From positions 1 through 29,184 of the IMG/VR virus record IMGVR_UViG_3300022230_000138: 29,184 nt of DNA; one strand, 5' to 3'. Position numbers and translations under genes: made by a program. Positions 1-29,184 of this stretch are shown one piece after another. The notes under the pieces were generated by a model. It was not told the origin of the DNA. It did no database searches and saw only the letters and a list, made by a program, of their open reading frames with translations. How positions within the stretch are numbered: position 1 is the stretch's first letter; each line of letters opens with the position of its first letter. This stretch comes from a virus.

Positions 1-123
1 GTGTAGCCTTCTCTGTAGAGTTGGATGGCGATTTTTTCTCTTTGCCGGGGGGTGATCTGTGTTTGGGTTGGTGATGGGTAGTTTTGGGGTTGGTGGGGTG
101 AGGTTGAGTCTTATTTTTGTCAT
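1..123 (-). CDS. Partial or frameshifted ORF at the left edge, possibly an HTH protein
   Basis: ATG at 123 with GGGTGA RBS 5 nt upstream; the frame is open to position 1. The +1 frame (56..3) reads ITPRQREKIAIQLYREGY, which resembles the first helix of an HTH domain. Confidence 0.35.
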   Translation of the reverse strand, partial: MTKIRLNLTPPTPKLPITNPNTDHPPAKRKNRHPTLQRRLH

Positions 124-128
124 TGGGC

Positions 129-503
129 TCACCCGCCTCCTTCGCTGTGGCGTATGATGATTTCTAGGATTTCTTCTTGTCCTCTGAGTTCTGTGACGAT
201 TCCTTCTTCGATTAGGGTTGCTTTTAGTTTCTGGTTTTCTGTGTAGATTGTTATCACTGCTCCTGTGGGGAGTGGTAGTCGTCGTGGGCCTCCTTCCTGG
301 AGGAGCCTGGCAAGGTTCTCCCTGGGGTTCTGGGTGGTTTGGATTGGTGTTGGCTGGTACCCTATCTCCTTGAGGCTTTTCCTGAGTTTTTCTTGTCGTT
401 CTTCCCGGACTCTCCGGATGTTTCCTCCGGGGAGTTGCAAGTATAGGTTTCCGTCCTGGTCCTCGTAGAAGTGGACTAGGCTGTCTGTTTCTTCCCATGT
501 CAT
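129..503 (-). CDS. Hypothetical early protein (124 aa; alternative GTG start at 512)
   Basis: GAGGTGA RBS upstream of ATG 503 (MTWEETDS...). A/C-rich codon usage matches the right-arm early genes. The TGA stop sits inside the RBS of the next gene. Confidence 0.75.
   Translation of the reverse strand: MTWEETDSLVHFYEDQDGNLYLQLPGGNIRRVREERQEKLRKSLKEIGYQPTPIQTTQNPRENLARLLQEGGPRRLPLPTGAVITIYTENQKLKATLIEEGIVTELRGQEEILEIIIRHSEGGG
323..342 (-). repeat. 20-bp inverted repeat, copy 1 (CCAAACCACCCAGAACCCCA on the minus strand)
   Basis: Exact match to 25287-25306 on the plus strand; encodes QTTQNP in the same frame in both genes. Confidence 0.9.
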
Positions 504-633
504 GTTTTTCACCTCTCATTCTTTCCTTTTTCTTTGTGTGTGGGGGTTGTGTGGTGTTCCCCCCTGTTTTCTTTTTCTGTTTCTTTTTGCATATATTTTT
601 TTTGTTCCGGTCTTCGTGGGATGGGTTTATATG
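489..633 (-). promoter_or_regulatory. Left early promoter/leader module
   Basis: On the minus strand: CATATAAA (633-626), AATATATG (597-590), CAAAAAGAAACAGAAA (589-574), G6...C5 stem, purine tract, GAGGTGA RBS and ATGACATGGGAAGAAA. Mirrored at 24524-24720 on the plus strand. Confidence 0.55.
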
Positions 634-736
634 TGTCGGGGCCCATATAGATTCTCATGGGGGTCTTGGGGTGTTGCGCGGCTGCTTTTTTTCGGGGTTT
701 GTGGTGGTCCCCTCGTCTGCAGTCTGGTCTCTCCAT
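509..736 (-). CDS. Possible small basic hypothetical protein (75 aa)
   Basis: GGAGGTGA RBS 4 nt before ATG 736; the TGA stop lies inside the RBS of the next gene. It is low-complexity and overlaps the regulatory module, so it may be non-coding. Confidence 0.3.
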   Translation of the reverse strand: MERPDCRRGDHHKPRKKAAAQHPKTPMRIYMGPDTYKPIPRRPEQKKYMQKETEKENRGEHHTTPTHKEKGKNER

Positions 737-836
737 GGTGTCACCTCCCATCGGGCTATCTGATGAGAGCCGCGCGATCCCCCCACCACTCTTTTTTGTC
801 CCATGTCATTCTTTTTTTCCCTCTTTTTTGTGGGGG

Positions 837-865
837 TCCTGGAAGTCATCCTGGAAGTCATCCTG
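837..865. repeat. 12-bp tandem repeat TCCTGGAAGTCA x2.4
   Basis: Copies at 837-848 and 849-860, partial copy at 861-865, in the divergent intergenic region. Confidence 0.9.
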
Positions 866-894
866 CAGGTGTGTGGATGGGGGTAGTGTCCACG

Positions 895-902
895 CATATA
901 TG
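895..902. promoter_or_regulatory. Palindromic TATA-like element CATATATG between the divergent operons
   Basis: The only AT-rich octamer immediately upstream of the rightward block; usable on either strand. Confidence 0.3.
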
Positions 903-916
903 TGAGGAGGGTCTCA

Positions 917-1387
917 GTGCCGTATTCTCGGCGTAAGGTTTGTGTGCGTTGCGGGGACCTCCTCCCCCCGTCCCGGAGGAAGTATTGTCCTGTCTGTGCT
1001 GTCCTGGTGAGGCGGGAGCAGAAGCGGGAGTATCAGAGGCGCTATCGTAGGATGATGCGTGGTCTTGGCCGTGAGGGTTTGGGTGAGGGCAGGTTGGGGC
1101 CTCATCGGAATCCTGATCCTCGTGTGGAGGCTGGGGTGGTTCGTCGGGAGCTTCGCAGGCTTCTTAGGCGTTCTAGTAGTGGTTTTCGGGGTTCTCAAGT
1201 GTCCCCGGGGCCATTGGCGATTCCTCCTCCTCTTCGGGGTTCATGTCCTGAGTGTTTTTCGGATCAGGTTGTCTGGGATCCGCTTCGGCGGGAGTTCTCG
1301 TGTCAGGAGTGTGGTTTGGTCCTTTCAGGGTCGTATGAGTATTCTGCGGGTGTCCGGGTTGATTTCCCGTGGGGTTTGGTTATTTAA
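917..1387 (+). CDS. Double zinc-finger protein with a C-terminal TFB/TFIIB-type zinc ribbon; putative transcription regulator
   Basis: N-terminal C-x2-C-x11-C-x2-C (941-997) followed by an Arg-rich helix. C-terminal CPEC-x15-CQEC-GLVL containing WDPLRREF (1244-1324). GAGGAGG RBS favours GTG 917 over 902. Confidence 0.85.
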   Translation: MPYSRRKVCVRCGDLLPPSRRKYCPVCAVLVRREQKREYQRRYRRMMRGLGREGLGEGRLGPHRNPDPRVEAGVVRRELRRLLRRSSSGFRGSQVSPGPLAIPPPLRGSCPECFSDQVVWDPLRREFSCQECGLVLSGSYEYSAGVRVDFPWGLVI

Positions 1388-1407
1388 GGCTTTTTTGAGG
1401 TGATGAT

Positions 1408-1659
1408 ATGGTTTTTGATCGGAGAAATGTGAATGGTTGGCTGAGCACGTACGTTCTCGGGTTTGTTGTGGTTTTTGAGGGCCTACTCCTGTCTAATCCT
1501 GATTTAGGGCTTCGTCTATTGGAGGATGTTGGTTTAGGGGCTTACGCGCCGCTTATCCTGAGTCTGGCGGCTTTTACGTATGATTTCCTGTATCCTCGTG
1601 CTTCTCGTCCACCTTCCACTTCCCCTACTGATGATGATGGTGGTGATGAGGGGGCATAG
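1408..1659 (+). CDS. Small two-TM membrane protein, holin-like
   Basis: GAGGTGA RBS; two hydrophobic stretches and a charged, acidic C-tail. The holin function is inferred. Confidence 0.65.
   Translation: MVFDRRNVNGWLSTYVLGFVVVFEGLLLSNPDLGLRLLEDVGLGAYAPLILSLAAFTYDFLYPRASRPPSTSPTDDDGGDEGA
1630..1647 (+). repeat. (GAT)3(GGT)2GAT microsatellite encoding DDDGGD
   Basis: Seen directly; a similar tract lies at 5372-5404. Confidence 0.8.
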
Positions 1660-1706
1660 CAGCCTCCTCAGTTCTGGTTTCTAGGATGTGGTGCGTGGAG
1701 GTTCTG

Positions 1707-2012
1707 ATGGTGGATCGGAAGCATGAGAACTCCTGTCTGAACGAAAAGAGGATCGAGCGGATTGAAGTGAACCTGGAGTCGCTCCGGGAGGGTTTTTCAG
1801 AGTATATGAGGCTGAACAGCGTCCAAGATGAGCGGATATGTGATCTAAAGGCGGATCTCGCTGAATACATGGAAGAGGCGAAGAATATGCGGCGGAGCGT
1901 CCTCCACCTTGAAGGAACGATAAATGAGATGCGCTGGGTCCTCAAAATCTTCATCGGGACGATGCTAGCGGCTATCGTGAAGGATCTGCTCATCTTCCTC
2001 GGTTTCAAGTGA
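1707..2012 (+). CDS. Coiled-coil protein with a C-terminal TM anchor (XhlA-like architecture)
   Basis: GGAGGT RBS before ATG 1707; heptad-like helix followed by hydrophobic WVLKIFIGTMLAAIVKDLLIFLGF. Confidence 0.7.
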   Translation: MVDRKHENSCLNEKRIERIEVNLESLREGFSEYMRLNSVQDERICDLKADLAEYMEEAKNMRRSVLHLEGTINEMRWVLKIFIGTMLAAIVKDLLIFLGFK

Positions 2013-2626
2013 AAATGGTGGTGATCAGTGTGGATGTGGACTGGGGCCTGGTGGAGAAGGAGTATGTTCATGGGGTGACGCGTGAGGATGGTTCTATCGT
2101 CTTCCCAACCCTGAAGGATCTCGCTGCGAAGCATGGGGTTTCATACCAGGCTGTTCTGAAACGCGCGAAGGATGGGGATTGGGGTAGCCGGCGTGAGAGG
2201 GTTCAGGAGCGTGTGAAGATTCATCTGGATCGTCTCAGGGCTGATCAGATCGCGAGGAGTATCGCGGGGATGGATCTGATCTTTTTCGAGACGAGCATGC
2301 GCCTGGCTCTTCTCTTGGGGGAGCATGTGGATCTCCTCCGCCAGAAAACGAGCCAAGGGGAGCTTGTTAGGAGCTCAGAGTTTTATAATATCTCCCTGGC
2401 CCTTAAATCCGCCTATGAAGTTTCCAAGGCCTCATTGGAGGATGGTGATGATAGTAAAGCTAAATCTGAGGGTAAGAAGGCGAGTAAATCCTCATCCAAT
2501 AAGTCCCTGTCCGTCACCGAGGTGAAGGAGAAGGCTGCGAAAAACCTGATGAAAAAGCTGATGAAGGAAAAAACAGAGAAAAGAAAGCCCCGCGTGATCG
2601 AACTGGAGGCGTCAGATGCTGATTGA
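2009..2626 (+). CDS. terS: Terminase small subunit
   Basis: N-terminal HTH pattern DW..VEKEY..G...TLKDLAAKHGVSYQAV.KRAK...W; lies directly upstream of and overlaps the large subunit. Confidence 0.85.
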   Translation: MKMVVISVDVDWGLVEKEYVHGVTREDGSIVFPTLKDLAAKHGVSYQAVLKRAKDGDWGSRRERVQERVKIHLDRLRADQIARSIAGMDLIFFETSMRLALLLGEHVDLLRQKTSQGELVRSSEFYNISLALKSAYEVSKASLEDGDDSKAKSEGKKASKSSSNKSLSVTEVKEKAAKNLMKKLMKEKTEKRKPRVIELEASDAD

Positions 2627-4018
2627 GGTGAAGGACCCCGCTGAACGCGTTGAGAAGAAGATGGAGGTCTTCAGGGAGCTGAAGGAGAAGGGGGAGTACG
2701 ATTTCCTCGACGAACACCCCAGGGAGTCCGTGGAGGCCTTCATCGAGGGGATAATCCTGAATGAGTTCATCCCCACCATCCCCACGCCAAAGCAGGCTCT
2801 TTTCCTCCTATCTGATGAACCCGAGGTCCTCTACGGTGGAGCGGCCGGTGGGGGGAAGTCCGAAGGCCTTCTGATGGCAGCACTGCAGTATGTTCACGTG
2901 GAGGACTATCGCGCGCTTCTCCTCCGCCGAAACTACCCCGAATTAACCCTCCCTGGTGGATTGATCGACCGTGCGCACCAGTGGCTCCACAGTACTGATG
3001 CTGAGTGGGCTGGTGAGAAGAAAACGTGGCGTTTCCCCTCCGGAGCCACATTGACATTCGGCCACATCGACGTTGACCGTGATAAGTACAGGTATCAGTC
3101 CACTGAGTTCCAGTTCATCGGATTCGACGAATTAACGGAATTCACGGAGCACCAGTACCTCTTCCTCTTCAGCAGGCTCCGTAAGACCTCCGATAACCCT
3201 GTGCCTCTCCGTATGCGGGCCGCGACGAACCCCACGGGCTCCGGGCTCCGCTGGGTCCGTAAACGATTCATACTAGATGAGGAAGCGCATTTCATCCCCG
3301 CCACGTTCCGCGATAACCCATTCCTCGACTCAAGCTACTTGGATTCCTTGAAGAAGCTCGATCCGATCACCAGACGCCAATTGAAAGATGGGGATTGGAT
3401 GGCTGAGGAGAAGGGCGGGCTCTTCGATGAGAAATGGTTTCAGCGCTTCGCACTGGACCCCCCGAACCTGTTGCGGAGGGTCCGGTTCTGGGATATAGCC
3501 TCCACGCCTCCAGGCGCGGGGAAAGACCCTGACTGGACCGTGGGGACCCTGATGGGTGTGGATGCGAATGGATACTACTACGTCCTGGACGTGGACCGTT
3601 TCCAGGCCAGCGCGAGGGACGTGGAGGAGCGTATACTCTGGAATGCTGAGAAGGATGGTCAGGACACGATCATATTGATTGAGCAGGAGCCAGGGGCCTC
3701 CGGGAAGATGGTAGTCGATTATTTTAAGCGGAAATTGGATGGGAAGATCGTGTATGGTGTTAGGCCGGTGAAGGACAAGTTTCAGCGAGCCAGGCCACTG
3801 AGCAGCTATGCTGAGGCCGGCAGGGTGTTTGTGCGGGATGCTCCGTGGAGTGATGACTTCCTCTACGAATTATCCGTCTTCCCACGCCCCGGAGTCCATG
3901 ATGACCAGGTGGACAGTGTCTGCGGGGCCTTCAACTACCTTATTCAGCGAGGAGGGTCCGATCTGGCCGTCTACGGGGCTGTGACGCGTGGAAAAGGACG
4001 TTTTGGACATGAGGTGAC

Positions 4019-4022
<4 letters not shown>
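2616..4022 (+). CDS. terL: Terminase large subunit
   Basis: Walker A YGGAAGGGKS, Walker B FIGFDELTEF, coupling motif ATNP, nuclease motifs RFWDIA, DWTVG and HDDQVDS. Confidence 0.97.
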
Positions 4023-5406
<1,384 letters not shown>

Positions 5407-5410
<4 letters not shown>

Positions 5411-6138
5411 CACCCGCTGACTTGGCCAGGATCACCCGGCGGAATATACGGACGGTGCAGGAAGCAGAGGCTCTCATAGATCGTCTTTTCCGTTCATACA
5501 GCGCCATCCTCAGCATAGACCCTGATGATATCCGTGATGATGATGAGTTCCTCCGCAGGCTCCGTGTTGAAGTGGAGAACCCGATCATGAGCATCCCAGG
5601 CCTTGAGAGGGTCATAGAGAAGGCTGCTGGGATAATCTCCCAGTACCCTGCGAGCATGGGTGAGATGCGGAGCCTGTACCATGTGATACTCGAAACTGGG
5701 ATCAGAACATACCTGTCCAAGGCGAACGCGGAGTTCCTGGCTGAGTTCCGCGCCTTCATCTCCCGGAGGGTGGCGGAGAAAACCCCATACACGGAGATAA
5801 TGAAGGAGCTCCATAGGAAATACTCAGAACTCCCCAGGTACCGTGTGAAAAGGGTGGTGCGGACGGAGATGATGCGGGCGAACAATCTGCTGAACTACTA
5901 CGCTGGGATCAAGGAATTCGGCCACGAGGCTTACTATCGGGTCACCACGCACCGTGACCCCTGCCCGATCTGCAGAGAACGGTACAAATTCGGTGAGGTG
6001 ATCTTCCCAGCCTCTGATACGGCGAATATACCCCCATTGCATCCTAATTGCCGCTGTACGATCTCATGGCTACCTCTCAGTGAGATTCCGGGGGATCTGA
6101 GGCGTCAGAGCCGCCAGCCGATCAGCAGAGGAGGGTAG
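5407..6138 (+). CDS. Head morphogenesis protein (SPP1 gp7 / Mu F-like)
   Basis: RVKRVVRTEMMRA, CPIC and PPLHPNCRCTI motifs; located after the portal gene. Confidence 0.92.
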
Positions 6139-6158
6139 ATTGTGGAGGTGGAAAAGAC

Positions 6159-7565
6159 ATGTCAACACCTGAAATCTTGGAAGCGTGCAGCGCGAAGAGC
6201 CCGGAGGGGAAAGCCCTCCTGAAAGTCTTCCGCAAGCTCGTGAAACGGTATAATCTCCGGCTTTCCAGTGATGAGTCTGGTTCCGGTCTCATTGGAGCGG
6301 CCGGGGGCCTCACGCAGAAGGATATAGAGGAAAGACGAAGCATGAACCTTGACTCGGACGGGGAGTGCAAGCTGAAGGAGGATGAGGATGTTGGAGGATG
6401 CCTAACCATCCCCGACGTGAAATACCTGGTCGCGAAGGCCCTTGGACTGAAAAACCACCGGTACGTCCGACCCATCCTCTACCAGGCCTTCAGGGAGGGT
6501 CTGCTCTCAGAGAATGATATGAAGGACGCAGGCTACGACCCAGAGAATGCTCTGAAGGCCTGCGACATCACACTCCTCGCCGAGGGTGAGATCACACCCT
6601 CAGTGGATGGTGAGGGCAGGCAGGTCCGGATCACCAGTGACTTCCTCCACGCCGTCCACAGGGCCTGTGAAGAGCAGATCCTCCTCCGAGGAGGTGTCTC
6701 TGTGGACGTGGACCACCTGCAGGATCACCAAACCATCCTCTCAGATGAGTATGGGGAGATAGCCCTGATCACAAGCGTCGAACTCACGGATGGGGTTCTG
6801 AAGGCCACCAGGATCCTCCCAATCCATCCAAGAGCCCTTGAAATCCTGAACGCAGGGTCGGGGAGGGGTGTGAGCATCGACGCGGAGGTGATCCTGGAGA
6901 AGGACGGACGGGTCCTCGTCCCCATGAAACTCGTCCATTTGAAGTCCTTCAGCGTGGTGGAGACACCGGCGTGTCCTATATGCTATGTTCACACCGTGGA
7001 GGCGTCCTATGGACGTATCCATGGTCATGGAAAGAATATGGAGGTGGATAGTATCCCAAAAGAGAAAGAAACAGTTCAAAGCGCCGTTAAAGGTGCTGAT
7101 GAACCAGAAGAAAACGTTGAGACTCCTGGAGCTGCTGACGCGCTCATGGCGGTCTCCAAGTTCCTGGAGGACCTCATAGGGCAGGCCCAGGATCTTTTAT
7201 CCGCCCTGGAACCCTTCCAAGGTGAAGGCGGGGCGCAGCAGTCACCCCCCAAGGTGGAAGAAGAGACTGAGACTCCTGAGAAGCCCGTGGAGGCTGTGAA
7301 AGCCGCTGAGGCTGAGGATGATCTCAGAGAACTGGCCGCGAAAAAGATGGTCCAGAAATATGTGGAGAAAGGCCTCGTGCACCCCTCAATCGTCTCGGAG
7401 CATGTTATGCTAGCCTCTCTCGCCCCGGAGGCGTATGAGAGGATCATGGAGTATGAACCACTCCATATCGAGGCCAGAAGACTCTCCGTCCCGAAGAAGA
7501 AGACTTCAAAGGACCCTGATCCGTATGAGGAGTTCCGGGCGGAGTTCAAAGAGTATTTGAGGTGA
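6159..7565 (+). CDS. Prohead protease-scaffold fusion with an N-terminal extension
   Basis: VDVDH (His), GVSID (Ser) and SVVETPAC motifs of assemblin-fold phage proteases, followed by an acidic low-complexity and helical scaffold-like region. Confidence 0.8.
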   Translation: MSTPEILEACSAKSPEGKALLKVFRKLVKRYNLRLSSDESGSGLIGAAGGLTQKDIEERRSMNLDSDGECKLKEDEDVGGCLTIPDVKYLVAKALGLKNHRYVRPILYQAFREGLLSENDMKDAGYDPENALKACDITLLAEGEITPSVDGEGRQVRITSDFLHAVHRACEEQILLRGGVSVDVDHLQDHQTILSDEYGEIALITSVELTDGVLKATRILPIHPRALEILNAGSGRGVSIDAEVILEKDGRVLVPMKLVHLKSFSVVETPACPICYVHTVEASYGRIHGHGKNMEVDSIPKEKETVQSAVKGADEPEENVETPGAADALMAVSKFLEDLIGQAQDLLSALEPFQGEGGAQQSPPKVEEETETPEKPVEAVKAAEAEDDLRELAAKKMVQKYVEKGLVHPSIVSEHVMLASLAPEAYERIMEYEPLHIEARRLSVPKKKTSKDPDPYEEFRAEFKEYLR

Positions 7566-7571
7566 TCAGGT

Positions 7572-8129
7572 ATGGCTAGAAAGTATAATATTGGTGAATT
7601 AGGCCCTAAAGTGGCTATGGAGCTCAGCGAAGGCACACTCACCTTCGCCGAGGTGAACACTGCCCGCGGAACCGAGATAGGGGCTTCATTCCAGGCCCCA
7701 AGCCGAAAGGGTGACATAGTGGAGATCGCGGGGGATATGAAGGTGAAAGCATCCCCACAGAGCTCCACGAATCCCCCACTGGGCGTTGTGGTTTCAGAAC
7801 CACAATTCCAGGGAAAGGAACCACAGGGCTCCCTCGGGGAAACCCTCACCGAAGGGAACTACAAACCAAGAATAGCGACCATAGAACTCTTCGGAAAGGC
7901 TGTGAGGACCATGAAACTCGTTTCAAGCAACGCAGCCGTCACAGCAGGCGACTACCTCGTTTTCGCCGGCGGAAACCAGAAAGTGAACAAGGCGACCGAT
8001 TCTGCGGTGAAATCCACCAGCATGATAGCCCTAGGATCCGCCCCTGCGAACAGCGGTGCTGAAATACCCGTCCTCCTCGGGTACTACATCCTGAGGGACA
8101 CGGACACAACCCAGGGTACTACATCCTGA
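7572..8129 (+). CDS. Head decoration/cement-like protein
   Basis: Lies between protease and capsid genes; small, Gly/Val-rich and beta-type (GDIVEI, PLGVVV, VTAGDYL). Confidence 0.6.
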   Translation: MARKYNIGELGPKVAMELSEGTLTFAEVNTARGTEIGASFQAPSRKGDIVEIAGDMKVKASPQSSTNPPLGVVVSEPQFQGKEPQGSLGETLTEGNYKPRIATIELFGKAVRTMKLVSSNAAVTAGDYLVFAGGNQKVNKATDSAVKSTSMIALGSAPANSGAEIPVLLGYYILRDTDTTQGTTS

Positions 8130-8148
8130 GGGACACGGACACAACCCA
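8079..8148 (+). repeat. Perfect 35-bp tandem duplication
   Basis: GGGTACTACATCCTGAGGGACACGGACACAACCCA at 8079-8113 and 8114-8148. Confidence 0.97.
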
Positions 8149-8181
8149 GTAGGGTGAAAAAGGAGATATGAGGTGATAGAT

Positions 8182-9123
8182 ATGGGAATAGAGACTGTTA
8201 AGACCGTTCCTGCAAGGCAGCTTTTTAGGAAGCACAATCTGGAATTCTACATGACAGAACTCCTCATACCAAGATTACGGTTCTTGGACGTCCTGGATCC
8301 GGTCCAGAACGAAACAGGGGAGTTCACCAGTGTGGTGGAGTCCGCAAACCCGCTCACTGACCTCGCGGACGGCTCACTATCCGAGCCAGTCCCAGCCACG
8401 GAACTAGCTGAGCTCACCATGATCAAATTCGAACCTAAACAGGCCATATCCGGGAACACCCTCGTTTTCGGGTACCAATTCGAGTACACGGATCAGCAGG
8501 CGAACAGGTCACAATTCGACTCTGATGTGAATCGTGCTATCCAGTACGCTGCCACAGGACTCGCGTACACGTTCAACACGTACGTGGCGAACGCCCTTGC
8601 GGAGGCGGCCGCCGCGGACGCCCCTGCAGACCTCACGGATTGGGGGGATCCTGACACCAGGCAGCCCAGGGCAGACCTCCTGGCGATCAGGAAGGCGTTC
8701 AATGAGGCCACTGGCGGCGTCTTCGTACCTGACAGGGTCTACATGGAAGCCGATCCATTCTACGCCCTCCAGGACTACATCATATCAGTAGAGGGCTCCA
8801 GGAACGTGATAGAACGCACACCACAGGAAGAAGAAGTCGACCTGGACGGATTAAGGATCTATAATGTCCAGAACACGATGGAGAACGCGAATTTCCTCGT
8901 TCTCAGCGGAAACATGAAACCAGGGATCCTAGAAAAGTACACGAACCCAGAATACGCAGCCCTCACCGGAAAGGAGGTGTACGGGATCCCCGATGGCCTC
9001 ATAAACGTGAATCAGTTCAAGGAGGATGGTGCGCCGCACCGTAACATCGTGGAACTCTGGATGGAGATCGGTGTGAACGTCCGCGAGCCAAAGAGCATCA
9101 TGGCCGGGACGATAAGCACGTGA
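8182..9123 (+). CDS. Major capsid protein (HK97 fold expected)
   Basis: Size ~313 aa and position in the head module; GAGGTGA RBS favours ATG 8182; P-domain-like QPRADLLAIRKAF...PDRVYM segment. Confidence 0.85.
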   Translation: MGIETVKTVPARQLFRKHNLEFYMTELLIPRLRFLDVLDPVQNETGEFTSVVESANPLTDLADGSLSEPVPATELAELTMIKFEPKQAISGNTLVFGYQFEYTDQQANRSQFDSDVNRAIQYAATGLAYTFNTYVANALAEAAAADAPADLTDWGDPDTRQPRADLLAIRKAFNEATGGVFVPDRVYMEADPFYALQDYIISVEGSRNVIERTPQEEEVDLDGLRIYNVQNTMENANFLVLSGNMKPGILEKYTNPEYAALTGKEVYGIPDGLINVNQFKEDGAPHRNIVELWMEIGVNVREPKSIMAGTIST

Positions 9124-9533
9124 GCGTGACCCTGATGGCCATAGACCTGGATGATGAGAGGATACTGAGCCTCAGCAGCGTGGAGGGTGAGGATGTGCCG
9201 CAGGGCCTCCTCCGAGCAGCGAAATTCCATGCCATAGAGTATGTGTCAGTCTACGCTGAGTCCAGGGGCTATGACATCCTCTCACTCCCCGAAACATCCA
9301 TGGAAAGTCTTGTGATCGCGGCGGAGAACATCGCGGCGGGGATGATCATAGACTTCCTCAGGGAAGGGGTGCCGGAGGAGTACACGAATCCACGGACCGA
9401 GATGGGTCGTGAAATCCTAGAGAAACTCTTCCTAGGCCTAGAATCCCGTGTGAGGCCACGCTCACCCCTATCCGAGACCAGCGTCCTCCACGGGAAGACC
9501 CAATTCACGTATAGCGACAGGTACGGTGACTAG
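9120..9533 (+). CDS. Head-tail adaptor/connector protein
   Basis: Small helical protein immediately after the capsid gene; assigned by synteny. Confidence 0.6.
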   Translation: MSVTLMAIDLDDERILSLSSVEGEDVPQGLLRAAKFHAIEYVSVYAESRGYDILSLPETSMESLVIAAENIAAGMIIDFLREGVPEEYTNPRTEMGREILEKLFLGLESRVRPRSPLSETSVLHGKTQFTYSDRYGD

Positions 9534-9536
9534 TGC

Positions 9537-9968
9537 ATGTACTCAGTGGATATCAGCGGCGGGGAAGCCCTCATACGCCTCCTGCAGGAGGCGGGTGACC
9601 GGGCCCCTGAAGCCCTCCACAGGATGGTGGAGGAGACCGCCACAGCCTACCTAGACCGGCTCCGGGCCAGATCACCACGGAAAACAGGAAACCTCGCCGG
9701 ATCCCACCTGAAATACCAGCGGGGACCACTGGAGGCTGTGGTTTCGGTGGACATGACCCGCGCGCCCTACGCACTCTATGTGCATGAGGGCCGAGGGCCT
9801 GTTTTCCCTGTGAGGAAGCGGGCTCTCTGGTGGGATGAACTGGAGCACCCTGTGGCTTCAGCCGGGCCTGCGAAGGCGCAGCCATGGTTCGAATGGGTGC
9901 TGCGCGAAGCACCAGCCGAGAGGGTGGTGGAGAAGAACGCCAAGGCCCTCCTGGCCCTTTTCAGGTGA
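9537..9968 (+). CDS. HK97 gp10-like neck protein
   Basis: SPRKTGNLAGS, APYALYVHEG and PAKAQPWF motifs. Confidence 0.8.
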   Translation: MYSVDISGGEALIRLLQEAGDRAPEALHRMVEETATAYLDRLRARSPRKTGNLAGSHLKYQRGPLEAVVSVDMTRAPYALYVHEGRGPVFPVRKRALWWDELEHPVASAGPAKAQPWFEWVLREAPAERVVEKNAKALLALFR

Positions 9969-10408
9969 TGATGATGGCTGTATGTGATGATGTGAAGAAG
10001 ATATACACGGATCTGGCAGAGTACCTGGAGTCCACGGGCCGTTTCGGGGAGGTGGTCCTGGGGCTTCCCGAGACACTTCCACAGTTCCGGAGGGCTCTCG
10101 CAACCCTCTATCCGGCGAGGATGGAGTTCCATGACTCCATGGGACGGTTCAGTCTCCCGCAGAGGCTTCATTCGGAGCTGTGGGTGGTGTATAGGGGTAT
10201 TCGACCCTCCTCCTTCCTGCAGGCCCTGGAGGATCTGGTATTCCTCCTGGGGGAGGCGCAGACGAATGAGGCGTTCTCCCGGGCGGGGCACTCCTCTTTC
10301 CTCACGAGTATCGAAAGGGTGACGTACACGCCCGTGGTTTCGGGGAAAACAGGCTATCTGGCCGTGAGGTATGAATTGAAGCATGATGTAACTTCAGTCA
10401 TCCATTAG
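9968..10408 (+). CDS. Tail terminator-like protein
   Basis: Position before the tail tube gene; alpha/beta pattern. The start is ATG 9968, 9971 or 9974, not 9884. Confidence 0.6.
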   Translation: MMMAVCDDVKKIYTDLAEYLESTGRFGEVVLGLPETLPQFRRALATLYPARMEFHDSMGRFSLPQRLHSELWVVYRGIRPSSFLQALEDLVFLLGEAQTNEAFSRAGHSSFLTSIERVTYTPVVSGKTGYLAVRYELKHDVTSVIH

Positions 10409-10412
10409 GATG

Positions 10413-10423
10413 AATATTAAAAG
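10413..10423 (+). promoter_or_regulatory. Candidate internal TATA box for the tail operon
   Basis: AATATTAAAAG in a short AT-rich gap about 25 nt upstream of the tail tube ATG, within GC-rich surroundings. Confidence 0.35.
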
Positions 10424-10443
10424 TTTCTTGGAGGAGATAAGAC

Positions 10444-11469
10444 ATGCCAACACGTTATTTCGGATTCAAAAAGGAATCAAGCTTTGGGGAGGAGGCCGCC
10501 GGCGGGTCAAAGTATGATCTCACAATCGCAGACACCGTGAGCCTCGACATCCCGGACGACGCGATCATAGAACTCCCCAGCCTCAGCCCATTCCAGGAAG
10601 GACATATCCCGGGCTACTACGCCCCCAAAGGGAGTTTCGAGTACCCTGTGGATGTGAAAACCATCCCCCACTTCCTATACTTCCTTCTAGGCGGATACAC
10701 CTTCACAGAAGGATCCAGCGGGGGAAAGAACAAGCATGAGTTCTATGCGACAGAATCCACCTTCCTACCCTCATTCACCGCCCGTGTGGGGAAGGACAGC
10801 TACGAACACGTCTTCCTGGGCTGCGTCCTGCAGAAGGCCAGCTTGGAGGTGGAGGATGCTGTGACGATGATGAAAACCGATATCGTCGCTAAAAAAGATA
10901 AGAAGGCGACTATACGCAGCTCACTGAACGAACCGGGTCCTGTGTGGCCGATAGCGTACCATCACGTCACCGTCACCTTCGGTGAAGGCGCTGGGGCGAC
11001 TGACTACACTTCCTACGTGCAGAGCTTCAGCCTCGAGTACGAGAATGGTGTGAAGGAGGATTATGGCCGTGGTTTCGGCTCAAGGTTCCCGTACATGTAC
11101 ATGACGGGGGAGAAAAGCTGTGAGATGAGCCTGGAGCTCCGTCCGATAGGCGCTGATCAGCAGTACATCGATCAGGACTTCCTGGAACGTGTCTGGGGTG
11201 CTGAGGATGGTGTGAGCGAGGACTCCACGGCCGTCTCAGAGAAGGTCACCGTGGTTTTCGACGCTGGAACGGCGGGTACGATGACACTGGTGGCGCCTCA
11301 GGCCTATATAAGCAAATTAGACACGAGTTACAAGGGCGCTGAGGCCAGGACGCTCTCAATGGACCTGAAATGTGAGATGGGAACCGTCACACTAGCGGAC
11401 GGTTCAACAACCAAGAAAACCCCCCTCTACGTGAAAGTGGGGAGTGATGAGGGGCAGGTAACAGAATAG
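10444..11469 (+). CDS. Major tail tube protein
   Basis: RYFGFKKESSFGE start, LPSFTARVG...VFLGCVLQKASLEV pattern, size 341 aa, synteny; no sheath gene. Confidence 0.88.
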   Translation: MPTRYFGFKKESSFGEEAAGGSKYDLTIADTVSLDIPDDAIIELPSLSPFQEGHIPGYYAPKGSFEYPVDVKTIPHFLYFLLGGYTFTEGSSGGKNKHEFYATESTFLPSFTARVGKDSYEHVFLGCVLQKASLEVEDAVTMMKTDIVAKKDKKATIRSSLNEPGPVWPIAYHHVTVTFGEGAGATDYTSYVQSFSLEYENGVKEDYGRGFGSRFPYMYMTGEKSCEMSLELRPIGADQQYIDQDFLERVWGAEDGVSEDSTAVSEKVTVVFDAGTAGTMTLVAPQAYISKLDTSYKGAEARTLSMDLKCEMGTVTLADGSTTKKTPLYVKVGSDEGQVTE

Positions 11470-11476
11470 GAGTGAT

Positions 11477-11923
11477 ATGATGGCGAAGATGAAGGAAAAC
11501 ATGGAACTCCTTGAGGAGATAGTGAAAGGAACCGGAAAATACCATGAAACCCAAATAGAGGGCCTTTCGAAGCCCATATACCTCAGACCTCTCTCATCAG
11601 CCGAACTGCTCGAATTACAGGCCCTGGAGAAGCGTGGGATGAAAGCAACCCTCAACCTGGAGGGTATGCTCGATATGACGCCCAAACAGCGCCGGGCGAG
11701 CGTGAAGGATCAGATGCAGAGCTTCCAACAAGAATTCGACTTCGAAAAGGCGCTGAAGATGAGGATGGAGGTGCGCTTCAAGGCAATATCCTATTCCATG
11801 GACGTAGACGAGGATCACGTGAAAAAACTCCCCCCCGAGATCGTAAAGAGGATATTTGAAAAAGTAGTGGAGGTATCAGGACTCACAGAGGATGATCTGG
11901 ACGCTATCAGTGAATTTCGCTGA
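11477..11923 (+). CDS. Tail assembly chaperone (lambda G-like)
   Basis: Lies between the tail tube and tape measure genes; IYLRPLSSAELLEL pattern. Confidence 0.82.
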   Translation: MMAKMKENMELLEEIVKGTGKYHETQIEGLSKPIYLRPLSSAELLELQALEKRGMKATLNLEGMLDMTPKQRRASVKDQMQSFQQEFDFEKALKMRMEVRFKAISYSMDVDEDHVKKLPPEIVKRIFEKVVEVSGLTEDDLDAISEFR

Positions 11924-12155
11924 ATCAGAGACTGGAAGGGGCCTATGGGCCCTCATAGACTCAGGACACCCCCTAGCAGAGACTCTTGGGGATCTGACGG
12001 AGAAACAGAAGGCCTTCATCATCCACTCCTACTATTTGAAGCTGGAGGAGGATCGGGAGTTCCTCGCCGGGGTGATGGGCGCTGAGCTGAAGAAAGGAGG
12101 AAGTCATAGTGGACGTGTGCGTAGAGAAGCCCTCAGACGGGCTCAGAAACTCTGA
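11892..12155 (+). CDS. Tail assembly chaperone extension (lambda T-like), probably made as a +1 frameshift fusion
   Basis: Overlaps the upstream ORF in the +1 frame; LGDLTEKQKAFI motif; no well-spaced RBS. Confidence 0.75.
   Translation: MIWTLSVNFAESETGRGLWALIDSGHPLAETLGDLTEKQKAFIIHSYYLKLEEDREFLAGVMGAELKKGGSHSGRVRREALRRAQKL
11915..11923 (+). other. Candidate +1 programmed frameshift site TTT-CGC-TGA
   Basis: The last two codons plus stop of the chaperone; a UUU to UUC slip enters the downstream ORF. Confidence 0.7.
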
Positions 12156-12176
12156 AGGGCCCGGATGGTGGTGTGG

Positions 12177-15100
12177 ATGAAAGAAATAGGGATCGTGGTG
12201 AAGCTCCTAGACCGTTTCACCGGGGAGCTCAAAAAAGGCGCCAGAACAGCCATGGACACATTCAGGACCATGCAGAACTCCGCGAGGACAGCTGGCACTG
12301 CAATGAACCGTGCAGGTGGAGATGCCAGGAAATCACTGGTGAACGTGCAGAACGAGACCAGGAAAGCCTCCAATGCACTCACAAAGCTCGGTAGGACCGC
12401 CACGAGCCTGAAACTCACCCCGAACACTGACGGCCTCCGAAAGGTGAGTGCGGAGGCCACAAGGGCCGGTGGGACTATCACACAGTCCTTCACAAGAGCA
12501 GCCACCACCTCATCCACCGCGATGAACATCCTCAGCACCACCACTACCACAGCAGCAGGACGAGCCGCGGGTAGCATGCAGAGAATCTCCACAGCAGCAT
12601 CCTCCGCCCTGGGCCGTGTCTCCGCCCTGGCGACCTCTGCAGGAACACGACTCATCGGGGCCTTCTCACGCGCAGCTACCGGTATATCGGGTGTCTTCAG
12701 CCGAGTGGGCTCCGCTGCATCATCCGCCTTCACTAGGATCCGGAAGGGAGTGAGCGGGGCGTCATCATCCCTCGACACTTTATCGTCGAACATATCGGGC
12801 TTGATAGGGGCCTTTGGGGCTGCTCAGCTCGCATCAGAATCCTTCAGCGCTGCGATGGAGCGTGACATGTTCGCGGCGTATATGGAGATGAATGTCGGGG
12901 CTGCGAAGGCCAGGGAAATCGCCAGCATCATCCGTCAGATCAACATAGAATCCCCCGCGCCGGCTGGATTTATAAACAAGCTCATCACTGGGGCTATCGC
13001 GAACCAGGCGAGCCTCACAGCCTCCGAACTCCGCCTCCTGGGCCAGGTGGCCTCCGACTATTACATGGCATCGGTGATGATGGGAAAGAACAAGATAGAC
13101 ATCGAGCAGGACCTTGTTACTTATATTAACACGGGGAACACGTCGGAAATGGCCCGTACCAGTATCCTGAAGGATCATGTGGACTATCTGGGTCAGCAGA
13201 AGACGATTTCGGAGAGAATACTCGCCCTCGACAAGGCGTTGAAGGAAGAAGGGTATCGTGGCCTCAGCCAGCAGCAGAGAGCCCTCATATATTGGGAGCT
13301 GACGAAGGACCTGATCATGGAGGTCTTCATCAGCCTAGCGGGGAGTGTGCTGCCCATCTTGACGGGTGTGATGCGGGCTTTCGTCAGCTTGGATGAAGCC
13401 ACCCGCGGATGGGCCGCTGCACTTGTAGCGGGCGGTGTTGGGCTGCTTGTTCTCATCACAGCCCTCCCCACACTCATATCATTGGTTGAAACGGTTTCAA
13501 TAGGCTTCAGCCTCCTCCGGGGGGCTCTGGTGGCTTTACCCGGCCTCTTCGCTGGCGCTGCGGGTGGGGCTGGGCTCTTGGGCTCCGCTATCTCCTTCCT
13601 CACCGGCCCCCTGGGCGTGGCTCTCATGGCGGTCATCGCGATCACAGCGGCTTTCATATACTTCTACCGGACGAATGAATCCTTCAGGGAGTCTGTGAAT
13701 CGTCTTGGGCAGAGCATCATGTCCGCGCTTGGCGGGGCGCTCAGTTGGCTCGCTGGTGTGGCTGGGCAAGTTTTCACATCCCTGAGGAGTGCCCTGCAGG
13801 GACTCTGGGGGGCACTGCAGCCTGTGGTCTCCGCGGTTGGCGGGTTCCTCTCATGGCTCGGCAGGCTCATAGTATCCTTCTACACCACCACTGATGGTGT
13901 CAGGGCCCTTATAAGCAGCCTCGGACCCCTCGGGGTGTGGATCGGGTTACTCTTGAATCCTATCCAGACCCTCCGTTTTGCATTCCAGCAGTTGAAGATG
14001 GCCTGGGATCAGTGGGCCTCATCAGCGGAGGGGCAGGCGACTCTACAGGCTCTCAAGGCTGCTTTTAATGAGGTTAAACTTGCCATGCAGCAGGTCTGGG
14101 CTGCACTGCAACCCGTATTCGATGCTCTAGGGCAGGCATGGGCGGAGCTTAGCAATGCTATTGCTCCTGCCCGTGAAGCCAGTGGGGCTGTGAAGAGCGT
14201 AGGGGATAGTGCAGGGGGGGCTTCTGGTCCGCTGCAGTTATTCGTTGATATTATCCATGTTGTGGCTTGGATCCTCTCGAATGTTGTTGTCCCGGCGATA
14301 AGTGCGTTCGCAGAGTTCATCAGGTTCATCGCCCCTGCAGTGCAAATGTTAGCCTACGCTTTGAGTGGTTTGATCAGTGTACTGGTCTACATTGGCCAGG
14401 TAGTTTATACTGTGTTCTCATTCTTTTACCAGTTCGGTCAGGCATTATGGGAGCTCCTGAATGGTAATATCACTGTGACGGAGTTCCTTCAGCGTGTCTG
14501 GGATATTTTCAGGGCTACTATCGGCAGGATACTCCTGCAGATAGTGATGGCTGTGATACGCTTCGGGGCTCAGTTAGCAGTGCAGGCGATCCGCGCGGGC
14601 CTGCGTTTCGTGCAGAATTTCGTGAATTTCCTCAGGGACCTTCCACGAATCGCTTGGCTCCTGTTACTTCTTGTAATTCAGAGGGTTGTGTTCTGGGCTA
14701 ACAAGATGTACGCCCGGGCCCGTCAGACCGGGCAGAGGGTTGTGGAGGGGGTTATGTCATTCCTAAGAAACCTACCGGGGATGGTCTGGCAGGAACTCCT
14801 GAATGTGATTGATAAGATTAAGCAGGCCCCTGGAGCCGCGTATCAGGCGGCTGTGAATTTCGGTAAAAGGGTCTGGGATGGTGTGAAGAAAGGATTAGGA
14901 ATCGCATCCCCCGGTCATATCTACAGGGATGTCTCTGATGAAATCACCCGCGTCACAAGGGAATTCAAGGATAGGCAGGATGAAGCCGCTGCATCAGCGA
15001 AGGGTTTCGCGGATACAATAGTCTCCGCAGCATCTATTAAGGGTGCGGGGCCAACCCCTACACCAGTAGCTGTAGCCGCGCCGTCCATGCCAAGCCCTCC

Positions 15101-16424
15101 TGCAGCAGCCGTGCCACCAGCACCAGCACCAGCACCTGCACCCAGCCCGGGTGTCACCCCCACGGTGACCCCTGATAGGATCATCGCTGAGTGGGCTCCG
15201 ATCCGGAAGATACAGGATATCACAGCGCAGACTTGGCGGGGAAGCTTTGAGGCTGTGAGAACCGGCTTCATGGACATGCAGAACACGACTAGAACCAGCC
15301 TCATGAACATGCAGAACACGACCAAGACGGGTACGCAGAAGATACACAGCTCCTTCGACATGATGAGGAGGGATGTGTCCACCGCCATGACCGGTGTGAA
15401 GCAGGCAGCGACACGTTCCTTCACCGAAATGAAAAACGGGGTTGTTGCAACCGCCGAGAAGACGAAAACAGGGAGCACAAGCCATATAAACACCTTAAGA
15501 CGGAATATTGAGCGTTTCTTCGCGTATATCCGGAGCCCGGCCGGGGGACCGGCAGGAGCGCCACGCATAGGCGGTGGTGGTGGTAGATCATGGAGCTTCC
15601 GCCTCCCAGCCCCAGCAGGCCCATCACCACGCCTCGTGAAGGATGAGATCCGCCCTCCAAGCCCCGCCCTGATCAGTATGAGTTCTCGTGAGCTCCGCCG
15701 CCTGGAGGAGGAATACTGGGAGGATGGATGCTCATTTCTACCCGCTGGGGGCTGGGATCAGAGCAAACGATGGATCCCAACCGTGAACAGGCTGATAGAC
15801 CGCAGGGAGTTCTCCCCACTCCCTGGGATGCGCGTCAAGGTCGGGGCTTTCCGGAAATGGCCCCCTGAGGGCGTTTTCGGGTCATTGGCAGGGTTTATAC
15901 CCTTCATTTCACGTGTCATCGGAGCGACACGGTACAGCTTCTACAGGGGCAGCAGCGGCCTGAGCATCCAGCAGCTCCTCAGACGGGGCGCCTTCAACTG
16001 TTATGACGGCGCCAGGGTCGTCGCAGCCCTTGCACATGCCTGGGGCCTCCCTGCTAGCGTCCAATGCGGTTTATCCTGGAATGGGATCCCCCATTGCGCC
16101 GCACGGGTCGCAGGGCTCTGGTTTGACACGACCGCCTTCCAGTACGGGTACGGGTGGACCTCTCCGAAGGTCAGAGGGTACGGTCCGGGTCCGGATGATT
16201 TCACCGTCCCCCGTGAGCCTGGAGAGGTTCATAGCACCGTGAATATCAATGTTGAGGTCCATGCAGGGCCCGGTATGGATGAAGAGACTTTGGCTGAGAA
16301 GATTAAGCAGAAAATCACCGATCCAACAATTCTTAGAAGGATTGCGGGTGATAGGGTGTTCCTTAAGGCTTTTGACAAGAGTTATGGGGGTTACTATGTG
16401 AATGAGGATAGGAGGAGTCTGTGA
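12177..16424 (+). CDS. Tail tape measure protein with a C-terminal transglutaminase-like (Cys-His-Asp) domain
   Basis: About 1415 aa, Ala/Ser/Gly-rich helical repeats, 11-aa repeat at 15270-15335, hydrophobic central segments. NCYD (Cys 15999), PHC (His 16092) and WFDT (Asp 16125). GGTGGTG RBS favours ATG 12177. Confidence 0.95.
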   Translation: MKEIGIVVKLLDRFTGELKKGARTAMDTFRTMQNSARTAGTAMNRAGGDARKSLVNVQNETRKASNALTKLGRTATSLKLTPNTDGLRKVSAEATRAGGTITQSFTRAATTSSTAMNILSTTTTTAAGRAAGSMQRISTAASSALGRVSALATSAGTRLIGAFSRAATGISGVFSRVGSAASSAFTRIRKGVSGASSSLDTLSSNISGLIGAFGAAQLASESFSAAMERDMFAAYMEMNVGAAKAREIASIIRQINIESPAPAGFINKLITGAIANQASLTASELRLLGQVASDYYMASVMMGKNKIDIEQDLVTYINTGNTSEMARTSILKDHVDYLGQQKTISERILALDKALKEEGYRGLSQQQRALIYWELTKDLIMEVFISLAGSVLPILTGVMRAFVSLDEATRGWAAALVAGGVGLLVLITALPTLISLVETVSIGFSLLRGALVALPGLFAGAAGGAGLLGSAISFLTGPLGVALMAVIAITAAFIYFYRTNESFRESVNRLGQSIMSALGGALSWLAGVAGQVFTSLRSALQGLWGALQPVVSAVGGFLSWLGRLIVSFYTTTDGVRALISSLGPLGVWIGLLLNPIQTLRFAFQQLKMAWDQWASSAEGQATLQALKAAFNEVKLAMQQVWAALQPVFDALGQAWAELSNAIAPAREASGAVKSVGDSAGGASGPLQLFVDIIHVVAWILSNVVVPAISAFAEFIRFIAPAVQMLAYALSGLISVLVYIGQVVYTVFSFFYQFGQALWELLNGNITVTEFLQRVWDIFRATIGRILLQIVMAVIRFGAQLAVQAIRAGLRFVQNFVNFLRDLPRIAWLLLLLVIQRVVFWANKMYARARQTGQRVVEGVMSFLRNLPGMVWQELLNVIDKIKQAPGAAYQAAVNFGKRVWDGVKKGLGIASPGHIYRDVSDEITRVTREFKDRQDEAAASAKGFADTIVSAASIKGAGPTPTPVAVAAPSMPSPPAAAVPPAPAPAPAPSPGVTPTVTPDRIIAEWAPIRKIQDITAQTWRGSFEAVRTGFMDMQNTTRTSLMNMQNTTKTGTQKIHSSFDMMRRDVSTAMTGVKQAATRSFTEMKNGVVATAEKTKTGSTSHINTLRRNIERFFAYIRSPAGGPAGAPRIGGGGGRSWSFRLPAPAGPSPRLVKDEIRPPSPALISMSSRELRRLEEEYWEDGCSFLPAGGWDQSKRWIPTVNRLIDRREFSPLPGMRVKVGAFRKWPPEGVFGSLAGFIPFISRVIGATRYSFYRGSSGLSIQQLLRRGAFNCYDGARVVAALAHAWGLPASVQCGLSWNGIPHCAARVAGLWFDTTAFQYGYGWTSPKVRGYGPGPDDFTVPREPGEVHSTVNINVEVHAGPGMDEETLAEKIKQKITDPTILRRIAGDRVFLKAFDKSYGGYYVNEDRRSL

Positions 16425-16594
16425 TGGGTGAAATAATCATTGAGGATGGGCGGATGATAGGGACTGGGGCGGTGAGGCGCTTCCCAGTCACCATCACCAT
16501 ACTATACTCGTCAGAGCCGCCTGACATAGCCCCAGAGGGCACGGAGATCCTTACAATCGATGAGAAAACAGTGGAATTCACCCTGCTGAAGTGA
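16424..16594 (+). CDS. Small hypothetical protein (56 aa), absent from the ORF track
   Basis: GGAGGAG RBS; TGATG overlap with the tape measure stop; MGEIIIEDGR...EFTLLK exactly fills the gap before the next gene. Confidence 0.7.
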   Translation: MGEIIIEDGRMIGTGAVRRFPVTITILYSSEPPDIAPEGTEILTIDEKTVEFTLLK

Positions 16595-16608
16595 AGGAGG
16601 AGTGAAAA

Positions 16609-19398
16609 GTGGGAACAACAACCCTGAAGCCCACGCAGATGGCGTATGAGCGAATAGAGAAAGATAAGTACGGCACATACACAGAGACGGTCTGGTACAA
16701 CCTCCCTAGGATAAAGGAAAAGGACGGTTCATATGCCAGCACAAGCCAGATAGCGTCCAGAAAAGGTACCGTTTCCAAACCAGGGCGTGTGAAGGCCCAT
16801 ACACTCACAGGGACCATCCCGGTGAACGCGAAAATCACGAAGGTCCGCGTGGAATGGAGATGGTACGTGAGGAACCCCTCAGGCGGGACCACAGGCGTCC
16901 CCACCATCCCAGGAGTCTACGTCTGCCTCTGGAAATCCGGGGCGGGCTGCAAGACCTCCACGGTCTCCACGACCACCGCAGCACCCACCTCCGCGGGAAC
17001 ATCCTACGCTGAGTTCACCACAGGCCTCCCGACACGTTCAGAACTCCTCTCCGGTGGATACGGGGTCTACTGGAACCCGAAAAGGAACACGAGCTACAAC
17101 CCGGGCTACCTCTACCTAGATAGCATCCATTTCATCGTCACATACACAGAGCCCTCCTATACTGTGCAGGTTCAGGGAACAGAGGCCTGTGATAGGGATG
17201 ATGAGGTGACGTACACCTTCACTCTCTCTGATGCGAACCAGTGCCCTCACACCCAGAACGTCCCCGTAGACCTCAGTTTCAGCTCAGATTTCCATGTGAC
17301 GGGCTACACGACGACGGATGGATCATTCGATCCCTCCACGATGGTCTGGAGCGCCCTCCCGGGTAGTGGTGGGTCAGCCACCCTCACGGTGAAGGGGAAG
17401 TACACTACTGCAGGTGTGAAGGAAGTCCGGATCACTGAGACGGTGACAAACCGGACTGCTTCGATTCAGACCACGGTCACAGACCCCTCCATCACCGTCA
17501 CATGCGACGACTACATCATATGCCCTCAGGGGCAGACTGTGACCCTGCAGATCACCGCCACAGGTCCCCAGGGTCTGAACGGGCGCCGGGTGAGGATCAC
17601 GAAGCCCCCATGGGCCACATTCACCACGGGGAGTGGCTCTGATGGGTCAGTCTCGGGGGATGTGTGGACGATATCATGCTCCTCATCCTGCACCACCGCC
17701 CAACTCTACCTGAAGATCACACCAGATGAGTCAGATGGGTCAGGGAAGTGGCATCTGAGCCGGGTGAAGGACGAGGAGACAGGGGAGCTTCTCACTTTCA
17801 TCTCAATGATCACAGGGTCCACTGTGAAGCCCCCCATCCATTCAGTCCCCGTGGACCTGGACCTTTCGGATGAAGAGTGGGAGAATGGGAGCTATGAACT
17901 AGTATTCTACGTCGCTAGGGATGAGGAGAAGTATGGGTGGAGTTTCACAGGATCAGACTACGAATACGCTGTTATATCAGGGGAGAAGGTCCTATACTCA
18001 TTCAGGAGTCTTCTGTCATCCACACCAGTCCAGGTGAGGGTCCCGATCCCCCCAGGGACCGCGGATCTAAAGGTGAACCTCGGAGCGGTCACAGGAGTGC
18101 CGAAGGCTGTTTCCCTGCGCATCTCAGACCCAGTCCTGGTCCCATCAGGGGGTGAGTACCAGAAGGGAGTTGTAACACGCCACAATGAAGCCACCGGGAG
18201 ATGGGAGGTGGTCCTGGACAATTTCGGCATAGAAGGTGGCTTCATCTTCACCCCAAGGATCCCAGAACTCCCCTCTGGGCTGAGGAAGGAGATCACAGGC
18301 CTCCAAGTGGAAATGGACGTCTCCTGTGAGGAACTGGTGGATGACTCCTGGGTCGGGTCCAGGAACGCGTATTTCACCCCGTGGATCTGCCTCGGCGGCG
18401 GTCTCTGCGGGGGGAAGGATATGAGAACCCCTATGGATGAGCGCATCACCCTCGGGGGGGCGGCTGATAAATGGAACCTTCACCTCGAGTCTCTTGGGAT
18501 AGAGGAGATGGAGGCCTCCTCCCTTGGATGGGACGTCCTGGAGGTGGGGCGTGTCAGTGATATGCGAGTGAAACTCACCGCGAACTCCGCCACAATGAAC
18601 CACATCCGCCTAAGGTTCTCAAAGCCAAAGGTAACAGTGTATTATGACGAGGTGAGCCCTAAGACGCCGGGTTTCACCGTGAACGGGGTGCATAGCGGTT
18701 CTTTCAGAACCCACCTCCGCCCAGACTCGGACATCCCGAACGGGCCGCTGAGGAAGGTGGAATTCACGAACTACCCATACTCATTCACCAACTACCCCGA
18801 GAAGGCCAGGACAGAACCCCTGAAACTGAAACTAAAGTTCATAGTGACCGGTGGAAGTATCAGGGAGTCTGAGAGGCTCCTCCAAGACCTTCAAAACCTC
18901 CTGGCGAATGAAACGGATGAATACAGGCTCCCCATCCTCAAAACACTGAAATTCGACTGGGATGACCGTCTCTACGACTACATACTCACAGAGACCGTGA
19001 AGAAAAAGCCCCTAGGATCAGCGTATGAATGCGAATGCGAAATCACAGTCCCCTCCGGGGCTGGCAGACTCCCACCACGGGAACTACCCCCAAAGGGGAC
19101 TCATAGGAGCCTCACACCACCCAAACCAGTCATAGAAGCCTACTTCACAGAGGCCGTGGAGAACCCTATCTTCGCAGAGACCAAGAGCGGTGCGAAAATC
19201 CTCCTCCTCACCAGAATCCCCCCAGGAACCACCCTATACATCGACTCGGCGAGGAGGAGGATCACAGACGCTGAAGGAGTCCACTACGAGGGCCTTGTAT
19301 CCTGGGACTCCTCATGGTTCCTCCTCCCCAGGGAGTATGAGATCACCGCACCCTCAGGGGTTGTGATCCGCGGAGTGCGCGTCGAGGAGGTGGTCTAG
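16609..19398 (+). CDS. Distal tail protein (Dit) with a long N-terminal Ig/DUF11-like extension
   Basis: C-terminal ~250 aa match a Dit pattern (FTVNGVHS, LKLKFIV, LKFDWDDRLY, PPKPVIEA, TLYIDSARRRI). N-terminal VTYTFTLS...DGSFD...VWSALPGSGGSATLTV resembles DUF11. Confidence 0.78.
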   Translation: MGTTTLKPTQMAYERIEKDKYGTYTETVWYNLPRIKEKDGSYASTSQIASRKGTVSKPGRVKAHTLTGTIPVNAKITKVRVEWRWYVRNPSGGTTGVPTIPGVYVCLWKSGAGCKTSTVSTTTAAPTSAGTSYAEFTTGLPTRSELLSGGYGVYWNPKRNTSYNPGYLYLDSIHFIVTYTEPSYTVQVQGTEACDRDDEVTYTFTLSDANQCPHTQNVPVDLSFSSDFHVTGYTTTDGSFDPSTMVWSALPGSGGSATLTVKGKYTTAGVKEVRITETVTNRTASIQTTVTDPSITVTCDDYIICPQGQTVTLQITATGPQGLNGRRVRITKPPWATFTTGSGSDGSVSGDVWTISCSSSCTTAQLYLKITPDESDGSGKWHLSRVKDEETGELLTFISMITGSTVKPPIHSVPVDLDLSDEEWENGSYELVFYVARDEEKYGWSFTGSDYEYAVISGEKVLYSFRSLLSSTPVQVRVPIPPGTADLKVNLGAVTGVPKAVSLRISDPVLVPSGGEYQKGVVTRHNEATGRWEVVLDNFGIEGGFIFTPRIPELPSGLRKEITGLQVEMDVSCEELVDDSWVGSRNAYFTPWICLGGGLCGGKDMRTPMDERITLGGAADKWNLHLESLGIEEMEASSLGWDVLEVGRVSDMRVKLTANSATMNHIRLRFSKPKVTVYYDEVSPKTPGFTVNGVHSGSFRTHLRPDSDIPNGPLRKVEFTNYPYSFTNYPEKARTEPLKLKLKFIVTGGSIRESERLLQDLQNLLANETDEYRLPILKTLKFDWDDRLYDYILTETVKKKPLGSAYECECEITVPSGAGRLPPRELPPKGTHRSLTPPKPVIEAYFTEAVENPIFAETKSGAKILLLTRIPPGTTLYIDSARRRITDAEGVHYEGLVSWDSSWFLLPREYEITAPSGVVIRGVRVEEVV

Positions 19399-19446
19399 AT
19401 ACGATCAGAGCCGAATATCACCATCCTCACAGCTGAGGAGGAAGTA

Positions 19447-21249
19447 GTGGGGAGCCTGAGCCTTGACGAGGCCCGTGTGACTGAGAAAAGGAGTTTGGAC
19501 GGGTTCAGGGAGCTCCAAGTGGAAACAAGCCTCATAGACCCCTCTACGCGGAAGAACATGGCCCATGAACTCCGACCAGGCGTGAAGCTCTACTGGCGAC
19601 GGAACACTGATGGTGAGGAGTGCCTATACGTCATTGACTCGGAGATACGCCTCGACTACGACTCGAATAAGCTCTCATTCACCGCCCATGAGGTTGCAGC
19701 GGAAATAAAAGACACACCACCCTTCCTAGTGGAAGCGGTGGTCCCTGAGGACTTCATAGGGGGCTATGATTCCTCATGGATCCAGTACAAGCCATCAGGG
19801 GCTAGTATCACAGCCCTCAAGCCTATGAATGCCCTGGAGATCACCTGCACATCAGGGACGCAGCTACTATGGGCTGGGGCCTCAGATGTGAACCCGGCGA
19901 TGCTCTACAGGCCCATACCTGAGGGTGCGGAGGAGTATGAGTCGTACGTGAACGTTGAACTGGCCCCACCCCCACGACGATTCATAAACACAGCGGTGGG
20001 CTTAGCTGTGATAAACACCGCACGGACGGGTTTTGTCCGAGTGGAGCACTATATCCATGAGTCTGGGACTCGCATGTTCCAATCCCAGTACAGGAACCCT
20101 GGGGGGTCGGATACAACAGTCCAATCCGCGGACAACCCATCAGATTGGCCTCAGAACGGTCCATTCGACCTATGCATCCGCCGATCCAGTGATGGGACCT
20201 TCTCATTCCAATATAAGGCTCAGACGCAGAGCAGCTGGCAGGATCTGGGGAGTGCGGTGATCTCCTCATGGACACCCACCCATATCGGCCTCTACATCAG
20301 GAACTGGGGACCCTACCATCCACCCAGAGGAAGGTTCAGACACTTCCGATTCTACCCACTCGCCGGTGTCCGACGCCGGATAACGAATACAAGCGTCCAG
20401 GAGCCCCATGTGAACCTAACAAGCCTCCTTGAAGGTCTATGGGAGGTCACGATCCCAGAGAACCTCATAGTACCCCTCGGGGGGCTTATGAGCCCCTCGC
20501 AGCTCCTCCAAACCATCCAGGAGGCTGGATACAGGGTCAGGTACGAATACGAATACAATGATGACCCCACCAGCCACCTCCAGCGAAAACTAGTCATAGA
20601 AGCCCCAGATGAGGATGTGAAGGGCACACTACGCCTCTATGATGACGCGACGAACCTGGACTACTCCTACAGTGACCTGGCAGCGTATCTGGGCGCCTAT
20701 CCAGTGGTGAAGACCGACACAGACCCCATACAACGATACGACGCCATAAAACGTTTCAGGGACTACTCGGTGGCCAAGGACGACCTCATACCCTCAAAGG
20801 TCCAAGTGGATGAGGAGGGAACGATAGTGGAGTACGTGAAGGCGCCTGCACCCTACAGGAAGGAGGCTGGGTCCTTCTACATCCTCGCGGAGGATGCGGG
20901 GGCTGAGTACGTGGAGAGGAAGACGCGTGGAGCGGATGGAACGGTCACCGTGAAACCACGACTCCTCGGCGTGGATGTGGACGCTGATCATCCTGTGAAC
21001 ATGTACTGGAAGCTCGCAGAGGAACTGATGAAGGCTAATCAGCGCACACTGAGCCTTGAAATCGATTATAATGCTATTCAGTGCCCGTGGGGTGATTTCC
21101 GGGTCGGGGATGTGGTTATCTTGGAATTGCCGGGTGAGGATGAAGGCCTCCGGGTCCAGGTGAAGGAGACTGAGAAAAGCGTCCACGAACCCGCAGTAGT
21201 GAAAATAAAAGCGGATGTGACTGGTTTCATCAGAAAAATGTTGAGGTGA
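19447..21249 (+). CDS. Tal/baseplate hub-like tail protein with an inserted ConA-like domain; the true start may be ATA 19399
   Basis: Follows Dit. N-terminal SLDGFRELQVE...LRPGVKLY...CLYVID and C-terminal DFRVGDVVIL...VKETEKSV resemble siphovirus Tal. The frame is open from 19399. Confidence 0.72.
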   Translation: MGSLSLDEARVTEKRSLDGFRELQVETSLIDPSTRKNMAHELRPGVKLYWRRNTDGEECLYVIDSEIRLDYDSNKLSFTAHEVAAEIKDTPPFLVEAVVPEDFIGGYDSSWIQYKPSGASITALKPMNALEITCTSGTQLLWAGASDVNPAMLYRPIPEGAEEYESYVNVELAPPPRRFINTAVGLAVINTARTGFVRVEHYIHESGTRMFQSQYRNPGGSDTTVQSADNPSDWPQNGPFDLCIRRSSDGTFSFQYKAQTQSSWQDLGSAVISSWTPTHIGLYIRNWGPYHPPRGRFRHFRFYPLAGVRRRITNTSVQEPHVNLTSLLEGLWEVTIPENLIVPLGGLMSPSQLLQTIQEAGYRVRYEYEYNDDPTSHLQRKLVIEAPDEDVKGTLRLYDDATNLDYSYSDLAAYLGAYPVVKTDTDPIQRYDAIKRFRDYSVAKDDLIPSKVQVDEEGTIVEYVKAPAPYRKEAGSFYILAEDAGAEYVERKTRGADGTVTVKPRLLGVDVDADHPVNMYWKLAEELMKANQRTLSLEIDYNAIQCPWGDFRVGDVVILELPGEDEGLRVQVKETEKSVHEPAVVKIKADVTGFIRKMLR

Positions 21250-21254
21250 GGCTT

Positions 21255-21467
21255 ATGAATGAAGAACCAGTATTGTTGAACGAATTCGAGTATAAAGGTG
21301 TGAAAACACGCCAATACCTCTATGGGAACGTGTGGGTGGAGATCGAGAATAGTGGAGTGAAGACGGAGGAGGAAATAGAAAGAGAACTTCAAGAACGCAT
21401 CCAAAACATCCCAGAAGAACACATACTAGCCGTATTCCCTGAGATGGAGGATGAGGTGATACCATGA
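21255..21467 (+). CDS. Small acidic hypothetical tail-associated protein
   Basis: GAGGTGA RBS before ATG 21255; ATGA overlap with the next gene. Confidence 0.7.
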   Translation: MNEEPVLLNEFEYKGVKTRQYLYGNVWVEIENSGVKTEEEIERELQERIQNIPEEHILAVFPEMEDEVIP

Positions 21468-23188
21468 CCACATATACGAGTGCTCAGAGCGGCTCATGGT
21501 CATCCAGCAGCACATGGGATCCCACAGGCGTCCCAGGGAACGGTGACACCGTCACCATCCAACCAAGCCACATAGTTGTCTTCGATGCGGACCAGAGCAG
21601 CTTTACGAACGGTTTAAGCGGCTTGACGATCAATGGGACGCTCTCCTTCGCAAGGACCAGCCCAACGTACTTGAAGGTGAAGGCTACGGTCACTGGGGAT
21701 GGGAAGTTGGAGGTGGGGACTCGTGCGAATCCCATTTCCCGTCCCGCGGCCCCAACAAGCCCCATGGCCACCATCCACCTGAACGGATCCTACTACCTCT
21801 CCCTGGACACCGTAGAAATTGCAGGGTGGACTCCGGACGTTCATAGGACTCGTCTCGCTGCCAACGCGGCCAGCGGAGCCACCCAAATCGTCCTAGAAGA
21901 CGACATGGGTCTCCAAAAGGGTGATAAGATCGTCATAGGTGCCAATAGCTGCAGCGGGCCATTCAACACCAGCACAGAGTCAAACGAGGGCCTTTTCACC
22001 GTCCAATCATACGATGCGAGCACGAAAACGGTCACGCTCTCCTCTGGGCTCGGATACCCGCGCAAAGCGGGCGATTTCGTCGCATACTACGACCAGACCG
22101 TCAGAATCAGTACGAGCGCGAGTGATCTCTTCCAGAACCTGAAAAATCTCTACGTAGAGGGCGCCTTTTTAAACGCGGGCTTCGCACATGTCCCGGAATC
22201 CCAAATGAAGCCTATATATCATCCGATTCTAGCTGAAAAGGCAACTATAGATGGTAGTACCAAACAGAACCTTCCTCTTCCCTACACTCCGGCAGGGAGG
22301 GGTGTTCTGCAGTCCATGACCTTCTACGCCTCCAAAGTGCTCGCGGGAGCTCTGGAGATCCGCGATTCCGTCGCCATCCACAGCGGATCAGATCATGGGG
22401 GTTTTGGGGGGTTCATAGACTCACTGGTAGCGGATACGTGGATTGGGAACATATCCTACCCCGGCGCCCACTACAACCCATGGGACTCCTACCTAGCGGG
22501 GAGATACATGCGCATGGAATCCTGCGAGCTACGGGGCAGTCCCTACCTGGGCAGCTTGGGGCAGAACATCCTCTACGTGACCGACACGCACATACCACGC
22601 CTCGTCATAGGTGGATGCGTCCTCCGCCTCACGAACTGCACCATAGACACGATCGCGTATAGGGCCTTCTCCAAATCAGGGTTTGGGGTGGGGTATGTGG
22701 AGTCTCGGGACCACCAGGGCGTCCCCGGGGCCTGGAGGGCGTACACCCATGGTGGAAGTATGCAGAAAGTCACGGATGTAACCCCTCCGGGGAGATCGGG
22801 GGCTATCCAAACGACTCACGTGAATGATAGGGCTTTCATCATCTATGGGGAGCCTGTGGGCCTACTGGAACCCGGGGAGGTGCTGAGGGCGACTGCATGG
22901 CTCAGGAAGAACAAGACCACAGCGGAGATGCCGTACACGCCCCGCCTGCAGATTCTCAGCCACCCATTCCCACATCTGAGCATCTATGATGACGCAGTCG
23001 TCGCAGAAAAACCCATGGACCCCTCCAAAGTGAACGAGTGGGAGTATGTGACCATCGAGTATGAGAATACTACAGACTCGGCGCAGGAATACTCAGTGCG
23101 TGTGAAAACATGTGCAGGTACTGGGAATGTGTGGTTCACCCTCGACCATGATATCCTCAACCGTGCGAGGATATTCATGATACGCTGA
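21464..23188 (+). CDS. Tail spike / receptor-binding protein (G8-like N-terminus, beta-rich centre, CBM-like C-terminus)
   Basis: SAQSGSWSSSSTW..GVPGNGDTVTI (G8-like start); C-terminal jelly-roll pattern ATAWLRK...EWEYVTIEY...SVRVKT...VWF.LD; last tail gene. Confidence 0.75.
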   Translation: MTTYTSAQSGSWSSSSTWDPTGVPGNGDTVTIQPSHIVVFDADQSSFTNGLSGLTINGTLSFARTSPTYLKVKATVTGDGKLEVGTRANPISRPAAPTSPMATIHLNGSYYLSLDTVEIAGWTPDVHRTRLAANAASGATQIVLEDDMGLQKGDKIVIGANSCSGPFNTSTESNEGLFTVQSYDASTKTVTLSSGLGYPRKAGDFVAYYDQTVRISTSASDLFQNLKNLYVEGAFLNAGFAHVPESQMKPIYHPILAEKATIDGSTKQNLPLPYTPAGRGVLQSMTFYASKVLAGALEIRDSVAIHSGSDHGGFGGFIDSLVADTWIGNISYPGAHYNPWDSYLAGRYMRMESCELRGSPYLGSLGQNILYVTDTHIPRLVIGGCVLRLTNCTIDTIAYRAFSKSGFGVGYVESRDHQGVPGAWRAYTHGGSMQKVTDVTPPGRSGAIQTTHVNDRAFIIYGEPVGLLEPGEVLRATAWLRKNKTTAEMPYTPRLQILSHPFPHLSIYDDAVVAEKPMDPSKVNEWEYVTIEYENTTDSAQEYSVRVKTCAGTGNVWFTLDHDILNRARIFMIR

Positions 23189-23215
23189 AAAAGAGATAGG
23201 ATGGAGGTGGTATAG

Positions 23216-23566
23216 GTGAAAAGGATATGTGAAGGGATGCGCATACGCGTAAACCCCATACCAGGACTGGAAAACCCAATCGAAGGTGATGGGATCCGTG
23301 ACAACCAGACCAGGACTTTCATAGTCGCGGAAATCCGTGAAGAAGACGAAACAATCCTCCTCCATGAACTCCTGGATGGTGCTGTGAACAGGAATGGCGG
23401 CCCCATCGGGGCCACCATCCGGGTCACGCTGCAGGATCTTCTCCAAGCCTACATGAACACCCCCAAATGGGTGAGGAGGATTACGAAAACCCGCAGACCC
23501 CGCACGAAAAGACCTGGGAAGAAGAAAAAAGAGACGGATACAAGCGCAGAAGCGGGGAAGGAATGA
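23216..23566 (+). CDS. Hypothetical protein with a degenerate zincin motif (HELLD) and a basic C-tail
   Basis: GGAGGTGG RBS; ILLHELLDG at 23354-23380; ATGA overlap with the endolysin. Confidence 0.65.
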   Translation: MKRICEGMRIRVNPIPGLENPIEGDGIRDNQTRTFIVAEIREEDETILLHELLDGAVNRNGGPIGATIRVTLQDLLQAYMNTPKWVRRITKTRRPRTKRPGKKKKETDTSAEAGKE

Positions 23567-24501
23567 TGGAGGCTGAGAATATGAAGCTGGAGAAAGGAAT
23601 CGTCACGAACCAGGTCTTCAAGGACATGCAACGCCGATACAACCTATTCAAGAAAGAGAACAACCGTGAACCAAAAATAATCTTCATAGAGCCTGGTAAA
23701 AAGGAATATGTGACCCTAGAGACCTTCAAGGACATGGAGAAACGATATGAGAACTTCAAGAAGGAGAGGGGTCGTGAACCCCTCACAGTCCAAATCACAC
23801 CCCCAGAGAAGGAGGCGGTGAATCTAGAGAAAGGAATCATCACAAATCAGGTTTTTAAGGACATGCAGCGCCGATACAACCTCTTCAAGAAGGAGAACGG
23901 TCGCGAACCCCAAATAATCTACATAGAACCTAATAAAAAAGAATACGTGACCATAGAGACCTTCAAGGACATGGAGAGGAGATATGAGAACTTCAAGAAG
24001 GAGAGGGGTCGTGAACCCCTCACAGTCCAGATCACACCACCAGGGAAGGTCAAGGAGGCTGAGAAGCGCAGTGAAACCCTTCAAGCCCTCATAGATGAAC
24101 TAGGATACTTTAGCAACGCAACAGAACTCTACAAGCTCCTCACGGCGAAGGGGAAGTACAAATACTACTTGAACCGGCGATGCGGGACACTACGCGAAGC
24201 CGTACGGCGAATCAAGAAAGAAGGGATAAACTGTGCTGATGCCTGCACCCTCTTCACCGTCATCCTCCGCGAGATCGGGTACACAGTCCAGGTGGAGCAT
24301 GTCAGGGTCAAGTGTAATGATGGTGTGTGGTACGGTCACTACCTCCTCCGAGTGAAGGGCAGAGAATTCCCGAACACGTCAACGAACCCCTCACAGTGGA
24401 CTATATGGGATTATGTGAGCGCAACGAAGACGAAGCGGCCATTAGGGACACCGTGCTGCGTGGCTGGCTTCAAGCATCTGGATTGGGATGGTGTGAAGTG
24501 A
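23563..24501 (+). CDS. peiP: Pseudomurein endoisopeptidase (PeiP/PeiW-like endolysin); alternative start 23581
   Basis: Four FKDM.RY..FK.E.GREP pseudomurein-binding repeats. Catalytic GINCADAC (Cys 24232), HVRVKCNDGVWYGHY (His 24337) and WDYVSATKT.RPLG.PCC (Asp 24409), as in PeiW/PeiP. Confidence 0.97.
   Translation: MMEAENMKLEKGIVTNQVFKDMQRRYNLFKKENNREPKIIFIEPGKKEYVTLETFKDMEKRYENFKKERGREPLTVQITPPEKEAVNLEKGIITNQVFKDMQRRYNLFKKENGREPQIIYIEPNKKEYVTIETFKDMERRYENFKKERGREPLTVQITPPGKVKEAEKRSETLQALIDELGYFSNATELYKLLTAKGKYKYYLNRRCGTLREAVRRIKKEGINCADACTLFTVILREIGYTVQVEHVRVKCNDGVWYGHYLLRVKGREFPNTSTNPSQWTIWDYVSATKTKRPLGTPCCVAGFKHLDWDGVK
23587..24049 (+). repeat. 237-bp internal tandem duplication (two pairs of pseudomurein-binding repeats)
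   Basis: Units start at 23587 and 23824; long identical runs such as GATATGAGAACTTCAAGAAGGAGAGGGGTCGTGAACCCCTCACAGTCCA. Confidence 0.95.
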
Positions 24502-24523
24502 AAGAAGCATCCTGACCGCCTAT

Positions 24524-24704
24524 TCAAAAACAAACAGAAAGGCATATAAAGGATAATCAAAAACAAACCGAAAATCCTAGGAAGAATCCTGAACAAAAAC
24601 AAAAAAGGATGGTGGGGGAACATCACCCCCCACACCCAGAGACCACCAAAAAAAGGAAAGAAGAAAAAGGAAAGGAGAAAAGGAAAGGAGAAGAGGTGAA
24701 ACAG
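24524..24704 (+). promoter_or_regulatory. Right early promoter/leader module with repeated operator-like sites
   Basis: TCAAAAACAAAC(A/C)GAAA at 24524 and 24557 flank CATATAAA (24543-24550); third CAAAAACAAA at 24594; G5/C5 stem; 49-nt purine-only tract 24648-24696; GAGGTGA RBS. Confidence 0.6.
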
Positions 24705-25019
24705 ATGGCATGGGAAGAAATACGAGTAGAAACCCAGAAAGAAGCCAAACCATGGGACTACCACGAAAAGGTGAGCCTAGAAGGCTACGTGGAGCTGAAA
24801 AAGGAGAACACGGATCACGAGGGGAGAAAATACCTCACAGTGATCCTGAAAACACATGAGGGGGAACGATACTTCCTCCCACGCAACGTCGACCTCCAAC
24901 TAAAACTAAAAGACGTGGAGGAGGGTGATAAGCTCCACATACGCCACGCAGGAGAAGAAGAACTCCCCGACGGCCGAACAATCCGCCGATTCAAAGTCTA
25001 CAGGTGGATAGAGGCATGA
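24705..25019 (+). CDS. OB-fold protein, putative ssDNA-binding protein (104 aa)
   Basis: RBS supports ATG 24705, not 24609. W...SLEGY...Y.VIL....GE...L..N.DL...L..V..GD...I...G pattern; lies near erf. Confidence 0.65.
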   Translation: MAWEEIRVETQKEAKPWDYHEKVSLEGYVELKKENTDHEGRKYLTVILKTHEGERYFLPRNVDLQLKLKDVEEGDKLHIRHAGEEELPDGRTIRRFKVYRWIEA

Positions 25020-25033
25020 GGAGGGTGAACAGG

Positions 25034-25252
25034 ATGAAATACGGTGACTGCATGCGCACATTCAAAGTGCCTGCTTGGCTAGCTGAAGAAAAAGGACTCA
25101 TCAGGGAAAGAGTGACAGGGACAATAGAACGTGAAACACCCAAGGCCATACTGCTGAGAACACCCAAAGGGGAGTTATACTGGCTCCCCAAAAGCCAGAT
25201 CCGTGAAGAAAAGATCCCCGCTGATCAAACCACCTTGGGGGGAACAGGATGA
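25034..25252 (+). CDS. Small beta-barrel hypothetical protein
   Basis: GGGTGA RBS; RETPKAILL....E.YWLPKSQI motif, common in small viral proteins. Confidence 0.7.
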   Translation: MKYGDCMRTFKVPAWLAEEKGLIRERVTGTIERETPKAILLRTPKGELYWLPKSQIREEKIPADQTTLGGTG

Positions 25253-25797
25253 AAAACACCACCACACTCACAAAAACCTACACACCCCAAACCACCCAGA
25301 ACCCCACAAAAACACCCGAACCAAGAAAAGAACTCTACAAGGCCCTCCAAAAGGCCCTCAACGAACTCAGAAACCCCAAGACAACCAGGGAGAACCCGTT
25401 CTTCAAGAGCCACTACGCACCCCTCAGCCAAGTCCTCGAAGAAGCCAAAAAAGTCCTCAGCAAGCACGGACTCTTCATCTACCAGCGCGTAGGCAGCGAC
25501 ATCGATGAAACCAACCGCATCTGGGTTGGTACAGTGATCGCCCATGAGAACGGGGAGGAGATCAGGAGCGGGAAACTCTACATCCCCCTCCCCGACAAGA
25601 AACCACAAACCGCCGGAAGCGCCATCACCTACGCCCGCAGGTACAGTCTCATGGCCCTCCTAGGCGTCGCAGGGGAGGAGGAGGATGATGATGCGAACAG
25701 AGCCAGCCACCGCACCAGACCAGGCAGACCCCCAAGCAGACCCCCAGCCAGACCAGACAGGAGAACACGGGAGACGGAAGGTGGCAGGGCAGAATGA
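25249..25797 (+). CDS. erf: ERF-family single-strand annealing protein
   Basis: NPFFKSHYAPLSQVL and PQTAGSAITYARRYSLMALLGVA..EDDDAN signature. Confidence 0.95.
   Translation: MKNTTTLTKTYTPQTTQNPTKTPEPRKELYKALQKALNELRNPKTTRENPFFKSHYAPLSQVLEEAKKVLSKHGLFIYQRVGSDIDETNRIWVGTVIAHENGEEIRSGKLYIPLPDKKPQTAGSAITYARRYSLMALLGVAGEEEDDDANRASHRTRPGRPPSRPPARPDRRTRETEGGRAE
25287..25306 (+). repeat. 20-bp inverted repeat, copy 2
   Basis: CCAAACCACCCAGAACCCCA, the reverse complement of 323-342. Confidence 0.9.
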
Positions 25798-26642
25798 ACA
25801 CCACCACACCCGAAACACAGGAATGGGGGTGGAGAGGCATCATAGAATCACCACTCGAATTCCTCCCAGAAACACTGAACCCAGAGAACAACCCCCTATT
25901 CCCCGCCCCCAAGGACAAACCCGACACATACGGGGAGGAAACCCGGGAATGCCTGCAGATAATCGGGGAATGGCTCAGAGAAACCAGGAACCCTGAGAAC
26001 GCAATAGTAAGGTGGAGCAGGACGTTCCTGGAGGTGATGAACCAGCCACCCACCCACCGCAACATCCAACGAGCCCAGGAAGAAATGATCAGAGCATACC
26101 ACAACCCAGAACGCCGACCCCTCACCAGGACCATTAGTCTACTCCTCCGCCATGGAGTGAGAGGCGACGACCTGGTGCTGCGGGTGCAGAGACTCCAGAG
26201 CGGCTTCCACGCCCTCAGGGACTACCTGCTCCATGAAGACCCGCACAGGATCATCCTGGAAAGACGGAGGGACCCTGAAGGGGACGGAACCCTGATAAAA
26301 GGAGTCCTAATCACGAAAAACCCACCAAGCGTCTACTATGAAGAGATCCGGGCAAGGGGGGATCATCCCATCACAACCAGGACGCGGGTGATCCGCGCCG
26401 CCCCCACAGAAATCAGGGAAACCCACCCCATCGAGAACAAGGGCCATGGGGGCTTCCAAATCACCATGAAACCAGCCAGGAACCCCGGCGAGGAAGAAAC
26501 ACTCATCCGCGTCAAAGGAAACACCGCCAAAGGCATAATAACCACCCTCCACAGGATAGGCCTCATCAAAAAACCGGACCAAGCCACCATGGCCCTCAAA
26601 GCCATAATCAAAGAGAAAAAAGAGATGGGGGTGACGGGATAG
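25794..26642 (+). CDS. 282-aa paralogue of the N-terminal region of the downstream helicase-like protein
   Basis: ATGA coupling to erf. Collinear shared motifs LRET, AY.NP, VI.AAP, HPI and AL.A.I; no Walker motifs. Confidence 0.8.
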   Translation: MNTTTPETQEWGWRGIIESPLEFLPETLNPENNPLFPAPKDKPDTYGEETRECLQIIGEWLRETRNPENAIVRWSRTFLEVMNQPPTHRNIQRAQEEMIRAYHNPERRPLTRTISLLLRHGVRGDDLVLRVQRLQSGFHALRDYLLHEDPHRIILERRRDPEGDGTLIKGVLITKNPPSVYYEEIRARGDHPITTRTRVIRAAPTEIRETHPIENKGHGGFQITMKPARNPGEEETLIRVKGNTAKGIITTLHRIGLIKKPDQATMALKAIIKEKKEMGVTG

Positions 26643-28814
26643 ATGTTCAGGGATGATGAATGGGTCCTACCCAACCCCGGAAGAGAAAAACAGGAAGAAG
26701 AGGAGGAGGAGGCCAGGAGGAGGAATCCCTTCAGGGCCATCCCCCACCTCCTCTTCGACCAGGAAGACCTCCAAGCATGCTTCGACGAAAACCCGGGCCT
26801 ACAGGAGGAACTCCAACCCCTATACGCCGAGTACATAGCCGCCCTCCTCAGGGAGACAGGGATCCACCCTAACGACCTAGGAGACAGCATCAGGGACCTC
26901 GCCAGCCTCACCAACCTCCACCAAGACAGACACATACAACACGAAACCCACACCCTCCTCCAGAAAGCATACCGGAACCCCAGGACACCCGACACCATAC
27001 AGACACTGCGCCGGATATACCAGCTCCTCAACGAACACCCCGCAGCCGCCGAGGCAATAAACCTGGAAACCAAAGACGCGTTCAAAGAAACAGCGATGAA
27101 CATAATCCTCAGAAAGGCGGAGGAACAAGATACAATCATAATCCCCATAGGAGACACCGAGGAAATCCACATCGACAGGAACCGCATCTACAGGGCCAAT
27201 GAACGGACACGAAGACAGACACAGAGGGACAGGATGGAACTCATAGAAGAACCACCCAGACTATCAGAAGTCATCCACGCAGCACCCATCCTACTCCAAA
27301 GCAACGAACACCCCATCCTCGAAACCCGAACCGAACAAATCCTAATCAAACTCCCAGAAACCCCCAGAGCCAGGAACAGGAAAGAATGGATAGGCCCAGG
27401 AGACCTACAAGAACTCCACAACGAACTAGACAGGAAAGGATACATCATCGACCACAGACACAGCAAAAAAGCCCTAAACGCAGCCATAAACCACCTCCGA
27501 GAGCACGGACCCAGCATACAAACCAGAGAAGTCCACGAACCAGGCTACTACCTCATAGACAGCAAGGTAACCCGCCAAAACTACACCGCAGGCCACACAC
27601 TCCCCTCCGAAACCACAGCAGCACTAGACCTCCTAGAAGAACTCAGAGGATACTACCAAGGATCCGAAGACATCCTCGCAACAGTCCTAAAATGGGGTCT
27701 ACTAGCCCCATGGAACCACGTACTCAAAAAGAAGGGCGAGGACTTCCTCCCATGGCTCCTACTCTACGGAGACGCCCAAACAGGGAAAACCAGCCTCGCC
27801 AGGATCAGCCTCACACTCTACAAGCCACCACACGACCAGAGAATCATCACAGAAACCGGTGGAAGCGGATTCAACACACCCTACCGGATCGGCGAAGTAC
27901 TCAGCCAAACAAGCCTCCCCGTCCTCATAGACGAAGCCAGAGAACCCCTAGAACGCAGCAGCACCCGCGAAATCATCAAAACAAGCATACAAACCGACAT
28001 AGCCCGCGCAAAACAAAGAAACGACGAATACACCCAGATACCCGCCTACAGGGCCGCCGTGCTCACCACAAACTACTCACCACCCACAGATCCCGGCGTA
28101 CAACGCCGAATCCTGAGTATAAACTTCACACTCGAACACAGGAAAACCAGGGAGAAGATCAGGGAATTCCACGACCGGTACGGTGTCGACACCCCCAGGA
28201 GGACCAGGATAAACATCCTGGAGAAACTCGGCGCGACAACTGAACAACTCATACTCACCGACCCAAACATCATACTCGAACCCCGATCATGGCAGGAAAT
28301 CGCGGACAACCTCCTCACCAGGATCTACGAAGACGCCCACACACATCAACCCGAATGGACGAAAAGATGGGCGGAGAACGCCACGATCACCGAAACCGAA
28401 ACAGACATCCTCGAGGAGATCAGAAACCACATCCGCGAAACCATCACCCAGAAAATCCAGCGCACAACCATCCAAGACGAAGAAGGGAACCTCACAACAG
28501 GAACCGAAAAATGGCAGATCGAGAGGGAGGAACTCATCACCACCATCCTGAGGGCGGGAGCCTGCCCCGGCCTAGAATATTACGCCACGACAAGGGGACG
28601 GTACGTCCTCATATCCACCGCCCTCATCAGCCGACTCAGGAAGGAGGGGATCCCCATCACCAGCCTAAAAGCACTCAGCCAACTAATAGGATGGAGAGAC
28701 CCCTACCCCGTCCGGATGAAACGCCCAGGAGGAGGATACACAACACTGCGCAGGATCAAAATCAGCCTGGAGGAATTCCTGGACTTCATCCACCCAGAGT
28801 TCATCGATGATTAG
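26643..28814 (+). CDS. Replication protein: P-loop NTPase, SF3/AAA+ helicase-like
   Basis: Walker A GDAQTGKT (27768-27791), Walker B VLIDE (27921-27935), motif C-like VLTTN; GGGGTGA RBS. No primase catalytic motif recognised. Confidence 0.85.
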   Translation: MFRDDEWVLPNPGREKQEEEEEEARRRNPFRAIPHLLFDQEDLQACFDENPGLQEELQPLYAEYIAALLRETGIHPNDLGDSIRDLASLTNLHQDRHIQHETHTLLQKAYRNPRTPDTIQTLRRIYQLLNEHPAAAEAINLETKDAFKETAMNIILRKAEEQDTIIIPIGDTEEIHIDRNRIYRANERTRRQTQRDRMELIEEPPRLSEVIHAAPILLQSNEHPILETRTEQILIKLPETPRARNRKEWIGPGDLQELHNELDRKGYIIDHRHSKKALNAAINHLREHGPSIQTREVHEPGYYLIDSKVTRQNYTAGHTLPSETTAALDLLEELRGYYQGSEDILATVLKWGLLAPWNHVLKKKGEDFLPWLLLYGDAQTGKTSLARISLTLYKPPHDQRIITETGGSGFNTPYRIGEVLSQTSLPVLIDEAREPLERSSTREIIKTSIQTDIARAKQRNDEYTQIPAYRAAVLTTNYSPPTDPGVQRRILSINFTLEHRKTREKIREFHDRYGVDTPRRTRINILEKLGATTEQLILTDPNIILEPRSWQEIADNLLTRIYEDAHTHQPEWTKRWAENATITETETDILEEIRNHIRETITQKIQRTTIQDEEGNLTTGTEKWQIEREELITTILRAGACPGLEYYATTRGRYVLISTALISRLRKEGIPITSLKALSQLIGWRDPYPVRMKRPGGGYTTLRRIKISLEEFLDFIHPEFIDD

Positions 28815-28842
28815 ATGGAAGGGAGTCCCATCCATCCCCTAC

Positions 28843-28859
28843 TTCTTCTTTTTTTTATT
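28843..28859 (+). terminator. Oligo-T archaeal intrinsic terminator candidate
   Basis: TTCTTCTTTTTTTTATT about 30 nt after the helicase stop; a T-run on an otherwise T-poor strand. A second T tract lies near 28895-28910. Confidence 0.5.
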
Positions 28860-28919
28860 CTCCAAGCCAAGGATCAATGATTACTCCATCCCTCCTTTTT
28901 GTTCTTCTTCCCCAACCCC

Positions 28920-29184
28920 AGATCAGATGACTACCAATCTAACAGGGCGACTACTCCCCAACTACACCAACAATTGTAGTTCACAGCCAAGACCAAAACA
29001 TGCCCAGCAACCCCAAAACCAGCCATGCCCCACGACACACCATCGGATGGCCGAAAAACACCCGCTCCTTTTAGTAAAACAAGAAAGAAGAGATTTTATT
29101 CAGAATCAGCACTTTGAAAGAGCCTTATATTATATATATATTATATTTACTACAATTACTACATACTATATACAATCTATGTTA
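28920..29184. other. Candidate replication origin (AT-rich unwinding element with short ACTAC/GTAGT repeats)
   Basis: Non-coding; near-pure A/T run at 29125-29149; 9-bp inverted repeat AATTGTAGT (28972-28980) / ACTACAATT (29149-29157); lies next to the helicase gene and at the skew switch. Confidence 0.4.

Follow-up and report, generated by a model that had tools for sequence, protein, structure and literature searches.

The rightward gene block of a tailed archaeal virus begins at this locus with a short gene whose product combines two zinc-binding modules, the second resembling the zinc ribbon of the archaeal transcription factor TFB. Does the virus use this protein to bring the RNA polymerase of its host to the late genes, to shut off host transcription, to carry transcription through termination signals, or for a task outside transcription? 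The window, i.e. the whole stretch of DNA analysed (29,184 nucleotides), is the complete IMG/VR record IMGVR_UViG_3300022230_000138, rated 81% complete.

Virus, gene and upstream region

The record encodes the small and large (TerL) terminase subunits, a Mu-type portal, Mu-F, capsid, tail tube, tape measure and Dit proteins and a pseudomurein endoisopeptidase (Pei; Peptidase_C71 plus PMBR repeats), followed by an ERF recombinase and a helicase-like protein. The identity of TerL to its counterparts is 54% for psiM2/psiM100 and 46% for PhiF3; it matches 1,233 phage records, mostly bacterial. A megablast search with 25 kb of the record gave no match among phage records, and a TerL scan of genomes returned no Methanobacteriota genome. 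The related JGI contig L002 bridges the end of the record to its start via ~4.8 kb missing from the record, so that the genome is ~34 kb long and circular or permuted. The virus is a tailed, psiM2/PhiF3-like one. Since it carries Pei, its host is a pseudomurein-walled methanogen, in line with the methanogen host assumed in the preliminary description, and most likely Methanothermobacter or a relative.

The open reading frame 917-1387 is a real gene, with GTG 917 as start codon (also picked by gene callers on four related contigs) and its stop codon at 1385-1387. Pairwise dN/dS ratios among close relatives range from 0.22 to 0.65, from small counts. The nearest upstream gene (129-512) lies on the minus strand, and plus-strand genes follow from 917 almost without gaps to the endolysin at 24501, a late block of ~23 kb. 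The ribbon gene is the first of this rightward late block, as had been described from the sequence. Features of the gene and its surroundings are given in Table 1.

The region 513-916 differs among ~90%-identical relatives (alignment of six) by indels of 2, 4, 7 and 23 nt; as these are not multiples of three, the region is non-coding. Frame-breaking indels in relatives likewise rule out as genes the plus-strand frames 502-936 and 657-905 and the minus-strand frames 509-751 and 655-897. The region contains TATA-like boxes at about 590-600, 628-636 and 646-654, many T runs, a tandem 12-bp repeat (TCCTGGAAGTCA, two copies at 837-860) and a near-palindromic TATA-like motif (CGCATATATGTG) at 893-904. 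The latter is not the promoter of the ribbon gene, being too close to GTG 917: a start ~25 nt downstream would land inside the open reading frame. Neither the 12-mer nor the palindrome occurs elsewhere in the window above chance, and therefore no late-promoter motif can be defined from them; nor was a promoter motif found that is common to 513-916 and other parts of the genome. A bacterial promoter scan of the upstream region gave nothing, the underlying model being a bacterial one and not relevant to archaea. RNA folding of the leader 655-916 gave no sign of structure (z -0.53). A hammerhead-like CTGATGAG had been suspected in the leader, where Rfam found nothing.

Table 1. Features of the two-module zinc protein gene and its surroundings (positions in the window)
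Feature	Position	Strand	Basis or remark
Non-coding divergent control region	513..916	.	between minus-strand early gene 129-512 and ribbon gene
Shine-Dalgarno AGGAGG	905..910	+	6 nt 5' of GTG; read from the sequence; kept in five of six relatives
Two-module zinc protein gene (P0001)	917..1387	+	156 aa; homologues 87-92% identical, distant members 23-45%
N-terminal zinc knuckle C9, C12, C24, C27	941..997	+	family alignment; weak DZR_2 match, E 0.0025
Long Arg/Lys-rich helix, residues 25-52	989..1072	+	AF2 models, pLDDT 87-96 there
Conserved loop G-x-x-L-G-x-H-R-N-x-D, residues 56-67	1082..1117	+	G56 and H63 invariant in alignments
Second helix, residues 68-87, E71 and E78 conserved	1118..1177	+	alignment and AF2 models
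Variable linker, residues 88-109	1178..1243	+	probably disordered; pLDDT <50 at residues 86-101
TFB-type zinc ribbon, residues 110-136	1244..1324	+	C-x2-C-x15-C-x2-C; PF08271; 1pft best PDB match
Family-specific C-terminal tail, S-G-x3-Y-x-A-G-x2-[IV]-x-[YF]-P-W-G	1325..1384	+	outside TFB alignment
T6 run after stop, 5' of next gene's ribosome-binding site	1391..1396	+	possible oligo-T pause/termination signal

The C-terminal ribbon and the RNA polymerase dock

The C-terminal half of the protein is a genuine TFB-type ribbon by profile and by fold. The C-x2-C-x15-C-x2-C spacing and the TFB-like pattern pointed out in the preliminary description are present as C110-P-E-C113, fifteen residues and C129-Q-E-C132-G-L-V-L (hence C110-x2-C113-x15-C129-x2-C132), with the D-P-x-R-x-E signature. 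The Pfam comparison suggested there places residues 110-136 in PF08271 (Zn_Ribbon_TF, the TFIIB zinc-binding ribbon) with 30.9 bits (E 1.9e-7, cut-off 29), over positions 3-29 of the 43 in the profile; the score rises to 33.4 bits in a six-frame search (1241-1324) and to 33.9 bits for the C-terminal piece alone. With a score above the cut-off, four cysteines in x2/x15/x2 spacing and a three-stranded ribbon, membership in this domain family holds. No second PF08271 match exists in the six frames of the whole record.

Ribosomal protein eS27 is the second-best class for the ribbon in both the Pfam and the PDB profile searches, with scores below the thresholds for membership (Pfam 21.5 bits, cut-off 24.5; NCBIfam 16, cut-off 70). 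A profile of the C-terminal module run against all PDB sequences is led by the TFB ribbon of P. furiosus, 1pft (36.5 bits, E 3.6e-8), followed by eS27 (22.5 bits, E 8e-4), human TFIIB (19.4 bits) and Brf2 (19.3 bits); a profile of the whole family ranks its matches in the same order. The 1pft score is 14 bits above that of any other solved ribbon class, and best profile hits to unrelated ribbon families, named beforehand as an outcome that would speak against the proposal, were not obtained. Between 1pft and the viral ribbon, 12 of 27 core residues are identical by manual count and the cysteine spacing is the same. Three family members find their best NCBIfam match in the TFIIB N-terminus, over the first 45 positions of the model and far below its full-length cut-off.

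In the AF2 model of the 156-aa protein (mean pLDDT 66, ribbon 72-80), three strands at residues 118-138 form a ribbon fold. The top Foldseek rows in the PDB are the ribbons of TFB (1pft), Brf1 and yeast and human TFIIB (rmsd 1.3-1.5 A over 31-33 residues, 33-39% identity), with E values of only 0.02 or worse because the ribbon domain is small. PF08271 also exceeds its cut-off in 8 of 14 control genomes, bacteria among them, so that the fold alone is no proof of polymerase binding.

The protein stops 20 residues past the ribbon and the 1pft alignment stops at the ribbon end, leaving no B-reader or B-linker; no PF00382 match to a cyclin fold was found in Pfam at E <= 1, and the NCBIfam TFIIB model scores 16.9 bits against a cut-off of 384. 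Without B-reader, B-linker and cyclin repeats the protein is therefore not a TFB, and the earlier statement that these parts are missing holds for the whole product. Its tail is conserved in most of the 34 C-module sequences, beyond the end of the HMM alignment to 1pft, and the monomer model gives it a pLDDT under 50.

The C-module (60 aa, with alignment) was folded together with residues 1-520 of RPO1N_METTH and 260-600 of RPO2C_METTH of M. thermautotrophicus. The median score was 0.58 (runs 0.01, 0.58 and 0.63) and that of the best control 0.01; at least 39% of contacts recur between runs, and the partner pLDDT is at least 46. Among 80 solved complexes 58 attain the docking mark, and among 110 mismatched pairs 2 do, but values of 0.60 or under account for only 7 of those 80 complexes and for both mismatches. 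TFIIB ribbon-Pol II complexes have been solved, and the pass may therefore reflect memory of, or likeness to, these complexes. The computed model lends weak support, a small addition to the other evidence, to binding of the dock by the viral ribbon.

A ribbon on the dock might block recruitment of the host TFB and inhibit initiation globally, an outcome like that of ATV RIP or TFS4. Such a host shut-off would draw on the same ribbon evidence (PF08271, 1pft, Foldseek) and the same weak docking pass. It would also agree with the mechanism of TFIIB initiation (reviewed in PMC7111264), according to which a ribbon without B-reader and B-linker cannot open DNA and so, on its own, should be a competitor; viral and cellular polymerase inhibitors are, moreover, known in archaea (PMC9501531). 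The virus, however, lacks a polymerase and depends on host initiation for the ~23-kb late operon that the ribbon gene heads, the gene is grouped with the late genes and not with the earliest ones, and simple competition needs neither a conserved second module nor a conserved tail. We consider host shut-off decidedly unlikely.

Oligo-T is the intrinsic termination signal of archaea, and the head of the late operon is rich in it: six coding-strand runs of at least five T lie in 917-2300, compared with three in 2300-24500. By our estimate, base composition accounts for ~7-fold of this ~30-fold excess. One of the runs, the T6 of Table 1, directly follows the stop codon of the ribbon gene, and a T5-T6 is kept there in five relatives, although their close relationship means that this does not demonstrate constraint. 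An antitermination or processivity factor, an archaeal analogue of lambda N/Q, could sit near the RNA exit channel, hold nascent RNA with its Arg-rich helix and promote read-through of oligo-T. The T runs, explained by composition in part, and the nearly gap-free ~23 kb downstream would suit such a factor, and lambda N/Q are placed likewise relative to the operon they control. We know of no antitermination factor of this kind in archaea, however, and the T runs may just reflect a local G/T strand bias. Furthermore, no RNA element came to light in the Rfam search or in the folding of the leader, and a TFIIB-type ribbon bound to the dock should collide with transcripts of more than 12-13 nt (PMC7111264). 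Antitermination is accordingly a highly improbable role.

The N-terminal module and the distribution of the family

The second Cys4 finger and the Arg-rich helix read from the sequence in the preliminary description were both recovered, the former as C9/C12/C24/C27 and the latter as a modelled helix. Across the family alignment C9 and C12 never vary, C24 hardly ever does, and the fourth ligand is Cys or His. The consensus of the N-module reads C-x2-C...(K)YC-x2-3-C/H, a basic helix, G-x-x-L-G-x-H-R-N-x-D and a second helix with conserved Glu; a model built from 30 sequences (pLDDT 78) contains the knuckle, a helix at 25-49, the conserved loop and a helix at 68-89. HNH-like catalysis by the H-R-N-x-D loop is out, the model being helix-loop-helix with no beta-beta-alpha metal fold.

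Among solved folds, no significant structural relative of the N-module was found (best Z 3.7), and atlas searches by feature and shape gave generic zinc-knuckle-plus-helix rows only (Cys_rich_VLP, recombinase zinc ribbon, HNH). In P0033, a finger and basic helix of the N-module kind occur in three copies ahead of an HNH nuclease. Matches to the NinG profile were obtained for 4 of 30 members (best E 5.8e-5) and for PhiF3 ORF6 (E 0.008); at E <= 0.01 the 156-aa protein gave none. By analogy, the occurrence of this type of finger in NinG and HNH proteins suggests that the N-module may bind nucleic acid. DNA binding in particular would be a guess, as the modelled fold has no significant structural relative.

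These matches bear on another reading, that of a nucleic-acid-binding zinc protein outside transcription (in packaging, recombination or as a nuclease accessory), whose likeness to TFB would stem from the common descent of small C4 ribbons. The recurrence of the finger type in NinG and HNH nuclease proteins, the generic nature of the structural matches, the vicinity of the small and large terminase genes and the wide distribution of PF08271/eS27-like ribbons, bacteria included, are all compatible with it. Still, the 156-aa protein contains no nuclease or other catalytic domain, the 14-bit lead of the archaeal TFB ribbon over other solved ribbon classes would be left unexplained, and the family is hardly present in tens of thousands of bacterial phages with otherwise similar packaging genes. 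A role outside transcription is unlikely, yet a serious competitor of the favoured reading.

Close homologues (87-92% identity) are found in a few metagenomes only. An exhaustive phmmer search of 1.84 billion representatives yielded 51 hits, with no cellular TFB among them, in three classes: two-module proteins, short proteins of ribbon and tail only (70-125 aa), and short proteins of the N-module only. All 34 C-module sequences match PF08271, and their consensus is C-P-E-C-x-S...D-x2-R-x-E-x2-C-x2-C-G-L-V-L, followed by the conserved tail. Judged by the exhaustive search, the viral family appears to be an old lineage separate from TFB and not a recent capture of a host TFB. A search for longer, fused ribbon forms found none, which is weak evidence. 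With the 156-aa protein as query, a single close viral contig was retrieved, and none of 185,579 genomes gave a hit. In a tblastn search of three members against 50,697 phage records, PhiF3 and the human-gut Methanobacteriales virus vir080 were matched, along with weak matches (E 0.5-0.6) to MSTV1, to a haloarchaeal virus and to one Streptococcus phage. The family is rare and confined to metagenomes and archaeal viruses, and a host range limited to organisms whose polymerase depends on TFB agrees with a role in transcription.

PhiF3 ORF6 (QGZ14583.1) of Methanobacterium virus PhiF3 is a true homologue, with N-finger, basic helix and ribbon (45% identity over 42 aa; PF08271 44.4 bits). It occupies the same place in its genome and, at 139 aa, lacks the H-R-N-x-D loop and the second helix. 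GenBank notes it as a hypothetical protein with a TF_Zn_ribbon motif; a literature search found no paper on the family and no published function for this protein.

Both modules are fused in the 156-aa protein, in PhiF3 ORF6 and in P0005-P0009, joined by a linker of ~20 aa in the first of these and of up to ~70 aa in aligned relatives. Contig L031 has separate N-module and C-module genes with a small ribbon gene in between, and in vir080 the two module genes are likewise separate and follow one another directly. That the modules are fused in some genomes and encoded next to each other in others is good evidence for joint action. In five distinct virus lineages the gene or gene pair is located between replication/early genes and terminase, namely in the virus of the record, PhiF3 (three genes before TerL), vir080 (five before), the 46-kb contig L037 (between the early block and TerL) and L032 (where the contig ends just past the gene). 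psiM2 and psiM100 have no counterpart, and the gene is therefore not essential to this virus group.

Proposed role and known systems

The reading that we favour, which may well be correct but is put forward tentatively and by analogy with Sulfolobus TFB3, is that of an RNA-polymerase-docking regulator of late transcription. The protein would be a virus-specific two-module transcription factor for the archaeal RNA polymerase of the host. Its C-module would bind the polymerase dock next to the RNA exit channel, where the host TFB takes hold of the enzyme in order to recruit it, with the tail perhaps reaching toward that channel; its N-module would bind DNA, RNA or the TBP-TFB-promoter complex, and together the two would bring the polymerase to the viral late operon, or hold it there, in the manner of TFB3. 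As to the direction of the effect, activation is tentatively to be preferred over inhibition.

Two further observations concern the ribbon on the polymerase and are at odds with a docking regulator. It is C-terminal, and its tail is unlike the B-reader. Bound to the dock it would, furthermore, compete with the host TFB, which the virus should need.

The viral ribbon shares with that of archaeal TFB (1pft/PF08271) the cysteine spacing, the D-P-x-R-x-E...C-x2-C-G-x-V signature and the three-stranded fold. In archaeal TFB, however, the ribbon is N-terminal and precedes B-reader, B-linker and both cyclin repeats, all missing from the viral protein, in which the C-terminal ribbon is followed by the Y-x-A-G...P-W-G tail. 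Sulfolobus TFB3 is a truncated TFB composed of a ribbon and a coiled coil, which activates in trans with TBP and TFB1 and needs both ribbon and coiled coil to do so (PMC6101594). The two proteins are alike in combining a TFB ribbon with a helical module and in lacking a DNA-binding cyclin/HTH core, and TFB3 of the Sulfolobales would thus be the nearest functional model for the viral protein. TFB3, which is UV-induced, is nevertheless a cellular protein and a recognisable TFB paralogue with an N-terminal ribbon, whereas the viral protein has the reverse order of modules, an extra zinc knuckle and the H-R-N-x-D loop; their architectures are not homologous, and no kinship was detected beyond the ribbon.

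Several factors linked to viruses or infection act on the archaeal RNA polymerase or mimic parts of TFB, including full-length viral TFBs of Italian rudiviruses, ATV RIP and TFS4 (PMC9501531). vTFB is a complete TFB, unlike the viral zinc protein with its ribbon only; ATV RIP, a paralogue of a capsid protein, obstructs the DNA channel and TFS4 enters the NTP channel, neither being ribbon-only. The known viral factors acting on this polymerase, RIP and the full-length viral TFBs, are those of crenarchaeal viruses (PMC9501531).

Small and often zinc-binding regulators that attach to polymerase, with genes located where the early and late blocks meet, are familiar from bacterial phages (lambda Q, P2 Ogr, RinA/ArpU), and a late-gene regulator before the terminase genes is common in many bacterial siphoviruses. 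These proteins target bacterial polymerase and sigma and have no relation in sequence or fold to the viral zinc protein.

A wider proposal, possible though rather doubtful, is that tailed viruses of Methanobacteriales carry a dedicated late factor, made of one or two proteins, in which a TFB ribbon captures the dock and a zinc-helical module confers specificity for promoter, PIC or RNA; it would operate as an early-to-late switch or an antitermination device. To our knowledge, the timing of gene expression in archaeal tailed viruses is essentially unknown. Already known are the ribbon domain, truncated TFBs such as TFB3 and the full-length TFBs of rudiviruses (PMC9501531), and the PhiF3 homologue carries its motif note in GenBank. 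Not found described in the literature were an archaeal-virus family with a C-terminal TFB-type ribbon and conserved tail, the pairing of such a ribbon, as a fusion or as separate genes, with another conserved zinc-helical module, and the fixed position of the family at the early/late boundary. If correct, the proposal would provide the first ribbon-only TFB-like factor encoded by a virus. For archaeal tailed viruses it would also be the first description of a switch from early to late expression, or of an antitermination device that works on the oligo-T-rich start of a 23-kb operon. A viral protein using only the polymerase-recruiting part of TFB would offer a handle on the dock/RNA-exit region of the Pol II-like archaeal enzyme, a natural test of how far the ribbon alone recruits or blocks polymerase, and a candidate switch with which methanogen viruses and expression systems might be engineered. 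PhiF3, which carries a homologue, and its host Methanothermobacter thermautotrophicus are both cultivated and form a testable system.

Repeated elements and T runs around the late-operon head

The intergenic sequence before the ribbon gene contains an exact tandem repeat, followed by a third, degenerate copy, and a near-palindromic TATA-like box. Both elements, which are conserved among relatives, represent candidate operators. Further upstream, the leftward early gene has a start region that recurs with 73% identity at a distance of 306 nt, within the intergenic region. The stretch in related contigs that is homologous to approximately 488-528 forms a 41-bp inverted repeat (90% identity) with the right early operon's head, in agreement with the homologous early promoter-leader modules proposed in the preliminary description.

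Within 917-2300, the opening 1.4 kb of the late operon, the plus (coding) strand possesses six runs of at least five T; the subsequent 22 kb (2300-24500) contain three. Ten further T runs, the longest T8, are located upstream of the operon in 505-829; the minus strand of positions 1-2539 has no runs of at least five T. The excess at the late-operon head may reflect regulated termination, or simply a local G/T strand bias.

Positions of the features described in the window and in two other viruses
Sequence	Position	Feature	Remarks
Window	484-523	start region of leftward early gene	TCCCATGTCAT...
Window	790-829	copy of 484-523	
Window	837-860	tandem 12-bp repeat, two copies	TCCTGGAAGTCA
Window	893-904	TATA-like box	CGCATATATGTG; adjoins ribosome-binding site of ribbon gene
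Window	1408-1659	hydrophobic protein	83 aa
Window	1686-2012	coiled-coil protein	108 aa; hydrophobic stretch at C-terminus
Window	24680-24720	head of right early operon	
MSTV1 (L036)	4118-4246	ribbon ORF	42 aa
PhiF3 (L007)	3946-5648	ORF4 and ORF5	CxxC-rich

Genes following the ribbon gene

Two genes separate the ribbon gene from the small terminase. The coiled-coil protein has a weak match to XhlA (haemolysin/holin-associated; E 6.5e-5, under the cut-off), and both products may be holin-like lysis proteins, encoded 22 kb away from the Pei endolysin.

Relatives and possible relatives of the ribbon gene

The Methanobrevibacter smithii virus MSTV1 (PP537965) possesses, about 1.1 kb upstream of its small terminase gene, an ORF that hardly extends beyond its ribbon, C-x2-C...C-x2-C-G-L-V-I; just 5' of it, a different frame contains a similar start, MKHAEIECPVC. 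The C-module may thus have a minimal relative here. In the larger family members P0009, P0019, P0025, P0058 and P0060, the motif L-T-H-N-Y-A-x-F-N-D-Y is conserved in the middle of the protein, and the C-terminus bears a third zinc ribbon (C-K-K-C...C-x2-C-G-S...G-I-C-x-P). The modularity of the family therefore extends past the two parts of the window protein. ORF4 and ORF5 of virus PhiF3, immediately upstream of its ribbon gene, are annotated as redox proteins; they have weak double-zinc-ribbon (DZR, DZR_2) and DUF7573 matches, and may be additional zinc-ribbon proteins, not redox enzymes.

Missing segment and genome form

Comparison with the related contig L002 supplies approximately 4.8 kb absent from the window, in the order window 29179, L002:3882-8671, window 1; the genome is about 34 kb, circular or permuted. 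The segment contains three small genes on the plus strand, together with the initial part of a five-gene leftward block. One gene of this block encodes 349 aa with a weak tRNA-guanine transglycosylase match (PF01702), which could point to 7-deazaguanine DNA modification.

Follow-up and report, generated by a model that had tools for sequence, protein, structure and literature searches.

Wall-hydrolase domains on tail proteins are common in bacteriophages. In siphoviruses they occur in the tape measure protein (TMP) or in tail-tip proteins, as in Pb2 of T5, the TMP motifs of mycobacteriophage TM4 and Tal of TP901-1, and these modules, of lysozyme, transglycosylase, M23 or NlpC/P60 type, act on murein. 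The logic is that a lytic module carried on the first protein to leave the tail digests the wall locally at entry. For viruses of pseudomurein archaea, the closest described enzymes are the pseudomurein endoisopeptidases (Pei) PeiW of prophage psiM100 and PeiP of phage psiM2 (MEROPS C71, Pfam PF12386; structures 8jx4 and 8z4f), which are soluble lysins of about 300 amino acids with a role at exit. Pei enzymes have N-terminal pseudomurein-binding repeats (PMBR) and cleave the epsilon-Ala-Lys isopeptide bond of the polymer; synthetic pseudomurein peptides have been used with PeiW and PeiP (Schofield et al. 2015, cited in PMC11375127). A review from 2024 on how archaeal viruses enter and leave their hosts treats pseudomurein under egress alone, via PeiW, PeiP and PeiR (PMC10791045). 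The literature that we searched does not deal with the passage of tailed archaeal viruses through pseudomurein, nor did the search return a published report of a TMP-borne wall peptidase for archaeal viruses, although a mention in the methanogen-virus compendium of Medvedeva et al. (2023) or in the MSTV1 supplements is possible.

The window analysed here is an entire IMG/VR contig of 29,184 nucleotides, of siphovirus type (Table 1). The ORF at 12165–16424 translates to 1419 amino acids (P0001). Judged from gene order, from matches to ten PHROG TMP families and from the similarity of residues 1–1140 to TMPs annotated in 81 of the 50,697 phage records searched (about 76 from bacterial phages), this ORF does encode a tape measure protein, as the earlier note had assigned it. 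The gene has no megablast match in the phage collection. Neither of the two small ORFs that precede it matches a Pfam family, and the SPP1_Dit score of the distal tail protein (Dit), 24.9 bits, is slightly below the 25-bit cut-off. A Kyte–Doolittle scan of the TMP (19-residue windows, threshold 1.6) gave windows of at least 1.6 at residues 382–503, 554–597, 690–755 and 788–845, segments that, by analogy with bacterial TMPs, may insert into membranes.

Table 1. Tail genes, parts of the tape measure protein and lysin gene in the window
Feature	Position	Strand	Basis
Tail tube protein	10444..11469	+	Pfam Phage_tube_2, E 3.9e-13
Two small overlapping ORFs (11477-11923 and 11892-12155)	11477..12155	+	Usual tail assembly chaperone place between tube and TMP; by position alone
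Tape measure protein (TMP)	12165..16424	+	10 PHROG 'tail length tape measure protein' families matched, best E 2.4e-34; position between tube/chaperone genes and Dit
Hydrophobic segment cluster, TMP body, residues 382-845	13308..14699	+	Kyte–Doolittle
Gly/Pro-rich linker before C-terminal module, residues 1123-1165	15531..15659	+	Sequence, composition
Conserved helical lead-in (AGGWD-x-S-x-x-W region), residues 1190-1234	15732..15866	+	A2/A3 consensus; model helices 11-24 and 37-41, pLDDT 83-89
Pei-like transglutaminase-fold catalytic core, residues 1235-1342	15867..16190	+	PeiW structural alignment; hhalign against Pei family
Putative nucleophile Cys1279, N-C-x-D motif	15999..16001	+	Invariant; aligns with Cys of Pei NCxD
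Putative general base His1310	16092..16094	+	Invariant; aligns with Pei GH motif
Putative triad Asp1321 (F-D-T-T)	16125..16127	+	Invariant
TMP C-terminal tail, residues 1343-1419	16191..16421	+	Disordered linker and three short helices
Dit (distal tail protein), DUF11 insertion	16609..19398	+	Pfam SPP1_Dit E 2.4e-5; DUF11 E 4.9e-6
Free-standing Pei endolysin, three PMBR repeats and Peptidase_C71	23467..24501	+	Peptidase_C71 E 2.6e-55; PMBR E 1e-21

The C-terminal module of this TMP is distantly related to Pei (C71) and to transglutaminase-like cysteine peptidases; Cys1279, His1310 and Asp1321 form its putative triad. The motif from which such a domain had been proposed, RYSFYRG...GAFNCYDGARVV...NGIPHCAARVAGLWFDTT, is present in the TMP translation, the codons of the three residues start exactly where the earlier note had placed them, and the core is read through within the ORF with no stop and no frameshift. 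The proposal that the TMP ends in an intact peptidase domain thus holds, with the small correction that about 77 residues lie downstream of the domain. In three alignments of relatives (A1, n = 19; A2, n = 27; A3, n = 39; identity 30–96%), C1279, H1310, D1321, N1278, D1281, Y1257 and Y1260 are all invariant, and the N-C-x-D and Y-x-F-Y motifs are kept throughout; this joint invariance makes the Cys/His/Asp pattern more than chance. The catalytic residues occur in Cys-His-Asp order, with the nucleophile in N-C-x-D after a Y-x-Y-Y-N stretch, and align with the Pei motifs.

An exhaustive HMMER search collected 209 clusters of module relatives, nearly all of which form the C-terminal end of proteins of 1000–4300 amino acids. 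The module ends 2–56 residues before the ORF end in 51 of 51 related loci, and all share the layout of virion-associated hydrolases, in which a lytic-type (here Pei-like) domain is borne by a structural tail protein. Even in the gene contexts of two distant members, the module-bearing ORF follows the tube and chaperone genes; neither context points to a host. Among 329 genomes of one phylum (genomes without taxon labels), 29 TMP-type matches were found.

Single-sequence searches were weak, so profiles were needed to establish the relation. The window's domain scores 14.6 bits against Transglut_core (PF01841, clan Peptidase_CA; E 0.04, with 0.04–0.25 across single-sequence scans; gathering score 23 bits), and neither the TMP nor its C-terminal part matches PF12386 at E up to 1 (gathering score 22 bits). 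With phmmer, the domain finds one TGase only in the PDB (E 1.3), and no NCBIfam family covers the module. It shares only 17% identity with the Pei lysin of the window (BLASTP E 0.087) and has no PMBR, which bears out the description of a domain otherwise divergent and lacking binding repeats. At the profile level the proposed kinship with Pei enzymes is significant. An hhalign comparison of 39 TMP domains (A3) with eight Pei sequences gave a probability of 96.8% (E 2.6e-10, 86 columns); A2 against a single Pei sequence reached only 12.7%, rising to 96.8% with the Pei family alignment. The best two PDB sequences for the module family profile are PeiW and PeiP (E 0.012 and 0.034). Conversely, an HMM of Pei lysins alone (six free-standing sequences) reaches related TMP C termini at E values down to 1.2e-9. 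Of 3210 ORFs it matches only those encoding Pei or a TMP, and it scores 12.9 bits (E 0.012) on the window's own domain.

An AlphaFold (AF2) model of the module (pLDDT 81) has a transglutaminase/papain-like fold. Cys1279 starts model helix 90–103, His1310 (model His121) lies within strand 119–126 and Asp1321 (model Asp132) directly follows strand 129–131. A Cys at a helix N terminus, with His and Asp on or by adjacent strands, is the classic papain/transglutaminase layout. Model residues 158–168 fall below pLDDT 50, and helices at 184–218 belong to the TMP C-terminal tail. Compared with 48,161 representative PDB chains, the model's top match is PeiW (8jx4_A, Z 10.4, rmsd 3.3, 106 of 148 residues; model residues 46–153 against PeiW residues 1–138) and its second is PeiP (8z4f_A, Z 8.8); the remaining top matches are all transglutaminase-like or papain-like enzymes. 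The structure comparison that had been suggested for the fold thus agrees with it. The module shares with PeiW and PeiP this fold, a Y-x-[FY]-Y-Y-N lead-in, the N-C-x-D, the His and an aromatic-Asp, as well as carriage by viruses of pseudomurein hosts. Yet it is only 12–17% identical to the Pei enzymes, is embedded in a structural tail protein, and has a His-to-Asp spacing of 11 residues, in a stretch where Pei is lengthened by a loop of about 10–13 residues. Because the module lacks both PMBR and this insertion, its bond specificity may differ from that of Pei. Where PeiW and PeiP serve exit, we consider it probable that the virion carries the module as a pseudomurein peptidase for entry, paired with a separate exit lysin.

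The distribution of the module is consistent with this role. Two divergent domain queries each returned the identical seven records, representing five viruses (PhiF3, Drs3, MSTV1, vir249 and vir075), among 50,697 phage records, and all seven have Methanobacteriales hosts; the suggested check on viruses of hosts without pseudomurein, with matches in this order only, thus came out in favour of the proposal. A single TMP therefore combines a body (residues 1–1140) found mostly in bacterial phages with a C-terminal domain found only in Methanobacteriales viruses, whereas the bacterial counterparts of this Pei-like cysteine peptidase act on murein. PhiF3 ORF21 (MN737622) has the same C-terminal module, 47% identical over 96% of the domain, and shares the gene order; the 'prominin' ORF of Drs3 and the putative TMP of MSTV1 carry it too. 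These records name the product as a hypothetical protein, 'prominin' or tape measure protein, and none mentions a peptidase. Two further module loci lie in metagenome-assembled genomes (MAGs) labelled Synergistaceae and Clostridia, neither of which contains a C71 gene. For one of them (L002) we reject a bacterial host, as its Dit matches Methanobacteriales viruses only (Drs3, E 1e-89) and it has a PeiR-like C39 lysin; the other (L001, a 5.6-kb contig), with a domain 46–48% identical to the window's, is most likely mis-binned too, as far as its sequence indicates. The TMP of psiM2 has no module despite a pseudomurein host, so entry does not strictly require it.

The case of psiM2 also suits a different role, that of a maturation protease that cleaves the TMP or other tail proteins during assembly and has no action on the wall. 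Some bacterial TMPs are processed at the C terminus, self-processing proteases are numerous among papain-like and transglutaminase-like folds, and the module sits between flexible Gly/Pro linkers. We nevertheless regard this as unlikely: a general assembly role would not be expected in viruses of one host order only when bacterial phages have related TMP bodies, and the relatives of the module are all wall enzymes or PMBR wall proteins.

Apart from the Pei lysins, the sole other relatives are host wall proteins of Methanobacteriaceae that combine PMBR and Transglut_core (6–13 matching places per genome), and every relative of the module is thus tied to pseudomurein. They have a homologous core (35–49 bits with the TMP-domain HMM, 45–83 bits with the Pei HMM) and their PMBR repeats link them to the polymer, but they are chromosomal, 280–1075 amino acids long, carry PMBR, Ig-like or DUF11 domains and pass the Pfam Transglut_core threshold (73–98 bits). 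They are putative hydrolases or cross-linkers. As the transglutaminase fold also supports acyl transfer, cross-linking relatives would fit a module that is a transglutaminase/acyl-transferase or a non-hydrolytic anchor, fixing the tail tip covalently or tightly to pseudomurein peptides and cutting nothing. The Pfam matches of the family lean the same way, with Transglut_core matched by 23 of 39 relatives at E up to 0.01 (best 4.9e-7) against four of 39 for C71 (best 0.0018). However, the nearest solved structures, PeiW and PeiP, are hydrolases, the strict conservation of a complete triad speaks against pure binding, and anchoring by itself opens no path through a thick sacculus; we find such a role quite improbable.

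The window also encodes a separate Pei endolysin, which the earlier note had recognized and which is 52–56% identical to PeiP and PeiW; this is the presumed exit enzyme. In related loci the module is accompanied by lysins of the C71 Pei type or the C39 PeiR type, one or the other being found in every locus with enough downstream sequence, and the module is consequently not redundant with one lysin class. Since the domain resembles Pei and the wall has to be digested at exit, unassembled TMP could in principle aid the endolysin late in infection as a second exit lysin, with no part in entry. This is less probable again, given the dedicated lysin, the nearly constant fusion of the module to the C terminus of a structural tail protein and its lack of targeting repeats: PMBR is absent from the TMP in a Pfam scan, and an iterative PMBR search matches free-standing lysins only. 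That the motif is degenerate or arose by chance in a structural segment with no enzymatic role is very unlikely, for the window's own sequence falls under the Pfam thresholds but the catalytic residues stay invariant among deeply diverged relatives, the fold is modelled with confidence and the profile–profile homology is significant.

For the entry peptidase that we favour, we infer catalysis, substrate bond, virion location and timing as follows. By comparison with bacterial siphoviruses, the TMP would lie inside the tail tube with its C terminus at the tail tip. On adsorption it would be expelled C terminus first, and the peptidase would locally cut the peptide cross-links of pseudomurein. 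This would give the tail tip, together with the hydrophobic segments of the TMP, access to the membrane, which they could breach to deliver the DNA. When the virus exits, the PMBR-bearing Pei lysin would dissolve the wall from the inside.

On balance, we lean towards regarding the module as the first virion-associated wall-degrading enzyme recognized in archaeal viruses: a distinct TMP-borne, Pei-like family, present in most Methanobacteriales siphoviruses (Anaerodiviridae such as PhiF3 and Drs3, MSTV1-like gut viruses and many uncultured lineages), that acts from the outside without PMBR and stays constant while the exit lysin is swapped between C71 and C39. It is a concrete, cloneable candidate, and it is present in cultured virus systems, namely PhiF3 (Methanothermobacter), Drs3 (Methanobacterium formicicum) and MSTV1 (Methanobrevibacter smithii). 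Enzymes that attack pseudomurein externally could be of practical use for methanogen lysis, both for laboratory protoplasting and for methane mitigation, and the module, if active from outside, would add a new source of enzymes that lyse methanogens. For the viruses themselves, it would mean that the bacteriophage strategy of placing a wall enzyme on the tape measure has been rebuilt by fitting a cosmopolitan TMP scaffold with an enzyme specific to archaea.

The open reading frame (ORF) that the earlier note had read as a tape measure protein (TMP) was identified as one: it matches ten PHROG 'tail length tape measure protein' families (best E 2.4e-34), annotated TMPs in 81 phage records match its residues 1–1140, and its gene lies between tube and chaperone genes on one side and Dit on the other. 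Hydrophobic segments cluster at residues 382–845, and Gly/Pro-rich and Ala/Pro-rich linkers lie N-terminal to the C-terminal module, which has its catalytic core at residues 1235–1342. Translation recovered the sequence quoted in that note and placed Cys1279, His1310 and Asp1321 at nucleotides 15999, 16092 and 16125, as claimed. The window is a complete IMG/VR record of 29,184 bases with a siphovirus layout on the plus strand. Its pseudomurein endoisopeptidase (Pei) lysin shares 52–56% identity with the Methanothermobacter phage enzymes PeiP and PeiW and identifies the host as a methanogen with a pseudomurein wall. The Dit, with a DUF11 insertion of a kind also found in host surface proteins (L063), and the G8-domain protein are candidates for tail parts that bind a receptor or touch the wall. 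At the left end (1–2000) the AT skew is strongly negative (−0.43) and an ORF on the minus strand (1–519) runs past the contig end, both in contrast to the remaining plus-strand genome.

Features of the window and of related sequences (PMBR, pseudomurein-binding repeat)
Sequence	Feature	Position	Strand	Remark
Window	Large terminase	2616–4022	+	
Window	Mu-type portal	4019–5410	+	
Window	MuF-like protein	5407–6138	+	
Window	Capsid protein	8173–9123	+	
Window	Tail tube	10444–11469	+	
Window	Two small overlapping ORFs	11477–12155	+	Chaperone position
Window	TMP with module	12165–16424	+	1419 aa
Window	Dit with DUF11 insertion	16609–19398	+	
Window	G8-domain protein	21464–23188	+	574 aa
Window	Pei endolysin	23467–24501	+	Three PMBR repeats and Peptidase_C71, E 2.6e-55
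Window	ERF recombinase	25249–25797	+	
PhiF3 (L053)	TMP homologue, ORF21	8104–12717		Labelled 'hypothetical protein'
Drs3 (MH674343)	TMP homologue (matches H2/H3)	27446–27949		Labelled 'prominin'
psiM2 (L054, AF065411)	TMP, ORF21	14685–18245		
L055	TMP P0061	10001–22705		4234 aa
L060 (chromosomal)	PMBR and Transglut_core	1040–2131		
L064 (chromosomal)	PMBR and Transglut_core	1123–2169		
L059 (chromosomal)	PMBR and Transglut_core	1976–4231		

Single-sequence evidence for the peptidase motif is weak: the TMP matches Pfam Transglut_core at E 0.04, under threshold, and the module matches the window's own Pei at E 0.087 (BLASTP). Family-level evidence, unlike these matches, is strong. A word-indexed search found the C-terminal module in 30 TMP-length proteins, and exhaustive HMMER searching across 1.8 billion representatives yielded 209 matching clusters (E up to 1e-3), with the match almost always at the extreme C terminus of proteins of 1000–4300 amino acids; the short matches look like fragments. 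In all 51 related loci the module ends 2–56 residues upstream of the TMP stop. Cys, His and Asp are invariant in alignments of 19, 27 and 39 relatives, at identities down to about 30%, as are the N and D of N-C-x-D, both Tyr of the Y-x-F-Y lead-in, one Gly and one Trp. Several module-bearing relatives are 2000–4300 amino acids long; one TMP, P0061, has the same module at its end and would imply an extremely long tail. A metagenomic protein of 479 amino acids (P0083) matches the module twice, in separate stretches, and so has a tandem duplication.

The transglutaminase-like fold proposed for the module is likewise upheld by prediction and by structure searches. An AlphaFold2 model of residues 1190–1419, made from the 27-sequence alignment, has a mean pLDDT of 81 (core >90). 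A helix begins at the Cys, the His lies in the next β-strand and the Asp comes immediately after the strand following that; this is the canonical papain/transglutaminase arrangement. The best Foldseek matches all belong to the transglutaminase-like cysteine peptidases (3isr, PeiP 8z4f, PeiW 8jx4 and the TGase 4xz7). When the model was aligned independently of Foldseek with 48,161 representative chains, PeiW ranked first (Z 10.4, rmsd 3.3, 106/148 residues) and PeiP second (Z 8.8); LapG and TglA equalled PeiP, and lower ranks went to NATs, vasohibins and transglutaminases.

PeiW (E 0.012) and PeiP (E 0.034) are also the two best matches of the 27-sequence profile among all PDB sequences, aligning across the YxYYN...NCxD stretch. 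Conversely, an HMM built from six free-standing Pei lysins of the window and related loci matches, among 3210 ORFs, Pei and TMP ORFs and no others, reaching the relatives' TMP C termini down to E 1.2e-9 (35.5 bits) and scoring 12.9 bits with the window's own TMP. Aligning 39 TMP modules with 8 Pei sequences (hhalign) gave 96.8% probability and E 2.6e-10 over 86 columns spanning the lead-in, Cys and His. Pei differs in an additional loop of about 10–13 residues between His and Asp. The TMP module is thus a distinct family inside the Pei/transglutaminase-like group and is not C71 by the Pfam family threshold. We consider it almost certain that the TMP carries a Pei-like peptidase domain of transglutaminase fold.

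The earlier note had named equal presence of the module in viruses of hosts without pseudomurein as evidence against its reading, and no such equal presence was found. Among 50,697 phage records (tblastn), the window module matches seven. These represent five viruses, and the host of each belongs to the Methanobacteriales: PhiF3 (Methanothermobacter thermautotrophicus; 47% identity), Drs3 (Methanobacterium formicicum), vir249, vir075 (Methanobrevibacter gottschalkii) and MSTV1 (M. smithii). A divergent second module query returned the identical seven records. As an internal control, TMP residues 1–1140 match 81 records, of which some 76 come from phages that infect Paenibacillus, Clostridium, Lactobacillus, Propionibacterium and others. 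By these matches the TMP body is cosmopolitan and the C-terminal module is specific to the Methanobacteriales host lineage. No module was detectable in the TMP of psiM2, despite its pseudomurein host; the module is thus widespread, not universal, and wall crossing by Leisingerviridae is a separate question.

Among species-representative genomes, the module occurs in four labelled Methanobacteriaceae, Methanobrevibacter or Methanobacteriota and in two 'bacterial' metagenome-assembled genomes (MAGs); within the phylum to which one Methanobrevibacter host belongs, a TMP-type copy is present in 29 of 329 genomes. A bacterial host was rejected for the locus L002 (CALLZZ010000172.1), clearly a mis-binned methanogen virus because its Dit matches Methanobacteriales viruses only and a PeiR-like C39 lysin is present. 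L001 (JBFXIQ010000081.1), a contig of 5.6 kb, is a close relative of the window, and both are probably methanogen-virus contigs mis-binned in public MAGs, which are labelled Synergistaceae and Clostridia.

The module profile also matches 6–13 chromosomal places in each Methanobacteriaceae genome. The proteins examined (L057–L066, on chromosomes of G003–G006) have a C-terminal Transglut_core (73–98 bits), in most cases PMBR and in several a weaker C71 match; their scores are higher with the HMM for Pei than with that for the TMP module. Some add Ig-like, DUF11 or glycosyl-hydrolase-like domains. These proteins may be autolysins of the host or may cross-link pseudomurein, and the viral domains may have come from them. 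All relatives that could be detected for the module are pseudomurein-associated, which supports pseudomurein as the substrate. A protease for tail maturation or self-processing seems unlikely. The chemistry suggested by these relatives would be compatible with hydrolysis or transfer, and we regard a non-hydrolytic transglutaminase or anchor as quite improbable.

We found no description of such a TMP module in the full-text literature searched (tape measure, pseudomurein, endoisopeptidase, transglutaminase, Methanobacteriales). The MSTV1 and gut archaeal virome papers treat Pei as an endolysin only, and a 2024 entry/egress review covers pseudomurein under egress only (PMC10791045). GenBank labels homologous TMPs as hypothetical, 'prominin' or plain TMP; the annotation of the Drs3 and PhiF3 homologues is uninformative or wrong.

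A second, separate Pei enzyme had also been proposed, and the window does encode a free-standing Pei endolysin apart from the TMP module. Across the 51 related loci, a separate lysin was usually present where about 9–10 kb of downstream sequence existed. Seven loci have a C71 Pei-type exit lysin (window, L003, L004, L015, L028, L046 and L051) and about 11 a C39 PeiR-type (L002, L006, L010, L012, L019–L022, L027, L030 and L043), with Peptidase_C39 fused to PMBR in L010 and L012 and to PG_binding_1 in L002. The exit lysin changes class and the TMP module does not, a pattern that fits two separate jobs; that the module is an auxiliary exit lysin is hardly credible. The module is probably a virion-borne pseudomurein peptidase that would be active at entry.

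Follow-up and report, generated by a model that had tools for sequence, protein, structure and literature searches.

A motor-less paralogue of the helicase N-terminal region next to an MCM-like helicase gene in tailed viruses of methanogens, and its possible role as an accessory subunit

In the virus record IMGVR_UViG_3300022230_000138 (29,184 nucleotides, called the window below), a gene for a protein of 282 aa without a P-loop (25794..26642, plus strand) directly precedes the gene for a 723-aa MCM-like AAA+ helicase (26643..28814, plus strand). We find that the short protein is very probably a paralogue of the N-terminal region of the long one, encoded as a separate gene. The full statement, namely that it is such a paralogue and also serves the helicase as an accessory subunit, is put forward with slightly less than even confidence. 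The gene pair occurs in a small set of tailed viruses whose hosts are pseudomurein-walled methanogens of biogas reactors.

The short gene is tightly coupled to, and co-expressed with, the helicase gene, in the order erf - short gene - helicase gene. All three lie on the plus strand, as do the features within them that are located below. The first gene encodes an ERF single-strand annealing protein (25249..25797; PF04404, E=3.7e-29), and its 3' end overlaps the start of the short gene by 4 nt (ATGA). Direct reading of the junction with the helicase gene (26627..26645) reveals the ribosome-binding-like site GGGGGTGA, located within the 3' end of the short gene, followed by the stop codon TAG and the helicase ATG. 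A preliminary description of this DNA had pointed out that stop and start abut in frame, and the TAG-ATG is indeed found at 26640-26645. This is peculiar to the record: in the relatives, the two genes share 14 nt, the helicase ATG being located before the end of the short gene and out of frame with it. Since the TAG-ATG arrangement is not conserved, no meaning is attached to the in-frame abutment. A read-through or frameshift fusion of both genes is ruled out, as the two reading frames are positioned differently relative to each other in the window and in the relatives. No longer, fused form of the short protein was found when looked for, which is weak evidence. RNA-library contigs from two studies span the junction. 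The cover by these contigs ends at about 28.9 kb, which we record as a weak hint.

According to its structure model (pLDDT 87), the 723-aa protein is an MCM-like AAA+ replicative helicase that belongs to the self-loading Cch / SaPI Rep type; 3'-5' unwinding and melting of the origin independently of a loader would be expected of this type. The model presents a three-tier architecture of N-terminal tier domain (NTD), AAA+ motor and C-terminal winged helix. The NTD (residues 163-295; 27129..27527) aligns with the first part of the chains of Cch and SaPIbov1 Rep, the motor (residues about 296-590; 27528..28412) was delimited by alignment with MCM AAA+ domains, and the helical, winged-helix-like C-terminal tier (residues about 591-723; 28413..28811) by secondary structure and the Cch/Rep alignments. 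Walker A reads GDAQTGKT (residues 376-383; 27768-27791) and Walker B VLIDEA (residues 427-432; 27921-27938); K382 and E431 are invariant across 150 sequences, with little or no variation at R455 and N477. In VIA-align comparisons, residues 163-714 match residues 4-548 of 5dgk_A with Z 17.4 over 422 aligned residues, and residues 165-718 match 8tch_B (SaPIbov1 Rep) with Z 13.2, while MCM AAA+ domains match residues about 313-580 with Z of about 13 (about 225 residues, rmsd 3.5-4 A). In front of the NTD lies a helical N-terminal extension (residues 1-161; 26643..27125), recognised by alignment occupancy and by helices spanning H12-H161. It is clade-specific: residues 1-140 are occupied in 2-4 of the 150 sequences of the family alignment, and no similarity was seen to the N-terminal extensions of the nearest 680-aa relatives.

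Distant homologues of the long protein number 566. Pfam does not place it: neither DUF927 nor DUF5906 matches it at Pfam thresholds, and the MCM family is not matched either. Among 74 family members, DUF927 matches weakly in two and DUF5906 in 15 (best E 7.9e-07), and the two of these weak matches whose scores were inspected both fall below the gathering cut-off. The long protein is thus related to Cch and Rep by fold and is not a Pfam DUF927 member. For the duplicated region, an ESM Atlas feature-based lead to PriCT_1 (PF08708; 0.92-0.93) was followed and dropped, as hmmscan did not confirm it: ten N-terminal regions scanned at E<=1 gave no PriCT_1 match, and among the 74 full-length family members there is a single one (E=5e-4).

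The preliminary description had proposed, from collinear motifs, that the short protein is a paralogue of the helicase N-terminus lacking the ATPase. Every motif coordinate proved exact on re-check: LRET at residue 61 of the short and 69 of the long protein, (H/D)R(N/H)IQ at 88 and 95, AY(H/R)NP at 101 and 109, VI(R/H)AAP at 199 and 210, HPI at 211 and 223, QI at 222 and 232, and AL(K/N)A(I/A)I at 267 and 277. The spacings of 40/40, 98/101 and 68/67 codons (short/long) were likewise reproduced. The shuffled alignments proposed at that stage as a check give a divided answer. At the pairwise level they fail: the best BLASTP match between both proteins (E=0.34) lies off the collinear alignment, and Smith-Waterman and global alignments reach z=0.4-1.5 relative to shuffles, which is not significant. 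Using the alignments of close relatives alone, hhalign is marginal (P=0.022). At the level of family profiles, built from 141-147 sequences distantly related to the 723-aa protein, the relation stands out. The short family matches the 147-sequence helicase profile with E=1e-7 and a probability of 94%, aligning short residues 190-279, the last ~90 aa of the protein, with long residues 201-289. In addition, a plain HMM of the N-terminal tier domain retrieves the short ORF among 2139 ORFs with E=3.8e-7 and the short protein of one relative with E=1e-8.

With E, R, K, T, P and H abundant in both proteins, the insignificant BLASTP and Smith-Waterman results would also fit a chance resemblance of two compositionally biased sequences of no common origin. 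This we regard as scarcely credible, given that 150 composition-preserving column shuffles score 13.1±2.4 and at most 20.2, compared with 50.9 for the real profiles (z about 16), and that the match survives when the neighbouring helicase and its near relative are taken out of the profile (E=2.2e-7). The register also agrees with independent secondary structure predictions: the DSSP strings of two separately predicted models fit best at offsets +9, +10 and +8, with 70% agreement compared with a mean of 37±9% over 481 offsets. Profiles, HMM search and secondary structure register together bear out the assignment as a paralogue.

The helical part in front of the NTD copy is less clearly related. 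Short residues 53-107 align with long residues 61-115 with an hhalign score of 22.5, equalled by one of 100 shuffles, and on the diagonals set by the C-terminal match, 7 of 1000 shuffles reach the Smith-Waterman score (p≈0.007). These comparisons of sequence point, with moderate confidence, to homology of the helical front part as well. The short gene very probably arose when the 5' third of the helicase gene, comprising the helical extension and the NTD, was duplicated. Alternatively, the short gene could stem from another, distantly related helicase gene, of which a 5' fragment was captured, instead of being an in-situ duplicate. Many family members are in fact as close to the NTD copy as its own helicase, which shares 22 of 84 residues with it and by score ranks 16th of 141, and at some positions the short protein is nearer to the family consensus than the long protein is. 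Against such a capture, which we consider very unlikely, the helical extension is confined to the helicase of this clade and the short protein; as no other family member shares it, duplication within the lineage is preferred. Furthermore, the length and end point of the short protein exactly match the domain boundary of the long protein just before the motor, as had been noticed from the open reading frames. The view of an old, retained partial duplication also holds, with an identity of about 22-26% between both proteins and purifying selection on the short gene.

Three parts of the short protein can be told apart. Residues 1-47 (25794..25934) are rich in W, F and P, predicted to be disordered (pLDDT below 50), and may constitute a docking peptide. 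They form the most conserved part, with 91% mean identity and invariant columns from W11 to Y46. Residues 48-149 (25935..26240) form a five-helix region that contains the LRET, xRxIQ and AYxNP motifs and is weakly similar to long residues 56-161 by hhalign and banded Smith-Waterman, the helices pairing at an offset of +8 to +10. Residues 190-282 (26361..26639), with beta strands and two helices, are the copy of the N-terminal tier domain of the helicase family identified by hhalign and hmmsearch. This copy retains about 23 of the 35 family-conserved positions occupied in both proteins, mostly core hydrophobics, Gly and Pro, and has lost the GP, Glu and Arg positions of the family. The surface of the short protein may no longer fit the helicase ring. 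Searches with the short protein gave no match in Pfam, PHROGs, NCBIfam or PDB sequences and no usable match in the ESM Atlas. Its AlphaFold model, computed from eight near-identical sequences, reaches pLDDT 50, and a Foldseek search of the PDB with this model returned noise only (best E=0.18). Because the model is poor, the presumed identity of the fold is drawn from sequence profiles and from the matching order of secondary structure elements only.

Relatives of the short protein were found in seven cases, with 84-90% identity. The short gene adjoins the helicase gene in the five relative contigs examined, representing three distinct loci, so close relatives do keep both genes side by side. 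Farther away it is absent: the N-terminal tier HMM matched the helicase at 37 of 37 more distant helicase loci and found no short gene there, which shows that the short gene is no general requirement of this helicase type. Genes of ~270-310 aa upstream of distant helicases were considered as counterparts and rejected, as they encode long ERF proteins. No related locus was confirmed among viral contigs searched with the close-family alignment, and blastn against a phage collection gave no match.

Judged by its substitution pattern, the short gene is functional and under purifying selection: based on three sequence groups, its dN/dS is 0.14-0.20, compared with 0.21-0.24 for the whole helicase and 0.40-0.55 for the fast-evolving helicase extension (long residues 1-161). 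Along the two proteins, conservation runs in opposite directions. In the short protein, identity is highest in the front part (89-91%) and lowest in the NTD copy (84%); in the helicases of close relatives, the front part is lowest (79-81%) and the NTD highest (93%). We favour reading these reciprocal profiles as a division of labour between both copies.

On this basis we tentatively propose, at somewhat below even confidence, that the short protein assists the helicase as an accessory subunit of its N-terminal tier. The NTD-like module would dock on, or become part of, the ring that the N-terminal domains form in the hexamer. A function that the extension of the helicase is losing, such as assembling at the origin or contacting replication proteins of the host, would be supplied by the better-conserved helical part of the short protein together with its N-terminal peptide. 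The short protein may be a loader or an accessory subunit, the former having been considered in the preliminary description. An origin-binding subunit, suggested there too, is the least favoured role, because Rep and Cch recognise their origins through a C-terminal winged-helix domain. A stronger version of the proposal makes the short protein an obligatory second subunit, which would build its own ring or a mixed N-terminal tier and be required both for assembly of the self-loading helicase on the viral origin and for its coupling to primase or PCNA of the host; it would then be a ready-made second N-terminal tier, comparable to the head-to-head contact of MCM double hexamers. We consider this version unlikely. 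If true, it would provide the first helicase cofactor shown to derive from a duplicated N-terminal tier of the helicase itself, and a handle on the function of this tier in Cch/Rep-type helicases.

The same structural premise, an NTD copy without a motor, would equally suit a dominant-negative regulator that enters or caps helicase rings and thereby lowers initiation. The outcome could be the setting of copy number, a switch of replication mode, e.g., to ERF-driven recombination-dependent replication, or a block of superinfecting relatives. Truncated inhibitory forms of initiators occur in other viruses, such as OBPC of HSV and E8^E2 of papillomaviruses, and count for this explanation; the diverged surface residues could produce a poisoning subunit, and tight co-expression is also compatible with a stoichiometric inhibitor. 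However, a protein from the same coupled operon is made together with its target and not under separate control, and the strong constraint on the parts outside the NTD suggests a positive function beyond the poisoning of rings. We consider dominant-negative regulation rather unlikely.

A further possibility, purely inferred, is a neofunctionalised adaptor able to act independently of the helicase ring: the peptide and helical domain would recruit host primase, PCNA or polymerase, and the NTD copy would merely serve self-assembly or DNA contact. This would fit a helicase that has no PrimPol domain, which many family members carry fused or adjacent, in a neighbourhood where no Pfam primase or polymerase match was found, neither at 23.4-28.8 kb of the window nor among the precomputed matches for helicase-flanking genes of the relatives. 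It would also fit the disordered yet almost invariant residues 11-46, and a PCNA gene that in one relative is inserted directly before the short gene. On the other hand, neither a PIP box nor another known motif was recognised by eye in the short protein, and we give the adaptor little credence.

Downstream of the helicase gene, a non-coding, origin-like region (28815..29184, no strand assigned) carries an AT-rich run and the left arm of repeats of the ACTAC(A/T)A type; the record ends inside it. The complete version, as seen in relatives, has a TATATA run between inverted arms of 40-46 nt composed of ACTACTACA / TGTAGTAGT. In locus L004, the run and the inverted ACTACTACA arrays lie 300-450 bp past the helicase stop, and in L002 about 1 kb past it, after a gene for 192 aa. 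From these sequence features, we regard the region as a candidate replication origin.

Taken together, a replication module of ERF protein, NTD paralogue, MCM-like helicase and candidate origin is added to the poorly known biology of methanogen viruses. With the NTD and a clade-specific helical module present as a selected protein of their own beside a complete helicase, it offers a two-protein system in which functions of the tier, i.e., ring formation, loading and partner recruitment, can be addressed. It also illustrates clearly how a gene can be duplicated in part and both copies then be relaxed reciprocally.

Among known systems, the staphylococcal SCCmec Cch (5dgk) and SaPIbov1 Rep (8tch) come closest: long residues 163 to 714-718 align with nearly their whole chains and follow the same order of tiers. 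A possible further parallel to SaPIs, where the origin is located downstream of the gene (PMC7581432), is the iteron-like, AT-rich candidate origin just downstream of the helicase gene. The sequence identity to the long protein is, however, about 11%, and the latter is archaeal and viral and carries the additional helical extension of 160 aa. The neighbours described in Cch/Rep operons are an SSB (LP1413) or a polymerase-MP pair, and a stand-alone NTD paralogue is not described in either report (PMC7581432, PMC9371898). In SaPI Rep and Cch, it is the C-terminal winged-helix domain and not the N-terminal domain that recognises the origin, and the function of the latter is stated as unknown (PMC9371898). 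Archaeal and eukaryotic MCM proteins resemble the long protein in a superposable AAA+ motor preceded by an N-terminal tier, but their structural alignments mostly cover the motor alone, and no Pfam MCM match was obtained for it or for the 74 family members scanned. An NTD-only MCM-like protein, encoded by a separate gene adjoining that of its motor-bearing partner and working together with it, exists in the Drosophila mei-MCM pair MEI-217 / MEI-218. According to bioRxiv 10.1101/080887, this pair goes back to one ancestral gene split in two. Each of its products is thus one half, whereas the helicase described here has retained an NTD of its own, to which the short gene adds a further copy. Motor-less initiator isoforms, such as mastrevirus RepA relative to Rep and polyomavirus 17kT relative to large T, with T7 gp4A/4B in the opposite sense, share the N-terminal part of an initiator helicase, lack or differ in the remainder, and modulate replication or host interaction. 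Splicing or internal starts yield them from a single gene, and their shared part is identical; in contrast, the short protein described here comes from a separate gene and has diverged to about 25% identity.

The window spans an entire IMG/VR virus record of 29,184 bp, whose completeness is estimated at 81%. It represents a tailed virus of a pseudomurein-walled methanogen and encodes a pseudomurein endoisopeptidase with PMBR repeats (23467-24501; PF12386, E=2.6e-55). An early or replication block on the + strand comprises a 136-aa protein, an 82-aa protein, an ERF annealing protein (25249-25797, +; PF04404, E=3.7e-29), a 282-aa ORF (25794-26642, +) and a 723-aa ORF (26643-28814, +), in the following called the short and the long protein. 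The latter is followed by AT-rich non-coding DNA up to the record end. Between 24500 and 29184 there is a strong strand bias, with A enriched and T depleted on the + strand (AT skew 0.36-0.54), and the GC skew is negative from about 25 kb on, in contrast to the genome middle.

The model of the long protein, built from 74 sequences, has a mean pLDDT of 87, with values >90 across most of residues 200-720. Structurally it comes closest to the SCCmec Cch helicase (5dgk_A, Z 17.4, 422 residues, model 163-714 on chain 4-548) and next to SaPIbov1 Rep (8tch_B, Z 13.2, model 165-718); roughly residues 313-580 are also matched by many MCM motors (Z about 13, rmsd 3.5-4 Å). Lys382 of Walker A and Glu431 of Walker B are conserved in all 150 aligned sequences. 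Together, the modelled fold and these residues identify the long protein as a predicted self-loading, MCM-like helicase. At its N-terminus, a clade-specific helical extension (1-161) precedes the tier domain of the family (N-terminal tier, 163-295); the AAA+ motor comes third, and a winged-helix tier forms the C-terminal end. Pfam matches to this family are weak and sub-threshold (DUF5906 in 15 of 74 members, DUF927 in 2 of 74). Longer members are fused forms of 850-1100 aa with a PrimPol domain at the N-terminus, and an Archaeoglobales contig carries a separate upstream PrimPol gene (L014:126-1061) overlapping the start of a shorter helicase (L014:1021-2679). The long protein is devoid of the primase domain that many relatives carry; no Pfam primase or polymerase match was found within 23.4-28.8 kb of the window, and none occurs among the precomputed Pfam matches for genes flanking the helicase in relatives.

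The preliminary description had proposed, from collinear motifs, that the short protein is a paralogue of the helicase N-terminus. All of these motifs are present where described, and the codon distances between them (40/40, 98/101 and 68/67) are exactly as given. Pairwise comparison of the two proteins does not reach significance: the best BLASTP match (E=0.34) lies outside the proposed register, and Smith-Waterman and semi-global scores are 0.4-1.5 SD from those of shuffled sequences, leaving homology unsupported. It is profile comparison that bears the proposal out. In a word-indexed database, relatives of both proteins were all very close (84-93% identity), and hhalign of these shallow alignments gave P=0.022 (short 200-283 versus long 209-291). 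An exhaustive HMMER search with the long protein yielded 566 homologues of 21-35% identity, sharing a core from about residues 150-250 to the C-terminus. The best 150 of these formed the family alignment, in which residues 1-140 are covered by 2-4 sequences and positions from residue 190 onwards by >100. Against this deep profile, hhalign matched the short family at 190-279 to long residues 201-289 (E=1e-7, probability 94%). The score of 50.9 compares with 13.1±2.4 (maximum 20.2) for 150 column shuffles of the short alignment and 15.3 for the reversed sequence. With a profile lacking the long protein and its 85% relative, E was still 2.2e-7, and a plain domain HMM of 141 sequences, searched against 2139 ORFs, retrieved the short ORF of the window (E=3.8e-7) and those of relatives (E down to 1.1e-8). 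At sequence level, tier-domain homology between short 190-279 and long 201-289 can thus be regarded as solid.

Support for the helical half is moderate. Here, hhalign of short 53-107 versus long 61-115 scored 22.5, a value reached by one of 100 shuffles. As the C-terminal match fixes the register independently, Smith-Waterman alignment was restricted to diagonals +5 to +14, and the score of the N-terminal part (short 40-189) was reached by 7 of 1000 shuffles. DSSP strings from the AlphaFold models of the two proteins, derived from unrelated alignments, agree best at offsets +9, +10 and +8 (70%, 69% and 68%; mean over 481 offsets 37±9%). Both proteins share the same element order: first five helices, then a block of three strands, more strands and a closing pair of helices. 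Profile match, register, DSSP agreement and element order together make paralogy across the whole stretch, short 52-279 to long 60-289, likely.

Accordingly composed of helical extension and tier domain, the short protein ends at the equivalent of about long residue 292, the boundary between tier domain and motor module. Of 35 family-conserved tier-domain positions occupied in both proteins it keeps about 23, chiefly hydrophobic core residues, Gly and Pro; the GP pair, a Glu and the conserved Arg are gone. Its tier domain is identical to that of the neighbouring helicase at 22 of 84 positions, and many other family members are about as similar, which suggests that the duplication is old or that divergence was fast. 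The helical extension was undetectable in every other family member examined, which speaks for duplication inside this lineage and against acquisition of a fragment from elsewhere. Short residues 11-46 (25824-25931) are predicted to be disordered, rich in W, F and P and almost invariant in relatives (WGWRGIIESPLEFLPETLNP..P.FPAPKD.PDTY), and look like a docking peptide for some partner.

The two genes are adjacent in all five close-relative contigs fetched, which represent three distinct loci. In one group of these relatives a viral PCNA gene (PF00705) lies between ERF and the short gene (L002:3592-4332, L003:3638-4378); this insertion is absent from the window and the L004 group. Within ±5 kb of 37 more distant helicases, from Methanobacterium, Methanobacteriaceae, Archaeoglobales, Methanomicrobia and Nitrososphaerales MAGs and 22 viral contigs, there is neither another tier domain nor a relative of the short protein. 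A search for fused, longer versions of the short protein was likewise negative, which is weak evidence. The short paralogue is an innovation confined to a single small clade of viruses. Directly upstream of the distant helicases there is usually a long ERF (13 loci), RecT or PrimPol. The ERFs measure 240-311 aa (L007, L010, L022, L023, L026, L027, L030, L031, L033-L035, L040, L043), and RecT takes their place in L041 and L042. The ERF-helicase pair is conserved over distant methanogen viruses and proviruses, and the proximity of ERF or RecT suggests a recombination-linked replication module.

The short gene is under purifying selection, with a pairwise dN/dS of 0.14-0.20; for the helicase gene the value is 0.21-0.24. 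Within the short protein, conservation is highest in the disordered peptide (91%) and the helices (89%) and lowest in the tier-domain copy (84%); within the helicase, it is lowest in the extension (79-81%) and highest in the tier domain (93%). Correspondingly, dN/dS is 0.40-0.55 for the helicase extension (26643-27125), 0.07-0.10 for its tier domain and 0.10-0.17 for the equivalent of the extension in the short gene (25794-26240). Such reciprocal relaxation, seen here in few sequences, is the pattern expected if ancestral roles were divided between the two copies.

ERF and the short gene overlap by ATGA, and the helicase ATG directly follows the short-gene stop, with GGGGGTGA 8 nt upstream. 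The in-frame TAG-ATG junction described earlier is present in the window; in relatives from biogas and digester metagenomes, the two genes overlap by 14 nt and differ in frame, the helicase ATG falling within the short gene. The in-frame arrangement is therefore incidental and gives no reason to expect a read-through product. The tight coupling itself is conserved. Metatranscriptome contigs from biogas fermenters, of relatives 85-99% identical, cover both genes, and the junction is spanned by three such contigs (26361-26885, 26498-26912, 26558-26912), which come from two studies. RNA-library cover ends near 28.9 kb, with a probable DNA library continuing beyond. Taken together, the contigs are compatible with one transcript but no proof of it.

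Downstream of the helicase, relatives carry an AT-rich TATATA run flanked on both sides by 40-46-nt inverted arms of ACTACTACA / TGTAGTAGT units, a candidate replication origin. It is located 300-450 bp past the helicase stop in L004 (8890-9060) and about 1 kb past it, beyond a 192-aa gene, in L002 (8412-8576). In the window, the corresponding region (28815-29184) breaks off within the left arm, so the record is cut in this candidate origin region.

Paralogy, selection, coupling, domain boundaries and helicase type are shown by the results above; beyond these, we infer that the tier-domain copy of the short protein may dock on, or join, the N-terminal ring of the helicase, while its constrained helical part and N-terminal peptide would serve assembly at the origin or contact host replication proteins. 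The structure would suit a dominant-negative role just as well, although obligate co-expression agrees less with it.

MCM-like self-loading helicases are known, and so are motor-less isoforms of viral initiators. Neither PMC7581432 and PMC9371898 nor the other loci examined showed a complete helicase accompanied by a diverged copy of its own N-terminal tier in a separate gene. For the staphylococcal relatives, PMC9371898 places origin recognition in the C-terminal domain and gives the N-terminal domain's function as unknown. Because the characterised proteins Cch and SaPI Rep have this activity in their C-terminal domain, an origin-binding role of the short protein is the least favoured reading. 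In the staphylococcal elements the origin follows shortly after rep (PMC7581432), and the candidate origin described here would be placed similarly.
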